A stretch of 64,000 bases of DNA from an uncultured virus (IMG/VR IMGVR_UViG_2896054739_000006) (Duplodnaviria > Heunggongvirae > Uroviricota > Caudoviricetes), in IMG/VR virus record IMGVR_UViG_2896054739_000006; one strand, given 5' to 3'. Shown here in pieces: positions 1 to 64,000 of this stretch. Positions within the stretch are counted from its first letter, which is position 1, and each line of letters begins with the position of its first letter. Position numbers and translations under genes: made by a program. The notes under the pieces were generated by a model. It did not search any database and had not been told where the DNA came from. It saw only the letters and a program-made list of their open reading frames with translations.

Positions 1-261
1 CTACTTGTCCAATGGTGAAATCAATGAACCATTCCTGGTATGTACAATATTGGGCTTGCCATCTGGTTCCCTTACAATCAATTCATCGAGTTTGCAATTC
101 AGAGCTTCACAGATTAGATCTAAATGTTTCAAATTTACTCTTTCAACTAACTCATGGTACAATTCATTGATTGTATTCGGCCGGATACCAGTAGCCCTTG
201 CCAAGTCTGCCTGTGTCCATCTGAGTTCACCGAGCTTTGTAGATAGTAAAATTCTTATCAT
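1..261 (-). CDS. Cro/C1-type HTH transcriptional regulator
   Basis: TQADLARATGIRPNTINELY...LDLICEALNC HTH pattern. Confidence 0.85.
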   Translation of the reverse strand: MIRILLSTKLGELRWTQADLARATGIRPNTINELYHELVERVNLKHLDLICEALNCKLDELIVREPDGKPNIVHTRNGSLISPLDK

Positions 262-402
262 ACGTCTTTGCTCCTTCCGCTATAAAATAGCACTATTTAA
301 TCAAAAAAAGTGACATAAGTTATTTTATAGCGATTCTGGATATATCCTGTCGAATACAGTTATAGACAAATCTTTCTATTTAGCAGGAAAAACGAATAAT
401 TG

Positions 403-597
403 CTATCTTTTTTCACGTTCTATCTTTTCCCTAATTGCCTCTTTAATAAAGCCATTAATACTTTTTCCCGCCGCTTTCGCACTTTCTGACAACTTCTCAT
501 AATCATCCCTTTTTAAATCAAGAGGAACACGCTTTAACCTGTCTTTCGCATACCGCAGACTTGCCTTTTTCTGTGCTTCCGTATATTTTTCTGCCAT
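403..597 (-). CDS. Ribbon-helix-helix (Arc/antitoxin-like) DNA-binding protein
   Basis: YTEAQKKASLRY...RVPLDL...AGKSINGFIKEAI pattern; GAGGTG RBS. Confidence 0.7.
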   Translation of the reverse strand: MAEKYTEAQKKASLRYAKDRLKRVPLDLKRDDYEKLSESAKAAGKSINGFIKEAIREKIEREKR

Positions 598-634
598 ATT
601 ATCACCTCATAGAAATTATAACCCCATTTCAAAC

Positions 635-720
635 GCACGTATATATGCAACATACACAATTATGTACGTATATATTTGTAGACTTTGTGTATTGATATAT
701 ATGTACGTATATAGTATAAT
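635..720 (+). promoter_or_regulatory. Sigma-A promoter overlapped by repeated operator
   Basis: TTGATA(692)-17 bp-TATAAT(715); TATGTACGTATATA at 661 and 700, partial copy at 635. Confidence 0.7.
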
Positions 721-740
721 AGTTTTATAAGGAAGGAGGG

Positions 741-860
741 ATGCAGATGGACAAAAAAATAGGCAAGCTGATAAAAGTGGTACGAGCACTTACACAACTT
801 GCCTTAGAGGTTGGAACTTTGCTGGCAGTCATTAAAATGATTGTAGCAAGTCTCCAATAG
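741..860 (+). CDS. 39-aa hydrophobic peptide (not in ORF track)
   Basis: GGAAGGAGG RBS; MQMDKKIGKLIKVVRALTQLALEVGTLLAVIKMIVASLQ; followed by hairpin GGGGAGGTTTCCCTCCCC. Confidence 0.65.
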   Translation: MQMDKKIGKLIKVVRALTQLALEVGTLLAVIKMIVASLQ

Positions 861-921
861 CAACCGGGGAGGTTTCCCTCCCCACATAAAAAATATAACA
901 AAGTCCATCTGAAAAAACAAT

Positions 922-1005
922 ATGTTTAAAAATATTTTAAAATTAGCGGCAGTAGTTATCTGGATGGTAATTGTAGTAATTGGTTTAATTGTACTGTTTG
1001 TATAA
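922..1005 (+). CDS. 27-aa single-TM peptide
   Basis: MFKNILKLAAVVIWMVIVVIGLIVLFV; no clear RBS. Confidence 0.35.
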   Translation: MFKNILKLAAVVIWMVIVVIGLIVLFV

Positions 1006-1033
1006 TTTATCAAAGGAACGGAGGATGTTGGAA

Positions 1034-1363
1034 ATGACAATCAGCGAAAAGAATATAGTAAAAAGATGGAACATGATGGCAAGCAAGGATTTGGGATTTG
1101 ATAGAAACTCTGAGGCAAGAGGTTTTGCAGAATTTTTCAGAAGCATTTTTGAAGATGGGAACACACAGCCAAGAGGATATAGATGTATCAATCCTATAAT
1201 TAGAGGATTTGCTTTTAATAACAGAGATTTGGAGATAGGGGTTGTTGAATGTCTTGATTTAAACTACATCAATATTACCAAAAAAGCCGCAATGGAATTG
1301 GACTGGTACTTAATGAATAGCCTTGATTGGTTCGACCGTTATCAATACGCATTAGCAAATTAA
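1034..1363 (+). CDS. Hypothetical protein
   Basis: ORF with GGAGG RBS 9 nt before ATG 1034. Confidence 0.65.
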   Translation: MTISEKNIVKRWNMMASKDLGFDRNSEARGFAEFFRSIFEDGNTQPRGYRCINPIIRGFAFNNRDLEIGVVECLDLNYINITKKAAMELDWYLMNSLDWFDRYQYALAN

Positions 1364-1411
1364 CCACACCACCCACCCGGCGGGGTTGCGCCGGGAGAAA
1401 GAAGGGAAGAT

Positions 1412-1711
1412 ATGAAAAAGTACAGAGTGAATGAAAGCGAACATTTTAACCTTATGAGTATGCATGACCATCTTAAATGCATGGAAATTAACGCACGGGA
1501 AAATAACGATTGGGAGGCTTTGGAAAAAGTCGAAGAACGGCTTGTAGAAGTCGATAATCTTTTAGAATCAGCTTATTGTATCGGTGCATTAGTCACATGG
1601 GAACAGCTTAAGCGCATCCGGGAAATTAGAGACGAAAGAAACACAATCCGTTACAATATAGCGATTCAGAACGGCGCAAACAACCGTGAAGCAGGATATT
1701 CAATCATGTAA
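1412..1711 (+). CDS. Hypothetical protein
   Basis: ORF with purine-rich RBS, ends at convergent terminator. Confidence 0.65.
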   Translation: MKKYRVNESEHFNLMSMHDHLKCMEINARENNDWEALEKVEERLVEVDNLLESAYCIGALVTWEQLKRIREIRDERNTIRYNIAIQNGANNREAGYSIM

Positions 1712-1747
1712 AGAACAGGCGGCAGGGTAATCCCTGCTGCCTGTTCT
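1712..1747. terminator. Hairpin between convergent genes (probable bidirectional terminator)
   Basis: AGAACAGGCGGCAGGG-TAAT-CCCTGCTGCCTGTTCT. Confidence 0.75.
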
Positions 1748-1757
1748 GCTGCTTTTA

Positions 1758-3317
1758 TCATTTGCCGGAATAAATCTGCTTTCCGTCATTGTCAAAGACT
1801 TTGTACCCTTTGTTGTGCTTGCAAAGGTCTATGGCATTGTCTTTGTTTTTAAATGCCCCTATCTGGCTCTTGGCATCCTTCCAGGATTTGCGTACCCTGT
1901 AGTAGCCTGTCCCGGCTGTGGAAGCCTTTTGTTCCGGGGTAGCTTCAAACCGTACATAATCCGGGATGGCTGTGATAAACAGGCCGCTCTTTAACTGATA
2001 CCATTTTTCGTCTGCAGAAATGCCTGTGACAGTAAATGTGCCTGCTTTTACTATCTGGTCAACCTCCGCAAGCATGGAGGGGGCTTTTCGGATGTTTAAA
2101 CCGTCAAATCCCTTGTAAATGACTTTTACCGTACCATTTAAGAGGTGTACCTTTTGGAGGCTTGTATCGTCACCTGACGCATCCACAGAGGGTATGGAGC
2201 AGGGCGGTACTGCCGCCCCCTCCATTGCCGCTTTTACGTCCTGCCTAAAACGCTGCATGGTAAGGCCAAACTTATCCCAGATATGGCCCACGTCCCCGTG
2301 GTTAGATGCCAGGCCCTTTTTATGGCCCTCCTGGTGGCTCATGATTACATTGGCATCTAAAGGATTAAAACCGTACTGCTTACACAAGAGGGCAAAAGCC
2401 TGCACTGCATTAGCGTATGTGGCCAGGACATGGGCTTTTGTGTTTGCCCCATTGCCTAACTCAATCCAGTTAGAGCCTCCTGTGTATTTGATGGTGGCAG
2501 GCTCTGTCATCTCTAAACTGATAAAAGCATTGTTGCCGCTGCCTTTTGCCCCGCTGCCGCAATGGTTGGCTTTTACATCAAAAGGTAAGAGCTGATAAGC
2601 TGCCGGGGCTTTGCCTACCACCAAATGTACACACACCGACTGCCCTGCTTTGTCCCAGTTTGCCGCAAAGACTAAGGGGTCAGGCTGGGGGCATCCCACG
2701 GAGTGGAGCATAATGCCTTTGGGAGTGATTTTTTTACTGTTTTTATAGCACTTGTTTTGGGTAGCGAGTTCCGGGATAATCTGGATACAGGGCTTTTGCC
2801 CAGATGTATGATTTACCTCTGCTTTATCATACTGTGTCAGGTTGTACTTATTGATAATAGACATAACCTTGTCCACATACTTAACATCTGTGGCATAACC
2901 GCCGTCTTTGATTATCTTTATGGCCTTTTCGGGGTCTTTTTCACCTGCCAATCCTGCAAACCTAAGCTTAGGGCCGTTTTTTGCCCCGGTAAGGTAACAG
3001 GAGTGGTCTTTTACGCTTGTCTCCATATCTGGGTATTTTCTAAAGGCTGCCGTTACCGTGTATTCCCTGCCGTCTTTTGTCTGCTCTTTGGTTTTCTTGG
3101 TGTGCTTTGATTTGCCATCCCAGGCAGATTTCCAGGTGTTTCCGCTAAGACTGCATTTCATACCGAAGAAATTGTTTGCCTTTAAAGCCAGCTCAGTAGT
3201 TCCATAGCCAGATTCCAGAATTGCCTGGGCGATAGTGACAGAGGCAGGAACGCCGCTGTCACTCATGTCCCTTACTGCGATAGGCGCTAATTTGTTTATA
3301 AATTCCTGTTGTGTCAT
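1758..3317 (-). CDS. Endolysin: GH73 glucosaminidase + amidase_2 + SH3-like and C-terminal wall-binding domains
   Basis: AQAILESGYG/NNFFGMK/GYATD motifs; MLHSVG...SHQEG...NHGD amidase motifs; LNIRKAP SH3-like. Confidence 0.9.
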   Translation of the reverse strand: MTQQEFINKLAPIAVRDMSDSGVPASVTIAQAILESGYGTTELALKANNFFGMKCSLSGNTWKSAWDGKSKHTKKTKEQTKDGREYTVTAAFRKYPDMETSVKDHSCYLTGAKNGPKLRFAGLAGEKDPEKAIKIIKDGGYATDVKYVDKVMSIINKYNLTQYDKAEVNHTSGQKPCIQIIPELATQNKCYKNSKKITPKGIMLHSVGCPQPDPLVFAANWDKAGQSVCVHLVVGKAPAAYQLLPFDVKANHCGSGAKGSGNNAFISLEMTEPATIKYTGGSNWIELGNGANTKAHVLATYANAVQAFALLCKQYGFNPLDANVIMSHQEGHKKGLASNHGDVGHIWDKFGLTMQRFRQDVKAAMEGAAVPPCSIPSVDASGDDTSLQKVHLLNGTVKVIYKGFDGLNIRKAPSMLAEVDQIVKAGTFTVTGISADEKWYQLKSGLFITAIPDYVRFEATPEQKASTAGTGYYRVRKSWKDAKSQIGAFKNKDNAIDLCKHNKGYKVFDNDGKQIYSGK

Positions 3318-3331
3318 ATGTACCTCCTGTC

Positions 3332-3559
3332 CTACTTACTTTTGACTTCCGGGATTCCTGCCACTGATGTAAGTAAAGATGTTACCCCTGCAAGCGCAGC
3401 TGTTCCAACAACTGCAATCCAATCCACCTGCTGGATGGTAGCTGTTGCCGGAATCATTGCAACTGCCACCTGGGCCATTGTCTTTGCCGCCCTCACCCCT
3501 GCTGCCTGTAACCATTCTTTCGTGCTCACGCTTGTTTTAAATACATTGTTCTCAAACAT
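3332..3559 (-). CDS. Holin (r1t-like)
   Basis: RAAKTMAQ...VDW...SLLTSVAGIPE; adjacent to endolysin. Confidence 0.85.
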   Translation of the reverse strand: MFENNVFKTSVSTKEWLQAAGVRAAKTMAQVAVAMIPATATIQQVDWIAVVGTAALAGVTSLLTSVAGIPEVKSK

Positions 3560-3573
3560 GCTTTTCCTCCTTT

Positions 3574-3828
3574 TTATTTAATCAACATTACTACGATAGA
3601 GCCTATGGCTGTGATAATTGCCGCCCATGCCGTCCGGTTCATCCATACAAATTTTTCTTGTATTTCTTTGATGTCCTTTCCCTGCTGCACTGTCTGTTCA
3701 TTTAAAGATATGATTTCTCTTTGGTTCTGGTAAATTTGATTTTTAGATTTGTCCCAGCTTTCAAGCTTGGTCTCTATTTTGATTAACCTTTCCAAAACTT
3801 CCCTTTCGAAGTCTTTTTCTTCTCCCAC
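3574..3828 (-). CDS. XhlA-like membrane lysis protein
   Basis: Coiled coil plus C-terminal TM helix, upstream of holin. Confidence 0.7.
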   Translation of the reverse strand: MGEEKDFEREVLERLIKIETKLESWDKSKNQIYQNQREIISLNEQTVQQGKDIKEIQEKFVWMNRTAWAAIITAIGSIVVMLIK

Positions 3829-3846
3829 TGCCTTGTCCCCCTTTTT

Positions 3847-4263
3847 TTATTCTGCCAGCTCTGCACCGGAAAAAATTGTTTCTGTTTCCGCCAATTCTTT
3901 ATAAATAGTTTCAAAAGAAATCGTTTCCCCGAAATCCCAATCCAAAGAAACATTCGTTTTGAAAGCACAAAAATCTTTTATTTTACAAAGCTCCTGGTAA
4001 TGGTCAAAAAAAGCGTTTATTTCGTCAATTTCTTGCTGGGATTCTTCTGTAATTGGGGAGCCTGTAAGGATGGAGAGCCTTGAGATTAAATCATCTTTAC
4101 GGGATGCAAGACTCAGCAGTTCCTTTTCCTGCTCCCTGTATGTACTGTCTGCGTAAGATTCCACTTCAACCGACATTTCGCTGTGATTTTTTGTAATGCT
4201 TCCTATTCTGTGGTAAGTTCCTGTAATTCCGTTGTCGCTTTTAATTTTCTTAAATAATGCCAT
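3847..4263 (-). CDS. Hypothetical protein, possible tail-fibre chaperone
   Basis: Directly downstream of the tail fibre gene. Confidence 0.5.
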   Translation of the reverse strand: MALFKKIKSDNGITGTYHRIGSITKNHSEMSVEVESYADSTYREQEKELLSLASRKDDLISRLSILTGSPITEESQQEIDEINAFFDHYQELCKIKDFCAFKTNVSLDWDFGETISFETIYKELAETETIFSGAELAE

Positions 4264-4281
4264 TGTTTTTTCCTCCTGTTT

Positions 4282-5064
4282 TTAAGCTGTTCTTTCCCAC
4301 GCATATACCACACGGTAGGGAGGCATGTTGTTGTGGGCCATGCTGGAACCTGTGCCCGCCGTTGTCCCCGAATAGGCGTGTTGGTGAAATGCATTGCGGC
4401 CGCCTGTGGTGCCGGAAACTCCATGGGTGTGGTTTGCGGATATGCCATAAGTTTGAACCGTATGGTTATGGCTGCCAGAAATCGAAGTTGTGTGGCTTCC
4501 GGCAGAACCGTCCACGCCGCTTATTCTGCTTGTCGTTCCGCCCGTAGTTAGTCTTACGTCTTTTTTAACATATGCCTGGTGCGTATGATCTCCGCCTGTA
4601 CTGGTATACCCGCCATGGCTATGGTCTGCGCTAACCGTTCCGGTATTTGCAGAAAACGTATGTGCATGGTCGTTATTGTCATTTGCGGTAGTGCCGGAAT
4701 ACCCATGGCCATGTGATGGTATCTCTGCAACGCTAAGAGTATGGGACACCTCCCCGCCCGTGGTTCCGGCCTTGTATGCATCTCCGGCGGTCAATAAAAA
4801 CGTATCCTTAATCTGTACCCAAGTACCCCCAAAGAGCTTACCTGGATTGGCAGAGTTTGATGATGTATAAACAGAGCCGATAGGATGGATTAAATCAAGT
4901 AATCGCTTATTTATTTCATCTATTTTGGTTTTTAAAAAATTATCATTGTCAACCAGTTTTTGTGTAACATCGTTAAACAAATCCGCATGTGCAAGATCGT
5001 CTTCCTCAAACTTCCGGACCACTTCCGAGTATTCCGGATTTTCAGGTACTTCAAAGTTCGCCAT
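4282..5064 (-). CDS. Tail fibre / receptor-binding protein with HxH repeats
   Basis: HPIGSVYTS...GGTW...HTLSVAEIPSHGH...HNNMPPY..VYAWERTA. Confidence 0.8.
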   Translation of the reverse strand: MANFEVPENPEYSEVVRKFEEDDLAHADLFNDVTQKLVDNDNFLKTKIDEINKRLLDLIHPIGSVYTSSNSANPGKLFGGTWVQIKDTFLLTAGDAYKAGTTGGEVSHTLSVAEIPSHGHGYSGTTANDNNDHAHTFSANTGTVSADHSHGGYTSTGGDHTHQAYVKKDVRLTTGGTTSRISGVDGSAGSHTTSISGSHNHTVQTYGISANHTHGVSGTTGGRNAFHQHAYSGTTAGTGSSMAHNNMPPYRVVYAWERTA

Positions 5065-5075
5065 AATGTACCTCC

Positions 5076-5456
5076 TTAAAACATGTCGTCGATACGAAAT
5101 GTCATTTCTAAATCATCATCTTTACCCTTAGATTTAAAAGTTTTTATACATATGATATCTCCCTCCTCATCATACAAGCCAATCTCACTGATTTCCGTGC
5201 CAGGAAGTTCATTTTCTGCCAATGTGCATTCATAACGGCAAGTTGTGTCAGATGGAAAACTATAGCCATTGATTACCTTCCGGTACAATTCATGCGTTAG
5301 CTCCCCCTGCCTTTCTATTGGTGCAAGGACATTCCCATCCGCATCCACTCCTCCATCCCCAAATGCCATTCCCTCTACTTTTGGCAGAGTAATTTCCCCC
5401 GCCCTTGCCATAGCTAACTTCTTCCTGCCATTTATGGTTATAATAAAATTATCCAT
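5076..5456 (-). CDS. Tail-collar/fibre attachment protein
   Basis: ITINGRKKLA...MAFGDGG...ISEIGLYD motif. Confidence 0.75.
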   Translation of the reverse strand: MDNFIITINGRKKLAMARAGEITLPKVEGMAFGDGGVDADGNVLAPIERQGELTHELYRKVINGYSFPSDTTCRYECTLAENELPGTEISEIGLYDEEGDIICIKTFKSKGKDDDLEMTFRIDDMF

Positions 5457-6213
5457 CCAGGCTCTCCTCCTTATCCAATGCATTTAATTTCCGGGTTCCG
5501 TTTAACCTGACTTTCCCATTTAGGCGCCACACATTTCTTCTTGTTCTGACTGAAGATTCTATTGTGTTATTATTTTTAACCCCAAACCTCATATCCCCCA
5601 TCTGGGCAATAAGGTTTTGGTTATTTACTCCCAAACGCATTACCAGGCTGTCAAAGTGTATTTTTTCAATCCATTTAAAATCAAATTCTACTAACACGAC
5701 TTCATCAATGCGAAAGGTGGTATGGGACTGTTTGATTTCTTCCACTGCTTTATACGCCTCTTTAACATCCAGCCTCCCCTCACCCACAAAAGTCACCTGG
5801 AAAACATTAGGGTGTGGCGGGTGAAAATTAAACTCCCCCGGGTCATGGGCATCTGCAACCGTAACTTTAAATCCAGTAATGGCCGAAAGATACGTTTCCA
5901 TTCTGTACGGGGTCATGGGAGCCTTAAAGTCTCGTTTCTGGTAAATTATCTTCCTTCTTTCCTCATAGGTTAGATAACGCATCACCGGAAGCCCCCACTT
6001 TATTTCATGGTAAGCAAGACCCCAGGTTGCAGTTTCGGGAAAAAATTGTTTCGGCAAATCCTCTATTAACTCTCTGGCAGTGTCATACTCCCTTCCCATA
6101 ACTTCAAACATCCACTTTGCCACATAGGACTTATCATAAAATCCCCGGGTGACACAGCCAAGCATCCTTTTTGCGCTTTCGCTTTCCGGGAAATTCTCAA
6201 TATCAAATGCCAC
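5449..6213 (-). CDS. Baseplate protein (XkdU/YmfQ-like)
   Basis: QFFPETATWGLAYHE motif; follows baseplate J. Confidence 0.75.
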   Translation of the reverse strand: MAFDIENFPESESAKRMLGCVTRGFYDKSYVAKWMFEVMGREYDTARELIEDLPKQFFPETATWGLAYHEIKWGLPVMRYLTYEERRKIIYQKRDFKAPMTPYRMETYLSAITGFKVTVADAHDPGEFNFHPPHPNVFQVTFVGEGRLDVKEAYKAVEEIKQSHTTFRIDEVVLVEFDFKWIEKIHFDSLVMRLGVNNQNLIAQMGDMRFGVKNNNTIESSVRTRRNVWRLNGKVRLNGTRKLNALDKEESLDG

Positions 6214-6229
6214 TTTTATTCCCCCTTCC

Positions 6230-7348
6230 CTAAGAAAAATCAACTGTCCCTGTCTGTGGATACTCTTCTTTGGCAAAAGATATATTTTCCATGGCATCAT
6301 TTATAAGAAACGCCTGGAAATCCTCTACACCACTTATACTGCTTATCAGAGGACGCACATCATTGTACCTCAGTACCCCTTCTTTTTTTGCTTCTTTATA
6401 TAGCTGCTTTACTGCAAGGGAAAAGTCATCTTTTATCTGCTCTAAGTCCACAGTCCCGTCAAACAACAGCCCTGTACATTTATAGTTTATGGCTTTTGTT
6501 TCTGCAGCCACACAAATTAAAGACGCACAGGCCGTAGGCAGAAGCCTTCTGCTCCGGTCTTCCGGGGATACGATGTGGTTATATACATTTTCCACCAGGC
6601 TTTCATCTGCCGGCTGTCCATCCGTATCAATTAAAACCAGTTTCACCGTCCCGGGGCCTTGTGCAGCCGGGACTACAATACATTCCCCTGCTCCTGCATC
6701 TTTTGCCCAACGCTCATAATCAATGTCATTTCCCAGATAAGTATTGCTGTTTTCGTATTCCAGAGCAATCCGGTCGTACAAATCATCATCGGATTCCTCT
6801 TCCTTTCCTCCGGCGGTAGGTTCCGGGTTTGTCACGCTTATAATCCCGTCATTCGCCTCATCCATCATTGTGATTGTTTCTGCTTTCAAAGCAGATTCCG
6901 GTCCGCCTTCCACTGCAGTAACCTTAACCATGGCCATTCCATCTTCACCAATAATACAATCTTCGTCCGTGGTAAAATCAACCGATGGGCTGTCATCTGT
7001 AGCCGCCGTACAAAAAACAGTTCCTTTCAAAATTTCTGTCCCTGGGATTCCTTTTATTTCTAACTTCCCCGTGGCATGTGTTTCCGGATTCCTGTAAAGA
7101 TTTATCTGTTTTGCATGTAAATCCAGCCATTCCCCCCAAGAATACTGTGGAAAGGCAATCATCACTGCCCGCACCAGGAAAAATTCTATCAATTCTGCCT
7201 TTTCCAGAGCTGCCGGCATGGTAAAATCAAAAGGAAAACCTCCCGGCATATCATCAATATCCGTCGGAAGGTCCTCCATCATCCTCTCGTGTATCTCTTC
7301 TGCCGTGTTATCCTCTAAAAAATCCGGCTTTGTAAATTCCGGCTGCAT
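6230..7348 (-). CDS. Baseplate J-like protein (XkdT-like)
   Basis: GEWLDLHA, GGKEEESDDDLYDR, GNDIDYERWA, GPGTVK motifs. Confidence 0.9.
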   Translation of the reverse strand: MQPEFTKPDFLEDNTAEEIHERMMEDLPTDIDDMPGGFPFDFTMPAALEKAELIEFFLVRAVMIAFPQYSWGEWLDLHAKQINLYRNPETHATGKLEIKGIPGTEILKGTVFCTAATDDSPSVDFTTDEDCIIGEDGMAMVKVTAVEGGPESALKAETITMMDEANDGIISVTNPEPTAGGKEEESDDDLYDRIALEYENSNTYLGNDIDYERWAKDAGAGECIVVPAAQGPGTVKLVLIDTDGQPADESLVENVYNHIVSPEDRSRRLLPTACASLICVAAETKAINYKCTGLLFDGTVDLEQIKDDFSLAVKQLYKEAKKEGVLRYNDVRPLISSISGVEDFQAFLINDAMENISFAKEEYPQTGTVDFS

Positions 7349-7364
7349 CCCTTTTCCTCCTTGC

Positions 7365-7802
7365 TCAAATAGTCACCTGAAACTTATAGGCATCAATCCC
7401 CACTACATCAAAAGTGCAGCTTACTGTATCCCCATTCCAGGTAAAAACAAAATTATCCACGCTTTCAGTTCGTGGATTAGTCATAAGGGCCTCTGTAATC
7501 GTCCTCTGCATCATGGATTCTACGGTTGCCGGATCGTCATCACAAACAGCGTCCTCAAGCTCCGTACCTATTTCATCCGGGTATGCCAGGCAGGAATACC
7601 GTTCTGTCAATGCAATTTTATAGCACCAAACCATAAACGCCTCCTGTCCGCTGCACTCCATGACACGGTTTGTACTGTCCCTGACAAAATCCCCCTTTGC
7701 CGGGTCCCATTTCATACTCCTTTTGTATTCCGTATCATATTCTTCCTCGTCCTCGTCGGAAACTTCCGGGACGTCAAACACCGGATACAATTCTTCCGTC
7801 AT
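7365..7802 (-). CDS. Baseplate wedge protein (XkdS-like)
   Basis: TERY..LAY...GTELE...ITEALM.NPRT..V motif. Confidence 0.8.
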   Translation of the reverse strand: MTEELYPVFDVPEVSDEDEEEYDTEYKRSMKWDPAKGDFVRDSTNRVMECSGQEAFMVWCYKIALTERYSCLAYPDEIGTELEDAVCDDDPATVESMMQRTITEALMTNPRTESVDNFVFTWNGDTVSCTFDVVGIDAYKFQVTI

Positions 7803-7818
7803 ACTCTGCCCCCTTCCT

Positions 7819-8091
7819 TTATGAGCTCCTGACAGTATCCACCACTACAGCCTCACTTTCTATCCATACGATTAATACCCTGTCCCCAGGCAAAAGCCTT
7901 CCTGCCGACACATTACTCAATACGAAATACTCTCCTTTCCGTATGGGTATCGGGTAAGAATCCGACAAAAGACTCATATTCTTTTGGATTTCTCCAAATT
8001 CGCATACCGGGTCTGTTGCATTCTCCATGCGCATCCTTTTTACCATAACATTTGCCAGCTTATTTGTTCCCGGCTTTGACTTTGCCGCCAT
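7819..8091 (-). CDS. Spike-associated protein (XkdR-like)
   Basis: LLPGDRVLI...VVVD OB-like end; synteny. Confidence 0.6.
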   Translation of the reverse strand: MAAKSKPGTNKLANVMVKRMRMENATDPVCEFGEIQKNMSLLSDSYPIPIRKGEYFVLSNVSAGRLLPGDRVLIVWIESEAVVVDTVRSS

Positions 8092-8109
8092 GCCCTCCCT
8101 CCTTCCGAT

Positions 8110-9351
8110 TTATTCAAACGTGCTTTTGTCCACCCAACCGTTTACCTTGCTTTTTTTATCCTTATGTACCAGGTAATAGGGATGCCCTGCCCCGGAGGAT
8201 ATTTTTTTTATTTTAGCCCTGCCTGCTTTTGCAGAACTGCCTTTTGCCCCATTTTTAGAAGAAACATAATATTTTCCCCCTTTAAAATCCACGATATCAC
8301 CTGTGGCATATCCTTTCTGCTTCACGGCTTTTTGCTTAGTGACCTTATCTTTTTCCTGGTGTTCCAGGTTCATTGTCATGCTTGCAGTATCCGCATCGTG
8401 GCGGATGCCTGTCACATGGTAGTATCCGGTGGAAACTTTTGCATTTTTTACATAAACCACGTCCCCTTTACGGATAAAAGGCACATCCGGTGTATTCAAG
8501 GTAATGTCCAGCTTCACGCTGCCATTTTCGTTTAAAATTTCTTTTGCGGCTGTCTTGGCGTCTTTTAAGGATTCATCCGTTCCCCTGGTATATATCCGTT
8601 GGCGTATGCCGTACTTGGTCAGGCCGTTTACTGTAGCCTGGACTTTGCTTTTCCCTTTGTCGTCCACTTTGCTCATAACCCGGACACGGGTCACAAGGTC
8701 AGCTATGCTCTTGCTGTAGTCCACGCTGGTGATATTATCTTTGTCAAAAACATAAACCGTGCCATTGTTTCCATAAGGAAGGATGCTCACCTTCCCGGCA
8801 GATGCACGGATAACGCATTTGGGCTTCCCTTTTTTCACAGCATCATCCAAAAATTCAAGTATAATATCCGACAAATACTTGCTGGAAAACTTCTTTTTCC
8901 CATGCTTCACATTTGGGCCGCTGTATTTTCCCAGGGTAACTTTCCAGTCTTTAAATATCTTCTTTATGGCCGCTTTCGTCCCTGTGCCTTTACTAAAATA
9001 CCTGTTCTCCTGGCTCTTCTGCAGATTATACAGCTCATCGTAACAGGTGCATTTAAAAGCATCAGAATCATTTTTAAGCACCGGGTTCCAGACTGTCACA
9101 TACCCCCTGGCCACCTCCTGTTTCTTTTTGCCGTAAACGGCTGTCACAACCACTAAGCATCCCGGGGTTATAAGGCTCTGGAGGTATCCCTTTGAAGTTT
9201 TATCATTCCGGCAGGAAAACGTAAGCCTCATGGATATTTCATTTACGCTTTCTTCCCACCCAAGGTCCTCAATATAATCCTTAATGTCATACTGCTTTCC
9301 TTTGCTGGTCACAAGGATAACATTGTACTTTATATTAGATACATCAATCAC
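8110..9351 (-). CDS. Baseplate hub protein (XkdQ-like)
   Basis: Synteny; YDELYNLQKS, SIADLVTRV, IRKGDVV motifs. Confidence 0.8.
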   Translation of the reverse strand: MIDVSNIKYNVILVTSKGKQYDIKDYIEDLGWEESVNEISMRLTFSCRNDKTSKGYLQSLITPGCLVVVTAVYGKKKQEVARGYVTVWNPVLKNDSDAFKCTCYDELYNLQKSQENRYFSKGTGTKAAIKKIFKDWKVTLGKYSGPNVKHGKKKFSSKYLSDIILEFLDDAVKKGKPKCVIRASAGKVSILPYGNNGTVYVFDKDNITSVDYSKSIADLVTRVRVMSKVDDKGKSKVQATVNGLTKYGIRQRIYTRGTDESLKDAKTAAKEILNENGSVKLDITLNTPDVPFIRKGDVVYVKNAKVSTGYYHVTGIRHDADTASMTMNLEHQEKDKVTKQKAVKQKGYATGDIVDFKGGKYYVSSKNGAKGSSAKAGRAKIKKISSGAGHPYYLVHKDKKSKVNGWVDKSTFE

Positions 9352-9362
9352 GGTATCACCTC

Positions 9363-10058
9363 CTAAGGGATAATGATTTTAGTTCCAGACACCAGACACC
9401 GTCCATGATCAGAATCTGTATCAAATTTTTTCTTTGCTGCGCCATCCAGCACGTCTTTGTTTCTTTGGTACAGCTCCATCCAGTTATCCCCAAATGCCAT
9501 TTCTGTTTTAGCAATCCGGTACAGGGATTCCCTATCCCTCACAATGTGTTCCTTAATAATCACTTTTTTCTTCGTGCTCCGTTTTTTTGCTGTCTTTTTT
9601 TTCTTTTTGGACCCGCCGATTTTTAATTCTTTTGTAGTATAAATTTTCAGTTCCCTGGCTTCCTCAAAAGAAATATCATATTTGACATTTCCATACGCCC
9701 CGTAAGGTGTCACCTTAAAAGACGAAATCGTAACGTCCATGTTAATCCATGTGCCCGTTACGATAAGGTTTAAAACCGTCCCCTTTTTCATCCAGTTTTC
9801 CAGGGTCTTTATGCATTTTTCCGGCGTCTTCCAATGCTGGGACTTTACTATGGCCTCCCGTCTTTTTGCTTCGCCAAAAAATTCGCCACTCCAGGAAATA
9901 TCTTTTACATCCGTCCCCTTGGGCACTTTTACGGTGCCTTGGGAAATGATGTTAAAACTCTGGTACCTGGCGGAATTTCCAGATTTTATTTCATCCGGAA
10001 GGGAAGAAAATACAAATTTGCCTTTTGATTTCCCATTCGGGAGTAGTTTAATATCCAT
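9363..10058 (-). CDS. Tail tube initiator with LysM-like end (XkdP-like)
   Basis: HIVRDRESLYRIAK...W.ELYQRNK...GTKIIIP. Confidence 0.8.
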   Translation of the reverse strand: MDIKLLPNGKSKGKFVFSSLPDEIKSGNSARYQSFNIISQGTVKVPKGTDVKDISWSGEFFGEAKRREAIVKSQHWKTPEKCIKTLENWMKKGTVLNLIVTGTWINMDVTISSFKVTPYGAYGNVKYDISFEEARELKIYTTKELKIGGSKKKKKTAKKRSTKKKVIIKEHIVRDRESLYRIAKTEMAFGDNWMELYQRNKDVLDGAAKKKFDTDSDHGRCLVSGTKIIIP

Positions 10059-10065
10059 TTACATC

Positions 10066-13000
10066 TTACGCCTCCTTTAATGGCAGGTTGGAGAAGATTT
10101 CTATTAAGTTCTCCGCAATTTCCCCACCTAATTCGTCTGCCAGTTCCGCCATATGTTTCCGGATTACCTGCATAATCCCATCGCTGTCCTGCCCTTCTGT
10201 TCCCTGGATAACAAATTCCGGCTGCAGGTTAACATTCACGCTTACTGCCGGGGCAGCATCTCCCCCATTATTGGCCTGGGGTACCGCCTGGTATCCTTCT
10301 GCGGCTGTATTCTGGCCACTGGGAGCGTTTTCTTCCCAGGCATCCATATCTGCCCCCTTTGTATAATTCTGCGTATACAGGCCAGAAGGGCCGCCTACAA
10401 ATCCTCCTGCGGCATGTTCCCCAACTCCAAGGGCTTTCCCTGCCTGCTCGTACAAGTCTAATGCCCTGCCCCTGCGGCTTGGGTTCGTGGGGATGACAAA
10501 CTCCCCGTATCCCTCTTCTGCCAGCCAGGATAGCTGTGGCCCGCTGACATATCCCCCTGCGGCATGTGTTCCCACTCCGGCAGCCGCCGCTGCTGTAGAG
10601 ACAATCGAGGCGGGATTAAAGGGATTTAATAAATTATAGTGGGCTGTCACATTTACATTGGCCGTGGCGCTGAACGCCGGAGCAAATGCAGTATTTACCG
10701 CCCCCTCAGCTGCCGAACGTATCTCCCCGCTTTTTGATGTGATGCTGGTGCCAAAGGAATCTGACATTGCAGTTGCATAATTTTCCCCCGCTGTCATAAA
10801 AGGTTCCTGCACTTCCGGCCCTGCTATGAGTTCCGCCACATTTGGTATGGTGGCCTGTATGGTTTCCGACAGGGAAGGGAGAAGGCTCTGGGGTATGGAC
10901 TGGGCTGTCATCTGCAGCCTATCCGTAATGGCTTTTCGGACATCCCCTTCCAGAGACTCCAACCCAAACCACTGTGCTATTTCATCTTGGGACCATGTTT
11001 TTGGATCACGATTTAATGTCAATGCATTATCCATAGCTGTCTGCAACTTTTCTGCCATTGTCCCTTCAATATCCGGAAGCACTCCTTCCAGACTTGAACC
11101 AAAGGCTTCTGCTATAGATTCTAGCTGGAAAGACTCCACTCGGAGGTTGATTTCCGATAACTGCGCATTGTAATTATCCTCAAGCTGCTGTTTCAGCTTC
11201 TCATACTCTGCCGCCTGTGCCCCGTTAATATCCCGTTCCGGGAACTGTAGATTTAGATTTGCAAGGCTTAATTCCAGCCCTTCATCCAGGTTCGCCGTCA
11301 TGCTCTGCATATTTGCCTGTAATTCTTCCTGCAGGCTGGCAAAAGACTCCGCATCCAGTGCTGCGCCGCTGTACCTGATTTTCAGGGAATCCATCTTGGC
11401 ATCTGCCTGGGCCTGTGACACCTTATTTGTGATTTCAGAGATCCTGTTCTGCAATTCCGTGATGGCGGATGCTTCGTCCATTTCATACTCAACGCCGCCA
11501 ATATGGAATTTTACTTTGTCTGTGGTAGAAACTACCCCATCCGACAAAACCTCCGCAGAAACCCTCTGTAATTCCGCTCCGGCGCCGTCAAGCTGTGACT
11601 GCAGGCCGGCATACAATTCATTCAACCGGGTTTTCATGCCCTGACCTCCCTCACTGCCGTCAAACAGCAGATCCAGCGCAACCGTTGACTCATAATGCCT
11701 GTTCTCCACATACTCTTTTGCGCTGGAAACCATGGCGTCCACTTTTTCTTTGTAGCCCGTTATAAAATCATCAGATAACTCCAGACCAAGCCCCATTTTC
11801 CAGTCCATCTTTTCCATATCCCCCATCTGGGATTTTAAAGAAGAAAAAGATTTTTCAGAATCCTGGGATGCCTGGGCAAATTTTTTCACATTCTCTGCCT
11901 GATCCCCCAGAACTAAATCGTCTGCCAGCTGCTGGATTTCAGCCAGGGACAGGGAGATATCCCCAAAACTGTTCTTTAATTTCTCATTTACTGCCTCCTG
12001 GAACATAAGTCCCAGCTCCCCGGCGCTGACGTTTGCATCCTCCACCGCCTGGTTTAACGCCTCTGTTTCAAATTTCACATCATTTATGGACATTCCGGTT
12101 GCCTGGAACACTTTTTCTGCCTTGGCCGCCGCCTCCTCCGACAGTTTCAAATTTTCCTCATACTCTTCTTTTACTTTGTTTCCTTTGATCCACCCGCCGA
12201 TTCCTCCGACACCAAAACCAATCAGTGCGCCGACAGCCGTGCCAAGCCCCGGAATGACACTCCCGATTGCCGCCCCCGCTGCCGCTCCTGCCGCCGCACC
12301 GCCTATTTTCCATGCTCCGGATTCCCCGTATGCCTTGGACTCAGCCGCATCCTCGGATTTAAGGCCTTTATAAATATCTATGCCGCCGCTTATCACAGAT
12401 GCCGTCCCGGCAATTGCGCCGACAGCCGCACCGCCTCCGGCAAGTGCCATCCCTGTAGATGTCGTAGCTCCAGAGCCTAAGGCCGTGCCAAATTTCCCAG
12501 CCATGCCCATAAGTCCTGAGCCCTTTGCCATTCCAGTCCCGGCAAGTTCGTCTGCCAGTGAGTAGCTTCCAATTACCTTTGAGAGCAATCCTTCCTGGGC
12601 ACTGCCTTTGGTCATATCATAAATTGTTTTTCCAAAATCAAAAGCTCCTTTGCCTGTTTTTAAAATAGGTCCTGCCGCCTTTGCCAGGAATGCAGCCGAC
12701 ATCAGCGAAGAAAGGTCTGCCGACTTACCCCCCGGAAGGAGTTTCCCAGCATTTTTCGTAACACTTAAAAGCCCTTTTCCAAGACCTCCGCTCACACTTT
12801 TCATATCAAACCCCTGGGAAAATCCCTGTGCAAAGGCTTTCCCTACACTCACCCCCTCGTTTACGCTTTCCGGCACATCAATGCCGAGGAGCATTAAAAG
12901 GCCGGCTGAAAGACCAGAACCTATAGCATTCCCGATCTCGCCGGCTTTGTCCATCACCATCTGTCTGCCATTTCCATTCCACCATTCCGAAAACGGCTCC

Positions 13001-14502
13001 GCAATAATCTCATCCCAGGCAATCTGCACTTTTCCAAAGAAATCCGCATTCTGCCATTCATCCGTGGCGGTAAATTCTCCAATCTTCTTCTGCAGGGCGG
13101 CAGCTTTCCTGTCCACGGAATCCATAAACCTGTTGATGGCATCTTCCACATCAGGCAGTTTTTCCGTTACCATTTCTGCAAAACTCTGGAAATACGGTGC
13201 CAGCCTTCCTCCAAGCGTATTTTTCACGCCGTCAGCAGCGCTCTGCAGCAAAGTAAAAGAACCAGCCAGGTTATCCAGCATAGTATCTGCCATATCTTTG
13301 GATGCACCGTCCGCATTTTCTACCGCCGCAGTCAAGTCCTTATAATCTTTCTCCGATGCATTCAATACGGCAAGAAGTCCTTTCTGGGCTTCTGCTCCCG
13401 CAATAGTATTTGCAAGAGCTACTTTCTGCTCATTGGAATAGTCTGCCGTCTTTTCCCTCAATTCTTTCATGACCAGCGACAGATCGTTTGCTTTTCCCTC
13501 AGAATTAAAAAACTCTATCCCTAAATCTTCTATCGCTTTTCTGGCCCCGTTGGTGTCTGTGGAGAGTCTTGTAAATATAGCGCTCATGGATGTTCCTGCC
13601 ATGGACGCTTTTAACCCGGCATTAGCCATAAGCCCTGCCATCAGGGATACATCCTCTATGCGGTACCCTAATGCGCCTGCCATAGTTCCTGCATACTTAA
13701 AGGTCTCACCCATCATGGAGACATTGGTATTCGCACTGGAACTTGCCGCCGCCAGAACATCTGCAAAGTGGCTGGAATCACTGGCCTTAAGACCGAAAGC
13801 GGTAAGGGCATCTGTCACAATATCAGACGTAGTGGCAAGGTCTGTCCCGGACGCTGCGGCAAGGTTCAAAATCCCTTCGATGCCTCCCAGCATGTCGTTT
13901 GTCTTCCACCCTGCCATTGCCATATAGTTAAACGCTTCTGCCGATTCCTCCGCCGTAAACTTTGTGGTGGCGCCCATTTCCTTTGCTTTATCGGTCAGTC
14001 TGGCCAGATCCGAACCAGATGCACCGCTTACTGCCTGCACCTGTGACATAGCAGCCTCGAAGTCTTTGAACGTATCTATGGTATCTTTTAAACCGATACT
14101 GACCCCGAGGACTGCCCCGGCCTGGAAAACGGGATTACTTAAAAGGTTTAAGATTCCCCGGACAGGGGCAGTCACAAAATCCTTGGCCTGCATGGTAATG
14201 CTCCATGCTCTTCCGGTAAATCTTTTCAGCCCGCTTCCGATGGTAGATAATACCGGGGAAATCCTGTCCCTGGCTTCCAAAAGCAGCTCATACTTCTGAT
14301 TTGCCCATTTTGACAGTTTTTTCTCTGTCTTTTCTGCCCGTTCATCAAATTTTGTAACCTTCCTGCCGGCCTTATCCATAGATTCCCCGGCTTTACCCGC
14401 CGCCTGTTCCATTTTTGACAATTTCTTTACCAGGTTGGATAATTCCGGTTCTGTTTCATCTAATGTCTCAATAGGTATTTCAATCCGTATCGTTTCCGCC
14501 AC
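10066..14502 (-). CDS. Tape measure protein
   Basis: FEAAMSQV.AVSGA...AKEMGATTKFTA core; ~1480 aa, Ala/Gly rich; GTG start after GGAGGTGAGG. Confidence 0.95.
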   Translation of the reverse strand: MAETIRIEIPIETLDETEPELSNLVKKLSKMEQAAGKAGESMDKAGRKVTKFDERAEKTEKKLSKWANQKYELLLEARDRISPVLSTIGSGLKRFTGRAWSITMQAKDFVTAPVRGILNLLSNPVFQAGAVLGVSIGLKDTIDTFKDFEAAMSQVQAVSGASGSDLARLTDKAKEMGATTKFTAEESAEAFNYMAMAGWKTNDMLGGIEGILNLAAASGTDLATTSDIVTDALTAFGLKASDSSHFADVLAAASSSANTNVSMMGETFKYAGTMAGALGYRIEDVSLMAGLMANAGLKASMAGTSMSAIFTRLSTDTNGARKAIEDLGIEFFNSEGKANDLSLVMKELREKTADYSNEQKVALANTIAGAEAQKGLLAVLNASEKDYKDLTAAVENADGASKDMADTMLDNLAGSFTLLQSAADGVKNTLGGRLAPYFQSFAEMVTEKLPDVEDAINRFMDSVDRKAAALQKKIGEFTATDEWQNADFFGKVQIAWDEIIAEPFSEWWNGNGRQMVMDKAGEIGNAIGSGLSAGLLMLLGIDVPESVNEGVSVGKAFAQGFSQGFDMKSVSGGLGKGLLSVTKNAGKLLPGGKSADLSSLMSAAFLAKAAGPILKTGKGAFDFGKTIYDMTKGSAQEGLLSKVIGSYSLADELAGTGMAKGSGLMGMAGKFGTALGSGATTSTGMALAGGGAAVGAIAGTASVISGGIDIYKGLKSEDAAESKAYGESGAWKIGGAAAGAAAGAAIGSVIPGLGTAVGALIGFGVGGIGGWIKGNKVKEEYEENLKLSEEAAAKAEKVFQATGMSINDVKFETEALNQAVEDANVSAGELGLMFQEAVNEKLKNSFGDISLSLAEIQQLADDLVLGDQAENVKKFAQASQDSEKSFSSLKSQMGDMEKMDWKMGLGLELSDDFITGYKEKVDAMVSSAKEYVENRHYESTVALDLLFDGSEGGQGMKTRLNELYAGLQSQLDGAGAELQRVSAEVLSDGVVSTTDKVKFHIGGVEYEMDEASAITELQNRISEITNKVSQAQADAKMDSLKIRYSGAALDAESFASLQEELQANMQSMTANLDEGLELSLANLNLQFPERDINGAQAAEYEKLKQQLEDNYNAQLSEINLRVESFQLESIAEAFGSSLEGVLPDIEGTMAEKLQTAMDNALTLNRDPKTWSQDEIAQWFGLESLEGDVRKAITDRLQMTAQSIPQSLLPSLSETIQATIPNVAELIAGPEVQEPFMTAGENYATAMSDSFGTSITSKSGEIRSAAEGAVNTAFAPAFSATANVNVTAHYNLLNPFNPASIVSTAAAAAGVGTHAAGGYVSGPQLSWLAEEGYGEFVIPTNPSRRGRALDLYEQAGKALGVGEHAAGGFVGGPSGLYTQNYTKGADMDAWEENAPSGQNTAAEGYQAVPQANNGGDAAPAVSVNVNLQPEFVIQGTEGQDSDGIMQVIRKHMAELADELGGEIAENLIEIFSNLPLKEA

Positions 14503-14665
14503 TGCCCTCACCTCCTTCCGCAGCTTCCAAAGTGATCATCATGGACTGGAGCATAAATATCTGTACGCCCCTGGGCTTTTGGTAAAATTCATCCGGGGTG
14601 ATGCCCGTTTTCTGGAAAATATGGTGTAAAAGACAGGCTTTCCCCCCGGCTAATATCAGTTTTTT
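14480..14665 (-). CDS. -1 frameshift extension of tail assembly chaperone (GT-type)
   Basis: Slippery A AAA AAC before TGA; -1 frame open 59 codons (LILAGGKACLLHHIFQKTGITPDEFY...) ending over the TMP start. Confidence 0.75.
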   Translation of the reverse strand, partial: KKLILAGGKACLLHHIFQKTGITPDEFYQKPRGVQIFMLQSMMITLEAAEGGEGSGGNDTD

Positions 14666-15225
14666 ACTGTTTCCTCCAAATCGTCTTCATAGCCGCTTAA
14701 CTTGTCGATAGCTTCTAATATCCGGTCCTTTTCCCCGGCTTTTAAAGTGCATTCAATAACATCCAGGCCGTTCATGATACGATCCTTTTTGGCATTGAGG
14801 GCTTTCCATACCTGCTTGTTATCCCAGAGTTTCTCCCTGTCCTCTTCCACCGTTGCCTGATAGATGATGTGTGACTGGTATTTCACACGTTCTGTTTCAT
14901 CCGCCATTTTCATGCCCAGCTTTTTATTCCGGACATATTTGGTATGCTTTTTCCGGCACTTATCATACTCTTCCGAACTTAAAGGCCGGATGTGGAAGGC
15001 AAAATACAGTTTTCCTTCCCGGATAATCTCAATCCGCTGGGTCTCATCCTCTGAAAAGTTTGCTGCGGCAATTAATCCCTGGATAAAATCCTCCTCATTA
15101 AGCCGCAACTGGTTTTTCGTTTCCTCTTCGGTGAAATCTCTTTCCTCAATGTTCTCCTGTACTTCTGCCTCTTCGTGGATATCCTTTTTTACGCTTACTC
15201 CTGTTTTGTTGCTTAAATTTGCCAT
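14656..15225 (-). CDS. Tail assembly chaperone (XkdN-like)
   Basis: Between tube and TMP; LKAGEKDRI...LSGY...VKN end. Confidence 0.85.
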   Translation of the reverse strand: MANLSNKTGVSVKKDIHEEAEVQENIEERDFTEEETKNQLRLNEEDFIQGLIAAANFSEDETQRIEIIREGKLYFAFHIRPLSSEEYDKCRKKHTKYVRNKKLGMKMADETERVKYQSHIIYQATVEEDREKLWDNKQVWKALNAKKDRIMNGLDVIECTLKAGEKDRILEAIDKLSGYEDDLEETVKN

Positions 15226-15248
15226 AATGCATTCTCCTTTTTTCTACA

Positions 15249-15281
15249 AAAAAGAGGGCTGCTTTTAAAAACAGTCCTCTC
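15249..15281 (-). terminator. Intrinsic terminator after tail tube gene
   Basis: GAGAGGACTG...CAGCCCTC hairpin followed by T-tract on minus strand. Confidence 0.55.
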
Positions 15282-15317
15282 ATGAATGATTTGTTAATAG
15301 ATTGTGATAGCTGCTTA

Positions 15318-15773
15318 TCAGATAGTAAGACGGCTCTGCAATGTAGGAACCGAATTACAGTGCAGACTCCAGTTTCTCTTAATTACATCCCCTGTCTGGA
15401 AATCCTGGATGGTGATATCGCCAGAAGGTATACAATCACGATAAACCACTCGTTCCTCAGACCCGTTCCTTCCTAGCAAAGAACCCTGGAAATCCCATAC
15501 CGGCAGATTTCCTGTGGCCAATCCCTCCATATATTCCCGGAAAAACAAGTCAGACTCCACTACGATCTGTGACATTGTAATCTTTATACCTATACTTACA
15601 TTCGTTTCAAGATCTATCACATTTCCCAGTGGATTATACTTGGCGTTTGTAGACGATGATGTTGCAGTAAATGAATCCGCCGACGCTAAAAGCACCCCAT
15701 CTTTATTAAAAACAGCTGCATCTTTTCCTGACCGTGCATATCTGGCATCTGCTGATGATCTCTGATTTCTCAT
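15318..15773 (-). CDS. Tail tube protein (XkdM-like)
   Basis: Follows sheath; 151 aa; GSEERVVYRDC motif. Confidence 0.8.
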   Translation of the reverse strand: MRNQRSSADARYARSGKDAAVFNKDGVLLASADSFTATSSSTNAKYNPLGNVIDLETNVSIGIKITMSQIVVESDLFFREYMEGLATGNLPVWDFQGSLLGRNGSEERVVYRDCIPSGDITIQDFQTGDVIKRNWSLHCNSVPTLQSRLTI

Positions 15774-15787
15774 ACTCTACCCCCTCC

Positions 15788-17194
15788 TTACTCATTCGTG
15801 CTGAACTGGAACCGGAACATCATATACAGGTGTTCCGCAGAATCCTTGTCTATCACGTCGATATTGAACCAAGCACTGTCCCCATCTGCGGTATATACAG
15901 TGCTTTCTGTTACTGTGCAGCTGACCAGTTTTCCTTCCTCCACCATAGATTTGCCGACACCCTGGATCTGGCTGACAATGGTCTTCCGTCCATTGCTGTC
16001 ATTGTCCACTTTCCCAACCAGATCATCTGTAATATCATTGACACGGCGGATCAGCTCAAATCTGGTCTTTACCCTGCGGATTTTTCTCCATCCCTCGTCC
16101 TTGTCCTCTGTAAATACGGTCAGGGTATTGATGGCATTGTCAATCCATACCTGGTTTTTACTGCTTACGGAGAGCACCAGACATCCTTTCTTTTCCGCAT
16201 CCACGATCTGGGTATTCGTCAGTCTTTCCAAAATATCCGTAAAGCCGTTTATCACTGTATGGGTCAGGGAAGAATTGGATGCACATGCCCCAATCATCCC
16301 GGCAATCCTGGCTGCTGTCTGGTACCCGTCAATCTCTTTCCCTTCCTCATTCACCCTGGCATTCAGAACATAATGCATTTTTTCATCATTAAACCCCAGG
16401 GCATGTTCAATCCTTTTATCCAAGTCTACCGTATACTTTTCCGCAACTACTCCCTGTGCCAGGGAACCGGCTTCAAAAATCCTGTTTAAAAATGCCGCCA
16501 AAAGAAGATGGATTACCGTATCCTCCGTATCTACGCAAATAGTATTAAACACATAAGGTTCAATGGCGGCAAAGGCATCGGAATAATCCTCTGTAGTAAC
16601 TTCGGGGTTCTCTCCCTTTGTAAACGTTTCCTGGGAGATGTTAGCCAGTTCCGCTTTTTCCTTGCCGCTTACAAGTGACACGGCAAAACTCTCTGATTTT
16701 GCCAATCCCTCCGCAACAGCCGCCGCTTCCCCTTCCCCGGCAGGAAAGGCAAATTTTACAAACTCCTTTGTCCCTGTGTAAATAATACATTCCTTTGCCA
16801 GGGAATCCGTTATCTTTTCCCTGATAGTGACTGCAAACTTCTTATCTCCGGGATACATGGCAGAGATTTTCACTGCTGCTTCCCCGTCTTTATCGTTCAA
16901 ATCAATGGATGCATTCGTGCCTCCATGCCCCACCCGGCAGGCAATAATCTCCTTTGCCCCGCCTGCCACCGCTTCCTTGATGGCGTCTGTGGTAAGTCCG
17001 GTTCCATATATGCTGCCATAATCCGTATCTGCATTCAGCTTGCGCACATCAAGAAGCGGCCCGAAATCAGCTTTAAAAACCACTGCGGTAACGCCGTTTA
17101 CAATATCTGCTGAAGTATTGCTGTCGTTCCTGCTTATATTAAAATAAGCCCCAGGCCTGACTTTCTCTTCACCGATTACAAATGTTCCTGCCAT
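15788..17194 (-). CDS. Tail sheath protein (XkdK-like)
   Basis: KVRPGAYFN N-terminus; SLTH, INTLT, KIRRVK, NDSNGR motifs. Confidence 0.92.
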   Translation of the reverse strand: MAGTFVIGEEKVRPGAYFNISRNDSNTSADIVNGVTAVVFKADFGPLLDVRKLNADTDYGSIYGTGLTTDAIKEAVAGGAKEIIACRVGHGGTNASIDLNDKDGEAAVKISAMYPGDKKFAVTIREKITDSLAKECIIYTGTKEFVKFAFPAGEGEAAAVAEGLAKSESFAVSLVSGKEKAELANISQETFTKGENPEVTTEDYSDAFAAIEPYVFNTICVDTEDTVIHLLLAAFLNRIFEAGSLAQGVVAEKYTVDLDKRIEHALGFNDEKMHYVLNARVNEEGKEIDGYQTAARIAGMIGACASNSSLTHTVINGFTDILERLTNTQIVDAEKKGCLVLSVSSKNQVWIDNAINTLTVFTEDKDEGWRKIRRVKTRFELIRRVNDITDDLVGKVDNDSNGRKTIVSQIQGVGKSMVEEGKLVSCTVTESTVYTADGDSAWFNIDVIDKDSAEHLYMMFRFQFSTNE

Positions 17195-17505
17195 TACTTA
17201 ACCTCCCTTTTCCTGAATTTATCAATGATTTCTTTTGCCTGTCCTTTGGTACACTTTTTTACTCCTTTGTCCAGGAAAGCCGCCACCACGATTTCCCGGC
17301 GGACGCCAAAAAGCTTTACTGCATTTGCAGCAAACTCTTCCATAGTATAGACAGATGCATCCTGCCCGTTCTTTTCCCCGGGCGGCTTTTCTGCATGTTT
17401 GGGCCCGGCTCCCGGTTTTGTTTCCGGTGCCTGCTTTTCCAAAGTCTCTTCCCCTGATGCCGCTTTCTTCTCTTTTTCCTCCGCAATATTCTGTTTTCCT
17501 GCCAT
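17194..17505 (-). CDS. Hypothetical tail-module protein
   Basis: Coupled to sheath gene. Confidence 0.6.
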   Translation of the reverse strand: MAGKQNIAEEKEKKAASGEETLEKQAPETKPGAGPKHAEKPPGEKNGQDASVYTMEEFAANAVKLFGVRREIVVAAFLDKGVKKCTKGQAKEIIDKFRKREVK

Positions 17506-17517
17506 TTCCTTCCTCCT

Positions 17518-18396
17518 TTATCCTAAATTTTCAAGTTCCACGCTTTTAACCTCATGCCCCCTTGCCAGACCCCTTAACAGGCCATAGCGGACGCTTACAA
17601 ATATCTGGCCGTCTTTTAGATAGTCAGATTTATAATTTGCCTGCAATTTCCGGATAAACATTGGCGAACTGTCAAACATGATGATCTCTCCGTCTATTGA
17701 CATACGGTTTGCGATATCCGCCGCCATTTTCATCCTTACCCCGGAATCCGGACACAAAATATGGACGGCTATCCTTCCGTCCATCCATGCGATCATATAC
17801 ATTTCCCCTGCCTTTTCCACAGACAAAAGCCGGCAGTATATCACCGGCTTTTCAGAGGATGCCTCCGTTATTTCCTCCATCCTGTCATATCCCATGATAA
17901 GACATTCAGGATACAACTCCTTAATATATCTGTTTGCCGCCATAATCGGATCTGGGTCTGATGTCTCCTGTGAGGGATACTCCAAGATATCAAACCGGAT
18001 CTCACTGCCTATGGTAAGCCCCGGCTTATCCTCTATGGTAAAGGCATCCGTCCCGGCCCAGGCAAAGCAGTAAGGGGAACCGCCCTTTGGTGTCAAAATC
18101 ACATCCCTCAGGCACTCCTTCACGGTAGGTTCAATTTCTTCCGGACTTACTGCATCCGGCGTATTCTCACACAATATAGAAACAGATAACGTACCTGCAC
18201 TGTGCCTTTCCTCGTTGGCCTGTAGGTCAAAATTATAAATTGCCTTGGGATACTGGCTATTCCCTTCCCAGCCCTTCATATCATCTCCCGGTGCATCCGG
18301 GCTGAATATGGCAGGGCGTCCGGCATATCTGGCAAGGCATCCGGTAAGTTTTTCTGAATCATAGAATCTATTATATATCAGATCCCCCAGCTCCAT
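17518..18396 (-). CDS. Putative tail terminator/neck protein
   Basis: Synteny only. Confidence 0.5.
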   Translation of the reverse strand: MELGDLIYNRFYDSEKLTGCLARYAGRPAIFSPDAPGDDMKGWEGNSQYPKAIYNFDLQANEERHSAGTLSVSILCENTPDAVSPEEIEPTVKECLRDVILTPKGGSPYCFAWAGTDAFTIEDKPGLTIGSEIRFDILEYPSQETSDPDPIMAANRYIKELYPECLIMGYDRMEEITEASSEKPVIYCRLLSVEKAGEMYMIAWMDGRIAVHILCPDSGVRMKMAADIANRMSIDGEIIMFDSSPMFIRKLQANYKSDYLKDGQIFVSVRYGLLRGLARGHEVKSVELENLG

Positions 18397-18847
18397 TTCC
18401 TTTTCCACCCCCTCCCTGATTTTCTGCATCGTCTGATCCTGTCTGCTCCGGCTTCGTTCCCTCTGTTCCGGTTTCCGGCTCTTGTGGCTCCGGATTCTTG
18501 GGCTCCTGTTCTGCCAGATCCGGCTCTTCTGTCCCGTCCGGTTCTATTTCTCCATCTTCCGGCTCTTCTGGATCCTGTTTCATCCCATACTCAAAAACCT
18601 CTGACATATCTTTTGACCATCTGATTTCCCACTGCCCTTCTGCCGCCTCCGATACCGGGATGATAAAATGGTTTATGACATTCCCGACCCCAGGATGGTA
18701 CTGCACGGTCAGCCGGCTTTCTGTAGCCGATGTTACAATCCCCGCTTTCCCTTCCTCCCATGAGGAATGCCTGCCCCAGAGCAGATATCCGCATTCAATC
18801 CCGGATAAGTCAAAGGCAGACACAGGTTTTTCCACGACAAGTTCCAT
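18371..18847 (-). CDS. Hypothetical protein with acidic EP-rich tail
   Basis: GGAGGTG RBS; within neck module. Confidence 0.6.
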   Translation of the reverse strand: MELVVEKPVSAFDLSGIECGYLLWGRHSSWEEGKAGIVTSATESRLTVQYHPGVGNVINHFIIPVSEAAEGQWEIRWSKDMSEVFEYGMKQDPEEPEDGEIEPDGTEEPDLAEQEPKNPEPQEPETGTEGTKPEQTGSDDAENQGGGGKGNGAGGSDI

Positions 18848-18860
18848 AATGCGTCACCTC

Positions 18861-19373
18861 CTATCTGTACGGCTCGCTGTAGATTTTCTTGATTTCCGGT
18901 TCTGCCAATTCCTGGATTCTTTCCTTGAACGGCCTCCTGGCCATCCCCTTTCCATTTTCAAGAGCATCCGCATATTTTTCCTGACTTTCCAACTGTGCGA
19001 TAATTTCCACGCCTCCAGGCTTATACACTGGAACAACATGTTTATTCCAATGCTTTCGTAAATTATCAGTTCGGGAAGCAGGGGCTTCTCCTGGAGCAGA
19101 TGCCCTATAAAGCTGCCCTCCCCGTAATTTATGGCCATAGTCTTTTAGCATTTTTTTTGTATTTCTGTTTGCTTTTCCATCTGTGCCGGGCTTCCTATAT
19201 ACCCTCCCGCTTCTCTGGCCTTTCAGCACTTTTAGTTCTGCACTTCGGATTGCGTTTACCGCCCTGTTCCCTCTGGAAACCGCTTTCCGGTTAATAAAAT
19301 TTACTTGATCTTTCACTGCCGCCCTGACAGCCTTACCAGGACTTCCTTCTGCCCCGTCTACCCACAGTTTCAC
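18861..19373 (-). CDS. Neck/tail-completion protein (HK97 gp10-like)
   Basis: ASAPGEAPASRTDNLR...YADALENG..MARRPF. Confidence 0.75.
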   Translation of the reverse strand: MKLWVDGAEGSPGKAVRAAVKDQVNFINRKAVSRGNRAVNAIRSAELKVLKGQRSGRVYRKPGTDGKANRNTKKMLKDYGHKLRGGQLYRASAPGEAPASRTDNLRKHWNKHVVPVYKPGGVEIIAQLESQEKYADALENGKGMARRPFKERIQELAEPEIKKIYSEPYR

Positions 19374-19726
19374 TTCACATCCCGCCTTTCTTCTGCATAA
19401 TAGATAGTTGACAGCCCAAGGGCGCCTGCATCGTCTATATCTACGATATAAAATACACGTTCCCCAAGGACCAGCTTATCGGTCCTCTTTGCCTTTGGTT
19501 TTCCAGACTGGACAATGGTATGGGTAACCACATGATCTTTCTGGCTGTGGTTCGTCCTGTCATCATCCGTCGCCTCCGCCAGGCACCCCATCAGGGTATT
19601 TGTCCCGTCCCCGGTATGTTTCATTGCTACCCTGCCGTTTTTTAATACAACAGGTTCGTTTCCTTCCACAATAAATTGTTTAAAAAGGTTCCCGGGCCTA
19701 AGATACATCATTTTTACATTTTTCAT
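19370..19726 (-). CDS. Head closure protein
   Basis: THTIVQ...D.LVLGERVFYIVDID; synteny. Confidence 0.6.
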   Translation of the reverse strand: MKNVKMMYLRPGNLFKQFIVEGNEPVVLKNGRVAMKHTGDGTNTLMGCLAEATDDDRTNHSQKDHVVTHTIVQSGKPKAKRTDKLVLGERVFYIVDIDDAGALGLSTIYYAEERRDVK

Positions 19727-20139
19727 ATTTCCCCTGCCCTTTCATTCCGGTGCATCCCGGCATAAAAATAAGACGGCTTTTTGTCCGTCCCATTTATGCC
19801 AATGCTTAAGCCTGAAATGGATTCCGCTGACACTTCTTTTTTCAGCGCCTGGTAATCCTCCTTCCAGCGTTTGGCCCTTTCCCCTAATGACAAAGATAAC
19901 GGCCCCGTCTTGGTATCCGCCTCATAGGCAAAACGGCGGCACAGGCTTTCTAACAGCATCAGTTTCGCCCTTTTCCACGACTTTGGATGGACCGCAAGAG
20001 CCGCCTGGATCTCTTCATCCGTCAAAGCTGCAGTGTCTGCCCCGCCCTCTGTCATCGTGTCCCCCAGTTCAAACCGCATACGGTCTTTGCCGGGGTTTAT
20101 GACGTTCTCCGGCTCGTAGATATATGTGCCTTTTGCCAT
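19723..20139 (-). CDS. Head-tail adaptor
   Basis: DRMRFELGDT...LTDEEI motif; synteny. Confidence 0.7.
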   Translation of the reverse strand: MAKGTYIYEPENVINPGKDRMRFELGDTMTEGGADTAALTDEEIQAALAVHPKSWKRAKLMLLESLCRRFAYEADTKTGPLSLSLGERAKRWKEDYQALKKEVSAESISGLSIGINGTDKKPSYFYAGMHRNERAGEI

Positions 20140-20858
20140 CAGGTATCATCTCCCTTTGTATCTGTGCCTGCGGGTTCGTTACCGCCTGTGGATGCCTTTA
20201 AATCCCCCTGGGTTTGGAATAGTTTGCCTGCCTGCTCTTTTGCGGCATTTTTGATGGTTTTGCGGCTGTCAGCCGCATGGAGGAGGATCAACACATTTTC
20301 ACTCTTAACCTCAGCGATTGCCTTGGCCCCTTCCTCTGCGTTTAACTGAACAATAGAGAAAAACTCCTGGAGTTCCTCTGGGCTGGCCGGGATGACCGTC
20401 ACCTGTCCATTCTCCCCGTCTGATTCTCCCTTTACCGGAATCTGGATGATACCATCAAAAGAAGAAAATCCGGGCACCTGGATCTCTGCCGCTGCCTGTC
20501 GTAACTCTTCTCTCTCCCGTTCCATTTCAACAACTGTCTGCTGTAACCCTGCCTTTTCCTGTTCCATTTCGGAGATTACCTTTTTAGACTCTTCCTGCCT
20601 GGCTTCCATCTCCTCCGTTGCCTTGGAAATAGCATCTGCCACAATCTTATCCACCTCTTCCGGCGTATACAATGCTGCTGCCCCTTCTTTTGTAGGAGAT
20701 CCTATCTTATACTCTTTACCGCCAATTTCCGAAATACGGCCAATCCTTTTTAACTTCTCCGCCCTTTCCGGAAAGAGGATGCCATCCGGGATGATATTTC
20801 CCGGATAGTATGTATTTCCTCCTACGGTAAGAGGTTTCCCAAGCAATTCATATGGCAT
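20139..20858 (-). CDS. Hypothetical head-associated protein
   Basis: Follows major capsid gene; coiled coil. Confidence 0.55.
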   Translation of the reverse strand: MPYELLGKPLTVGGNTYYPGNIIPDGILFPERAEKLKRIGRISEIGGKEYKIGSPTKEGAAALYTPEEVDKIVADAISKATEEMEARQEESKKVISEMEQEKAGLQQTVVEMEREREELRQAAAEIQVPGFSSFDGIIQIPVKGESDGENGQVTVIPASPEELQEFFSIVQLNAEEGAKAIAEVKSENVLILLHAADSRKTIKNAAKEQAGKLFQTQGDLKASTGGNEPAGTDTKGDDT

Positions 20859-20871
20859 CTTTTCCCCCTCC

Positions 20872-21915
20872 TTACACACATTTCTTAAAATAACAGGCCA
20901 GGTCATCACAGGTCTTTTTCATATCTGCACAGACAAGGCCTTCCATGAACTCCGCATGGGTGCCGCCTTCCCCTTCAAAGGTATCCGTTGCCATATAATT
21001 TCCGTTTCCAAGCATATCCCAGACGAAGGTATATCCTGCTGAGGGTTCGTCTAATGCCGGGTGCGGAGTGGTATAGGAAAGCAGCGCCCCGTCCGGTTCA
21101 CAGATAAACCGCATATCGTCCGGCTGGCCTTCCTCTGCAGCATTGTAGGCAGCATACAGGACATTGACTTCATCCACTCCAAACAGTTCCGCCAACACCT
21201 GCTCATTTACTTTAGCCGGATTTGCCGTACTTCCAGTGTATTTCACTCTCTCCAATAAATCCGGATGCTCTTTTAGGGCATTAAAAGTATCATACCCAAG
21301 GGTCAGCTTATTGGGACTCCTCCTGCCATCCAGGCGGATCTGGCGCACACGGGCATCAAAAAAGCTGATAGGGTCGGAATTGGCATCAGAAAACTTAATA
21401 AACTGACTGCCTCCCGGAGCTGTCCCTGATACAATCCCTTCAAACTCATTGGCCCATACCCCCGACTTAAAATACCCGTCTGCAAATTTAAGGTCCAGAT
21501 GTAAAAGCTGCTGGTCTGTGATGTACCTGTTCTTTGTCCTCCTGGGATCTATAGACGGCGGAACGTTAGCCCTCTGATAATTTAATGCCCCAATCTGGTC
21601 AATTCCCGTAATAATCTGGTCCACTTCGCATTTATAACTCTTATCCGTATGTCCCATCTGGGCAGGCGGAACCTTGCCGAATTTCGGTTTCCTCTGCACA
21701 TTATCCCTGGCAAGGTCGCCTTTGTTAAACACATAATAATAACCCGTTGAAAGATCAACCGGGCAGATGGGGAAAATTTTCGTTGCCACATAATCGCTGG
21801 CATCTGCAAAATATGCCATGCTCATATTGGTCAGATACCGGTTCGGCTTCCATCCCTTTGCGATACGTGCCTGCAATTCTGCGGCACTTCCCACTTCTCT
21901 TCCTGTTCCGCTCAT
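20872..21915 (-). CDS. Major capsid protein
   Basis: YLTNMSMAY...IFPICPV; SDPI; ALKEHP motifs; 347 aa. Confidence 0.85.
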   Translation of the reverse strand: MSGTGREVGSAAELQARIAKGWKPNRYLTNMSMAYFADASDYVATKIFPICPVDLSTGYYYVFNKGDLARDNVQRKPKFGKVPPAQMGHTDKSYKCEVDQIITGIDQIGALNYQRANVPPSIDPRRTKNRYITDQQLLHLDLKFADGYFKSGVWANEFEGIVSGTAPGGSQFIKFSDANSDPISFFDARVRQIRLDGRRSPNKLTLGYDTFNALKEHPDLLERVKYTGSTANPAKVNEQVLAELFGVDEVNVLYAAYNAAEEGQPDDMRFICEPDGALLSYTTPHPALDEPSAGYTFVWDMLGNGNYMATDTFEGEGGTHAEFMEGLVCADMKKTCDDLACYFKKCV

Positions 21916-21930
21916 TAATCATCTACCTCC

Positions 21931-22335
21931 TTATGCTGATGCAGGCTTATAACCTGCTTTGATAATCTGTACTTTGATCCATGTTCCGGCTTTTTGTGCA
22001 CTGCTTAAAGCCATTCCGACGATAAAATCCCCGGCCTTGGCTTCCACCGCCAGCCCGGATGCATCCGCCGCAAGCTCCATGCCTGCGGCAATCTCTCCCC
22101 CGGCTGTCCACTTCCCAATATCCTTGACCTGGATATCCACGTCTGTCCCCGGCTCCACAGTTTCATCTGTTTCGATAAGGGAAATGCCAATCACATGGGC
22201 GCCTGCCTCCGGTTTTACCACTGATCCTTCTATTACTGCCAGGGCAATCCCTCTGGCATTTTCTAATTTCTCCCCTGCCGGAAATACGACAGTGGGGCTT
22301 TCATTGATACTTGAACCAAGATACGTTGATGCCAT
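21931..22335 (-). CDS. Capsid decoration/cement protein
   Basis: Small Gly/Ala beta-rich protein upstream of capsid gene. Confidence 0.7.
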   Translation of the reverse strand: MASTYLGSSINESPTVVFPAGEKLENARGIALAVIEGSVVKPEAGAHVIGISLIETDETVEPGTDVDIQVKDIGKWTAGGEIAAGMELAADASGLAVEAKAGDFIVGMALSSAQKAGTWIKVQIIKAGYKPASA

Positions 22336-22337
22336 GT

Positions 22338-23636
22338 TTACTCCTCCTTCTCACATCTTTCCACAAGCGCCGGGTCAGCCATTAATACCTCGTCGATTGC
22401 CTGGGCTTTTGTCAGCCCCGTCTTTGATTTCATAAGCTCCACGGCCTTTGTTTCCGCTTCTGCCCATGCACCGCCGTCCGCACTTCCTCCATGGCCGGAT
22501 TTCCCGATTTCAGAAAATACGCCGGATTTCTCCACTGCTTCCACGGTCTGGTCTAAAACGGCAATCATATCGTTATATGCTGTCCCCCCTACGGATCTTA
22601 GACTTTTAAACAGTGGAACCAACTCATCCTCTTTCTTCCCGATAATTGCATACTTTTTGGCAACTTCGGCCAATTCCTTTTCCTCAGCGGCTTCCCGGAA
22701 TTTCTTTAACCCCTCCAGTTCCGCCCTTACAGCCGGATGGATGCCTTTATAAATATCGTCCTGGACACTCCCGTCCGCTGCGTTTCCGGATTTGGAAACA
22801 GAATCCCAGGAACTTTCCCCCTGGCCGGCATTCCCTGCCGGTTCCGGTGTGGATTGCGGTTCTGCCCCCTGGCCGGCCGCACCGCCTGTCTGTGCAGATA
22901 TCTCTTCCCCTGTGCCGCACCGTTTTTCAATGCTTTCCAGAAAAGCCCTTTCCGCTTCTGTCAGTTTGCTCTTGTCAATTTTCATTTCCTCTTCTTCTCC
23001 TTCCTGATTATCCTTGTCTCTGCCATCTTCTTTGTCCTGCTCCTTTCCCTTACCTTTCTTTCCGGTATCGCCACCAGCCTTCCCTGCCTTTTCAATGAAA
23101 TCCGTCAGCCGCTCTACTGCTGATTTCATGATATCCAGATCAATTTCGGATGCCTCATCATTCTTTTTCACGATGTCAGCCGTTTTGCCATCGGACCATT
23201 TCCCGACGGAATCCTTTGCCAGCGAATAGAACTGGTCAAGGCTTTCCTGCATTGCTGCCGCCGTGCTTGTGCTGTCCAGCTCTTCATCATTCAGGATCGA
23301 ACAGAGGGCGGACTGTAATGCATAGCAGATATCCCACGTCTCGTCATAAATCTTACGTTTGTTTGCCTCGTTGATTTTCTCGCTGAAGCTTGTGGAATCC
23401 CCTTTCTGGATTTCTTCTACCGCACTGTCGATTTCCTCCTGATCCATACCGGCTGCTTTCCCGATAAAATCAAACAGCTTTTTAAAGATATTTCCGGTAC
23501 TCTTCCCGGTTTTCCAAGCTGCAGGCTGGTTTTCCGCATCTTTCCGCTTCATCATGCGGATATGTGCATCTGGATTTGCGCCCTCATCTACCACTGCCAC
23601 CTTGGAAATGCTGAGGTTTTTTAATCTTGTTGCCAC
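22338..23636 (-). CDS. Putative scaffold protein
   Basis: ISKVAVVDEGANPDAHI N-terminus, acidic helical body; between protease and capsid genes. Confidence 0.6.
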   Translation of the reverse strand: MATRLKNLSISKVAVVDEGANPDAHIRMMKRKDAENQPAAWKTGKSTGNIFKKLFDFIGKAAGMDQEEIDSAVEEIQKGDSTSFSEKINEANKRKIYDETWDICYALQSALCSILNDEELDSTSTAAAMQESLDQFYSLAKDSVGKWSDGKTADIVKKNDEASEIDLDIMKSAVERLTDFIEKAGKAGGDTGKKGKGKEQDKEDGRDKDNQEGEEEEMKIDKSKLTEAERAFLESIEKRCGTGEEISAQTGGAAGQGAEPQSTPEPAGNAGQGESSWDSVSKSGNAADGSVQDDIYKGIHPAVRAELEGLKKFREAAEEKELAEVAKKYAIIGKKEDELVPLFKSLRSVGGTAYNDMIAVLDQTVEAVEKSGVFSEIGKSGHGGSADGGAWAEAETKAVELMKSKTGLTKAQAIDEVLMADPALVERCEKEE

Positions 23637-23704
23637 CTGGCTGCCTCCTTCTTAAAGATTTTTATAAAACAAAAAGACACCTATGAGGATGCCTTTCTGG
23701 ATTA

Positions 23705-23854
23705 TCAGTTACGCATGCTTTTTTCATCTGGTATAAGAGGACCGCAATAGCCGCAGGAACAGGGACCCACGAGTCCCACCCAGTTTTTCCCACATTTGGG
23801 GCAAATGCCACTACTGCATATAATACATCTGACCCTATATGTCAGTTTCATCAT
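23705..23854 (-). CDS. Small Cys-rich (Zn-ribbon) protein
   Basis: MMKLTYRVRCIIC...CPKCG...CSCGYC; GGAGG RBS, overlaps protease stop. Confidence 0.4.
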   Translation of the reverse strand: MMKLTYRVRCIICSSGICPKCGKNWVGLVGPCSCGYCGPLIPDEKSMRN

Positions 23855-24347
23855 CTGCCTCCACTCTTTCAGCGGTACCCTCGATAGAAAACATGGAATA
23901 TGTCCCGTCTTTGACTTTTTCCCACACCTCTTCATCCAGCACTTTAAAGCCGATCCACCATCCAACTGGGAGCGTCCCTTCTGGAATGCCAATGGCTTTC
24001 ATTTTTTCTTCCGTAAATACAACACTTTCTACCAGGGAAGCAACGCCTCCCCTCTCATGCATCTCACTGCCATCCCGGTACAAAAGGACATACTCATATG
24101 CCGCATGTTCCAGTTCCCCCGGCTCTACAATATCATCCTGCCAGTCCTCAATCACTTCCCCGTCCACACGCATGGACACGCTGGCCCAGCCAAATACAAG
24201 CCTTTTTTCTTCGTCAGATTTTGCAATCTTAAACCTGCCCTTTACAATGTCTGCCGGACTGCCGGGAGTGCCTGGCATATCAGGAGAATATACTTTTTCT
24301 ACAGGCTTTCCAGCAGATTTTTGTATTAAATCCGAAAACTGAATCAA
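23835..24347 (-). CDS. XkdF-like prohead serine protease
   Basis: KRLVFGWASV...EMH...VES...GWWIGFKV...FSIEG. Confidence 0.85.
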   Translation of the reverse strand: MIQFSDLIQKSAGKPVEKVYSPDMPGTPGSPADIVKGRFKIAKSDEEKRLVFGWASVSMRVDGEVIEDWQDDIVEPGELEHAAYEYVLLYRDGSEMHERGGVASLVESVVFTEEKMKAIGIPEGTLPVGWWIGFKVLDEEVWEKVKDGTYSMFSIEGTAERVEADDETDI

Positions 24348-24377
24348 TTTACCACCTTCTTTCTTTTAAATTGAGCA

Positions 24378-24403
24378 CAAAAAAAAGCTGCCGGATGGCA
24401 GCC
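24378..24403 (-). terminator. Intrinsic terminator
   Basis: GGCTGCCATCCGGCAGC followed by a long T-tract on minus strand. Confidence 0.7.
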
Positions 24404-24421
24404 AATAAATCTGTGCTTCTA

Positions 24422-24790
24422 TTATTTTCTTCCCGGAACTGCCGGGAAACCATTTGGGTTTGGCATTATTATGTCAGAAAATTTCTTCATTTTGGACCTT
24501 GGGGGTGCGGTTTTTTCCACTTGTCCCCGTTCACTTATGTGATTACTTTTTTCTATTTCAGCTACATCAGCATAATAAACCATGCCAAGTTCTTTGTTTA
24601 TTTTCTTTTTATACTTCCTCTCTATTGCCGCTAATTCCCAAGTCTGGGAGCCATCCAGTCTGTTTGTGTCGATTTCATCACCCTTATGAGCCTCAAAATT
24701 GCGTCCCACTTCATCTTTCCACCCCTGGATGATTGTTTGAAATGTCCTCTCCTGCTCTTTAGTCAATTTTCTTCCTGACATAGTCCACAT
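24422..24790 (-). CDS. Hypothetical protein downstream of MuF (candidate immunity)
   Basis: Overlaps MuF 3' end. Confidence 0.5.
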   Translation of the reverse strand: MWTMSGRKLTKEQERTFQTIIQGWKDEVGRNFEAHKGDEIDTNRLDGSQTWELAAIERKYKKKINKELGMVYYADVAEIEKSNHISERGQVEKTAPPRSKMKKFSDIIMPNPNGFPAVPGRK

Positions 24791-26249
24791 AGCCTCTTTT
24801 CTTTAAAATTTCCATGGCACTGTGATGAATCTCAAACCCTGCCTCATGACAGTACTGAAATGCTTCTCTGTATATGTCATTATACACTACTTCAGACATA
24901 TCTTTCAATACAGAAACAGCATAGTCATACTCTTTATTCACACACCTTAATTCAGCTATGTCCTGGTGTTCCCTCAAAAAATTAAAATCATCTGCCCCAA
25001 AAGAAATAATCCCGTTAGACACCGGATGGTTATGCGTAATGGATGCCCCAGCCAGGTCAATGCCGCTTATTCCAACATTTGACGCATCCCCTGCGGCATG
25101 GTATACATTCCCGGCTTTATCAATAACCACTGCATTTTCCACCGTATCATTCCGGAACAGATTCCCATAATGTTCCAATGCCTCTTCTGTCTTTCCCGGG
25201 TCGATTTTCCCCAGGTTCTGCATTCCTTCATCCATATCTGGTTCTGCTTCATCATAAGATACTTCACTGTCCCAGCTGTCTGTCCCGCCATCATAAACTT
25301 CCCTGTGCGGCTCTATCTCTATGTATTCCACGCAACAATGGCATCTTGGATGAGCTGGCGGCAGCATATGGTGGTCCGGGAAAAGTTCTTTGCCTTTTAT
25401 GTCAAACTTGTCATCCATTCCAATCTGCACTCCTTCCAAAGAGTTACATATTGTGCAGACCGACTCACTCCCATTGGTGCTCCACTTCTTTTCCGTCTTT
25501 CCCATATATCCCTTTGCCTGTGCCTGCCTAACCGCTTCATCTGCGCCCCAGTTATATGCAAATGCACTTTCTGTCTGGGCAATAGTCATGGCTCTGGATC
25601 GGTGCTTTCTCTCTGCATATTTCTGTGCAGCATCCCTGGCTTTCTCTCGTATGCTCTCTGGTTTCATCCGGGGATGGTCTTTCTTTAAAGTCGCAGCGAT
25701 ATTATCATAATATCGGGTAACTGCTTTCGTATCCCTCTCAGTAAGCCCGATACAAGGGCGGATAAGCCTAGAAAGTTCATCAACTGTATGACTGTCTCTC
25801 ATTTTCTTCGTAAGAAGCGTCGCAATGGCATCTTTTTGCTCCTGCGTTGAGACAGTGACAAATTCTGCTCCACGCTTTTCAATCCAGTTTAAAATGCCAG
25901 GAGCCTGGGTATTAATCTCAAATGATATATTATCAAAGATTGGTTGTCCAGAAGGTCCTGCACTTATGGCATTCATCCACATTTTTTTAAGCTTTGTATT
26001 TACCAGTACAGAATAATCCTGCATCCATAGTTGCAGCATCTCATAGCTCACGGTTCCGTCAAGTACTATCTGTCTTAGTTCTGGATATGTAATGGCATCC
26101 TGCTGGTCTTTCCAAAAACCGTAGAGAATTTCCGCAGGTTCATCACTGTTTCTTTCCAGATACTCCTGCAGCCTGTCTAAAACTTCCTGGCTGCTCCTGG
26201 TCTTAGCCTTTTTTACCTTCCTTCTTGGACCAATTATCCGGAATCCCAT
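24759..26249 (-). CDS. Head morphogenesis (MuF/SPP1 gp7-like) protein with C-terminal JAB/MPN-like extension
   Basis: RAMTIAQTE...VCTIC...PPAHPRCHC; C-terminal E...THNHP......S...DD. Confidence 0.85.
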   Translation of the reverse strand: MGFRIIGPRRKVKKAKTRSSQEVLDRLQEYLERNSDEPAEILYGFWKDQQDAITYPELRQIVLDGTVSYEMLQLWMQDYSVLVNTKLKKMWMNAISAGPSGQPIFDNISFEINTQAPGILNWIEKRGAEFVTVSTQEQKDAIATLLTKKMRDSHTVDELSRLIRPCIGLTERDTKAVTRYYDNIAATLKKDHPRMKPESIREKARDAAQKYAERKHRSRAMTIAQTESAFAYNWGADEAVRQAQAKGYMGKTEKKWSTNGSESVCTICNSLEGVQIGMDDKFDIKGKELFPDHHMLPPAHPRCHCCVEYIEIEPHREVYDGGTDSWDSEVSYDEAEPDMDEGMQNLGKIDPGKTEEALEHYGNLFRNDTVENAVVIDKAGNVYHAAGDASNVGISGIDLAGASITHNHPVSNGIISFGADDFNFLREHQDIAELRCVNKEYDYAVSVLKDMSEVVYNDIYREAFQYCHEAGFEIHHSAMEILKKRGYVDYVRKKID

Positions 26250-27655
26250 GCTGCTGTCCCCCTTCCAAGGCGTTTTTTCGCCTCTTCTCTCTTTTCATCC
26301 GGTATATCTTCCCCTTCCTCCCCAGATTCTGCCCCTGCGGCTGTATCCGGTTCCGGGGGCTGGTTTTCTTCCTGCTGTTTCTGCCTGGTGCGGTCTGTCT
26401 CCCTGGTGTCGGAAGTTCTCTCCGGAAGATGCCCTGCCTGCCTTACATAATCTTCCAGGCCGTCATCCGGCACTAAGACGCCGATTCCCGTCATATCTTT
26501 GATAAATGCTGCCATTTTTTCAATGTCTACATCTTCGATGTCGCCGTGGGTCATCTTTGGGTAATCTGTTATATTGGCAAAATGCTGCCCGTTTATGTCT
26601 ATCAGGGACGGTATGCCCTGGCTATTAAACGTCTCACAGATAATGTCCAGGAAAGCTCCCATAGCCATAGCAAAAAGATTTGTCTTGTCGGAACTTAATG
26701 CCCAGCTCCCGGTTTTTTCATGGCCTAAAAATATAAAATCCGCCAGCACCGTCATTGCAATCCGGGTGTCATAGCGGCTGATAATGGCGTTTGTATCAAA
26801 CTGCCTATTTCCCCCAGAACTTAAAAGCTCCAGTTCAAATCCATAGGGCAGCACCACCCCTTCCAGTTCATCCCGGCGTATGCTTCTTACCATACCTTCT
26901 AATGTTGCTTTGGTTGTCACCATTTTAGGGTCATCACTGTTCCAGATATCCACATTATCCGGTGTATGCATTACCGGAAGCCCCGCCAAATCCCTTTCAA
27001 TGCCTATTCCCTCAATTTCCTGTATTCTCCGCTTGAAATACCAGGAGCGGTAGGCAGTCCTTAAGATGCTGCGGCCCTCCGGGTTGTTTTTCCTGCTTTT
27101 TGTGCGAAACAGAAGGGCTTTTTCCATGGGTATCGTAAACATCCCGTAATCCGGGGGCGGGTTCTGGGTCATGCCAAGAAGGTTATCCTCATTGTCATAC
27201 TCCCATTGGTAAAGGGTTTCCTGCGCCCTTATGGGCAGTTTCTTCCATCCGATAAGCCCGTCATTGTACTTGCTCCTGGTCCTCTTGTCCCTGGTGTGCC
27301 CCATGCGCCTTTTGTACACGATTTCATGAAAGCTCCACCCGTAGGTTAAAAAAGAAAGGATTTCCGATATGGTGTCTATCCATGTGTCCTGCATATCATC
27401 CATACAGCTTTTTACAAACTCTGCCGCTTCTTTGTCTTTAGCAGTATCCCCGCCGGGCTCCACGTTCCAGTCGCACTGCCTCACAAGCATTTCAATCGCA
27501 AAGAGGATAGCGCCTACCACATCGTCATTCTCTGACATTTCGTGGTAAACCGCTATCCCCCTTTTTCCTCTTAATTCATGGAGAAACTCTTCGTATATGT
27601 TCCCTCCGTACCGCCGCTGGCCTATGCGGCCGATTTCTTTATTGTTGTTGGCCAT
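26234..27655 (-). CDS. Portal protein (Mu gp29-like)
   Basis: NPEGRSILRTAYRSW, GIERDLAGLP motifs; follows terminase. Confidence 0.9.
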   Translation of the reverse strand: MANNNKEIGRIGQRRYGGNIYEEFLHELRGKRGIAVYHEMSENDDVVGAILFAIEMLVRQCDWNVEPGGDTAKDKEAAEFVKSCMDDMQDTWIDTISEILSFLTYGWSFHEIVYKRRMGHTRDKRTRSKYNDGLIGWKKLPIRAQETLYQWEYDNEDNLLGMTQNPPPDYGMFTIPMEKALLFRTKSRKNNPEGRSILRTAYRSWYFKRRIQEIEGIGIERDLAGLPVMHTPDNVDIWNSDDPKMVTTKATLEGMVRSIRRDELEGVVLPYGFELELLSSGGNRQFDTNAIISRYDTRIAMTVLADFIFLGHEKTGSWALSSDKTNLFAMAMGAFLDIICETFNSQGIPSLIDINGQHFANITDYPKMTHGDIEDVDIEKMAAFIKDMTGIGVLVPDDGLEDYVRQAGHLPERTSDTRETDRTRQKQQEENQPPEPDTAAGAESGEEGEDIPDEKREEAKKRLGRGTAAWDSG

Positions 27656-27687
27656 TTCCTTTATCACCCCCTCTTAGTTTATGTCCG

Positions 27688-27716
27688 TTGCTTTCTGCCA
27701 GCTTATTCCCTATAAT
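27688..27716 (+). promoter_or_regulatory. Sigma-A promoter of antisense moron
   Basis: TTGCTT-17 bp-TATAAT. Confidence 0.6.
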
Positions 27717-27766
27717 TTAAGTACAGGCGTCCTCAGCGCCAAGTACACAAGAAAGGAATATATATT

Positions 27767-27952
27767 ATGCAGAAAAAAGAAACTATTACAGGATACTGCC
27801 CCAAGCAAGACTGTGAAACATCAATCATTGTCACCTACACCATTACTGAAGCAATGAAGGCCAGCTACAAAACGCCTCTGCTTTTTAAGTGTAACTATAA
27901 TAATGCTTACGGTACCTGTACTGATTGTCCAATTTTTAAAAATTTGGCTTAA
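27767..27952 (+). CDS. Small Cys-rich moron protein, opposite strand
   Basis: Own promoter and AAAGGA RBS; CPKQDC...C...CTDCP. Confidence 0.65.
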   Translation: MQKKETITGYCPKQDCETSIIVTYTITEAMKASYKTPLLFKCNYNNAYGTCTDCPIFKNLA

Positions 27953-28206
27953 TCTATCGGTTTATAAAAAGCCATGAATTTTTCTGGAAGCTGTGGAATC
28001 CGTGGGTTGCGCACTGATACATCGCAGCCCATAAGCTCCATCTCTACTACTGGAGCTTCCCCGCCCTTATGGATAAATCTAATTCCGGTTACCGCATCCG
28101 ACACATCTATCCCATCAATAGATATATTTGTCATGTTCATTCCATTGGATTCGATAACCAACTTGTGTTTTTTTAGCCTTTTTTCGTTTAATTCCCTTTT
28201 TTCCAT
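27949..28206 (-). CDS. Hypothetical protein
   Basis: GGAGG RBS after terminase. Confidence 0.6.
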   Translation of the reverse strand: MEKRELNEKRLKKHKLVIESNGMNMTNISIDGIDVSDAVTGIRFIHKGGEAPVVEMELMGCDVSVRNPRIPQLPEKFMAFYKPID

Positions 28207-28210
28207 TACA

Positions 28211-29626
28211 TTACCTCCAATAACTGCTCTTTCCAAGACTGCTTTCCACAGGCGGCGCCGAATATGTCCTGCCGCTTTCTACTTCGTTAAATGCAGAACT
28301 GCCTGCATCCACCATGTCTTTAAACTTGGACTGTGGGAAACTCTCCAACTGATTAAAATACATTTCGTTCCAGTCAGCAATCAGCACATCCACATTTCCC
28401 TTATCCATACCTTCAAGGCCAAGCCACTGTGCTGAAAACGGCTCTGCCCTTGTAACTTTGTCTCCGGATTCCGGCAGTATTTTTACTGTGAACCCAGCCA
28501 AAAGCTTTAAGAAACTCTGTGCCTGGTCCTTGCCTGCCTGGCCTGGGTCCTGCGGGAGACGGGTCACAACCCTTTTGTATTTCGCCTTGTCTGCTATACA
28601 GGTCATGCGTATTAATTCCCTTACCTCTGCGGAATCACAGCGGCGGTTTATAACATCCGCAACAATATACCTGCCGTTCTTCCTCTTGCCTATCAGGACG
28701 CTTGCCGTATATGCAGGCTCCCCATCCTCGTCTTCGGAGGTAGCTGCCAAATCCCATCCTCTTGCCCACAGGATTACATCGGTGGGCAGGTTCTCCAGCA
28801 TGTTGACTTTTGTCCGCTTGAACAACAGGCCTGCTGCCGGCTTTATTTTCCAGTTGCCTTTTAACAGACGTTCTCTTTCCACCAGAGGAAGGGCATTTAA
28901 GTTTGCAAGATACGATGGGTCATTTTGCAATAATATTTTATTGTCGTGTATGGTTGATGCAATAAATGTGACACTTTTAATGTCATTACGGTTAACACCC
29001 TGAGATATAAGCTGTTCCTTGTCATCGGCCCATACTATTTCATTGTTGACTCGCGCCATATAGCGGATTTTTCCGCTTCGCTCCGGAATAGGATATCCTG
29101 TATCTCCATCTATCCACCAGCTTATAAAATCTGCGACCCAGCTATCTGCATCCGGATTACAGGTTGCCCGTATGTAGGGTTTTACTCCACAACTGGAGCG
29201 GTTTCGGGACAGCATATAAAAAAACTGATGTTTCGTGAAATGAGTTAATTCGTCATATCCAATTAACGCAATCTGTGACCCCTGCCATTTGCCCAAATCC
29301 TTGTCACCATCAATATGGGCAAAGCTTATTCTTGCCCCTGACCGGAAACGCCAATGTCTCCTGGGCGATGTCTTGGGTATGGAACCCTTTATACTTGCAT
29401 ATGTATCAAAACTTGTGTCCCAAAGACCTCCTTCCTGAGTTATCTGAATCGACTGCCGTCTAAATATAACTGCACCAAACCTGGGATTAGAAATATGCCT
29501 CAGTCCTTCTAGGAGTAAGGCATATGTTTTCCCTCCTCCCGCTGCACCTCCATATATTGCAATATCAGCAGGCGTACTTAAAAACAATTCCTGCGGCCCT
29601 TCCTGCGGCTTTAATATTTTTACCAT
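28211..29626 (-). CDS. terL: Terminase large subunit
   Basis: YGGAAGGGKT Walker A, IGYDE Walker B, ATCNP, RGWDLA and DMVDA nuclease motifs. Confidence 0.95.
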   Translation of the reverse strand: MVKILKPQEGPQELFLSTPADIAIYGGAAGGGKTYALLLEGLRHISNPRFGAVIFRRQSIQITQEGGLWDTSFDTYASIKGSIPKTSPRRHWRFRSGARISFAHIDGDKDLGKWQGSQIALIGYDELTHFTKHQFFYMLSRNRSSCGVKPYIRATCNPDADSWVADFISWWIDGDTGYPIPERSGKIRYMARVNNEIVWADDKEQLISQGVNRNDIKSVTFIASTIHDNKILLQNDPSYLANLNALPLVERERLLKGNWKIKPAAGLLFKRTKVNMLENLPTDVILWARGWDLAATSEDEDGEPAYTASVLIGKRKNGRYIVADVINRRCDSAEVRELIRMTCIADKAKYKRVVTRLPQDPGQAGKDQAQSFLKLLAGFTVKILPESGDKVTRAEPFSAQWLGLEGMDKGNVDVLIADWNEMYFNQLESFPQSKFKDMVDAGSSAFNEVESGRTYSAPPVESSLGKSSYWR

Positions 29627-29628
29627 AG

Positions 29629-30411
29629 TTAATCACGCCCATTATTCGGAATATATATCTGAATCTCATCAACTCCACCCTCGTCAGCAGATATTCTTTC
29701 CTCTTCCTGTTTTATTCTCTTCATCGTCATGACATTGTCGTAATCATCCAGTTTTCGCAACCTCATGAGCGAATCTACACATTTCGTTTTGGCTCTTTGA
29801 ACTTTTGTCAATTCTGACTGTAACGCAACCAACCCTTTAATCCAATGCTCTGTTTCAGTAGTGACATCCATGCTTTCCGGCAAGGACTTCCCTTCTTCTC
29901 CGTAAACCGAATGCTTTTTTGTATGAGTTCCTTTTACATACAATCCTTTAGAAAGACTGTTTTCAAACTTTTTAATCTTGTGCATCAAATCCCGCTCCCT
30001 GACCGAATATACACCTATCTGCATTTTTAGTATATCTTCTTCCTGGCCACCCATGTTATGTATAAGCGATATCTCGTCTTCATCCAATGCATCTAAATAT
30101 AATGTAGAAAAGGCTCCATGTTTTTCCGCATTCTTGTTTCTTTCTGGTACGGATGGTGCATGCCCGACAGCATTTTTATTTCCTTTCGGCGCTCCTTTTG
30201 GTTTCCGAGCGTTCGGTTTCTTTTTATCCGAGCGTTCGGTTTCTTTTTTTTTACTCTGCTCGCTTTTATTTTTATCCCATTTTTGGGTAGATTTCCACCT
30301 GCGGACAGTACTGTCCGGTACGCCGATTTTCTTCGCAATATCGACCAGTTTCATCCCATCCTGGTATAGCTTTTCTGCTTCAATACTGCCTGGGCTTCTT
30401 GCTCTTGCCAT
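29629..30411 (-). CDS. terS: Terminase small subunit
   Basis: N-terminal HTH (STVRRWKS..KW), GAPKGNKNAVGH, NKNAEKHG. Confidence 0.9.
   Translation of the reverse strand: MARARSPGSIEAEKLYQDGMKLVDIAKKIGVPDSTVRRWKSTQKWDKNKSEQSKKKETERSDKKKPNARKPKGAPKGNKNAVGHAPSVPERNKNAEKHGAFSTLYLDALDEDEISLIHNMGGQEEDILKMQIGVYSVRERDLMHKIKKFENSLSKGLYVKGTHTKKHSVYGEEGKSLPESMDVTTETEHWIKGLVALQSELTKVQRAKTKCVDSLMRLRKLDDYDNVMTMKRIKQEEERISADEGGVDEIQIYIPNNGRD
30204..30248. repeat. 22-bp tandem repeat in terS with quasi-palindrome CCGAGCGTTCGG; candidate pac region
   Basis: TCCGAGCGTTCGGTTTCTTTTT at 30204 and 30227. Confidence 0.6.
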
Positions 30412-30510
30412 TTATCACCACCTCGCTATTTGTTTTGTTTTCATAAATAACAGAGGGAGTGCATTGCCTCCCTCTGTTATTTCGTCATACGGATACCGAT
30501 TGATTTAACA

Positions 30511-31032
30511 TTAAATCTTCGTTATAAACTCTGCTTTTGAGAACTCCTGTTCCAGTGTAATCATCATTTTCAAAAAGTCCTCTTTGGAGAACTCTGAAAG
30601 CCGGAAGATTTCCTCCGGCCTCATTCCCAGCTGTTTCCCAATCTCTTTTACGGATTTTCCCTCTGCCATCAGCTCCTTAACGATTGCTTTCATGGGCCCC
30701 AGCAGATGTGCACCTCTCGCTCGGTTATGGGTAACAGTTCCATAGATATTCCCGGCTTTATCCTTATGCTCCACAATTACCACTGGTACTTTCCCTTCCA
30801 GCATGGATAGCAACGGTTCTTCTCCTGCTATTGTCCAGCGATGGAAACCGTCAATAATCGTAAAATCCGGCCTTACCACAATCGGCAGGGTCCAGCCATT
30901 GGCAAGTATAGACTGCTTCAGCAGTTCCAGGTTCTGTTTTGATACTTTATTTGGGTTATAATCGTTCGGTTTTACCCTGCCCCTTGCAACCCATTGAAGC
31001 GTAGAAAGAGGCGCTGCTAACCTATTGTCCAT
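30511..31032 (-). CDS. ParB/Srx-like protein (IbrB/YbdM-like)
   Basis: PNDYNPN, GWTLPIVV, IIDGFHRW, HNRARG. Confidence 0.85.
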   Translation of the reverse strand: MDNRLAAPLSTLQWVARGRVKPNDYNPNKVSKQNLELLKQSILANGWTLPIVVRPDFTIIDGFHRWTIAGEEPLLSMLEGKVPVVIVEHKDKAGNIYGTVTHNRARGAHLLGPMKAIVKELMAEGKSVKEIGKQLGMRPEEIFRLSEFSKEDFLKMMITLEQEFSKAEFITKI

Positions 31033-32173
31033 CCTTTATACGCTCCCTTCTCTTTGCCTCTTCAATATATCTTCCGTATATAGTCTGATATAAAGCTCTA
31101 CAGGAACGCAATTTGGGGTCGCCTGATATAATCCCTTCATAGATTTCTTTGTAGTCTTTATTATCCGCAAAGGAAGATACGCTCATAAAAAAATTCCGAT
31201 ACCTGTCAGCCACATAGCGTTTATGCCGGGTGGGGAAATTGCCTTCCATATCGGAAAATAATTCTAAAAGGGCAGCTTTATAATCTTTTTCATCCATACC
31301 CTGCTCATTTTTCTTCCGGACAGCAGTATTTCTTCCAAACATTTCGCTGTCCCAGTACAGTGCCGCCAGATATGCATTCGGCTCCCTTCTGATAATCCTT
31401 TCCATAAGATCTGGATAATACTCATTCATCTGAACCAGGCTTTTAGCCGTGTCAATAGAAAAAAACTGTGACACCCTGAGCCTTCTGCGGCTGGTTCCTG
31501 ACTGCCATAAAAACAAATATATCTCAGGAATATCTACCTTTTCCTTATACAAATACAGCCACACATCATTGTCTTTCCAGTCGTAAATAGGAAAAATCTG
31601 ATGCCTTCTGGTAATATGCCTGCCCCCCTGCGTAATTGTTGCAATGCTTACAAGTCTCTGCACCGATTCTGCTGTCCGTATACCCGTTATTGTTATCCCA
31701 CCGGAATATGCCCGTGGCAGAAAATCCTGATATGCATCTACACGGGGACGGAGCAATGGATGGCTTTTTATGGCAAATGCGGGCGGCTGTCTTACCCATA
31801 CATCTTTTTTATACCTGTCCCAGCAGATAAAGGTTTCATCATTGGACAATTCATTAAAGCAGTTATAATGCTTCACTTCCAGGCAAAACCACTCAAACTT
31901 CACCCCCATTAACATAAATTTTTTGCGCCACTCCCGAACTTTTTTGTCCATACATGGGAAGATGGCCTCTTCATCAATGAACTGCACCGTCAGCTGTGCG
32001 GGATTGATTTCCCCTGCCTGTATCAGATTCATTACAAGCTGAGCGAGACAAAGACTGTCCTTTCCGCCACTAAAGGACATATACACCGGCAGGCCATTTT
32101 TGAAAACATTTTTTATCCTAATGTTTGCGGCCTCCACTACATCAATGCTTGACTTACATCTTTTTATAGCCAT
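31022..32173 (-). CDS. PAPS-reductase-family PP-loop protein (IbrA/YbdN-like)
   Basis: SFSGGKDS, FIDEE, GIRTAESVQR, PIYDWKDNDVW. Confidence 0.85.
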   Translation of the reverse strand: MAIKRCKSSIDVVEAANIRIKNVFKNGLPVYMSFSGGKDSLCLAQLVMNLIQAGEINPAQLTVQFIDEEAIFPCMDKKVREWRKKFMLMGVKFEWFCLEVKHYNCFNELSNDETFICWDRYKKDVWVRQPPAFAIKSHPLLRPRVDAYQDFLPRAYSGGITITGIRTAESVQRLVSIATITQGGRHITRRHQIFPIYDWKDNDVWLYLYKEKVDIPEIYLFLWQSGTSRRRLRVSQFFSIDTAKSLVQMNEYYPDLMERIIRREPNAYLAALYWDSEMFGRNTAVRKKNEQGMDEKDYKAALLELFSDMEGNFPTRHKRYVADRYRNFFMSVSSFADNKDYKEIYEGIISGDPKLRSCRALYQTIYGRYIEEAKRRERIKDGQ

Positions 32174-32802
32174 ATTTTTTCCCCGCATTTCGGGCAGATA
32201 ACGAATTGACTTTCTTCGGCGGTTTTCTCTTCGCTATCATTTGTAACAGAATCCGGCTGCGTAAGTACTGTTTCTTGTGGCACCGACTCCTGTTCTGATT
32301 CCATTTTTTGTATCTGCTCTTCTTTTCTTTCTGCATTTTCTTTGATGGCCTGGATTTCTTCCTCATCAAGCGTCCCGTATTCGGATAGTTTATCTGTAAT
32401 ATCCTCAGCCTCGGAGACCATCTGCTTTAAGATTTCTTCGTCGAAGCCAGGAATATCCAGATCCCCCTGCAGATCTTCCAGAAAACTGTTTAGTGTATCC
32501 AAGTTATCAATGCCCAAGCTGAAAATCTTATTATCGGCAACCATCAGCTTCTTTTTCTGATTTTCAGTGAGATTATCATACCGATATACCTCTGCTGTTT
32601 CCTTCCCCATAGCAATAAGGGTATCATATAGGCCATTCCCTGCTAAAATAACATTTTTTTCATCAATGACTATAGGACGTATTTGGCCAAACATTTTAAC
32701 ACTGCGTTGGAACTCTGCTAACTGCTGTTCCGTATGAATCCTTACATTCTTCTCTGGTTTCACCAGATCTGTTAATTTCATGGTGGTTATTTCCACGTTC
32801 AT
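32164..32802 (-). CDS. ParB/Srx-like protein with C-terminal Zn ribbon
   Basis: NVRIH...FGQIRPIVID...ILAGNG...ADNK; CPKCG. Confidence 0.8.
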   Translation of the reverse strand: MNVEITTMKLTDLVKPEKNVRIHTEQQLAEFQRSVKMFGQIRPIVIDEKNVILAGNGLYDTLIAMGKETAEVYRYDNLTENQKKKLMVADNKIFSLGIDNLDTLNSFLEDLQGDLDIPGFDEEILKQMVSEAEDITDKLSEYGTLDEEEIQAIKENAERKEEQIQKMESEQESVPQETVLTQPDSVTNDSEEKTAEESQFVICPKCGEKIWL

Positions 32803-32845
32803 ATCCTCCTGCCTGTTATTTGGAGGAGCTTTAGACATATGACAA

Positions 32846-33649
32846 CTATCTGCAAATAGTTAAAGCATCCAGAAATTCTTTTGCGCTCTGGATGCTGTCA
32901 GCGGCTTCAATTACAATGGATTTGTCTATTTCGTAGATTTCTGCCCATGCGGCTTGTGTGTTCCCAGTCCACTGTCTTGCCGGCCACGGATGTGTGCCAC
33001 AAAGATACCCGTTCTTCCAATCGTAAATCGGTGGCAACTCCACTCCGTAGTAGTGGATAAATGCCAATATTTCTTCATGGCTCCAATCAGACAAAGGGCT
33101 ATACCTTGTCATGCCCTGCCCGTTGGTGTATATATTATCACCCTTTCCCACATAGTTTCCATCCGCCCTGCGCCGTCCAAGGAGCATAATATCAAGCTCA
33201 TGCTCTTTGTAATACTTTGCCTGCCCTCTGTGCTGGACAATATGAAACCATCGGGCTGCAGTCTTGCTCTCCTGCGGGAAAAGCATCTGAGGATGGGAAG
33301 CAAGCCATTTCATATCCTGCCCTGTGTTGATAATTTCCAATTCCGGCGGCTTGTGAGCCTTCACCCATTCTATAAATGCTTTGTACTCCAAATTGCAAAT
33401 AACGAGCACACAGGGGGCTATCCCCGCCATACGGCAGATTTCCCCCAGAACCAGGGAATCCTTTCCGCCGCTCCACGCAAATGCGGCTTTCTTCCCTTTG
33501 GTCTTTTTCTTTATCTCTGACACTGTCTTCTTAACCTGCTTATCCAGCTCTGCCTTAGTGACAAGTTCTTCAATCTTTGCGAATGTCTCCATCCAGTCTT
33601 CATTTTTAATCCGCTGCTTTCTCCCAAGTACGTCACCCATGGTTTTCAC
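32846..33649 (-). CDS. Second PAPS-reductase-family PP-loop protein
   Basis: AWSGGKDS, LGRRRADG, SPLSDWS. Confidence 0.8.
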   Translation of the reverse strand: MKTMGDVLGRKQRIKNEDWMETFAKIEELVTKAELDKQVKKTVSEIKKKTKGKKAAFAWSGGKDSLVLGEICRMAGIAPCVLVICNLEYKAFIEWVKAHKPPELEIINTGQDMKWLASHPQMLFPQESKTAARWFHIVQHRGQAKYYKEHELDIMLLGRRRADGNYVGKGDNIYTNGQGMTRYSPLSDWSHEEILAFIHYYGVELPPIYDWKNGYLCGTHPWPARQWTGNTQAAWAEIYEIDKSIVIEAADSIQSAKEFLDALTICR

Positions 33650-34037
33650 CCCGCTTTCTGCTCACTGCCAGAGCCACGGCTCCGGAGAGGATAACGGTCA
33701 GAAGGCTTCCTGCGGTCTTGCAAATGGCAATCCCCTTTATATTTCCATACCCGAACACTGGCAGTCCAATCAGCATGGCTGAGATAATTCCTGCCACTAT
33801 GCCCTGCGACGCAAGCCTTACGCCTTTAAGGGTAAGAACCGTTGGCAACAATGTAGAAGCTCTAAGGGTTCCATATATCAGGAAAAGATGTGTTACTGTC
33901 AGCCCCGGGATATTCGCTACTGTAATGCCGGCGGCCAACAGCAGAATCATGGAAAGTTTTGTTTTCCACATTGTATTTTTCTGAAAAATGTCTGTTGTGA
34001 GGGACGATATCGCACACAAGTTACTATCAATCGTCGA
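33633..34037 (-). pseudogene. Na+/solute symporter, 3' fragment (gene split by integrated element)
   Basis: LSTIDSNLCAISSL...D SSS motif and terminal TM helices; in frame with the 5' fragment after removing the insert. Confidence 0.9.
34027..34037. repeat. att core, integrase-proximal
   Basis: TCAATCGTCGA, identical to 47542..47552. Confidence 0.9.
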
Positions 34038-34109
34038 TAGTTCCCATTTTTTCATAAACCCCTGTAAATCCCTATATTTCTTACTATTCCTATAAAATAA
34101 AATCCTGTT

Positions 34110-34129
34110 TTACACCATCGTTGACACCA
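34110..34129. promoter_or_regulatory. Putative integrase arm-type sites
   Basis: TTACACCA / TTGACACCA; same motif three times at 47409..47436. Confidence 0.65.
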
Positions 34130-34139
34130 TTTATGAATT

Positions 34140-34179
34140 AAGGGCAGCAGTCTCAAATTCTGACACCTGCTGCCCTTTT
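34140..34179. terminator. Hairpin downstream of integrase
   Basis: AGGGCAGCAG...CTGCTGCCCT inverted repeat; T-tract on plus strand. Confidence 0.65.
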
Positions 34180-34198
34180 GCCCACTGCCTTTCCCGGC

Positions 34199-35386
34199 TT
34201 AAAACTGGTTTGCAATTTTTACAATCTCCTCCCTCTCCAATTCAGCTGTCACATGGGTATAAATGTTCAAAGTTATATTTACATCCGAATGGCCAAGATA
34301 ACTTTGTACTACCTTAGGCGGAATCCCCCTTTCCAATGCTCTTGTTGCGAACGTATGACGCATTGCATGTGGGCAGAACAGCTCCATCCGCAATGCCTCC
34401 CTTTCTTCCCGTTCCGCTGCGGCTTCCTCTTCCGTGTTCATTTTATTTATTATCTCCCTGATGAACTTTGAAACAGATACCCTCCAGAGTGGTTTGCCAA
34501 ATGGTGATGTGAACACCAGGTTTTCCAGCCCTTCCGCCGGCTCCCATTTCTCCCCAAGTTTCCAACGCAGCTTTGCCTGTTCAGCTTTATGCCGTTTCAG
34601 CCTTTTGGCAATTTCTGCAAGCATTGGCACCGTCCTTTTGCTGTTGGCCGTCTTTACCGGGCCTTTGTGGAGTTTTTCCCCTGCTATATTTACCATTGTC
34701 CCATTCACATGGATTTCCATATTTTTAAAATCTATATCTCCCCATTCCAGGGCCGTTATTTCCCCAATACGCATCCCGGTGGAAAACCCCAGGTAAAAAA
34801 TATCCGCATAGAACGGTTTTTCCTGTTCTGCATGCACAAGGAATCTTTTCTGTTCCTCTTCTGTCAATGCCCTTTTATGTACATTCTCCTTTTTCTCAGC
34901 TTTGGGGAGTACTGTCCGCTCCACTGGATTTGTCATAATTATGCCATTTAAATATGCCTGGCGGAAAAGAAGGTTGGAAAATGCCTTTATTTTTCCTATA
35001 TACCCCACGGAATAACCTTCTCCCAGCATCTTGTTTATAATCCGCTGGATATGTTCCGGGCGCACGGCCTGCAGCTTCATCTGTCCAATCATGCCTTTCA
35101 CATGCCTGTAATAATGCGTATCACTGGCAAATGTGGATTCCCTGACAATGTTTTTCCGGTACTCTTTTATCCAGGTCTGATACCATTCATCCACCGTTAT
35201 CCTGTCCGGCTTGGCATAAATGCCATGGTCTATTTCATATTTTGCATCCCTGAGCTTCTTTTGGACTTCCTTAAAGTCTTTGCCGTAAATCGTATGTCTC
35301 TGGCCGTTAAAGGTATATCTTGCCTGGTACCTGCCATCCTTACGAATAGAAACCCCGGGCGGTAAAGCTTTCTTACTGTCTGCCAT
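34199..35386 (-). CDS. int: Tyrosine recombinase / integrase
   Basis: RKDGRYQAR arm-binding N-terminus; TGMRIGE, KT, HAMRHTFATR, LGH, YTH catalytic motifs. Confidence 0.95.
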   Translation of the reverse strand: MADSKKALPPGVSIRKDGRYQARYTFNGQRHTIYGKDFKEVQKKLRDAKYEIDHGIYAKPDRITVDEWYQTWIKEYRKNIVRESTFASDTHYYRHVKGMIGQMKLQAVRPEHIQRIINKMLGEGYSVGYIGKIKAFSNLLFRQAYLNGIIMTNPVERTVLPKAEKKENVHKRALTEEEQKRFLVHAEQEKPFYADIFYLGFSTGMRIGEITALEWGDIDFKNMEIHVNGTMVNIAGEKLHKGPVKTANSKRTVPMLAEIAKRLKRHKAEQAKLRWKLGEKWEPAEGLENLVFTSPFGKPLWRVSVSKFIREIINKMNTEEEAAAEREEREALRMELFCPHAMRHTFATRALERGIPPKVVQSYLGHSDVNITLNIYTHVTAELEREEIVKIANQF

Positions 35387-35591
35387 ATATTCCAGCTCCT
35401 TCCTGTTACGCAAAGAGGCAGCAGGACCGCCTCATTCCATATTCAGTTTTTCTTGTGAACAATTATATTTTTGGTTATAATATTAATGCTTCGGCGTGCC
35501 TTATCATGCGCCTTGGCTCCTTTCAGGCTCTCCCATGTTGCAGCATGGCGGGAGCCTTTACTTTTCCACCCCCTTCCTTCCCCTTCGTTTT

Positions 35592-36005
35592 CTACTGCCG
35601 CTCCTGCTGGTTCTGGGCTGTGCACCATTCCTCAAACCGGATGCGGTCCACTAATAACCTGTCCCCAATGTAAACGGACGCCCCAATCTCTTTTACCAGC
35701 TTCCTGGCCCTCCCGTCGCTTATCCCCCCGGCATATTCCTGGAAGTCTTTAATGCTCAAAAGCCTCCTCTCTGTCAGCGGTATGCGTTCCTCCTGCTGCC
35801 CTATATCCATAAAACCTCCTTCCTTTTGTGATTCATACCAGGCAGCAGGTACTTTGCCGGGCATTACCATCGTGCCTGCTGCCTTCAATTTCCTCTGCAT
35901 TGCCTTTACCAGTTTCACAGCCTCTTCCTCTCTGATGGAGAGGTCTGCGGCTATGTCTGCCGCTGTATAAAACACTTTATGTCCTTCCATTGTCTGTTCC
36001 TCCAT
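35592..36005 (-). CDS. Two-domain excisionase-like DNA-binding protein
   Basis: Upstream of int; C-terminal half paralogous to 46959..47171. Confidence 0.65.
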   Translation of the reverse strand: MEEQTMEGHKVFYTAADIAADLSIREEEAVKLVKAMQRKLKAAGTMVMPGKVPAAWYESQKEGGFMDIGQQEERIPLTERRLLSIKDFQEYAGGISDGRARKLVKEIGASVYIGDRLLVDRIRFEEWCTAQNQQERQ

Positions 36006-36008
36006 TCC

Positions 36009-36338
36009 CTATAATATTCCCGGCTTTCCTTTTTTCGGCCGGAATTCCTGCCAGGATTCGTTTATTGCGTCCTCCATCTCCTTAAAAAACTCTGACACTT
36101 CATTTCCGTGTACCGGCTTTCCGGATGCAATCAAATCTTTCGACGCACTCATATACCCAATCATATAACATAATACTTTCCGCTGGCCCGTTTCCCCAAG
36201 TGCGGCAAACTTTTTATCTGCTGACTGGATTTTCTTCTGCTGTACCCTTGCCTTTTCCTCCTTCCTGCCCTTATAATCACTGATATTCACGACTTTTGCA
36301 TAAGCCGTGGCCCCCCTGGCTGTTTCTGTATTCTGCAA
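36009..36338 (-). CDS. Hypothetical protein
   Basis: GAGGTAGG RBS, TTG start. Confidence 0.55.
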   Translation of the reverse strand: MQNTETARGATAYAKVVNISDYKGRKEEKARVQQKKIQSADKKFAALGETGQRKVLCYMIGYMSASKDLIASGKPVHGNEVSEFFKEMEDAINESWQEFRPKKGKPGIL

Positions 36339-36464
36339 TTTTACCTACCTCTTTCCTTTGACAAGAGGCAGCAGGAATGTTATAATCCCTGCATACCCCT
36401 CAAATTTGCTTGTTTGCTGGGTTACCTGCCCCTATCAGAATGGCCGTTCTGGTAAGGGCATTTT

Positions 36465-36572
36465 CTATTCTTTTATAAATCCGGTAACTTCCCCGTCTTC
36501 AATGACGGCGGACATGCCTTCCTGCTCCAGTTTCCTGATACAGTCCTCAATCGTTAAACTGCTGTAATCCAT
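36465..36572 (-). CDS. 35-aa hypothetical protein
   Basis: AAGGAGG RBS; MDYSSLTIEDCIRKLEQEGMSAVIEDGEVTGFIKE. Confidence 0.5.
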   Translation of the reverse strand: MDYSSLTIEDCIRKLEQEGMSAVIEDGEVTGFIKE

Positions 36573-36636
36573 TCCCTGCCTCCTTATATTCCCTTTCTAT
36601 GCTAAAAAACTATGCGCTAGCCCACGGTTTTTTATT

Positions 36637-36801
36637 TTAAATGCTTTCAGCGGTGTTTTCCTCCACCAAAGGCCTGTGGCCGCTTCTATACTCATATAGG
36701 GGGCATTTTTTTACAAGGCACAGTTTTACTTCCTTCACCTGTCCACAACTGCACTCTAAACATTTGGCCCGGATTGCTTTCAGCGGTGTTCTTTTTGCCA
36801 T
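36637..36801 (-). CDS. 54-aa Cys-rich protein
   Basis: MAKRTPLKAIRAKCLECSCGQVKEVKLC...CPLYEYR; GGGGGA RBS. Confidence 0.6.
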   Translation of the reverse strand: MAKRTPLKAIRAKCLECSCGQVKEVKLCLVKKCPLYEYRSGHRPLVEENTAESI

Positions 36802-36813
36802 ATATGAATCCCC

Positions 36814-37248
36814 CTATACTGAAATATTTATCAATGCCCCGAAGGCTTCTTTGTAACCATATCCCCCAGTTATCTGTTTTAAAGTGCTTTTTACCTGTAT
36901 GCCTTTGTCAAGTACCGGCGCCATGCTCTGAGCCAGGCCTTTTGCCAGATAACCAATGTGTGCATATCCTATGCCCTTTATCCCTATCACAACCGCTACA
37001 GCATACCTGTCATAGGTATTAGCCTTGTCACGTCTAAGGTATACGGTCAGGTCATCTTCTTTCCGGCCGGCAATGTATTTTAATAACTGCTGGCGGTTCT
37101 CATACGTTACACCTGATACTCTGCAGGTCATGGATTCCTTAACACGTTTCCATGCAGTTTTAAATGCCTGGGATAAAGAATATCCGAGTTTATGTAACTG
37201 GTTTGCCATGGTTGCTACTGTCTGGCGAATTGTCCTTATGTCCTTCAT
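36814..37248 (-). CDS. HIRAN-domain protein
   Basis: VSGVTYENRQ...LRRDKANTYDRYAVAV...IGYL motif. Confidence 0.8.
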   Translation of the reverse strand: MKDIRTIRQTVATMANQLHKLGYSLSQAFKTAWKRVKESMTCRVSGVTYENRQQLLKYIAGRKEDDLTVYLRRDKANTYDRYAVAVVIGIKGIGYAHIGYLAKGLAQSMAPVLDKGIQVKSTLKQITGGYGYKEAFGALINISV

Positions 37249-37346
37249 GTGATTTCTCCTTTCCAAGTCTAAGCTCTGCCTTTGCTTTCCCTTTCGGTAC
37301 TCCCGTCTGCCGTGGCTGTTCTGTTCTCTTTGATGATATTAGTATA

Positions 37347-37439
37347 GCACATGGGCACATACATTTCCATTGACAGAATACCTAAAATTACATGTTCCCA
37401 TGTGTTTAACATTTGTGCATTATGCACATGGACACATGT
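37347..37439. promoter_or_regulatory. Repeated operator between divergent genes
   Basis: GCACATGGGCACAT, inverted CATGTTCCCATGTG, GCACATGGACACAT. Confidence 0.55.
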
Positions 37440-37533
37440 ATTGACTTATGATATAATATCATTGTACAGTGGAGAAGGTGCATCTATAAATTGCCGCCCC
37501 ACTGGAACGTATAAAAGAAAGAGGGTGCATCTT

Positions 37534-37779
37534 ATGTCAGATGAAAAGAAAAGCACATACACTGGTTACACGGAAGCCCGGAAAAAAGCCAATGAAAAAT
37601 ATCTGAAAGAATCCGTTGAGGATATCCGGATCAGAGTTCCCAAAGGCGATAAAGCAAAGGTGCAAGAACACGCCGCTACTATGGGGGAAAGTACAAATGC
37701 TTTCGTTGTACGTGCAATCACCGAGACAATGAACCGAGATAACCAAACCTCCCCGGCTTCAAAACCTGATAAGGAATAG
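37534..37779 (+). CDS. Ribbon-helix-helix regulator
   Basis: YTEARKKANEKY...IRIRVPKG...GESTNAFVVRAI. Confidence 0.75.
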   Translation: MSDEKKSTYTGYTEARKKANEKYLKESVEDIRIRVPKGDKAKVQEHAATMGESTNAFVVRAITETMNRDNQTSPASKPDKE

Positions 37780-37870
37780 TCGTCACAATTCTGGTATACC
37801 AGGTAACGGAATACGGTATCTTCTGGCAGCAGGTGCGCATACTATCCTCAATATGATTTCCTTATTCACA

Positions 37871-37928
37871 ATTATACGCCTATTTTATGAGTATATCTAT
37901 TGACATGCGCATGAAGCAGGCGTATAAT
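37871..37928 (+). promoter_or_regulatory. Consensus sigma-A promoter of hicAB with inverted-repeat operator
   Basis: TTGACA(37900)-17 bp-TATAAT(37923); ATTATACGCCT / AGGCGTATAAT inverted pair. Confidence 0.85.
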
Positions 37929-37951
37929 ACATAATATAAGGAGGACACAAT

Positions 37952-38134
37952 ATGACAGTTCGGGAAATACTAAAGATGCTTCGCAAAGATGGATGGTACA
38001 CCACCAATCAGGAAGGCTCCCACATAAGCCTAAAGCATCCAACAAAGCCCGGAAAAGTCACAGTACCAAATCACAACGGGGACTTGAAACCGGGAACACT
38101 AAACAGCATTTACAAGCAGGCGGGACTTAAATAG
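37952..38134 (+). CDS. hicA: HicA mRNA interferase toxin
   Basis: DGW....GSH...KHP.KPGKVTVP.H.GDL..GTL.SI.KQAGL. Confidence 0.92.
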   Translation: MTVREILKMLRKDGWYTTNQEGSHISLKHPTKPGKVTVPNHNGDLKPGTLNSIYKQAGLK

Positions 38135-38173
38135 TCCTACTGCCTGCGATTATCATAGAAAGGAGCGTAATTT

Positions 38174-38587
38174 ATGCAAAATTTAACTTATCTTGCAGTT
38201 TTTGAACCATCAACAGACGGCTCATATAGTATCTATTTCCCTGATTTACCCGGATGTATCAGTATTGGGGATAATCTGGAAGAAGCTGCACACATGGCAG
38301 CAGAAGCCGCAAGCCTCCATGTTTACAGTATGGAATGTGACAATGAGGAAATCCCCACTCCATCCGTGAACCTCTCCAAAGAAGATACAGAGGGAAATGT
38401 TGTAATGCCTGTCACAATCCACCCTGATTTATACCGGACAAAGCGTGACAATGAACGCATTAAGACAAACATTACTCTTCCAGCATGGCTCAAACGGATT
38501 GCAGAAGAACAGAAAGTCAATTACTCCCGTCTTTTGGAGACTGCCCTTATTGATTATTTACAGCTCCCAAAACAGGGCGGGAGGTAA
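38174..38587 (+). CDS. hicB: HicB antitoxin
   Basis: FPDLPGCIS.GD.LEEA; C-terminal TNITLPAWL RHH. Confidence 0.92.
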   Translation: MQNLTYLAVFEPSTDGSYSIYFPDLPGCISIGDNLEEAAHMAAEAASLHVYSMECDNEEIPTPSVNLSKEDTEGNVVMPVTIHPDLYRTKRDNERIKTNITLPAWLKRIAEEQKVNYSRLLETALIDYLQLPKQGGR

Positions 38588-38620
38588 ATCCTCCCTGCCG
38601 CCAGCAAAGGAGGCTGAACC

Positions 38621-39028
38621 ATGAAATATATCTATACCGCAACATTCGTGCCTAATGAGGACGAAACCAAATACTACTGCAAAGTGCCTGATCTTCCCGG
38701 ATGCATTACAACCGGCAGCAGTATTGATGATGCCATTGAAATGATTACCGATGCTGCCAGCGGATGGCTCGTTGTGGCCGAGGATGAGGGGAACGAAATC
38801 CCGGCCCCCACTCCCCAGCATAAACTGGATATTCCGGAAAATGCCACCTGCTCCATCATCCGCATTGATACGTTCGCATACCGGGCAGCAACCGACACCA
38901 GGGCAGTCCGTAAAAATGTCTCACTTCCTGCATGGATGGCCACCCTGGCAGAAAAGCGTGGGGTAAACTGCTCCCAGGTTCTCCAGGATGGACTTATGCA
39001 GCTGCTTAATGCCGGCCATGCAAGATAA
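38621..39028 (+). CDS. hicB: Second HicB-family antitoxin
   Basis: VPDLPGCITTG; VRKNVSLPAWM...VNCSQVLQ. Confidence 0.88.
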   Translation: MKYIYTATFVPNEDETKYYCKVPDLPGCITTGSSIDDAIEMITDAASGWLVVAEDEGNEIPAPTPQHKLDIPENATCSIIRIDTFAYRAATDTRAVRKNVSLPAWMATLAEKRGVNCSQVLQDGLMQLLNAGHAR

Positions 39029-39062
39029 GGCTGATTCAGCCAATCCACAGGAGGGCATAACC

Positions 39063-39206
39063 ATGTGGCAGGAATATCCTACAGAAGAAATACCCAATAC
39101 AGAAACTATATCCTCTATGGCGGAACTGGAAAGCGGCGGCGGTACCTTATTCACTGGGAACACAGAGGCTCTATTTGCCGAATTGACGGAGGAATTGCCA
39201 TGCTGA
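39063..39206 (+). pseudogene. C-terminal remnant of RelB/DinJ-like antitoxin
   Basis: IPNTETISSMAELESGGG.LF....EALFAEL resembles DinJ/RelB C-terminus; no toxin ORF follows. Confidence 0.45.
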
Positions 39207-39230
39207 TCTGTTCGGGTTATAGCCAAAAAT

Positions 39231-39262
39231 AAAAGGCATGTGCTCCTCTGCATATGCCTTTT
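39231..39262. terminator. Bidirectional terminator
   Basis: AAAAGGCATGTGC...GCATATGCCTTTT. Confidence 0.7.
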
Positions 39263-39304
39263 GCGTTGCCTATGTAATTTTAATCTCTGCCCTTAATCAC
39301 ACCC

Positions 39305-39928
39305 TTATGCATTATCTTCCAAAAATTCCACTATCCAGTCCCTCATTTCTCCTAATACTGGCTTAATTTTATCACAAGTCCTTTTCAACTGCTCTTCATC
39401 ATTTGCTGTATAAACAAATTTAATATTTATTTCACTTTCTAATTGACCAAGCATTTGAATCCTGTCCATAAGTTTCTCTGCACCTATATATTCCGAATCA
39501 GCAATTTTAGAGATTAATTGCGCTGAACAAATATGTAATAATTCTGATGCCTTATTCTTTGCCAACAAAGCATTAAACAGATCCTCTTTATCATTACCCA
39601 GCTTACTATCTGCATATTTACGAATATAAATACTCTCCCTGTTTATTGCCCCACAAATTTCTCCTGACAGTTTGCATATTTCATTGCAAAAAGCAATCCT
39701 ATGCTCTTTTCTTTGCAGTTCCCTGTTTTCTTTCAATGTTCTAAACATTACATACAAAGTAATCAGGCCTCCAACAATACCTCCTAGATAACTTCCCCAA
39801 AAACCAATCCAACCACTGGATGTATCGGTTATAACAAATTCAAACCTAAGCAAAAATGCAATTCCCAAGGGAATAATAAGCAATACAACAATTAACCCAA
39901 GCAAGATTTCTTTCCAATATTTTTTCAT
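39305..39928 (-). CDS. Hypothetical 2-TM membrane protein (accessory cargo)
   Basis: Two N-terminal TM helices, WIGFWGSYLGGIVGG; AT-rich. Confidence 0.75.
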   Translation of the reverse strand: MKKYWKEILLGLIVVLLIIPLGIAFLLRFEFVITDTSSGWIGFWGSYLGGIVGGLITLYVMFRTLKENRELQRKEHRIAFCNEICKLSGEICGAINRESIYIRKYADSKLGNDKEDLFNALLAKNKASELLHICSAQLISKIADSEYIGAEKLMDRIQMLGQLESEINIKFVYTANDEEQLKRTCDKIKPVLGEMRDWIVEFLEDNA

Positions 39929-40027
39929 TTGCTTGTCCTCTCCTTTAGCTCTTTATGTGCAAAAGTTAACGTGACTATGTTTATACCATCTCACAAAATA
40001 CAATCCTCTTCTCTACTTCCCTTATCT

Positions 40028-41203
40028 TTAGTCCTCTTCTTTCATCTTTTCTTCTAACCACTGCTCAAAATTGCCTTCTGGTTTCCATTTATAATATGAT
40101 ATTTCCATATTTTTATATGTAAACTGAGTATATGAATGGAGCAATCCTAGTTTTAATTTAAAAATCTTATATGCTCTAAGATAATAAGTTGTTGCATCTT
40201 TATACTCACTTTGATTTTTATACAATACTGCCAAGTTATTATAGCTAATAGCTGTTTCTGGATGATTCTCTCCCAGCATCTTTTCACTAATTCTCAAGCT
40301 CTTTTCATACAACTCTTGCGCTTTTGCATACTCTCCCTGCTCCTTATATACTAATGCCAGATTATTGTAGCTGCTGGCTGTATCCGGATGGTTCTCTCCC
40401 AGCGCTCTTTCACGTATCCTCAGGCTTTTTTGATGCAGTTCTTCTGCCTTTACATACTTTCCCTGCTTCCTATATACTGATGCCAAACAACTGTAGCTTG
40501 TAGCTGTGCATGGGTGGTTCTCTCCAAGAATCCTTTCATGCACCCTTAGGCTCTTTTCGAACAGTTCTTCTGCCTTCTCATACTCTCTCTGAGCCGCATA
40601 TACTAACCCTAAGTTATGGTAGCTGCTGGCTGTATCCGGATGACCCTCTCCCAGCACTCTTTCACATATCCTCAGGCTCTTTTCATACAACTCTTTCGCT
40701 TTTTCATACTCTCCTTGCTTCTCATATACTCCCGCCAGATTGCTATAGCTTCTGGCTGTATCCGGATGACCCTCTCCCAGCACTCTTTCACGTATCCTCA
40801 GGCTCTTTTCATACAACTCTTTCGCTTTTTCATACTCTCCTTGCTTCTCATATACTCCCGCCAGATTGCTATAGCTTCTGGCTGTATCCGGATGACCCTC
40901 TCCCAGCACTCTTTCACGTATCCTCAGGCTCTTTTCATACAACCCTTTCGCTTTTTCATACTCTCCCTGCTCCTCATATACCGATCCCATGTTGCTATAG
41001 CCGATAGCTACTTCTGGATGATTTTCTCCCCATGTCTCCCTATCGATTTTCAAAAGACATTTGTACAATTTTTCTGCTTTTCTATATTGCCCTACATAAT
41101 GTAACAAATATGCAAATTTACTTAATAAACCAATTTGCTCCAACTCCTTCCCCATATTTAACTTTTCCACAATTTTTTCAGAAAAAGGTATAAACTTCTG
41201 ACA
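40028..41203 (-). CDS. TPR sensor region of NLR-like protein (3' part after frameshift)
   Basis: About seven 42-aa TPRs (LGEGHPDTARSYSNLA); frame is open upstream of GTG 41170 (CQKFIPFSEKIVEK). Confidence 0.85.
   Translation of the reverse strand, partial: CQKFIPFSEKIVEKLNMGKELEQIGLLSKFAYLLHYVGQYRKAEKLYKCLLKIDRETWGENHPEVAIGYSNMGSVYEEQGEYEKAKGLYEKSLRIRERVLGEGHPDTARSYSNLAGVYEKQGEYEKAKELYEKSLRIRERVLGEGHPDTARSYSNLAGVYEKQGEYEKAKELYEKSLRICERVLGEGHPDTASSYHNLGLVYAAQREYEKAEELFEKSLRVHERILGENHPCTATSYSCLASVYRKQGKYVKAEELHQKSLRIRERALGENHPDTASSYNNLALVYKEQGEYAKAQELYEKSLRISEKMLGENHPETAISYNNLAVLYKNQSEYKDATTYYLRAYKIFKLKLGLLHSYTQFTYKNMEISYYKWKPEGNFEQWLEEKMKEED
40626..41003. repeat. 126-bp near-identical tandem repeats (TPR units)
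   Basis: Units start at 40626, 40752 and 40878. Confidence 0.9.
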
Positions 41204-42389
41204 TTAGTGCTGATCCACTATCCGGTATCTCCATATAGTCCCGACATGCCTCTATTAACCCTGTATGTTTTTCTGTATTAGGCTTATATTTCTCATAAAT
41301 AAACTGTGCAAATACTGGATGCATAGCATAACTTTCCTGCTCCACAGCAAACTGTAACCATCCTTTTTGATATAACCCCATCAGAATATCATCATCTTCA
41401 CTAACTCCAGCATCCGCAAGCAACCATTGGTTACACGTCTCTGCCGCCAAAGGAATATACGGAAATACAGAGAATGCCTCCAAAATATTCTGCTCTGCAT
41501 CTGTCAGACTTGACAAATCATACAGCACTTCATAGGATTCCTGGATATTAACAAGCTCCCCATTCTTGTGGAATGCCAGCCGGAAACCCTTCTGCCCCAG
41601 CTCTTCCCTCAGCTTTTCCACTGTCCAGGGTTTTGTACGTGCCAAATGGGCCAGAAGTTCAACCGTAATGGTGTGCCTGCCCGCCAGGTTTTCTATGATA
41701 TACTCCAGATCCTCAACTTCCTCCGGCCCAATCTTACCCCTGCTGCCCTCATACCGGATTTTCTCATAAATCTCCTTGCACTGCTCCATGTCAAGGAACC
41801 CTATCCTGTATGGCTCAAAGTCATCACTGAAAGATGCCTGTCTGGATGTCAATACTACCGCTCCTGGTATCCCTCTTAACCGTTGCAATCCCGGATCAGC
41901 GCCCAGCGTCTTGTCCACATTATCAACAAAAAGCAGCAGTTTCCCATCTGACGCCAGGTATTCCAGTTCCCTCCATGCCGCCTCCCGGTTATTCTCAGGA
42001 CTGTCCTGCTGCTTAAACTTTAAGCAGTTCTGCAGACTGCCGTCCATATCCCCGCTGTACTCAATATACCCGATATGCCGAAATGGTCCATTTCCATCCT
42101 CTGCATGCTTATTGAGATATTCCTCAAACAGCTTTCTGCAGATGTGTGTCTTGCCAATCCCACCCATGCCGCTTACAAGGACAGACTTCCGGCCCTCCTC
42201 TATCCTCTGGCGCAGTTCCTTAAGTTCCGTCTCACGCCCGGTAAAATAAGACACTGGCTTTATATTGGCATTATGCGTGACAACAAACTCACGCTCTGAT
42301 TCCTGATACATGGTAATGTACAAATCACGCCCTGCATATGGACCATTAAAAACACAGTTCTTATTTTTGTTCACTACTTCCGGTCCCAT
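41178..42389 (-). CDS. STAND (NB-ARC-like) NTPase with short N-terminal motif (5' part of NLR)
   Basis: FTGRETEL, GMGGIGKT Walker A, LLFVDNVD Walker B, LTSR sensor, MHP winged-helix motif. Confidence 0.9.
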   Translation of the reverse strand: MGPEVVNKNKNCVFNGPYAGRDLYITMYQESEREFVVTHNANIKPVSYFTGRETELKELRQRIEEGRKSVLVSGMGGIGKTHICRKLFEEYLNKHAEDGNGPFRHIGYIEYSGDMDGSLQNCLKFKQQDSPENNREAAWRELEYLASDGKLLLFVDNVDKTLGADPGLQRLRGIPGAVVLTSRQASFSDDFEPYRIGFLDMEQCKEIYEKIRYEGSRGKIGPEEVEDLEYIIENLAGRHTITVELLAHLARTKPWTVEKLREELGQKGFRLAFHKNGELVNIQESYEVLYDLSSLTDAEQNILEAFSVFPYIPLAAETCNQWLLADAGVSEDDDILMGLYQKGWLQFAVEQESYAMHPVFAQFIYEKYKPNTEKHTGLIEACRDYMEIPDSGSALMSEVYTFF

Positions 42390-42582
42390 TTATACTATCC
42401 CTCCCCACATATGAGCCATGGAATGTACTCTTTTTATTCTTATTAACCACCTTAGAATGGTCATCATTATTGCCGCAATTAATCGTCTGCATAATCTTTA
42501 CCACCTTACTTGCCGTAAAAACAGATACCAACAGCCCTGCTATAGAGCATACCCCACAAATAATATTAAACACATCCACCAC
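42361..42582 (-). CDS. Small membrane protein sharing an 18-aa motif with the NLR N-terminus (putative effector)
   Basis: AAAGGGGGAG RBS then GTG; hydrophobic N-helix; VVNKNKKSTFHGSYVGRD; overlaps NLR start by 29 nt. Confidence 0.8.
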   Translation of the reverse strand: MVDVFNIICGVCSIAGLLVSVFTASKVVKIMQTINCGNNDDHSKVVNKNKKSTFHGSYVGRDSINGTGSSEQK

Positions 42583-42794
42583 AATCTCCCCCTTTTTCAT
42601 TTCCCGTCTTTATACGGCATAACACTATTTACGGCCAGAAGAACACTCCCCATTTGATTCCACATACAAACCTGCTGCCTGCCCCAATCCTTTCATGGCC
42701 GTTATTTTGACCATTCTGCCCCTTTTCCCTTTTCAACGGTAAAAATATCGTCTAAGCCAATTTAAAACGGATTTGGGGCAATCTGACAACCACA

Positions 42795-42990
42795 GAGCCC
42801 TATCCATTCCCCTTCTGCCCTCCATGTTCCCGAACCATCCGCCGGACGTTCGGAAAACATTCCTTTGGCAGGCTCCATTCCTGCGCTTTAACCGAAACAT
42901 ATCCCGGTTTCATATCCGGACTATCCCGCTGCACAATTCTATAATCTTATCTGTCACTTTAATTGGAGTTGTTTCTTTTTTATAGCACAT
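42795..42990 (-). pseudogene. Degraded hypothetical gene
   Basis: AGGGGAG RBS, MCYKKETTPIKVTDKIIELCSGIV; continues after a frameshift as PDMKPGYVSVKAQEWSLPKECFPNV...NG-stop. Confidence 0.4.
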
Positions 42991-43471
42991 CTTCTCCCCT
43001 GTTCTTTTCTCTTATCATACACCAAAATATTCCAAAAAGAAATACCCCCTTCATCCTCTGGCCCTCTGGCATACCCTTTTATTTCCCCATACAGCCCCTT
43101 TATGGCGCCAAATGATAGAAAACATGCCTTTGCTCATAAACTGCCAAATTACTGTCCCTGCATGCGTCACAGACCCATATCTGACATGCAGCGTTGCATT
43201 AACCGTTTTGCGACCGTGGAATGCGAACGCTCGCTTTATTTCTTCCAAATGGCAGCAGGAGCAGGACACCTGGAACAGCGTGTTTTCTAAGGCTCCCCCA
43301 GCCTCTTTTCGTATTTCCAAAGGGCTGCAGCCCTGCATTCGTTTTGTTTTCCCAAAAGCGAACGTTCGGATTCATTCACGCATTTATGAAGATACCCTTC
43401 GTTCGTACTCCTCCCCTCCAGGTGCTCCCATGCCCCGCATCAGGCAGGGGCAGAAAAAAGCAGGGGGAAAT

Positions 43472-44233
43472 CTATTCTCCGCCCTGCTCCCGCAAAAACC
43501 TGTTTATAAAATACTGCTGGCCCTTACCCGTCACCACCGTTGTCCTGGTTATCCTGACGCTGCCGTCCGGATTATTGACCGTGCGCTCCTTTACTTCAAA
43601 CAGCTTCATCTCCATGCCCCGCTGTGTCGGCATATTATAATCCATCCCTTTCCTCCGGATTAAGAACCCTTCCTGCCTCATCCAGTCAAACAGCCTCTTT
43701 TCCCCGGTATCCACTCCGTTCTGGTAAAGAATTTTGGCCAGCTCCCCAATCAGTATGGAAGTGCTGGAAGATAACACTGCATCTGCAAACCGTTCTTTCG
43801 GCTTCATCCTCTGAATGGCCTGCTCCTGTTCTGCAATAGTTTTCTGTGCCTCTATCACTGCCAAAGCAATCAATTCTTTGCCCGTTGGCAGTGTTCCGGA
43901 ATTGCTCTTTTTATATCTCTTTTCAACCTGGATAAAATACCGCCTGACCTGCTTACCTTTTTCATTACGCTCCAGCATAGCCATTTCCTTTGCGGTATCC
44001 AACTGGATGATATGCTCTTTCATATTTTGACCAGAAGGCGTACAGATTTGTACAGCTTCAAAATCACCACCTTCCACTGCATCACTTTCGCCAAGGCGTC
44101 TCTCTGCCCATATTCTGTAAGGAGTACTCACCCCCAACACTTTATGCAGATCCGTACCATAAACAACCTTCTCTCCTGTACTGGCAGTATATACCGGCAC
44201 AAGTTCATTTTCTATCATACGCAACCGTTCCAT
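43472..44233 (-). CDS. Phage antirepressor (AntA N-terminal + KilA-C/ANT domain)
   Basis: LDTAKEMAMLERNEKGKQVRRYFI; MKPK..FADAV; TTVVTGKGQQYF. Confidence 0.9.
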   Translation of the reverse strand: MERLRMIENELVPVYTASTGEKVVYGTDLHKVLGVSTPYRIWAERRLGESDAVEGGDFEAVQICTPSGQNMKEHIIQLDTAKEMAMLERNEKGKQVRRYFIQVEKRYKKSNSGTLPTGKELIALAVIEAQKTIAEQEQAIQRMKPKERFADAVLSSSTSILIGELAKILYQNGVDTGEKRLFDWMRQEGFLIRRKGMDYNMPTQRGMEMKLFEVKERTVNNPDGSVRITRTTVVTGKGQQYFINRFLREQGGE

Positions 44234-44307
44234 TCTTGAAATCCCCCTTTTTGTCTTTATTCTGGCCCAGAGCCTGTGTTCAGGAAATGCCTTTTTCTCA
44301 TATCGGC

Positions 44308-45114
44308 CTATTTTACAATCCTGACGCTGCCTGCCATCTCCCCTTCCGTACCAAACAGCATAGCCGCAAGCCGCCTTTCATTCTCCCGGATATCTGCATA
44401 AACTGTGCTTTCACAGCACCCATATTCTTCGGCTATGGCAGCAGGGCAGGTCCCGGCAAGGCATTTCTCTAAAATCCCTGCTTTCCGGATATCGGTATCG
44501 ATACAGGCATGTTTATCATTACAGTAGCCGGAATACGCTTCAACTGCATCTGCAAACCGTACCATGATATCCCTTGTGAGTTTCCTGCCCTGTTCTACGG
44601 CCCCCCGCTCCTTTTTCCCAGGGAAAAGGCAGAGCACATATTCTCCTGCCATGCTGCGCAGGAGCCTGTTTCCATCCACCAGCATGCGGATAATCTTCGT
44701 TTTCTGTCCCGGCATCCCTGCTGCCGGCACACCCATGCACAGCACCAGCATTTCATCCATGCACCTGTCAATATAGTTCAGCGCCGTTTCCTTTGCCACT
44801 CCCAGCCTTGCGGCTATCGCCCTGCTCCCAACATGGACATCCACCATATACCGATAGACCAAAGCGTTATACCTGTTCTTTGCGTGTTCATCATGGCAGC
44901 AGGAAACATATTCCCGGTACTCTTTTAACAGCCTTGCCAATGCCTCTGCATTCCTGCCGCTCCGATAATGGGAAAATGTATTTTTCAAGACATCCCTGCA
45001 CCTTTTAACCTCCTCGTGTCTGATATCCCGGAAGATGGCTTCAGGAGACGGTAAAATTTGGCCATTGTGTGCATCCCTGTATTCCTTTGCAAAATAATCA
45101 TAAAAATACGTCAT
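44308..45114 (-). CDS. Hypothetical protein with two HTH-like segments
   Basis: IAARLGVAKETA and IAEEYGCCESTVYAD. Confidence 0.6.
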   Translation of the reverse strand: MTYFYDYFAKEYRDAHNGQILPSPEAIFRDIRHEEVKRCRDVLKNTFSHYRSGRNAEALARLLKEYREYVSCCHDEHAKNRYNALVYRYMVDVHVGSRAIAARLGVAKETALNYIDRCMDEMLVLCMGVPAAGMPGQKTKIIRMLVDGNRLLRSMAGEYVLCLFPGKKERGAVEQGRKLTRDIMVRFADAVEAYSGYCNDKHACIDTDIRKAGILEKCLAGTCPAAIAEEYGCCESTVYADIRENERRLAAMLFGTEGEMAGSVRIVK

Positions 45115-45127
45115 AATCCCTCCTGCA

Positions 45128-45988
45128 TTAAAGTAGCCAGCCGCTACCCATCCTGTCCACTTTATCCATGTCCACGTAATCACACAGACGTTTAGAATCC
45201 ACATGGTACCCCTCCCACATAAAGCCCTCCAGCTTTTCCCTGTGCCCTGAATGGAGTATTTTATAAAATCCTTTTTTTATCCTTTCCTCAACCGCCTGCC
45301 TGCTGCATCCAAATACTTCGGCAGTCCTGGCATAACTGTTTCTCTGATAATACACAAAGCGTATCATGCACACTGTTTTTGAATCCAGGATGGAAAGGGC
45401 CTCTTCCAGTTCCTCATGCAGTTCCCTCTGGTATTCACTGCTTCCAGCTAACTGTTCCATACTTTCATCCGTTGAAAGAATGTCGATAAGGCAATCGCCC
45501 CCTTTATCTAATATATATTCATCCAGGCTTTTGGTGGTCATTTTTAAAATAGTTTTCTCCAAATGGCACAGGGAACGGTGAGAAATATGCAGGGCTTTCC
45601 GTATTTCCTCTGCTTTTGGCTCCCGGTTATGCAAGGCTCTGTAATCCCGTTTAAATACAGCCAGTTTCCGCATTCTTGTTTTGAGATATTCCGGGATGCG
45701 GACCATAGAGGTATTCAGCCCGTTGTATCTGTAAACACATTTCCTCACGCTGTATTCCGCATATGTCAGAAACTTTACTCCTTGCTGGGATTTAAAAGAA
45801 TAAGCCGCTTCTATCAAACCTATAAACCCCTCCTGTAGAAAATCATTAAAATCCTGTTCCTCACAATGCCCTACATGCTTTTTTATACACTGCACCACAA
45901 AACCTTTGTTCTTCTCCCAAAGCCTTTCCTGATTCCCCGAAACGTCAATGCCCTGCTGTATCTGTTTCACAATTTCCTCATTTGACAC
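45128..45988 (-). CDS. Sigma-70 family RNA polymerase sigma factor
   Basis: DFLQEGFIGLIEAA..F....GVKFLTYA; RIP; REP..EEI; SLD; region-4 HTH. Confidence 0.88.
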   Translation of the reverse strand: MSNEEIVKQIQQGIDVSGNQERLWEKNKGFVVQCIKKHVGHCEEQDFNDFLQEGFIGLIEAAYSFKSQQGVKFLTYAEYSVRKCVYRYNGLNTSMVRIPEYLKTRMRKLAVFKRDYRALHNREPKAEEIRKALHISHRSLCHLEKTILKMTTKSLDEYILDKGGDCLIDILSTDESMEQLAGSSEYQRELHEELEEALSILDSKTVCMIRFVYYQRNSYARTAEVFGCSRQAVEERIKKGFYKILHSGHREKLEGFMWEGYHVDSKRLCDYVDMDKVDRMGSGWLL

Positions 45989-46045
45989 TGCTGCCGCCCC
46001 CTTTCCAGAAAGATACCGTTGCAGCAGCCCAAACCATCCATCTAT

Positions 46046-46093
46046 GGTAACATGAGGGTAACATGAGAGTAACAGCGTGGTAACAATGTTACC
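46046..46093. repeat. Iteron block matching the prophage origin architecture
   Basis: GTAACA at 46047, 46058, 46069, 46080 (11-bp period) ending in GGTAACAATGTTACC palindrome. Confidence 0.8.
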
Positions 46094-46288
46094 AGGAAAC
46101 AACAGCCTTAGAACCCGGCTGATATATATCCTCCCTTTCGGAACAGTCAAAGGCTTTCCCCCATACAGCCATATTTCCATTTCCGCATGCAGGTATCTCC
46201 CTGGCGTCAGAAAGAATTTTTGCCCCTTTTATCCCTCTTAGCCTGTTTTATTTTTTTAAAGGTATCTTATGGTAAACTTTATATATAC

Positions 46289-46427
46289 TGTTACACCATG
46301 TAACAAGGCAGGCACCCAAAAATCTGGTACAGTTGTTACGTGGTGTAACAAGGCTGTTATCAAAAAAACGGCATCTTGTTACATGATGTAACAAGATTGG
46401 GCAATTCTTGTTACGTGGTGTAACAAG
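46289..46427. repeat. Four TGTTAC-N5-GTAACAAG palindromes next to an AT-rich tract; putative element origin
   Basis: Copies at 46289, 46334, 46377, 46409; AT-rich 46245..46288. Confidence 0.8.
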
Positions 46428-46436
46428 GGTTTTAAC

Positions 46437-46850
46437 TTATGGCGGTTTCCAGCTTAACCATTTTTCGCTAAATCTGTATATGCTCCGCTTCTTTGCCGCA
46501 TAGCCGCTTGATATAATTTCAATGAATCCATTCTCAGCCAGCTTTTGCATATCCCTGTAGAAATCCCGGTGATTGGTTTTCGGATACAGGCCATACACAT
46601 CTGTAATAAGGGCATGGTTCAAATAAAAGCATTCATCCCCCTGAACGGCATCCATATCCGGGTAATCCGCCTGGGGCTTCCGCTTGCCATAATACTGGTT
46701 TTTGCAGTAAACATATAACATTCTCTGCCTGGCATTCAAATCTTTGAAAGCTGCAGAAATAAGCATGGAGTCATAAATATTGGCGCTTGTATCATTTGTC
46801 TTTCCGGCACTTTCAAATGCCTTAGGGGAATATTTTTTCTTCCTGCCCAT
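46437..46850 (-). CDS. Winged-helix DNA-binding protein, possible replication initiator
   Basis: AFKDL...RMLY...L.ENGFIEI.......SIYRFS; directly upstream of palindrome array. Confidence 0.55.
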   Translation of the reverse strand: MGRKKKYSPKAFESAGKTNDTSANIYDSMLISAAFKDLNARQRMLYVYCKNQYYGKRKPQADYPDMDAVQGDECFYLNHALITDVYGLYPKTNHRDFYRDMQKLAENGFIEIISSGYAAKKRSIYRFSEKWLSWKPP

Positions 46851-46958
46851 GCCAGCCCACTTACTCCTTCCCTTGTCCGGTTACACAATCAGCATCCTAA
46901 AACCTGCTGCCGCCTCACCCAAACCGGACATTCTTTTCGCCTCCAGGTCCATCCAGAA

Positions 46959-47171
46959 TTACGCCTCGCTGTGTTCGTCGCACCAGCGGTCAAATTTCAC
47001 CCGGTCAACCAATGTCCTCCGGCCTATTCTAAATAGTGCGCCCGTTGTTTTCATCAGCTCTAATGCAGTGTTCCGGCCAACGCTTGCATAGATGCAGAAC
47101 TCGTTGACATCAAGCAGCCTTTTATCTGACAATGTTACCAAGGTTTGGTTTGCTTTTTCTTTCTTCTCCAT
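46959..47171 (-). CDS. Excisionase-like HTH protein
   Basis: LLDVNEFCIYASVGRNTA...RIGRRTLVDR. Confidence 0.7.
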   Translation of the reverse strand: MEKKEKANQTLVTLSDKRLLDVNEFCIYASVGRNTALELMKTTGALFRIGRRTLVDRVKFDRWCDEHSEA

Positions 47172-47408
47172 GAAATTTTACCTCCATTCTTTGATTACTT
47201 GTGTTTATTAGGCATTAAACAATTAACTGGGTATCTCTATAAACATTATAACAAATCACGCTCTTATCCTTGTCATGGACACAACGCAACAGGTAATAGG
47301 AAAACTCCTCACTTTTTACAAATACGTGGAAATAAAAGCAATGAAAGTATAGAATAGCAAATAATAACAAATATTTATGTCAAGCACTTTTTCTATTCAT
47401 TTTCTGCC

Positions 47409-47436
47409 TGACACCAATACACCAAAATTGACACCA
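47409..47436. promoter_or_regulatory. Putative integrase arm-type sites
   Basis: TGACACCA-TACACCA-TTGACACCA. Confidence 0.65.
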
Positions 47437-47501
47437 CTTTTTTATATGCCCAATAAAAGCCCATAAACAAAAAGCGGGGAAAAATCCTGATAATTAGAGG
47501 C

Positions 47502-48533
47502 CTAAGGATATTTACAAATAAAGAAATAAACTGGATTGCTTTCAATCGTCGACAGAAGTCCCGATACAACCATAAACAGGAACGGAATAACCGCCCCTCC
47601 TGGGAATAGTGTGCTTATCAGTTCAAAATTAATTATTCCAGTATCCACTGCAACATATCCCATGCCAGAACCGATAAAGCCAAGCATCCCCATTGACAAA
47701 GGCACGATTCCAAACAGCAGCGCTCCCGCCAGGAAAGCCCTGCCTATTCTGTCTTTTCTGACACAGAATGCCCTCTGCCAAAAGCACTGGTCTCCAAATG
47801 GACCTGAGATAAGACCTATCGTTGTTGGAAGTCCGAACCCTAAAAAAATTTCCCATCCTCTTTTTGAGAATAGTGTTCCGGCATCCCCTGCGGCTCCTCC
47901 CAGCCCCATAACCAACGTTTCCAGCCCTCCACCATTCTTTATACCAAAAACGATAAAACCGATACTGGCGGCCAACATAAAGACCATCTGAACCGCATCT
48001 GTCAGTATTGAGGCTGTGATTCCCGAAAACTGCGAATACGAAAAGGCAATCACTGCCATAATAACCGTCATTGCTGTAAAAGGTATCCCGGTAAGCATAC
48101 TTAATATTTTGCTTCCAGCCAACAGCTGTACTCCTGTTGATAATGCCGACAATACACCAAGCTGGAACAAATATATATTTTTCACAGCTTTGGAATGATA
48201 TTTCTCATACATATAGCCGGACAATGTAATTCCTCCCGGAATCTCTTTCCTTATCTTTTTTGCAAAGGGAATGAACAGTATCAGACACAGCACATTTGGA
48301 ACCAGAAACCAAAAGAGTCCTGCAAAACCCTTCGTGTAGGCATTCTCGGTCGATGTAAACAAAGCCGGTGCCCATATCCATGTGGCCGCTATGCTCAAAG
48401 CCGACACCGTCCAGCCAGTATTCCTATTCCCGACACAGAATTTCTCGATATTGTCCTCTTTTTTTGTCATAAATACTGTTGCCCCAAACATTACCACTGC
48501 ATAGGCCAGCAGTACAAACAAAGTATAATCCAT
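47502..48533 (-). pseudogene. Na+/solute symporter (SSS family), 5' fragment
   Basis: F.VGNR, SIAATWIWA, ASILTDAVQ, DQCFWQRAF; truncated at LLSTI by the insert. Confidence 0.9.
47542..47552. repeat. att core, distal
   Basis: TCAATCGTCGA. Confidence 0.9.
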
Positions 48534-48737
48534 ATTTTTCCTCCATTTTTTTATTTTGAAGGAGCTTCATGCTTTCCTGCGTCTTTGCCTGATCCTCTCC
48601 TTTCCCAGAAAAACTGCATGAAAAAAGGAAGTCAAAAAACCTCAGACTTCCCTACACGTTTGATTTAGAATTTTACAGATACTATTTTCGCACATTTATA
48701 TTGTAATTGCAATGGAAACTTTTTTGAGATGGAGTAT

Positions 48738-49328
48738 TTATCGAACGTTCAAGCCATCCACCCCAAAAATTAGGGCTGTCAGCCTTTCAGTGCCCATCCG
48801 TAAATCAGAATAGACACTATCCTTTGATATATGCTGCCTTTCTGCAATCTCCATTACAGATAAAGTACGGTCCGCCATATACATATCCCATACAACATCA
48901 TATCTTCTCATTTCAATATCCCGGTTTGGCGCACTTTTACAGTACTCCCTATACAATCCAAACATTGTTTCGATGTGGGAAACTATAACTGCTGTCCTGG
49001 TGGCGCTGCGCTTTATACTCTCAATAATAACCTCATTATCGTACATTGACATCATAGATTCCAGAATATCCAGTGCAGATTCCTCCATTTGTGTTCTGCC
49101 AAACACTGAATTTTCTGCATGCTCTTTCAGCATATGATAATTGCGAAGTAACAGCTTAGTATTTCTCAAACGCCTATCTGCTCTCTTCCCCTGCTCCTTT
49201 TTTCGTTCCTGCTCAAACATTTTCAGAGCCTCTTTTGCCCCAATAGCTGCTGATTTCTCATAAATATCTTTCAGCTGTTCATGTGTCAAAACTACCAAGG
49301 CGCCATTGTCAGTCTTCTGGCTATCCAT
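48738..49328 (-). CDS. Putative late transcriptional activator (sigma region-4-like HTH)
   Basis: NTKLLLRNY; EIAERQHISKDSVY; LIFGVDG; last gene before the packaging region. Confidence 0.65.
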   Translation of the reverse strand: MDSQKTDNGALVVLTHEQLKDIYEKSAAIGAKEALKMFEQERKKEQGKRADRRLRNTKLLLRNYHMLKEHAENSVFGRTQMEESALDILESMMSMYDNEVIIESIKRSATRTAVIVSHIETMFGLYREYCKSAPNRDIEMRRYDVVWDMYMADRTLSVMEIAERQHISKDSVYSDLRMGTERLTALIFGVDGLNVR

Positions 49329-49428
49329 GTTTTCGCACCTCCTTGAAATTTGTTTCCAATTCATATTGAATTATGATATAATGTAACTGTCTGTTGGGAG
49401 GGTTGCGAAAGCACTCTCCTTTTGCCTT

Positions 49429-49641
49429 TCATTCGGAAATCGTCTGCAGATATTCTTCTATTGTCATCTGTCCGGGTATATCATAACAGGCTGTGTCATC
49501 CACCTCCGAAACTCTGTCCTTTCGGCTACTTCGTAAGCTGGTACCGAACATTTTCTCGTAACAGACAGGACCGTACTCTGCCTCCACGCTTACTGCACTT
49601 CTTAGCTTTCTCCCGCAATTCAAACAAATCATACGCACCAC
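49429..49641 (-). CDS. Small Zn-finger protein (DUF6011-like)
   Basis: CLNCGRKL..S....YGPVC; IPGQMTI. Confidence 0.65.
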   Translation of the reverse strand: MVRMICLNCGRKLRSAVSVEAEYGPVCYEKMFGTSLRSSRKDRVSEVDDTACYDIPGQMTIEEYLQTISE

Positions 49642-50257
49642 CCCTCTGGTTGTTCACATCTTTCAAATGCAATCACCCACACCCATGGATTTGCATCCCA
49701 TCCAAATAAATCGTATTGCTCCTTTTTGATTGTAGAATCCCATATATGAATAAATAACTTTTTACTCTGCATATAGGCATTCTCTGGATCATTAAATGCT
49801 TCTGGCCTGAGTATCACTCCTTCCGCTAAGAAATCATCCAGTGTCATATCTTTCAGACGCTCCACCCGAACATCCGTCACCCTCAGAAAGATTCTGGCAG
49901 CTTCTTTTGGCATATGTATTGAAGGATGCCATTTCATCATTTTATCCGTATATCTTCCCGGCTGCGGATATGGTGATGTCCATGCTTTATATACATATCC
50001 GTCTGTCCATTCACTCCATGTTTCCCTAACCCACAAAATATCCCCAACCTGTGCGGGCGGAGCCTGTGGGCTGTCAAACTGCTTCTCGTTTTCATCATAA
50101 TCATATACACCCATAAAGACTCCATCACATTTCCGTTTTGTCACGTAAAAACCACAGGCATTCTTACTTTTTGCCCTAACCAGCTCCTTGTACTGGTCTT
50201 TTCATTGCGTAAAATAGCCATAACCATTTCCGTATTAAATAATATAGGTCTTACCAC
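49629..50257 (-). pseudogene. ASCH/PUA-like phage protein, frameshifted near 50184
   Basis: RPILFNTEMV.AIL...KT.TR and GDILWVRETW / W.PSIHMP lie in different frames; adding one base joins them. Confidence 0.65.
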
Positions 50258-50274
50258 GTCGAATCCCTCCCATT

Positions 50275-50829
50275 TTAATGCCCGCTTCTCAGCATACAAA
50301 ACAATAACTCTGCCATAGGTCTTGTCCTCAGCCCTGGATTGCACTGCTTAATAACGCTTAGTTTCCATCTCCCATTTTCGCTGTCAATTTTAGTTGGGTT
50401 TTCAAATTCATCTGTAATCTCTGACATAAAAGGTACTGCAACCATTATTCCAAAGTGAAAAGATGAACCTGGCGCCACTTCATATAAATGTCTTGCAAAT
50501 GTCCCATCCCGTAAATCCTGCAGCAGTTCTTTGTAGCATTCCATCGTTGTCACTATGTAATTTTTCTCACCAAGAAAATTCAGTCCGTTTCCACTGTAAA
50601 CGTCTTTTTTGCAGCTTTTGATTTCATAACAGACAAATATTCCCTTTTCTATAGCTGATACAGCGCACTGCCCATCCGGGACGAACTGCATAAAATCAAC
50701 CCTCTTAGGCTTTCCTTTTGCCGCCCATGGGTCTATACTGACCTCTCTGGCCCAATACTTTCCCATTCCGCTAAATTTTTCCTGTACAAGGAGATTCCCT
50801 AGAAAATTTGTTATTTTTTTTCTGTCCAT
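50275..50829 (-). CDS. PD-(D/E)xK nuclease-like protein
   Basis: EV...RVDFM...CYEIKS..D..SG pattern. Confidence 0.55.
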   Translation of the reverse strand: MDRKKITNFLGNLLVQEKFSGMGKYWAREVSIDPWAAKGKPKRVDFMQFVPDGQCAVSAIEKGIFVCYEIKSCKKDVYSGNGLNFLGEKNYIVTTMECYKELLQDLRDGTFARHLYEVAPGSSFHFGIMVAVPFMSEITDEFENPTKIDSENGRWKLSVIKQCNPGLRTRPMAELLFCMLRSGH

Positions 50830-50833
50830 CAAA

Positions 50834-51259
50834 TCATCCTTTCTTCTCTGTCTTAGTTTTATTGCCGCCATATTTTACAGCTAATGACATAGCATCCTCT
50901 CCAATATCTCCAGGTTTCTCCTTTTTCTCTAATTTCTTTTGGCATTTTTCCAGTGCTGCGTCATAATCGTATTCTATCTGTTCTGACAATCTATCAGCGA
51001 TTTTTAAAAATTTCTCACGATAATAGCATTCCCACTGAATATCGCTCCTTACCCCATCCAGCATTTTCACATAATCATGCAACATGCAGATAATCAAAAC
51101 TATATCACCGTAGGAACAGCTGACAACATAGTCACACATCATTTTTAAATTGATAGCTTTTTCAATCATTACCTGCTTTTCCTCTTCCATGGATAACTCC
51201 TTTTCTACCTCCTGGAGAAATTCCAAGAAGAAAAAAAGTTTATTCTCACTGTCTGTCAT
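50834..51259 (-). CDS. Hypothetical protein
   Basis: ORF with RBS in operon. Confidence 0.6.
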   Translation of the reverse strand: MTDSENKLFFFLEFLQEVEKELSMEEEKQVMIEKAINLKMMCDYVVSCSYGDIVLIICMLHDYVKMLDGVRSDIQWECYYREKFLKIADRLSEQIEYDYDAALEKCQKKLEKKEKPGDIGEDAMSLAVKYGGNKTKTEKKG

Positions 51260-51262
51260 AAT

Positions 51263-51583
51263 TCACCTCATAACTTTAAAACTCTTTCTATTCTGTTCTG
51301 CATGATAGCTGCTAATTTCATACCTTATACATTCTTCTCTTTCCAAGTTTCTTTTTGATGTATCATTGTCAAATTTCCGGCAATCATCACAAAAGAAGCA
51401 TGGATCCCAATTATCTGAAACTTCGTCGGGAGTAACTTTTGAGTTTTCTGCATTGTTTATGCATGAATTACACGCACAGTAATAACACGGGTCTACCATT
51501 TGGATACGCCCTTTAACAGGCTTGGGGAACGGATTTTCTTCTGATATGTTCATCCATTCGTCAAATCTCAGCTGTCCTTTCAT
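51263..51583 (-). CDS. Cys-rich hypothetical protein
   Basis: CYYCACNSC, CFFCDDC. Confidence 0.6.
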   Translation of the reverse strand: MKGQLRFDEWMNISEENPFPKPVKGRIQMVDPCYYCACNSCINNAENSKVTPDEVSDNWDPCFFCDDCRKFDNDTSKRNLEREECIRYEISSYHAEQNRKSFKVMR

Positions 51584-51594
51584 TTATGTTACTC

Positions 51595-52041
51595 CTATCC
51601 CGCTAATTCCAGGTTGTCGAAAATATTGCCGATAACCTCTAACTCCCTGTTTCCGTTTTCCTCACAGTTACCATACTGCCATAAAGGGAAAATCAACCCT
51701 TTGCTTAATGCACTATTAGATTCTAATATTTCGGCACCCCATTGATGCTTTTTGCTCCACAATATACGAACAATGCTGTTCCTATATCGGCAAATATCAT
51801 TTTCAAAAATCTTACTGCCACTCTTGTCAGGGATTCCAGTATATTCGCAGACAGTATCGGGGTCTACTTCATAAGAAAACGCTATTACACGTTTTGTGTC
51901 TTTGTAGTAGCTAATGCCTACATTATGTGGTGTTATGCATGAAAAATCATTTCCCACCCACAAGTACCCCTTGACCCACCAATCTTCTTTCGGTAGCTCT
52001 TTCCAGTTTTTACGCTTTGCCTTGTACAAATATTCCCTCAT
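51595..52041 (-). CDS. YopX family protein
   Basis: VDPDTVCEYTG..D..G.KIFENDI; EVIGNIFDN. Confidence 0.85.
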   Translation of the reverse strand: MREYLYKAKRKNWKELPKEDWWVKGYLWVGNDFSCITPHNVGISYYKDTKRVIAFSYEVDPDTVCEYTGIPDKSGSKIFENDICRYRNSIVRILWSKKHQWGAEILESNSALSKGLIFPLWQYGNCEENGNRELEVIGNIFDNLELAG

Positions 52042-52080
52042 CTTTCCTCACCTCATTCCATTTCCCCGCAAACCACTCCC

Positions 52081-52332
52081 TTAAATCATTTGACATACTT
52101 TGTTTTCTTCATCAAGGGTTACTATATGCCTTTTATCCAATGCCCTAAGTGTTCTGACACTGCAATACCAAATTGGACACCTATAAGTATCTGCCCCATT
52201 TCTGCAATGATGTATTTCAACGCCAACCCATGACCAAAACCCGCCGTCATATCTGATAAGTTTTCCATGTGTTCTCATAATCCGCACCGATTCTTCCATC
52301 TTTGCAGATAAATTTCTATGTCCGTAAGCCAT
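52081..52332 (-). CDS. Hypothetical protein
   Basis: AAGGAG RBS. Confidence 0.55.
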   Translation of the reverse strand: MAYGHRNLSAKMEESVRIMRTHGKLIRYDGGFWSWVGVEIHHCRNGADTYRCPIWYCSVRTLRALDKRHIVTLDEENKVCQMI

Positions 52333-52371
52333 AATACTTACTCCTTCTTTTTTCTGCCGTATTCCTGGCAC

Positions 52372-52779
52372 TCATTTTCCCTTGTCTCCTTCTTTCTTAT
52401 CTATGAATAGATCCGGCATCTCTTCCGCTCCCTGCAAAAAAGATTTTATAAATGTTTCTAATTTGGGACATGTATAGCAAAGAGTTTTGTAAAGTTTATA
52501 TAACCGTTTTTGAAATTCTTCTTCACAGCATATATGATAATCTCTAATATCATATATGGAACTAATATTTGGTTTTATAAACATATTAATTGTTGGTTTA
52601 TTAAATCCATCAAAATTTCTTTGCAAAAAAATTGTTCCATTATAAATATTTGTCCACCAAACAAACTGATTGTTTTCATACGGGAATTCCTTTGTTGGCC
52701 CAGTGTACCACTTGACTTTATTCAATTCAGTCTGTGTAAGCAGATTATTTACAAATTCAAGCAGTATTTTATCATCCAT
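52372..52779 (-). CDS. Hypothetical protein, AT-rich
   Basis: ORF in operon, visibly more AT-rich than neighbours. Confidence 0.55.
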   Translation of the reverse strand: MDDKILLEFVNNLLTQTELNKVKWYTGPTKEFPYENNQFVWWTNIYNGTIFLQRNFDGFNKPTINMFIKPNISSIYDIRDYHICCEEEFQKRLYKLYKTLCYTCPKLETFIKSFLQGAEEMPDLFIDKKEGDKGK

Positions 52780-52793
52780 AACACGCCATCCCT

Positions 52794-53105
52794 TCATTCC
52801 ATATTAGCTTTCTTCCGCTTCTCAACTTCAATGAGTGGCGGCGTAACCACACACTTTTCCATTCCTTCCGCAAGTTCTTTTGCTCCTGGATGATTCCGCT
52901 CAATTTCATTAGCCAGATGACGCATAACAAACAGAATCAACCCTGCATCTGCTTTAGCATAAGGTGATAAAGATTTCATAATCCGGTCTGTATAGTATCC
53001 CAGCCCTCTCTCTACCAGTTTCATTGCCTCTGGCGTCTTTCCATTAGTTATCAACTCATTTCCCCGTTCAACAAAACTTCTCATTCTATTCTCTTTAATC
53101 TTCAT
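52794..53105 (-). CDS. Hypothetical protein
   Basis: GGAGG RBS. Confidence 0.6.
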   Translation of the reverse strand: MKIKENRMRSFVERGNELITNGKTPEAMKLVERGLGYYTDRIMKSLSPYAKADAGLILFVMRHLANEIERNHPGAKELAEGMEKCVVTPPLIEVEKRKKANME

Positions 53106-53148
53106 ATCATACCTCCAAAATCCTCAAATAGTATTTGCCCATATTTTC

Positions 53149-54198
53149 TTACTCCATGGCCACCGGGAGCACGATTGCTTTAAAATCGCTGTCCTCAGCC
53201 TCCACAATCATTGGCATTTTAGCTCCTCCAAAAGCCATACCTACATTCGCACAATCAAAAGCTTTTAATGTTTCCATTACCAGTTTTGCATTAAAACCTA
53301 TCACAAGCTTATCTGAAAGCTCTTCCTGAAGGTCCACTGTTTCGTCATAATCTGTAGTACTGTCCCTAATGCTCAGATTAAGAGAGCGGCCCTGTAATTC
53401 AAATCTAACGGGTTTAAATTCATCCGTACACATCTTTGCTCTCGTTATGGCTTCCAGCAGATTTTCTCTGGATATAACCGTATGCAAAGGAAGCTTATTA
53501 AACATAGCTTTATACTTAAAATACTCCCCTTCCATCAGCCTGGTATATACCTCATATTCTTCCGTAATAAAAACAGCCTGTGTCTTATTATGTTTAATCT
53601 GTACTTTACCCGTGATTCCAAGAGATTTCAGCTTTTCAACCGTGTTTTTGGGTATTAGCAGTTCAAACTCCCCATCATAATTTACCCTGTCCCATGCAAG
53701 CACATGGCCATCCAGCCCAACAAAATTTAACTCTCCTTCCGCTGCCTGAACACACATAGAATTCATTACTGCATTCGTTCCCTGCGCCGGAATTGCATAT
53801 GATACACGCTTCATGGATTCTAACAATATATCTGCATCAATGCTCAGTTCTTTTTCATTTTCCCATGCAGAAACAACCGGAAACTGTTCTGGAGACATTG
53901 TCTGATACTTATTTTTAATTCTATCTGCTTTAATCGTCATGGTATTTTTCGATGATACTGAAATATCCACCTCTCCATCCGGCAGATTGTTAATCAAATC
54001 AAACGCTCTCTCCGGAATGATAAAGCATTCCCTTTCTGTTCCCTCTAATTTAGCCCTGATGGTAGTTTCCAGGTTGCTGCCTATTAAATAACCATCCTTT
54101 ACTAAAACCCCCTGTAATGCCGCTTGTATGGGCTTCTTGGGTACAGCCATCTTTACTCTATTTAATTTCTGCGCTAACTCTTTTTTTTGTATCTTCAT
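53149..54198 (-). CDS. dnaN: DNA polymerase III beta sliding clamp homolog
   Basis: 349 aa three-domain pattern; VGLDGHVLA, RLMEGEYFKY, IGFNAKL, IVLPV end. Confidence 0.85.
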   Translation of the reverse strand: MKIQKKELAQKLNRVKMAVPKKPIQAALQGVLVKDGYLIGSNLETTIRAKLEGTERECFIIPERAFDLINNLPDGEVDISVSSKNTMTIKADRIKNKYQTMSPEQFPVVSAWENEKELSIDADILLESMKRVSYAIPAQGTNAVMNSMCVQAAEGELNFVGLDGHVLAWDRVNYDGEFELLIPKNTVEKLKSLGITGKVQIKHNKTQAVFITEEYEVYTRLMEGEYFKYKAMFNKLPLHTVISRENLLEAITRAKMCTDEFKPVRFELQGRSLNLSIRDSTTDYDETVDLQEELSDKLVIGFNAKLVMETLKAFDCANVGMAFGGAKMPMIVEAEDSDFKAIVLPVAME

Positions 54199-54712
54199 CT
54201 TTTAACTCCACTCCTTCCAAAATGAGTATTGTTCCTGGGCAGTCTTGCAATCTGTATGCCTCTAATTCCTGTTCCGTCATAAACTTATGGCCAAATAATT
54301 CCTTCATTCTCTTCCAGATATCCCAAGGCACTCTATAAAACTTCACCAAGCCAATAGAAACCATTACATAACAGCGTGCTCCAAATTTCTCATATATGTC
54401 CAAGCTCTTCCATTGGGTATCTGTAACAACACTTTGATTTATTCTGTCAGAATCCGTATGCTTTGCCTCAAACATAATACCGGTTCCGTCACATAAAATG
54501 CCTTTATAGTCTGGCTGCCCTTTCTTTTCGTAATATCCTCGGACAACGCCGTTTCCGTCCTTTCCGGTGATGTGAAAAGGTTCTGGTGTCTTTTCTATGT
54601 GTGCCCAGCCTTTTTGCAGATAAAATTCACAGGAACTTGACAGCCATCGTTCGAAGGCGTCCCCGGACTCTTTACTCCGCCTGCCAATAATCTGCCGTCT
54701 TATATCAGGCAT
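54158..54712 (-). CDS. recU: RecU Holliday junction resolvase
   Basis: G.AFE...IEKTPEP...PDYKG...FEAKHT. Confidence 0.85.
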   Translation of the reverse strand: MPDIRRQIIGRRSKESGDAFERWLSSSCEFYLQKGWAHIEKTPEPFHITGKDGNGVVRGYYEKKGQPDYKGILCDGTGIMFEAKHTDSDRINQSVVTDTQWKSLDIYEKFGARCYVMVSIGLVKFYRVPWDIWKRMKELFGHKFMTEQELEAYRLQDCPGTILILEGVELKDEDTKKRVSAEIK

Positions 54713-54893
54713 CCTTATCACCAACCTTTGACAGTCCATCCTCTGCATAACAACCTTTGTATGCATCAAGCCATACGCACATTGTCCCACAAACTTTCTG
54801 TGGTCCTGCTGTAACAATAAACTCTTTACCACGATACCGCTCTGGAACATGGTACTTATCATTCATTACTACTCTATCTCCCTTGGCCAACAT
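54705..54893 (-). CDS. Small hypothetical protein
   Basis: Overlapping ORF with GGAGG RBS. Confidence 0.55.
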   Translation of the reverse strand: MLAKGDRVVMNDKYHVPERYRGKEFIVTAGPQKVCGTMCVWLDAYKGCYAEDGLSKVGDKDA

Positions 54894-55290
54894 TCTTTAA
54901 TCCCTCCAATCGTTTGTCTGTTAATTCCCTAATTTTGCCCATTGTTACCATCCCAATCCCCTTTATTGTGCCAATTTCCTCAGCAAAATCAGTAATAGTA
55001 AACTGTAATGTTTCTGCTTTTACCTCCTTACCCTGGTTAAAGCCTTCACTCCTTGCCTTTTTCACCCTGTCCTCTACATAATGCACCAGTTGTTCATCTG
55101 TCATTTTCCGCATTTTCACAGCTTTATCATGGATAACACTTTCATCCATTGTCCGTCTGCAGCTTCTTTTCTTTCCCATGGCAACCTTCCTCTCTTCTCT
55201 TGATACTTTCCGTATAGCTATACCCGCAGTACTATCTGCATAGCCTTCTCCATTCCTGTTCCATTTAGCCATCATTATCACCGGAACCAA
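54874..55290 (-). CDS. Hypothetical protein with C-terminal HhH-like motif
   Basis: AVKMRKMTDEQL; IKGIG. Confidence 0.6.
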   Translation of the reverse strand: MVPVIMMAKWNRNGEGYADSTAGIAIRKVSREERKVAMGKKRSCRRTMDESVIHDKAVKMRKMTDEQLVHYVEDRVKKARSEGFNQGKEVKAETLQFTITDFAEEIGTIKGIGMVTMGKIRELTDKRLEGLKNVGQGR

Positions 55291-56305
55291 TCGTAATGCT
55301 TTCTGCCAACTCCTCCAGTTTCGGTATATCCAAGCCTAAGTTTTTGCAGAATGTCTTGAAACACTCCCTGCACATAAACCCAAACTGTTTCGGCTGCTCC
55401 CCACGTTTTGACCTGGCAAGCAGGGTAATCATATCACTTTTTTTCAAGTGAGCTTTGCACTCAGCACATGTATCATACATCTTCTTTTTTATCTTAGGGC
55501 TTATCCTGGAATGTTTAAGCTGTTTCGGAAAATCCCGCCGCATATTTTCCTGTCCAACAATCGGTATCAGGCTGTCTTTCATGAATACTGGAATCCCTTC
55601 CTTGTCACAGCCAGAAACAATATCCTCTATCCACTCCCTTTTAGGAATAATTCTGTCTTTTCGATTCCCTGTTTCCGCACCAATGATTATCCAATCAGGT
55701 GAAAATTTATCCTTTTCCCATATCTGGAAGGGTGCATGAATAGGCTCTATACTCCAAAAAGTATTATGGGTATTTGATACAAAGCACCTATCCTCCGGTT
55801 TGGTAAGCGTTGAGCCATACCACATATTTTCATCTGCTGAGAGCATCCCAGCAGCGTCAATGCGCTCATACCTCTCTGGGTTCTTGGTGAGGAACAAATA
55901 ATTATGTATTGGATATGCCCTGCAGATATCTATGATTTCCTTAATCCATTCTTCTGGTACCCACCCCCCAAATACATCCGCCATCGCACCGACAAAAATG
56001 TTTTTCCCCATTTTAAGTTTCGCCGGAATATCCATCCGGTATCTGTGGAGCGTAGGGGCAAACCCAAACGGATACACAAGCGGATGCCCTGTTTCATTCA
56101 GCATGGTGGAATCTAATACATATAAATCTTCTCCCCCATCGGCGGCTGACACCATCAGATAATCCTTCTTTGCCATTTTATTCAGCCTTACATCCCCTGC
56201 AAATCTGGCTGTCATTGTCCTTGCATAGCAATATGGACATTCATGCCTGCATCCCGTAATAGGATTCCACGTATGGTCACACCATTCAATTTTTGACCGA
56301 TTCAT
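55265..56305 (-). CDS. DUF5131 / phage Gp37-Gp68 radical-SAM-like protein
   Basis: IEWCDHTWNPITGC...CPYCYA, FLTKNP, SIEP, WIIIGAETG, PVFMK. Confidence 0.85.
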   Translation of the reverse strand: MNRSKIEWCDHTWNPITGCRHECPYCYARTMTARFAGDVRLNKMAKKDYLMVSAADGGEDLYVLDSTMLNETGHPLVYPFGFAPTLHRYRMDIPAKLKMGKNIFVGAMADVFGGWVPEEWIKEIIDICRAYPIHNYLFLTKNPERYERIDAAGMLSADENMWYGSTLTKPEDRCFVSNTHNTFWSIEPIHAPFQIWEKDKFSPDWIIIGAETGNRKDRIIPKREWIEDIVSGCDKEGIPVFMKDSLIPIVGQENMRRDFPKQLKHSRISPKIKKKMYDTCAECKAHLKKSDMITLLARSKRGEQPKQFGFMCRECFKTFCKNLGLDIPKLEELAESITIGSGDNDG

Positions 56306-56552
56306 AATCTTCACCTCTTTTCGCAAATCCCAATTCCTTGTCCTCTTTCCATATGATTCCTGCAAAATTAATTTTCTGCCCACATTGGTCACAATATTTC
56401 GGCTGATAATTTGGTCCGGCATTTAAAGCATGGTTGCACCTGGGACAATAATGGTTCTCAGTCTTGGTTATAACAAACCCATATTTTAAATAAGTGATTT
56501 CCCTTGCTATCGGTTTTCTTGCCTTACTCTTTTTAATCATCTGCCGTTTCAC
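56286..56552 (-). CDS. Zn-ribbon protein
   Basis: CPRC...YCDQCGQKI. Confidence 0.65.
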   Translation of the reverse strand: MKRQMIKKSKARKPIAREITYLKYGFVITKTENHYCPRCNHALNAGPNYQPKYCDQCGQKINFAGIIWKEDKELGFAKRGEDYESVKN

Positions 56553-58657
56553 CCCGCCTTCCTCTGTTTCTTTGGAGCAGCCTCATACTCAGCCATCTTT
56601 TTTTCAAAAATCTCAACGAATGCTTTTACCTCCGGCGTCATTTCACAGTTACGGAAACCTCTGCACTGAACAACTCTCCCATGCCATTCCAATGTGTAAT
56701 ATGGTTTCTCTGGCGCTGCCTTTTGCCGAATAAAGAAAATCATTGTTTCTCCCTTTTCCACCTTTTCCATGTACGTGCCAACGCAGTGATGAAGCGATTC
56801 TCCTTCTTCCTTTAGTTCTTCCAGTTTGTTTGGCAGTCTGATAAATAATCCATCAATATTGAGATTCATAGCCTCCACTTCTGCTGTTTCTTTCCTAAGT
56901 TTTCTAAGAAGACGGTTAAACCTTTTTGCGTCTTCTCTGGCTTGCTTATCCTTGAATTTCATATACTGTTTTGACATTTCATCATGTGCCCTTCTAAAAT
57001 TTCTGGGGAACAAATTAAACTCATTCCGCATATCGTAGCCCATTTTCTCTAACCATCTGATATAATCAAAATAATCAGCATCATGTTTGATTCTCTGCTT
57101 ATTTATGTACTTATCCACTTTGTAAATTGTGGTGTACTGCCTCATATCAAGATACTTTTCATACATTTTGTCGTATCCGTCATCATGAATATAGCGGAGC
57201 AATTTAAAATCTTCCTGTCGGATTTCCTTTGCATACCAAAGTATCATCACATCTCTTACCGTTGGATTCCCCACTTCCCGAAGCATATTAAACTGCAGCT
57301 TATTTATCCCCAGTGTTTCCAATACTGTCTTCCCATTCTGAAATTCTGGACAATTATGGTCTTCCATAACAGACTGTGCAATTTTATAAAATCCGATTTT
57401 AAGCAGCTGCTCCAGATATGGTGTCTTTCGATACTGATTGAAATACCAGTCAATGGTCCAAGGTTTATTCAACAATATGCGCCAGTTGCTATTGTTCACA
57501 ATCTTGTCTATGTAAATATCTACCGCACTATATTTCATACATGTGCCAGATACCGTTTTAAGCAGATTCTCGTTGTATAAAACCGCACTTCTTGGTACCG
57601 TTATTTCTGCCGGAGGACACCACCCACTATATTTTCTGTCATGGAATATGCACCAGCGGTAATCATATGTACTCTTAAATCTTGCCCATTCAAAATCTTT
57701 CGCCTTTTCAGCTGTATGTACCGTTCTGAATTTCTCCATTGTGGTAATCTCTGGATTGCGATAATTTATACGAAAATCCTTTGTATGACAGAAGTATCTT
57801 ACCAATACATCCTCCTCATGCTTTTGAATCAACACACTCCACTGAACTGCAAATAAACTCTGTCGGCTCATACTCTCGCTTTTACATTTGAAATACTTTC
57901 CGCAGTAAGGGCATAAAACCGTATGATTATGTTTGACCTTATCCACGTCATTCCATATAGGAATTTTCTTATGCCGGAGGTGTTTCTCTTTATCCAATTC
58001 AAAATCCAGTTCGCAGCTTGTGCAATATGCTGACTTATTGGCAGTGCTGTAAAAAATATAGTGTTCTTCACCAAATACCTTTTCTCTGACAAATCTGTCA
58101 TAATCTTTGGGAACATCACCAAACTTTTCCATATGCAAATCAATCTCGGCCTTTTCTTTGTTGTGCTTTTCCTGCAATTTCCATTCCTTGATTTTGTCTT
58201 GGTACTCGTCTATACGGTCTTCCAGTTCCGTATCCGTTACGGATCTGCCCTGTTCCATGCACCTGTCATAATCTTTGGTATCATGCCTTTTCTTAAATTC
58301 ATATAAGAATCCGAGAATAATTTCCCTTTCCTCAACCGAGGCAACTGCGATATTCCCTCCATTACGGTACCAGTAAAGATATCCAGTAAGATAATTGATA
58401 GCCCCTGTCTTCCACTTGGTTTTGTCTGTTGTCAGATCCTGCGTGATGTAATCATCTGGTTGACAGAATGTCCGGAACGCCGGCTTTAATTCCCTTTCCT
58501 CTGCATGAAAAAAATTAATAATCAGCGTGTCAATTCCATTAACTTCCTGCCTGCTTGCCGTTGCCAGATAAGATATATGAGGCACTAATAGCAGCATTTC
58601 CTTATTTTTATCCGTAAATACTGGCCTTGGTATAGCCGATAGTGCTCTTTTATCCAT
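56549..58657 (-). CDS. PcfJ-like protein
   Basis: EGESLHHCVGTY, IFFIR, PYYTLE, VQCRG..N. Confidence 0.85.
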   Translation of the reverse strand: MDKRALSAIPRPVFTDKNKEMLLLVPHISYLATASRQEVNGIDTLIINFFHAEERELKPAFRTFCQPDDYITQDLTTDKTKWKTGAINYLTGYLYWYRNGGNIAVASVEEREIILGFLYEFKKRHDTKDYDRCMEQGRSVTDTELEDRIDEYQDKIKEWKLQEKHNKEKAEIDLHMEKFGDVPKDYDRFVREKVFGEEHYIFYSTANKSAYCTSCELDFELDKEKHLRHKKIPIWNDVDKVKHNHTVLCPYCGKYFKCKSESMSRQSLFAVQWSVLIQKHEEDVLVRYFCHTKDFRINYRNPEITTMEKFRTVHTAEKAKDFEWARFKSTYDYRWCIFHDRKYSGWCPPAEITVPRSAVLYNENLLKTVSGTCMKYSAVDIYIDKIVNNSNWRILLNKPWTIDWYFNQYRKTPYLEQLLKIGFYKIAQSVMEDHNCPEFQNGKTVLETLGINKLQFNMLREVGNPTVRDVMILWYAKEIRQEDFKLLRYIHDDGYDKMYEKYLDMRQYTTIYKVDKYINKQRIKHDADYFDYIRWLEKMGYDMRNEFNLFPRNFRRAHDEMSKQYMKFKDKQAREDAKRFNRLLRKLRKETAEVEAMNLNIDGLFIRLPNKLEELKEEGESLHHCVGTYMEKVEKGETMIFFIRQKAAPEKPYYTLEWHGRVVQCRGFRNCEMTPEVKAFVEIFEKKMAEYEAAPKKQRKAG

Positions 58658-58669
58658 ATAACCGCCCCC

Positions 58670-59722
58670 CTACATTCCCATCATGAAGAACATATCAAGC
58701 TGCCCATCCATATCCTTGCCATTTCTCTTTGACTTTGGCTGCTCTTTTGGCATATCCTCTTTCTTTTGTGGAGTAGGCGCTGCTTTAGCAGAATTTTCTT
58801 TTGCTTTAGCCTTTCTCTCTTCTGCTGCTTTCTTCTGCTTTGCCTTTCTTTCAGCCTCTTTTTTAGCTTTCTTTTCCTCCTCAGCCTTATCATCTTTGTG
58901 GTAATAATCCTCGGCCCATTCATATACCACATCATTACGAACAACAGCTCTGTTCTCCGTCGCCTGTTTGCGTGCCTGTCCGTATATATAATCAAGGCAT
59001 TTTTTCCATGTCTTATGCTCCTGCACCACATCCTGGGCAAGCCCCAAATCATCTTCACAGCGTTTCAGCAAATACCCAATAACAGGCTCTGCAAAGGTCT
59101 TATCCTTATCTGCTTTCATTTCTTTTTCCAGTTTTTCCTTCGCCATCTGCTTTACGGATACCGGATCAGGAACTTCTATATCGTCGGTCGGTACATCACT
59201 TTCGGATTTCCCTTCTGATTTTTCTTCCTGAGTTTCTCCAGTTTCCTTATCCGCATCTTTCTTTTCCAAATCTGCATTTTTCTCCTCAGCTTCAGCTGCA
59301 TTGTCAATTTCCTCCTCTGATACGGCAGTCATTTTATCTTCCTTCATGACATACTCATATTCCTTTTCAAGCCGCCCATTCGCCACATCAAAGAGTGTGT
59401 TACCATCCGCATCATAGAAAGCTGTCACTTCTTCACGCTTCAAGACCTTATATGTAATGCCATCTGATACAACATCCGCCTGTGCATTTTCCCCGGAATA
59501 TGCCGTTTTGAGATATTCCCTAACTACATTCCCCCAAACAACTCCGTAGACATTATCATTTTTGCTTACTTTTACCGTTGCAAAATGTTGAATCTCCGGT
59601 GCCTCTGTGAAATGCTGAATCTCTGTTTTCATTATTTTCCTTACCTCCTGCCATGCTTCAGACTGTAAAGCTTCTTTGTTCTTTTCGGAAATCTCACTTC
59701 CGTTAAATCCTTTTGTCTCCAT
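58670..59722 (-). CDS. PcfK-like (AcrIIA9-related) domain protein
   Basis: YLLKRC..D...KT...C..YI...A...VYEWAEDYY; GQLDMF end; paired with PcfJ. Confidence 0.7.
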   Translation of the reverse strand: METKGFNGSEISEKNKEALQSEAWQEVRKIMKTEIQHFTEAPEIQHFATVKVSKNDNVYGVVWGNVVREYLKTAYSGENAQADVVSDGITYKVLKREEVTAFYDADGNTLFDVANGRLEKEYEYVMKEDKMTAVSEEEIDNAAEAEEKNADLEKKDADKETGETQEEKSEGKSESDVPTDDIEVPDPVSVKQMAKEKLEKEMKADKDKTFAEPVIGYLLKRCEDDLGLAQDVVQEHKTWKKCLDYIYGQARKQATENRAVVRNDVVYEWAEDYYHKDDKAEEEKKAKKEAERKAKQKKAAEERKAKAKENSAKAAPTPQKKEDMPKEQPKSKRNGKDMDGQLDMFFMMGM

Positions 59723-59793
59723 AGTTGCCCTCCTTTTCATCGAAATAGAAAAACATATAAAAGTGCTCTTTTTCGGTCCCCTGAAGTGCCTGG

Positions 59794-60891
59794 CTATTTT
59801 TCATTTCCCGCTCCCTTCATCTCTGCATTCAGCAGCTTTTGTTCCAACGCCTCATAATCATATTCCCGCTGGTAGAAGTTCTGAAATTTACCGGGTGTCT
59901 GTCGGTTATCCGTTGTCGCTTTACCCCTGCTCTGAACAATCAATGTTTCAAACTTGTCCCGGAACTTTTTTGTACTGCGGATATTTGATTTCCAAAAACT
60001 GTCTGTTGTTGCATAGGTCAGGGCTTCTAAGATATCTGACTCGTTTCTTTCATCCAGCCGCTTCATCCGCTCAATTTCAACCGCCCACTTTTCGCGCTCT
60101 GCTTCCGTTGACGGAACTTTTGAGTTGGGGAATGATTTTTTACAGGATGCCACAAGAATATCTACGCACTTATATTCAAATTCACCTATCCTGCATTTTT
60201 GCTTCTGGGTACCCGGGCAGGGTTGGGCCAGAGGCTCAACAATTATATTATTTATATATCTATCTCTATTCTCTAATCTCTGTGTAACATCACGGTAACA
60301 TTCCGGTAACACCTGAGTAACATTGTTACCGCTCTCTTCCGGAAGCATTGTGGTTTCAGTGTTGTCATTTTCTTCTGGTAACATGGGAGTAACATCACGG
60401 TAACATTCCGGTAACACCGGGGTAACATTGTTACCACTCCCTTCCGGCAAATTCTTGTTAATATTGCTGTTACCCTTTTCCGGTAACATTTTGGTAACAT
60501 TGTTACCAGCCAAAAACTTTTTTTGTTCACGGATTTTCCGCATCATTGCCGCCTTGTCTGTTTCTGAACCTATCATTTCTTCCATTCGTGGAATGTTTAT
60601 CTGACCTCCCTCCAGAATCTCCACCAGCCCTATATTTTTAAAAATTTCCATGGCCACAACTGCCGTATCAAAATCCGTATGGGTAATCTCAGCAAGCTTC
60701 CGTGTGTCATATGGTACAAAGATATTTCCTACGTTCCGGACAAGCAGGCCATTTGTCTTTACTGATTTTAGGCAGAGTTTCAAATAGAACAGGGCATATT
60801 CTTTCCCATTGGGCTGTTCTTCCAGCCACTCCATGGTATCATCCTCGAAAAAATCTTCACGCAGTTTCATCCAGTAATATTTTTTTGCCAT
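59794..60891 (-). CDS. Phage replisome organizer / replication initiator
   Basis: KYYWMKL.EDFF, FYLKL, IGSET; FWKSNI.S..KFR; REYDYEALE. Confidence 0.9.
   Translation of the reverse strand: MAKKYYWMKLREDFFEDDTMEWLEEQPNGKEYALFYLKLCLKSVKTNGLLVRNVGNIFVPYDTRKLAEITHTDFDTAVVAMEIFKNIGLVEILEGGQINIPRMEEMIGSETDKAAMMRKIREQKKFLAGNNVTKMLPEKGNSNINKNLPEGSGNNVTPVLPECYRDVTPMLPEENDNTETTMLPEESGNNVTQVLPECYRDVTQRLENRDRYINNIIVEPLAQPCPGTQKQKCRIGEFEYKCVDILVASCKKSFPNSKVPSTEAEREKWAVEIERMKRLDERNESDILEALTYATTDSFWKSNIRSTKKFRDKFETLIVQSRGKATTDNRQTPGKFQNFYQREYDYEALEQKLLNAEMKGAGNEK
60241..60507. repeat. Prophage origin: three iteron blocks plus AT-rich tract inside the initiator gene
   Basis: GTAACA at 11-bp period (60284-60317 x4; 60378-60422 x5; 60483-60494 x2), each block ending in GTAACATTGTTACC; AT-rich 60241..60280. 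Confidence 0.85.
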
Positions 60892-60909
60892 TTTCCAACT
60901 CCTTTTCCC

Positions 60910-61347
60910 TTAATTAAAGGGAAGCTCTTCGTCTATGCCCTCTGGTATGTCTATAAACCTGTCTCCATATGCAGGGCATGGGTTCCAAGCCCCCTCCGTT
61001 TCATATTCTCTTCGTTGGCTATGGGACTTGCTTTCTGCAAATTCCTGCTCTTCGACTACAACCTCTGTACTGTAAGCTAGATTCCCATATCTGTCCGTGT
61101 AACTGCTTGTCTGGATTCGACCTGTAATAGCAATTTTTATTCCTTTACGGAAATACTTTTCTGCAAATTCCGCATTTTTCCGAAAAGCGATACAGCGAAT
61201 AAAGTCTGCTGACTGGCCATCACTATTTTTAGCGCCCCTTCTGTCAACAGCCAATGTGTATCTGGCAATCCCCATTGGTTCTTCCCCCTGGTAATATCTG
61301 GTTTCCGGATCTTTTGTCAGCCTTCCCATTAAAATAACTTTGTTCAC
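60910..61347 (-). CDS. ssb: Single-stranded DNA-binding protein
   Basis: MNKVILMGRLTKDPE...ADFI.C...ELPFN. Confidence 0.95.
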   Translation of the reverse strand: MNKVILMGRLTKDPETRYYQGEEPMGIARYTLAVDRRGAKNSDGQSADFIRCIAFRKNAEFAEKYFRKGIKIAITGRIQTSSYTDRYGNLAYSTEVVVEEQEFAESKSHSQRREYETEGAWNPCPAYGDRFIDIPEGIDEELPFN

Positions 61348-61405
61348 TTAACTCCCTCCTTGTATCAGATGCTTTTTCTGATAAAGTTTTCCGGTAACGC
61401 TGCCA

Positions 61406-62317
61406 TTAAAACAGCTTATTGATTAATTCCATGGCATAAGTAATGTCTACACTGCCACAGCCGCTTTCCTCCTTGTGCTTCTGCAATTCATCAATCATCA
61501 TCTGAAAATACGTTGTATCAACGCCTGTAAGCTGTTCTTCCAGGACTTTTACGTCCTTTAAATCCACCTCATTCAACTGCATACACATCTTTACATACTG
61601 CCCTGCATTAATGCTGTAGCCACGTTTTATATATTTCTTTGTGCGTATGATTGAGCAAAGCGGGTACTTTGACCCTACATAATAAAGCTCTTTATTAATG
61701 ATGCATTCCAGGGCTTTTACCGGGAGAAAAACCTCATTATCCCAGGAACTCCAGGCGCAGGTACAATGTGCAAAATCATAATTTTTATGTATATCCGCCA
61801 CTTCCCCATAAAATCGTGTGACAATCTGTATTTTGTCTGAAAGGGTGATAGCATTGCTTGTAATAAAGCGTGGCCGGTATCTTTCTTTTTCGCCTTCATC
61901 AGAAGCAGCATCCGACTCCTCTTCCTCCGCCGTACTTTCAAAGTTATATGCAATACTGCTGTCTGCCTGCTCGTCTTCATCCGCAATTCCCTTGGACTTA
62001 ATAAAGCATTTTACTGCACCGTTATCTTCGCCTGTCTCCTGTGCAAGCCGCTCACCCCAAAGCAGGGATACCGGTTTGTCCTCATGCTTTTTATTCCATT
62101 TGTCAACATAATATTTTGCAACCTCAATACAGGCGTCTTTTGTCCGGAAATACACATCGTAATCATGCACCGTTTCGCCTGTCAAAAGCGAAACCAGAGC
62201 GCCGCCGGTTATAATGGTATTTTCCTCAATCGTCTTCTTTACTGCTTCATCATCAATATGCTTCACCCAGTCTTTTAACTTTGCCTTCAAATGTCTTTTT
62301 ATATTTTTACTATTCAT
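61406..62317 (-). CDS. Nucleotidyltransferase-fold protein
   Basis: ITGGALVSLL.....HDYDVYF (GG...DxD); YDFAHC. Confidence 0.6.
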   Translation of the reverse strand: MNSKNIKRHLKAKLKDWVKHIDDEAVKKTIEENTIITGGALVSLLTGETVHDYDVYFRTKDACIEVAKYYVDKWNKKHEDKPVSLLWGERLAQETGEDNGAVKCFIKSKGIADEDEQADSSIAYNFESTAEEEESDAASDEGEKERYRPRFITSNAITLSDKIQIVTRFYGEVADIHKNYDFAHCTCAWSSWDNEVFLPVKALECIINKELYYVGSKYPLCSIIRTKKYIKRGYSINAGQYVKMCMQLNEVDLKDVKVLEEQLTGVDTTYFQMMIDELQKHKEESGCGSVDITYAMELINKLF

Positions 62318-62335
62318 CCTTAGACCTCCTGAATC

Positions 62336-62893
62336 TTACGTTTTCCACATCTCGAGCATCCTTTTCACTTCCTCCGGCGGAAGCGTTTCTATGCCCAGTT
62401 CCTTACATTCAGTTACAATTCCATCAATAAGAATGCTCATTTCCTTCGTGTCATAGGTGCTGCTCCCACGGAAAATTTTGTAAAACACCAATTCTTTACC
62501 GTCCTCTATCTTCTGGCCGCAAGGCATGCAATGGACAGTTTCATTTTCTAACATCTGTGATACCGGAATATTTGTCTTAATAATGGCTTCTGTGGTTTCA
62601 CCTTCATTTATGTAAAATGGCTGTCCATACCTGCCAATCATAAGGTTTTTACACCTTGGCTTAGATATGCGCATTGTATCTGCCAGCCTGTCCACTAAGA
62701 CGTGGAAATAAGCATTTGCATCAAGGCTCCGACGGTTCCGGTGTTTCCTGATTCTGATATCTAACAATTCCACTTCCTTTAACTCATCATATCCACTTGT
62801 CAGGCATCCTTTTTCATTTACTGCAACCGTAAGTTCGAATTTGTTTGTTAAAAAATTAGTTGAAATGCCAACGATATTTCCTGTCAAATCCAC
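62336..62893 (-). CDS. NinB/Orf-like recombination-associated protein
   Basis: RSLDANAYFH...GSSTYDTKEMSILIDG...GIETL. Confidence 0.65.
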   Translation of the reverse strand: MDLTGNIVGISTNFLTNKFELTVAVNEKGCLTSGYDELKEVELLDIRIRKHRNRRSLDANAYFHVLVDRLADTMRISKPRCKNLMIGRYGQPFYINEGETTEAIIKTNIPVSQMLENETVHCMPCGQKIEDGKELVFYKIFRGSSTYDTKEMSILIDGIVTECKELGIETLPPEEVKRMLEMWKT

Positions 62894-63582
62894 TACTGGC
62901 TCTCCTTTTTGTCTGGATATTTTTCGAGCATCTGCATAGCATTTGTCCAATGTGCCATTGTCATTTTTTCAAATGCATCCATTTTATAATGTTGAAGAAC
63001 TGATTTCTCCGAAACGCCCTTCTGGCGGATTGTATCCCTAAGCACTTTGATTTTTACTGCATCAATGGATGCTTTATTGCCCTGCTCCACCATTTCCCTG
63101 TTTTTCTGTTCCTCTGTAGCATCCTGCCCTTGACTGTCCTGGGGCTTAGGCTGTACTGCATGGCTGTCCGCATCCGGATCTTTCATTTCGGCTGTCGGAA
63201 TACAGAAAATCTGGAAACATGCATATTTAAACGCAACCGCCATAGCTTTGTTTGTCGCTTTGTCCCCGGAATCCATACCCTCACCGATAGTAACAGCCTC
63301 TACGCTGCTCCCGTCTTCTGCAAAAAAGCGGAACTTCATCTGGCAGATAGAGTAGATTAAATTCGCCCCAGTGTTCGTTTTCCGCTCTTCCCTCTTCTGG
63401 TCAAGGATCTCCGGAACAATAAATACCTTGTGCTTTACCAATGCCGGATTAATGGCATTCATCACATCATCCACTCCACGGTACATAAATCCCTGCTTGG
63501 CATTTTTCTGGCTCTTTCCTACGGCATCAATTTCCCCCATGATTGCCGGGATTGCCTGGTATATTTTTCCTGATTCACCCAT
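62893..63582 (-). CDS. ERF family single-strand annealing protein
   Basis: GEGMDSGDKATNKAM..AFKY......F.I. Confidence 0.85.
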   Translation of the reverse strand: MGESGKIYQAIPAIMGEIDAVGKSQKNAKQGFMYRGVDDVMNAINPALVKHKVFIVPEILDQKREERKTNTGANLIYSICQMKFRFFAEDGSSVEAVTIGEGMDSGDKATNKAMAVAFKYACFQIFCIPTAEMKDPDADSHAVQPKPQDSQGQDATEEQKNREMVEQGNKASIDAVKIKVLRDTIRQKGVSEKSVLQHYKMDAFEKMTMAHWTNAMQMLEKYPDKKESQ

Positions 63583-64000
63583 TATCTCACCTCGTATTCC
63601 AGAAACATTTCTTCCAGGGTCTCTTTCAACGTTCCGAAGTCATTCTCTCCAACTTTTACTACTACCGTCAGCATCTTCTCTGACGCAAATAATAATTCTG
63701 TTTCTCCCGGCATTTCTGGTTTTCCCGGCTCCTCTTCCTCCCCATTTTCCAATGGCACGGAAAGCGTGTCATTAAGCGCCGGTGAAGCCTGCATGGCACT
63801 GGCTTTCTTCTCTGCCTCCTCTTTTGCCAGGCGTTCATGCTCCGCCTCTTCCCTCGCCTGCTCCATGAACCGCTCCTTTTGTTTCTGCAGGTCATTGATT
63901 ACGGCAATGGCTTCCTGAAGGCTCCCGGTTTCTTTTAACTTGTCAAGGGCATCCTTTTCAAATTCCGAACCCATAGATTTTATTGTGGAGATAGAAACTT
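63582..64000 (-). CDS. Hypothetical protein (DUF1351-like C-terminus), probably truncated by window edge
   Basis: Coiled-coil ORF upstream of ERF; typical synteny. Confidence 0.5.
   Translation of the reverse strand, partial: VSISTIKSMGSEFEKDALDKLKETGSLQEAIAVINDLQKQKERFMEQAREEAEHERLAKEEAEKKASAMQASPALNDTLSVPLENGEEEEPGKPEMPGETELLFASEKMLTVVVKVGENDFGTLKETLEEMFLEYEVR

What the first reader, a model, noticed from the sequence alone, without database searches (positions are those of the whole stretch)
33633..48533. A 13.5-kb integrative element nested in a prophage gene: putative new phage satellite
Seen: the prophage symporter is split into 47542..48533 and 33633..34026 by an element flanked by TCAATCGTCGA repeats. 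Precise excision gives 992+394=1386 nt, an intact 461-aa ORF reading ...SGLLSTIDSNLCAISS.... The insert has an integrase, xis-like genes, (T)GACACCA arm repeats at both ends, an antirepressor, a sigma factor, TA genes and defence cargo. It has no capsid, terminase, relaxase or primase-helicase. Inference: a satellite that integrates into its helper prophage rather than into a host gene; it does not match the PICI, P4 or PLE gene sets as I know them.
Basis: partly seen in the sequence, partly recalled or inferred. Interest (0 to 1): 0.82.

Follow-up and report, generated by a model that had tools for sequence, protein, structure and literature searches.

The report
Satellite embedded in gut prophage gene
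A 13.5-kb mobile element sits exactly inside a transporter gene at the head of a gut prophage's virion-building genes; it belongs to a family that almost always targets such phage genes and carries look-alikes of its host phage's replication origin and late-gene regulator, so it is most likely a phage parasite of a layout published only for enterobacteria.

Summary
Observation confirmed. An 11-bp core flanks 13,515 bp; its removal leaves a 461-codon symporter frame, and intact alleles are common (20 of 22 viral loci). The element belongs to a family: 19 of 20 mapped records sit in a prophage late-operon gene (3 symporter, 16 terL), 1 off-target. Their integrases form one clade split by site, with fixed arm-site spacing. 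It also encodes a tandem homologue of the helper's probable late regulator. Best reading: a helper-embedded phage satellite that gates the late operon until it excises. The layout is known (HE-PICIs, enterobacteria, 2023), but this is not a PICI by gene content. No excised circle, over-replication or packaging was seen. This scan noted the family before at a terL site (e1-5884404) and helper-iteron copies in E. coli satellites. New here: the symporter site and the origin-mimic arrays in this family.

The parts
48738..49328 (-). Helper gene just upstream of the late operon; probable late regulator (Q/Ogr-like role inferred)
   Evidence: phrog_1558; conserved directly before the symporter in relatives; weak sigma-4-like HTH hits
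48534..48737 (-). Helper late leader: -35/-10-like boxes, a second invariant -10-like box, hairpin plus T-run
   Evidence: 13-sequence alignment; hairpin -13.0 kcal/mol. The consensus scan did not list these sites; function inferred
47553..48533 (-). 5' piece of the prophage sodium:solute symporter gene (frame runs on to a stop at 47502 inside the insert)
   Evidence: Pfam SSF, TIGR00813, phrog_20720
47542..47552 (-). attL core
47409..47436 (-). Three arm-type sites, +116/+128/+136 from the core
   Evidence: same offsets within a few bases in 7 of 7 elements
46959..47171 (-). Excisionase-like HTH gene (DUF6462), first core gene
   Evidence: conserved in relatives
46437..46850 (-). Winged-helix protein, probable replication initiator or origin binder
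   Evidence: model pLDDT 85; fold matches include plasmid RepA_N and DnaB/DnaD winged helices but only Z about 7, not decisive; slot holds a replisome organizer plus DnaC-like loader in L052
46265..46434 (.). Four palindromic repeats followed by a conserved A+T-rich motif: the element's own probable origin
   Evidence: repeat sequence changes with the Rep subtype while the following motif stays
46046..46093 (.). Copy of the helper's origin repeat array, about 60 bp before the sigma gene
45128..45988 (-). Sigma-70 family factor (regions 2 and 4)
   Evidence: start by comparison with relatives
44308..45114 (-). Tandem two-domain homologue of the helper's probable late regulator
   Evidence: profile matches to the helper gene: N half 95.1%, C half 98.0%, reversed controls 0.2% and 0.1%; model and sigma-4/Q21-like fold hits, Z under 7
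43472..44233 (-). AntA-KilAC antirepressor-type gene
40028..42600 (-). Cargo: 79-aa ORF, NB-ARC-like ATPase and TPR array, split by a frameshift near 41200 in this copy
   Evidence: one 790-aa gene in L012
39305..39928 (-). Cargo: 207-aa membrane-anchored hypothetical protein
   Evidence: shared with G404
37952..39028 (+). Cargo: hicA, hicB, hicB toxin-antitoxin genes
37351..37779 (+). Small DNA-binding protein (weak YlcI/YnfO-type hit)
36814..37266 (-). HIRAN-domain protein, core gene
   Evidence: present in all 7 relatives whose right part was fetched or earlier
35592..36338 (-). 109-aa hypothetical and 137-aa double-HTH excisionase-like gene
34199..35413 (-). Tyrosine integrase with arm-binding domain, pointing outwards to attR
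   Evidence: tree
34110..34180 (-). Hairpin after int and two arm-type sites at -92/-80 from the core
34027..34037 (-). attR core
33633..34026 (-). 3' piece of the symporter gene
   Evidence: phrog_20720 positions 326-458
28211..33649 (-). Helper genes downstream of the site: PAPS-reductase-like, ParB-like, PAPS-reductase-like, ParB-like, terS, terL (Terminase_6 type, lacks the family's terL site)
59794..60891 (-). Helper replisome organizer gene; three repeat arrays at 60276-60507 are the model for the element's copy
   Evidence: Pfam Phage_rep_org_N

Best explanation
It is a helper-embedded phage satellite of gut Clostridia (host probably Lachnospiraceae, inferred from relatives). SHOWN: precise site-specific insertion; a family with fixed gene order and att architecture; tropism for late-operon genes of one myovirus group; copies of helper origin repeats; a tandem homologue of a helper gene. 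INFERRED, in order: (1) while integrated it is copied passively when the helper is induced; (2) because it lies co-oriented between the helper's late promoter and terS, late transcription runs into its xis genes and int, it excises, and the symporter gene and late operon are restored, so virion building waits for its exit; (3) the circle replicates from its own Rep plus repeats and/or recruits the helper's replisome organizer through the copied repeats, which may also drain that initiator from the helper; (4) antirepressor, sigma factor and tandem regulator tune helper gene expression; (5) it is packaged in helper particles by an unknown signal. The symporter site is probably a derived target that opens helpers whose terminase lacks the usual terL site.
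For: Core unique and frame restored; the same holds for L052/L012 (461 aa), G401 (493 aa) and G402 (454 aa from the start chosen). 19 of 20 mapped records in prophage late-operon genes. Integrases: one clade 100/99 with symporter, terL-A and terL-B branches; the 12 nearest outside integrases showed no phage late gene next to them on manual reading of the flanks. Arm spacing fixed, 7 of 7. Own-helper origin match 6 of 6 pairs, 0 of 222 control stretches as high; the window and G401 elements each match their own helper and not the other's. Both halves of the 268-aa protein match the helper gene before the late leader. Mobility: an off-target copy with a 7-bp core (G406); the near-identical element joined to a diverged symporter allele in runs X14 and X18. 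Both independent symporter-site carriers have a Terminase_6-type terL, against 1 of 18 other helpers whose terL was in view.
Against: No excised circle: 0 attP matches in IMG/VR, none among the 15 of 20 joints listed. No over-replication in four bulk assemblies (contigs only). No terS, capsid gene or recurrent pac-like stretch shared with helpers. The empty site in X14 is in a sibling phage and need not come from excision. Fold matches for Rep and the tandem regulator are all Z under 8. The late promoter and regulator are assigned by position and conservation only. Origin-mimic hits are short (32-47 bits), the origin windows were drawn by me, and some elements match another helper of the same repeat type better than their own. 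Four of 7 further elements had no hit above control level (three incomplete, one with its own initiator).
Confidence: 0.75

Rival explanations
1. Passenger in cis: the element travels only as part of the composite phage genome. The symporter is dispensable for virions, so late transcription reads through and no separate satellite particle is made.
For: No packaging genes or pac-like match. All copies seen are integrated, with flat depth. The target here is an accessory gene.
Against: 16 of 20 mapped records split terL, which a composite cannot do without excision. 13.5-20.4 kb on top of a roughly 55-kb genome should exceed a headful (size limit recalled, not tested). Origin arrays and Rep would be superfluous.
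Confidence: 0.12
2. Domesticated brake or defence island: it mainly protects the cell by holding the prophage's late genes broken, soaking up phage initiators with decoy origins and carrying defence cargo; it spreads rarely and opportunistically.
For: Cloned phage origins give phage-encoded resistance in Lactococcus (passage in PMC8965321). Some elements carry arrays for several helper types (G402 matches three). NB-ARC/TPR, TIR-like and HicAB cargo. Integrase split in G402 and G406.
Against: Intact integrase, two xis-like genes, antirepressor and conserved att arms in most copies. Repeated colonisation of new sites and helpers. It is compatible with, not exclusive of, the satellite reading.
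Confidence: 0.08
3. An integrative mobilizable element moved by conjugation, or a decayed second prophage, that hit the phage gene by chance.
For: Weak Tn916-type arm-domain and ICEBs1-Xis hits. One copy lies in IME-like DNA (G406). Several genes are of phage origin.
Against: No relaxase hit. 19 of 20 in phage late-operon genes at three exact sites. Conserved gene order without any structural gene across elements of only about 70% nucleotide identity.
Confidence: 0.05

Closest known systems
Helper-embedded PICIs (HE-PICIs; founder 11capE of E. coli NRG857c; Tommasini, Mageeney and Williams 2023, PMC10111431)
   Same: Inserted in, and co-oriented with, helper late genes; one integrase clade with site-specific subclades; repeated arm motif at fixed distance on both sides of the core; no replacement sequence; occasional off-target copies.
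   Different: Host group (Clostridia, not Enterobacterales); int at the promoter-distal end pointing outwards; no AlpA, primase or capsid gene; winged-helix Rep, sigma factor and tandem regulator instead; target here is an accessory transporter gene ahead of terS; helper-origin copies (the paper's main text has no hit for iteron, replisome, sigma or symporter; supplements not seen).
PICIs / SaPIs (core set as in SatelliteFinder, PMC10085698)
   Same: 10-20 kb, tyrosine integrase, xis-like and regulatory genes, no tail or lysis genes, variable cargo.
   Different: No primase-replicase, terS or capsid-morphogenesis gene detected; integrates in a prophage.
Satellite P4 (PMC8628076)
   Same: Carries a homologue of the helper's late regulator (P4 delta versus P2 Ogr; that delta is itself a tandem is recalled, not from a call) and an antirepressor-type gene.
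   Different: No alpha primase-helicase, Sid or Psu hit; unrelated regulator family; different site and host.
PLEs of Vibrio cholerae
   Same: Sigma-70-like gene and a RepA-type initiator are PLE markers (PMC10085698 passage).
   Different: PLEs sit in the chromosome and parasitise a lytic phage; no PLE-specific marker was searched for or hit.
Q-dependent regulatory cassette of lambdoid phages (PMC9388147)
   Same: Regulator gene, promoter, second -10-like box, terminator, then late genes, as in the helper's leader; Q21 binds as two protomers, which a tandem fusion could imitate.
   Different: No sequence match to a Q family; only a Z 5.7 fold match to Q21, below the level that means much.

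Membership tests
HE-PICI | [quoted passage not shown] | tested here: met
   All core genes on the late-operon strand; site lies between the probable late leader and terS; 16 relatives in terL. That the symporter is a late gene is inferred from position.
HE-PICI | Single integrase clade with subclades by site | tested here: met
   for this family's own clade
HE-PICI | Integrase belongs to the enterobacterial HE-PICI clade; attP carries the doubled TGTATTGC motif | tested here: inconclusive
   Arm motif here is TGGTGT-type; HE-PICI integrases were not put in the tree
HE-PICI / PICI | AlpA (or Stl/MerR) regulator next to int, with int leading the element | tested here: not met
   No Phage_AlpA hit; int is last and points outwards
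HE-PICI / PICI | Primase-replicase module | tested here: not met
   No primase or helicase family hit in the insert ORFs; a winged-helix Rep takes the slot
PICI | terS and/or capsid-morphogenesis gene | tested here: not met
   some relatives carry a C-terminal piece similar to the helper's DUF2213 protein
Phage satellite (any) | Excises and replicates upon helper induction | tested here: inconclusive
   No attP in IMG/VR or in four assembled runs; none of these was a known induction experiment
Phage satellite (any) | Packaged in helper virions and transferred | not testable with these tools
   Needs virion sequencing or a transfer assay
P4-like | Alpha, Sid, Psu, delta (Ogr family), epsilon | tested here: not met
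   No such Pfam or PHROG hits
IME / ICE | Relaxase or conjugation genes | tested here: not met
   No hit; a bare oriT was not tested

The most novel reading that the evidence does not exclude
A Gram-positive satellite family, independent of PICIs, that controls its helper at three levels without any packaging gene: it gates the whole late operon by sitting in its first gene or in terL; it carries exchangeable arrays copying the replication origins of one or several helper types, so that the helper's own initiator licenses (or is drained by) the satellite; and it encodes a covalent dimer of the helper's late regulator.
Probability: 0.45. Interest if true: 0.88.

Novelty: new variant of a known kind. 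Interest (0 to 1): 0.72.

Why it matters
It extends helper-embedded satellites from enterobacteria to common gut Clostridia with an unrelated gene set, which points to convergent evolution of the lifestyle. It shows integrase retargeting from terL to an accessory gene in helpers with another terminase. It gives a sharply testable idea: satellites exploiting helper replication initiators through copied origin repeats. In practice such inserts make intact gut prophages look defective or oversized. A cultured commensal, Eubacterium plexicaudatum ASF492, carries a terL-site member, although its integrase is split in that assembly.

Tried and rejected
attP circle search in IMG/VR with a two-arm pattern: 0 matches. 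Laying four assembled runs: no go-back joint among the 15 of 20 joints shown; flat depth in X6 and X8. pac or cos mimic: element-versus-helper BLAST in 6 pairs gave no recurrent shared stretch besides origin arrays, the regulator and a DUF2213-like piece. Rfam gathering scan of 30000-50000: 0 hits. Promoter/terminator consensus scan was near shuffle level for terminators (23 versus 17.0 +/- 4.1) and did not list the helper leader sites, so it is not used as support. INPHARED: no close integrase (best 35.5%), no tandem-regulator match, one unannotated symporter match. PDB sequence search with the helper regulator alignment: nothing meaningful. ESM Atlas: only hypothetical or HTH clusters. Fold searches: top Z 6.8 and 7.2, common folds; Foldseek no E below 0.001. 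L078 and L118 are remnants or fragments with no mappable site and were left out of the count of 20, as were the five internal metagenome contigs L098-L102. Eleven of 19 Rep homologues and L057/L058 lie in other contexts and were not followed. Literature searches found no paper on this family; the library lacks most subscription papers and supplements were not read.
Full report
1. Observation. The 11-mer lies at 34027-34037 and 47542-47552 and has only these two copies in the 4.70-Mb genome. The insert is 13,515 bp, and its removal leaves a 461-codon frame without stops. The two pieces cover one PHROG profile end to end. The surroundings are a co-oriented myovirus prophage: lysis, baseplate, sheath, tape measure, capsid, portal and terminase on one side, replication and recombination genes on the other, with repressor-like genes at the contig end. 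The helper's own integrase is not on the part of the contig examined. The host is probably a mouse-gut Lachnospiraceae, inferred from named relatives and from the runs that hold the DNA (20 of 24 listed, 10 studies).

2. Empty sites. Of 22 viral loci found with the 3' piece, 20 have the gene intact, 1 (L011) is interrupted like the window and 1 is too short to tell. Three of 400 other genomes of the family have a close homologue; all three are intact and in the same phage context. In run X14 a contig joins 34026 to 47542 exactly, in a phage about 96% identical. In X14 and X18 the nearly identical element (18 and 14 differences over 3.5 and 1.7 kb) is joined to a clearly different symporter allele (105 differences in 500 nt). 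This suggests recent movement between helpers, though recombination between phages could also give it.

3. A family. Searches with the integrase, Rep and tandem regulator gave 20 records with at least one mapped junction: symporter 3 (window, L011, and the divergent L052+L012, 15.3 kb, integrase 73% identical), terL site A 15, terL site B 1 (G401, 20,440 bp), and 1 off-target in IME-like DNA (G406). Some are near-duplicates or two halves of one element, so about 16 are distinct. Order is fixed: attL, xis-like, Rep, sigma, tandem regulator, antirepressor, cargo, HIRAN, xis-like, int, attR. Arm sites lie at +114-116, +126-128 and +135-144 on the left and -92 to -95 on the right in 7 of 7 elements. 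The 9 integrases tested form one clade (100/99) among 29 rows, with terL-B basal and the symporter branch sister to terL-A (11 mapped records had no integrase in view and are not in the tree). The window's terL is of another family and lacks the terL-A core; so does the helper of L012 by family, against 1 of 18 other helpers. The numbers are small, but they fit a retargeting from terL to the symporter.

4. Replication module. The 137-aa ORF models as a winged helix. Fold hits include staphylococcal plasmid RepA and DnaB/DnaD domains but are not decisive. Palindromic repeats follow it; their sequence changes with the Rep subtype while a following A+T-rich motif is constant in the 13 spacers printed. 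In L052 the slot holds a replisome organizer and a DnaC-like loader. That is good circumstantial evidence for Rep plus origin.

5. Helper-origin copy. The only strong nucleotide match between the insert and its helper is 46040-46094 against three arrays inside the helper's replisome organizer gene. The 15-bp palindrome has three copies in the genome: one in the element, two in that gene. Such in-gene repeats are the origin in lactococcal temperate phages and give resistance when cloned in trans (PMC8965321, passage). For six element-helper pairs (window, G401, G402, G403, G404, G411+G408) the element matched its own helper's repeat region at 32-47 bits, above all 222 control stretches of 15 kb (maxima 29-32). 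The helpers carry four different repeat types. G402 carries arrays for three of them. Caveats: windows were set by eye, elements are up to 20 kb against 15-kb controls, G403's replication gene is on a different contig from its element, the G411+G408 pairing is inferred from both halves matching one intact terL at 99-100%, and 4 of 7 further elements had no hit above control level.

6. Late-gene control. Both halves of the 268-aa protein match the helper gene that precedes the symporter, and in G402 the similarity shows at nucleotide level. Between that gene and the symporter, 13 phages share -35/-10-like boxes, an invariant second -10-like box and a hairpin with a T-run; another hairpin precedes terS. 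This is the layout of a Q-type cassette (PMC9388147, passages), so the symporter is probably the first late gene, and the insert separates the late promoter from terS and all structural genes. This step is inference; no family model names the regulator. A satellite homologue of a helper late activator has a precedent in P4 delta (PMC8628076, passages).

7. What is missing. No excised circle, no over-replication and no packaging signal were found. How the element enters particles is open.

8. Comparison and novelty. It works like an HE-PICI (PMC10111431; I read parts 1, 4, 5, 6 of 8 and searched passages; supplements not seen) but fails PICI membership on AlpA, primase, terS and capsid (core set from PMC10085698, passages). 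Passages of PMC11318856 and 10.64898/2026.07.08.737213 do not describe it. Searches found no paper on a clostridial family of this kind. This scan noted a 20.4-kb terL-site member before (e1-5884404; the size equals G401 here) and helper-iteron copies in E. coli satellites. These are unchecked notes found after my own results, and not independent support. Verdict: real, a new variant of a known kind, interest 0.72.

Noticed in passing
L089:1588-2514, L095:521-1447, L096:482-1426, L048:4791-5843: Some elements carry, between xis and Rep, a gene with a weak DUF6273 or FGE-sulfatase-like hit; three near-identical copies differ mostly in the C-terminal tip, as targets of diversity-generating retroelements do (assignment recalled). 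A satellite-borne variable binding protein is possible.
   Followed up: partly
L049:7866-8174, L089:5384-5842, L095:4318-4779: Pieces similar to the C-terminal part of the helper's DUF2213 head protein lie inside three elements; possible captured scaffold or capsid-size factor.
   Followed up: no
window 30511-33649 and 47553-48533: The helper module symporter + two PAPS-reductase-like + two ParB-like genes is conserved just before terS in many gut phages; function unexplained (DNA modification with an imported substrate is a guess).
   Followed up: no
window 34026-34055; L012:11335: In both independent symporter-site elements attR supplies an in-frame ATG before the 3' piece, which could keep translation coupled to the next gene.
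   Followed up: no
L090 (G402), L094 (G406): The integrase is split by a frameshift near residue 205 in both, while near-identical G407 and G408 copies are whole; assembly error, decay or slippage not resolved.
   Followed up: no
window near 41200: NB-ARC and TPR parts are out of frame here but one gene in L012; runs X14 and X18 show a small insertion at this place.
   Followed up: partly
L087:1935-2820 (G401): Besides its own repeats and the own-helper array, this spacer holds further short repeat clusters that may copy origins of other helper types.
   Followed up: no
L012:3096-3935: A TIR-like domain gene precedes the NB-ARC/TPR gene in the second symporter-site element.
   Followed up: partly
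L057, L058, L061, L062, L069-L077: Homologues of the winged-helix Rep occur beside unrelated integrases or in phage replication regions: possibly further small element families.
   Followed up: no
window 47190-47400: A TTGACA box right after the left arm sites and an extended -10 box about 110 bp further on are conserved in the 8 left ends printed; possible element promoter(s).
   Followed up: no

Follow-up and report, generated by a model that had tools for sequence, protein, structure and literature searches.

A one-helix mini-effector and an overlapping STAND-NTPase/TPR receptor gene with a common peptide tag: a candidate amyloid-signalling pair on a prophage-borne island

We studied a stretch of 64,000 nucleotides from an uncultured virus of the Caudoviricetes (IMG/VR record IMGVR_UViG_2896054739_000006), hereafter the window, in which a small ORF overlaps a gene of the NLR type (a STAND NTPase with TPR repeats) and both products carry a similar short peptide. 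NLR signalling through amyloids was described first in fungi and later in filamentous bacteria, with a proposed tie to a multicellular way of life; one functional antiphage case has been reported in E. coli. The signature that defines such pairs is a motif common to an adjacent NLR and effector (bioRxiv 10.1101/2020.01.06.895854). The locus raises the question of whether the shared peptide joins a sensor to its effector, by what kind of contact, and for what purpose. The answer that we favour, with moderate confidence, is an NLR/effector module of two genes whose products are joined by a short peptide tag instead of a covalent link, with signalling of the amyloid type.

The pair lies in an integrase-bearing island that interrupts a symporter-like gene of a prophage and is flanked by a direct repeat (Table 1). 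The N-terminal half of the split gene matched the Pfam family SSF. The island contained genes for Ant, a sigma factor and HicB, and a gene paralogous to phrog_1558 of the prophage; no structural-gene PHROG was found within 34056..47501. The first-pass annotation had called the carrier a satellite. The integrase, the flanking repeat and the lack of structural genes speak for this name, but the island had no recognisable genes for replication or for redirecting packaging, and we regard it as plausibly a phage satellite. The effector/NLR pair was present on five IMG/VR contigs.

Table 1 Positions in the window of the island, its surroundings and the parts of the effector/NLR pair
Feature	Position	Strand	Basis or remark
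Integrase-bearing island carrying the pair, 13.5 kb	34038..47541	.	Insertion in prophage-borne symporter-like gene
Halves of symporter-like gene	33633..34055 and 47502..48533		phrog_20720 profile positions 2-332 and 326-458
11-bp direct repeat TCAATCGTCGA flanking the island	34027..34037 and 47542..47552		Chance expectation about 0.04
Integrase	34199..35413		Inside the island
Prophage endolysin module	1758..3317		Far from the pair
NLR piece with tag and NB-ARC domain (STAND NTPase), 403 aa	41178..42389	-	Premature end; Pfam, AF2
TPR sensor part of the NLR, +1 frame	40028..41203	-	Frame open from 41203; ORF from GTG 41170, 380 aa
2-nt deletion splitting the NLR between NB-ARC and TPR	41204..41205	-	Homologue comparison; intact relatives read ...SGSALECQKFIPF...
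Mini-effector gene	42361..42600	-	ORF; 79 aa counted from ATG at 42600
Effector hydrophobic helix, residues 3-41 of the 79-aa ORF	42478..42594	-	AF2, Kyte-Doolittle
Effector-side tag VVNKNKKSTFHGSYVGRD	42397..42450	-	Unstructured C-terminal tail
NLR-side tag VVNKNKNCVFNGPYAGRD, residues 5-22 of the NB-ARC ORF	42324..42377	-	Sequence match
Effector/NLR gene overlap, 29 nt	42361..42389	-	ORF coordinates

The receptor is encoded in two pieces. The first matched AAA_16 (E 2.6e-9) and NB-ARC (E 9.5e-6) in Pfam and contains the Walker A motif GMGGIGKT at about 42147..42170, and the second, the putative sensor, matched TPR_12 in seven stretches (E 6.1e-139) and consists of seven repeat units of 126 nt (periodic repeat family D1). 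Intact NLR homologues measured 707-964 aa. The first-pass annotation implied that the gene needs repair, and comparison with intact homologues, at the protein as well as the DNA level, bore this out: the DNA alignment reads GCACT--AATG against GCACTAGAATG, relative X15 is intact with two extra nt behind 41204, and contigs of three metagenome studies are identical to the window here. Judged from these alignments, the 2-nt deletion is genuine. Since it separates NB-ARC from TPR, the NLR copy of the window has probably lost its activity or is in decay, and with the receptor broken the practical meaning of the module for the present genome is small. The receptor had also been described as having no other N-terminal effector domain. 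Indeed, the AAA_16/NB-ARC matches start at residue 49-55, residues 1-52 are disordered in the AF2 model (pLDDT 25-40) and the NB-ARC fold begins at residue 53; the sole N-terminal appendage of the sensor is a disordered tail of ~45 residues that holds the tag.

The effector gene is intact in the window, and the coordinates and sequences given earlier were exact on re-check. Because the modal length of its homologues is 72 aa (65 of 120 among the matches listed), translation probably begins at the GTG at 42579; this codon is preceded by the Shine-Dalgarno sequence AAGGGGGAG and gives a 72-aa protein (MDVFNI...). The product is laid out as one hydrophobic helix, an Asn-rich linker and the tag near the C-terminus. 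Hydropathy and structure prediction agreed on the single N-terminal helix that had been proposed: the Kyte-Doolittle maximum (2.34) falls at residues 10-28, and the AF2 monomer has one helix (3-41), with pLDDT 75-90 across residues 1-30, followed by a C-terminal tail with pLDDT of at most 51 and no secondary structure. The protein had zero matches in Pfam, PHROG, PADLOC and NCBIfam. Its family comprised 271 clusters at 90% identity, every one annotated 'hypothetical' and none with a Pfam domain. In an alignment of 115 sequences, columns F11, N12, G16, C18, S19, G22 and F28 were invariant; the small residues G16, C18, S19 and G22 fall inside the predicted membrane helix. To the eye, the start of the protein, M-[DE]-x-F-N, recalls the 'MEPIS' region. 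Effector homologues lay directly upstream of an NLR in 57 of 118 loci retrieved.

The effector and NLR genes overlap, an arrangement that recurs in related loci, and the 29-nt overlap is likely to couple their translation. The 12 identities in 18 residues between the two tags, already reported by the first-pass annotation, were reproduced from the window sequence. A Smith-Waterman alignment of the small protein with the whole NB-ARC ORF scored 66, a value reached by 0 of 20,000 shuffles (mean 27.7, sd 4.2, maximum 54), and among the 459 stop-to-stop frames of at least 60 aa in the window the NLR was the sole match besides the effector itself (next best score 34). The effector-family tag has the logo N4 [KR]5 phi11 G13 Y15 [VA]16 G17 R18 D19, whose core columns were also conserved in 67 NLR N-termini. 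With the tag segments only 73 nt apart and the genes overlapping, the likeness could be read as the by-product of a local duplication of the NLR 5' end, the small ORF being unrelated or non-functional. We reject this origin almost without reservation: nucleotide identity is limited to 36 of 54 positions, and different codons encode 8 of the 12 shared residues, in agreement with the earlier statement that the match is kept at the protein level; the small protein recurs in 271 clusters and one face of its helix is invariant; the tags co-vary; and a second type of effector, with a TIR domain, bears its tag at the opposite end (see below).

The family was followed in a census of 91 loci, not dereplicated (two further loci were unparsable). 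A G-R-D-type NLR tag with a one-helix effector directly upstream occurred in 52 of them, and 20 had an upstream TIR effector (19 classed as G-G-N type, plus L042); L054 alone paired a G-G-N-type tag with a one-helix effector. In nine loci a domain was fused to the NLR N-terminus and a separate effector was missing, five were tagged NLRs with a short N-terminus and no effector directly upstream, and four were on contigs too short to judge. In 78 of the Lachnospiraceae/prophage loci the NLR N-terminus was short and sufficient upstream sequence was available, and 73 of these had an effector gene directly upstream; the upstream ORF is thus kept beside homologous NLRs, and the refuting condition set in the first-pass annotation did not hold. 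The TIR partner matched TIR_2 (E 1e-15 to 1e-17), carries its G-G-N-type tag at its N-terminus and contains a block, SD.YL.S..CMFE, invariant in 21 unique sequences. An Ant gene was found upstream in eight loci. The fused domain was a metallophosphoesterase in 6 of the 9 loci (Pfam PF00149, E 5e-18 in L033) and an unassigned helical domain in 3 of the 9. The metallophosphoesterase fusion sits exactly at the tag position and retains a tag remnant; because fused homologues place the effector domain at this very point, the tag appears to stand in for a covalent link.

The two tags co-varied pairwise across homologous loci, both in their overall scores and in single columns. Cognate tags scored 60.4 and non-cognate ones 45.2 in the 49 unique pairs (35 one-helix and 14 TIR; 0 of 20,000 permutations), and the corresponding values for the 35 one-helix pairs were 59.8 and 52.8 (0 of 20,000 permutations); within the TIR class alone the scores, 61.9 and 60.2, were indistinguishable (4988 of 20,000 permutations). 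Among one-helix pairs, whether the residue two places ahead of the core Gly was aliphatic or aromatic was associated between the two sides (contingency counts 5, 1; 0, 28; Fisher p = 2e-5), and so was Pro after the core Gly (6, 5; 1, 22; p = 0.002). Distant loci had strings of their own that both tags share: RDYIGGNQ in L039, YTGGNSI.N in L057 and NIGGD[FY]VG in L054. The pairing is not strict, and G-R-D subtypes of effector and NLR occur in several combinations.

The NB-ARC tree of 50 unique pairs contained 13 changes of effector type and 14 of tag class, and tag class agreed with effector type in 49 of the 50 (36 + 13 concordant, 1 discordant). The one-helix locus L015 and the TIR locus L024 are sisters (98% support) with 91.6% identity in NB-ARC versus only 35% in the N-terminal 40 residues. 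As read from these sequences, effector and tag are swapped as one cassette between close NB-ARC backbones. A conservative phylogenetic test, which was underpowered, used independent pairs from branches with good support, and all 4 of 4 had the same direction (sign test p = 0.125), and for two within-class traits 2 of 3 and about 1.6 of 4 independent pairs had the same direction, with almost none opposite. Since the shared tag is kept and co-varies in dozens of related loci of gut-bacterial prophages, the locus looks like a new and minimal form of the known amyloid-signalling cell-death/defence pairs.

TPR domains are binders of short peptides, and the tags might not bind each other at all but serve as ligands of a third party: the TPR array of the NLR itself (inhibiting itself in cis and catching the effector in trans), a chaperone, a protease, or a factor that directs proteins to the membrane. 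Between NLRs of different tag type the TPR regions share 53-66% identity and are thus fairly divergent too, so that tags and TPRs could have changed together. We nevertheless hold this explanation to be very improbable, for the fused homologues carry an effector domain exactly where the tag would be, and the identical locus-specific strings in both tags are a prediction of self-complementary stacking that a shared receptor does not require.

According to the amyloid-type reading, the TPR array would bind a trigger, most likely a phage protein, and the NB-ARC domains would oligomerise and gather the N-terminal tags. The clustered tags may then take a cross-beta (amyloid-like) fold and template the tag of the effector, whose polymerising tails would bundle the membrane helices through the conserved G/C/S/G face; the bundled helices would damage the membrane and the infected cell would die. 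In the sister loci the same logic would drive the TIR (NADase-type) effector, which would likewise need oligomerisation. The amyloid contact, the trigger, the membrane damage and the defence role are all features that we infer.

The nature of the contact between the tags bears on this mechanism. The tags contained 8-19% G, 14% N and 10% V, with L and P low, 0.3-0.4% Q and 6-9% K. Neither tag had a beta strand in the AF2 monomer models, where both are disordered, and a check by eye found in the tag no [IV]-Q-[IV]-G, which we take to be the core of the RHIM/PP/BASS3 motif. All the evidence for tag coupling would fit equally well a finite adaptor, in which the N-terminal tails of the NLRs form a small beta-sheet or beta-barrel and one effector tail per subunit is added by beta-augmentation, so that effectors are brought together by stoichiometric induced proximity and no amyloid is formed. 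The tag contains K and is without Q, Pro is frequent on the NLR side (51% at tag column 14) and the G-R-D tails of distant mini-effectors are very short, only ~12 aa, all of which suits such an adaptor. Even so, we consider it possible but rather unlikely: for fungal, actinobacterial and E. coli pairs of like genomic anatomy, experiments have demonstrated amyloid or prion folds, and the G/N/V-rich, L/P-poor composition together with the disordered resting state matches known amyloid motifs. The proposal of an amyloid-signalling pair stands on adjacency, the shared motif, co-variation and the fused homologues, but the composition is not fully BASS-like, being Q-poor with some K; according to the preprint (bioRxiv 10.1101/2020.01.06.895854), BASS motifs are rich in Q, G, N and V and poor in K, L and P. 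Amyloid signalling motifs are typically enriched in I as well.

The term 'defence' was chosen on context and analogy, as no known PADLOC defence family was matched; for the NLR, PADLOC returned marginal P-loop-level matches only (Avs4, E 9e-4; SspF, 1.4e-4). The module might instead serve the mobile element, through addiction or post-segregational killing, exclusion of superinfection among related prophages or satellites, or control over when lysis occurs, with the one-helix protein as a holin-like lesion factor. In size and design the effector is like single-helix holins and type I toxins, the pair sits among the regulatory genes of an island in a prophage (Ant, sigma factor, HicB), and its distribution is patchy, since a sample of 300 other genomes of this bacterial family had the effector in 0 cases. 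Against these points, TIR effectors and STAND NTPases equipped with TPR sensors are characteristic components of defence, the Bab/Agp system provides a precedent (see below), the diversification of the NLRs by variable TPR arrays and cassette swapping is as expected of immune receptors, and the prophage has an endolysin module of its own far off (Table 1). Service to the element seems to us unlikely.

If the amyloid-type reading is true, the principle would be extended to gut Clostridia and to their prophages and satellites, an effector and its receptor tag would be exchanged as a cassette between nearly identical NB-ARC backbones, one tag logic would serve two kinds of effector, a membrane helix in some loci and a TIR enzyme in others, and an effector would be pared down to a single helix plus tail. 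Having no globular domain to sequester the helix, this effector tests how tail polymerisation becomes membrane damage, and its small size makes peptide-level work feasible; it would be the smallest natural system for dissecting the conversion of an amyloid signal into a membrane one. A wider proposal is put forward tentatively: a 72-aa helix with a self-templating tail may be a complete NLR-triggered killing effector and part of a much larger, so far unannotated 'helix plus G-R-D tail' superfamily, in which the tails would form an exchangeable adaptor code, and prion-like signalling may be common in the prophage/satellite immunity of anaerobic, unicellular Bacillota. Proteins of 50-75 aa with this layout fell into 155 clusters when grouped at 50% identity, including one from Halanaerobium. 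Many 'hypothetical proteins' of 50-80 aa that annotation pipelines ignore are flagged in this way.

Among known systems, antiphage STAND NTPases (Avs, bNACHT) resemble the present receptor in their repeat sensor, their carriage on mobile elements and, in some members, their N-terminal effector modules; in the Avs and bNACHT proteins known to us the effector is in the same polypeptide. The fungal NWD2/HET-S and FASS pairs (HRAM, sigma, PP) share the proposed logic: the NLR oligomer templates the tag of the effector and frees a membrane-inserting N-terminal helix. They differ in being eukaryotic, in their HeLo or HeLo-like globular domain and, in HET-s, in having two pseudo-repeats; there is no sequence relation, and the present effector is without the part that holds the helix soluble at rest.

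Closer in anatomy are the pairs of Bell-domain proteins and NLRs with BASS1-10 motifs of Actinobacteria, Cyanobacteria and Archaea (Dyrka et al., a preprint of 2020, bioRxiv 10.1101/2020.01.06.895854). Both have an NB-ARC-TPR receptor that begins with the tag, collinear genes that overlap or nearly do so, alternative effectors (TIR2 and others) beside 'all-in-one' fused homologues, and a G/N/V-rich tag of about 20-25 aa. There the effector motif is always C-terminal to the effector domain, whereas here it is N-terminal on the TIR effector, and the tag here has some K and no Q. A cyanobacterial Bell-type pair (L084) was recovered by the same pipeline as a positive control, and hhalign gave the present effector a probability of 0.24% against its Bell-like protein. 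A Bell, Babybell or HeLo-like domain (four helices cupping a hydrophobic helix, ~80-100 aa) is ruled out for a protein of 72 aa with one AF2 helix; the only counterpart of the Bell domain in the effector is its hydrophobic first helix.

A Firmicute host had been thought unusual. This agrees with the 2020 preprint, which found few or no NLR-like architectures and Bell domains in Firmicutes and associates BASS with a multicellular lifestyle of bacteria (bioRxiv 10.1101/2020.01.06.895854), but a unicellular case already exists in Bab/Agp, an amyloid-controlled abortive infection system with a BASS11 motif in a prophage defence island of E. coli (Ibarlosa et al., preprint, bioRxiv 10.1101/2024.11.07.622273). 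Bab/Agp is the nearest likeness: a small effector gene stands beside a large TPR sensor gene, the effector C-terminus and the sensor N-terminus have a tag in common, the effector begins with a hydrophobic helix that presumably attacks the membrane, the location is a prophage (there, its defence island) of a unicellular bacterium, and tags also occur on TIR proteins. Bab has 109 aa and four helices cupping helix 1 (Babybell), whereas the present effector has 72 aa and one helix; the host there is E. coli and here a gut member of the Lachnospiraceae. New with respect to these systems are the host group, gut Bacillota, the one-helix effector and the N-terminal tag on the TIR effector.

Three consecutive ORFs on the minus strand of the window encode a one-helix effector and an NLR split into an NB-ARC part and a TPR part; the effector and NB-ARC genes overlap by 29 nt. 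The first-pass annotation had claimed that an 18-residue peptide, here called the tag, lies near the effector C-terminus and again at the NLR N-terminus, identical at 12 of 18 residues and kept at the protein level. The positions were exact, the identity was as claimed (36 of 54 nucleotides) and different codons were used at 8 of the 12 common residues. The local alignment of effector and NLR scored 66; in 20000 shuffles the mean was 27.7 (sd 4.2) and the maximum 54. The NLR was the sole match of the effector tail, besides itself, among the 459 open frames of at least 60 aa in the window. The tag match is beyond chance and the observation of a tag-sharing pair is confirmed. In an AF2 model built with 115 homologues the effector was a single helix (residues 3-41, pLDDT 75-90 over the first 30) with an unstructured tail, and its hydropathy maximum of 2.34 fell at residues 10-28. 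The NLR model (70 homologues) was disordered over residues 1-52 (pLDDT 25-40) and folded as NB-ARC from residue 53; the N-terminus is therefore a tail and no domain, which agrees with the Pfam start at residue 49 and bears out the claim that the NLR has no other N-terminal domain.

Features of the window, with the evidence for each
Feature	Position	Strand	Evidence or remark
Endolysin	1758..3317		PHROGs
phrog_20720 gene, second part	33633..34055		profile positions 326-458
11-bp direct repeat TCAATCGTCGA	34027..34037 and 47542..47552		flanks the island
Tyrosine integrase	34199..35413		in the island
Two tandem HicB-like antitoxin genes	38174..39028	+	E 3e-18 and 4e-14
207-aa membrane ORF	39305..39928		no family
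380-aa ORF (TPR part of NLR)	40028..41170	-	Pfam TPR_12, seven units, E 6e-139
TPR array	40067..41122		126-nt tandem repeat, 7 units
39-aa shadow ORFs	40672..40791 and 40798..40917		same in both TPR units
403-aa ORF (NB-ARC part of NLR)	41178..42389	-	Pfam AAA_16, E 2.6e-9, residues 49-106; NB-ARC, E 9.5e-6, residues 55-262
2-nt deletion in NLR	41204/41205		
NLR tag	42324..42377		
Small ORF (effector)	42361..42600	-	Pfam: nothing
Effector tag	42397..42450		
Sigma-factor-like gene	45128..46180		
Four copies of a 27-nt unit	46288..46434		repeat family D3
ORF beyond the 27-nt units	46437..46850		
phrog_20720 gene, first part	47502..48533		profile positions 2-332; sodium:solute symporter Pfam

Intact homologues of the NLR are single proteins of 707-964 aa, a length that varied mainly through TPR number; the search gave 285 matches at E <= 0.001 among 5886 candidates, and the 120 matches listed were 69-85% identical. 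Protein comparison showed that the window NLR reads ...PDSGSAL and then shifts frame, where an intact homologue (P0002) continues as ...SGSALECQKFIPFAEKIVEKLNMGKELEQIG, and DNA alignment with relatives placed a 2-nt gap at this point. The interval 40914..42700 was identical in contigs (6773, 4005 and 4007 nt) of three mouse-gut metagenome studies, some samples of which may be the window's own source, and the deletion is thus not an error of one assembly. The relative X15, with 53 differences in 835 nt, had two extra bases behind 41204 that restored the frame. Programmed frameshifting, by which a single protein would still be made from the two frames, was rejected: CUA-AUG-UCA at the break is no slippery sequence, and the intact relatives have 2 more nt. 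The deletion common to the contigs and the intact frame of X15 point instead to a lineage in which the NLR is split and probably inactive while the effector gene is intact. In the TPR array, two units are near-identical and yield the same shadow ORFs, which suggests that the repeat expansion is recent.

Six aligned NB-ARC parts served as the query for related loci, giving 5 loci from IMG/VR, 79 from species-representative genomes (from the best 80 of 287 confirmed stretches) and 34 from metagenomes. The named records were Lachnospiraceae and other Clostridia, many of them from mouse gut. A census covered the close family, 91 loci at >=54% identity that were not dereplicated; L087-L095, for example, are near-identical. 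A short NLR N-terminus with a G-R-D-type tag stood directly behind a one-helix effector in 52 of these 91 loci. In another 20 the short N-terminus, with a G-G-N-type tag in 19 and an unclassed one in L042, directly followed a TIR protein of ~220 aa, and one locus (L054) combined a G-G-N-type tag with a one-helix effector. Homologous NLRs thus keep an upstream effector ORF, a point on which the first-pass reading depended, in 73 of the 78 loci that have a short N-terminus and sufficient upstream DNA. A fused N-terminal domain replaced the separate effector in 9, a tagged short N-terminus had no effector directly upstream in 5, the contig was too short upstream in 4, and 2 (L058 and L119) were left unparsed by the script; L058 has an effector/NLR pair and L119 is frameshifted. 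Of the five loci with no directly upstream effector, L056 has the effector ORF at a further distance of ~240 nt; a TIR signature stands 1.9 kb upstream in L037, beyond a fragment of an NLR, and downstream in L053; L055 retains a 40-aa remnant, and L035 has neither effector nor TIR signature. The 207-aa membrane ORF was considered as a third component of the module and rejected, with 0 tblastn matches in 118 loci. Another NLR-like gene in the same genome, L007 on contig C228, proved unrelated; its N-terminal region is long, and none of the ORFs beside it shared a tag with it (best Smith-Waterman score 34).

The TIR partners matched Pfam TIR_2 in all three cases tested (E 5e-15 to 1e-17) and carry the tag N-terminally, e.g., MGQRVKNELNNVSIGGSYIGRSS... 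Their block SD.YL.S..CMFE, which we take to contain the TIR catalytic glutamate, was invariant in 21 unique sequences. Six of the fused NLRs (L032-L034, L038, L040 and L045) begin with a calcineurin-like metallophosphoesterase (PF00149, E 5e-18 in L033). The junction keeps a degenerate remnant of the tag, e.g., ...FNGPNVGRDLYIT... and VVKFNGPNVGRDLYIT, which suggests that an NLR already bearing the tag gained this domain by fusion.

If the two tags act together they are expected to co-vary, as the first-pass annotation had proposed to check. Effector tails and NLR N-termini were scored all against all, after exact duplicates and loci without a pattern-found NLR start or partner had been dropped. 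Cognate one-helix pairs (35 unique) scored 59.8 against 52.8 for non-cognate ones, and all pairs together (49 unique) 60.4 against 45.2; in each case 0 of 20000 permutations reached the cognate value. The co-variation held in these two sets and was not significant within the 14 unique TIR pairs alone (61.9 against 60.2; 4988 of 20000 permutations). One-helix tails scored 53.0 with NLRs of their own class and 28.9 with TIR-class NLRs, and TIR tails 60.3 with their own class and 37.5 with the other. Among 34 one-helix pairs, the use of an aliphatic rather than an aromatic residue at the second position ahead of the core Gly coincided on the two sides (counts 5, 1 and 0, 28; Fisher p = 2e-5), as did a Pro after the core Gly (6, 5 and 1, 22; p = 0.002).

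Kinship inflates such position-by-position tests, and therefore a quick IQ-TREE phylogeny of 50 unique pairs was computed from the NB-ARC part, leaving out the tag region; good support was obtained for only 6 of its 46 inner branches. TIR-linked and helix-linked NLRs were interleaved, with 13 changes of effector type and 14 of tag class, and 49 of the 50 pairs were concordant. Independent contrasts on well-supported branches all went in the same direction (4/4), an underpowered sign test (p = 0.125); for the two within-class traits 2/3 and about 1.6/4 contrasts did so, and almost none was opposite. In the clearest case L015, with a helix effector, and L024, with a TIR protein, are sisters with 98% support whose NB-ARC parts are 91.6% identical, against 35% for the N-terminal 40 residues. 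At more distant loci the two partners have strings of their own in common: RDYIGGNQ in L039, YTGGNSI.N in L057 and NIGGD[FY]VG in L054. By these comparisons the effector gene and the NLR N-terminus move as one cassette, and without joint action of the two tags this would be hard to account for. L105 (192..4669) is the locus closest to the island's upstream context, its Ant, HTH protein and effector being 100%, 99% and 94% identical. Its NLR tag is of a different subtype, VVNRNKDCEFYGDYVGRDKYVTNIML, which places a recombination breakpoint at, or close to, the NLR start.

The columns common to both tags (111 effector and 67 NLR sequences) were N4, [KR]5, position 11 (hydrophobic or aromatic), G13, Y15, [VA]16, G17, R18 and D19. 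At 90% identity the effector family fell into 271 clusters, every one of them 'hypothetical'; it has a modal length of 72 aa and had no match beyond itself in Pfam, PHROGs, PADLOC, NCBIfam or ESM Atlas. F11, N12, G16, C18, S19, G22 and F28 are invariant, and the invariant small residues at i, i+3 and i+6 may form a helix-packing face. As its N-terminus is acidic and a K-rich stretch follows the helix, the effector would, by the positive-inside rule, lie N-out and C-in, its tail on the cytoplasmic side with the NLR. Against 1.84 billion representatives the effector profile matched 155 clusters (50% identity) at E <= 1e-3, 15 at <= 1e-10 and 3 at <= 1e-30. These distant mini-effectors (P0241-P0389) are mostly of 50-75 aa and have the same helix, M-[DE]-x-F-N-I-I-A-G-x-C-S-I..., then an N/K-rich linker and a short tail of G-R-D, G-G-D or G-G-N type, often ending ...AGRDIN.. 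or ..GGDYVGRDKK. A few, of 243-275 aa, have another conserved C-terminal domain after the helix (...FVFFPEDCIG...), and one (P0273) is a hypothetical protein of Halanaerobium congolense. In viral contigs, a search with the closer alignment A6 gave 37 pattern matches to such loci and 0 confirmed. Across 401 genomes of the phylum the profile matched the window itself and, weakly, 6 further sequences (E 3e-5 to 2.6e-4), of which three lie within 467-aa frames; the effector was not found at E <= 1e-6 in 300 other genomes of the same family, about one per genus, a sample and not proof of absence. The distribution of the module is patchy. In a different Lachnospiraceae NLR family (33% identity; L059 2255..5010 and L060 1391..5031) the two partners share a tag of their own, which reads GGQVNISSDNATINATQNN within the protein encoded upstream and GGQVNVALDSGNVNSVQNN at the N-terminus of the NLR. 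A DUF4062 domain (E 1.7e-27) opens the L060 partner, whose internal tag has another C-terminal region behind it.

By PHROGs the window is a myovirus-type prophage, with replication genes at the high end, then terminase, portal, head, sheath, tape measure and baseplate; the stretch was present in mouse-gut metagenomes of at least 7 studies. A phrog_20720 gene borne by the prophage is split, and between its parts lies an island of 13.5 kb with the integrase, the two HicB-like genes, the NLR pair, a HIRAN-domain ORF, a KilAC/Ant antirepressor, a sigma-70-like gene and a paralogue of the prophage's phrog_1558 gene. No virion genes were found in the island with Pfam or PHROGs. On a casual look, the HicB-like genes had no evident HicA-like toxin partner next to them. 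The flanking 11-bp repeat has a chance expectation of ~0.04, and a search for att repeats of at least 14 nt at the island ends gave none, this 11-mer being the only repeat found. The island is an integrative element nested in the prophage and looks satellite-like. The 27-nt units, built around the palindrome TTGTTAC....GTAACAA in the gap behind the sigma-factor-like gene, look like putative operator or iteron sites.

No PADLOC or NCBIfam model matched the module, and no description of this family came up in the literature searched on amyloid signalling and NLRs (bacterial, Firmicutes, Lachnospiraceae), which covered few subscription journals and no preprint supplements. Comparison of the loci gives strong support to reading the pair as a tag-coupled NLR/effector module. 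By analogy in both cases, an amyloid mechanism of the tags is slightly favoured, and a defence role for the module is somewhat more probable than that. Dyrka et al. (bioRxiv 10.1101/2020.01.06.895854) give as criteria for amyloid-signalling pairs adjacent collinear genes, a terminal common tag, recurrence, alternative effectors and all-in-one homologues; all of these are found in the window's family, with many non-redundant pairs, the NLR tag at the extreme N-terminus and the effector tag terminal. As in the BASS motifs of that study, G, N, V, S and Y abound in the tag and L and P are scarce; it departs from their description in having almost no Q, K at 6-9% and a frequent NLR-side Pro (column 14, 51% of sequences). 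NLR-like architectures and Bell domains are described there as rare or absent in Firmicutes, whereas the window's family consists of NB-ARC NLRs in Lachnospiraceae. Bell homology of the effector was rejected (hhalign probability 0.24%); compared with Bell and Babybell, the effector is the hydrophobic helix alone, without cupping helices, and the TIR effector differs from the known pairs in being tagged N-terminally. The Bab/Agp system of E. coli serves as the functional precedent: according to Ibarlosa et al. (bioRxiv 10.1101/2024.11.07.622273), T5 infection leads to a sensor-dependent amyloid conversion of the effector tag and to abortive infection, and that system likewise resides in a prophage defence island.
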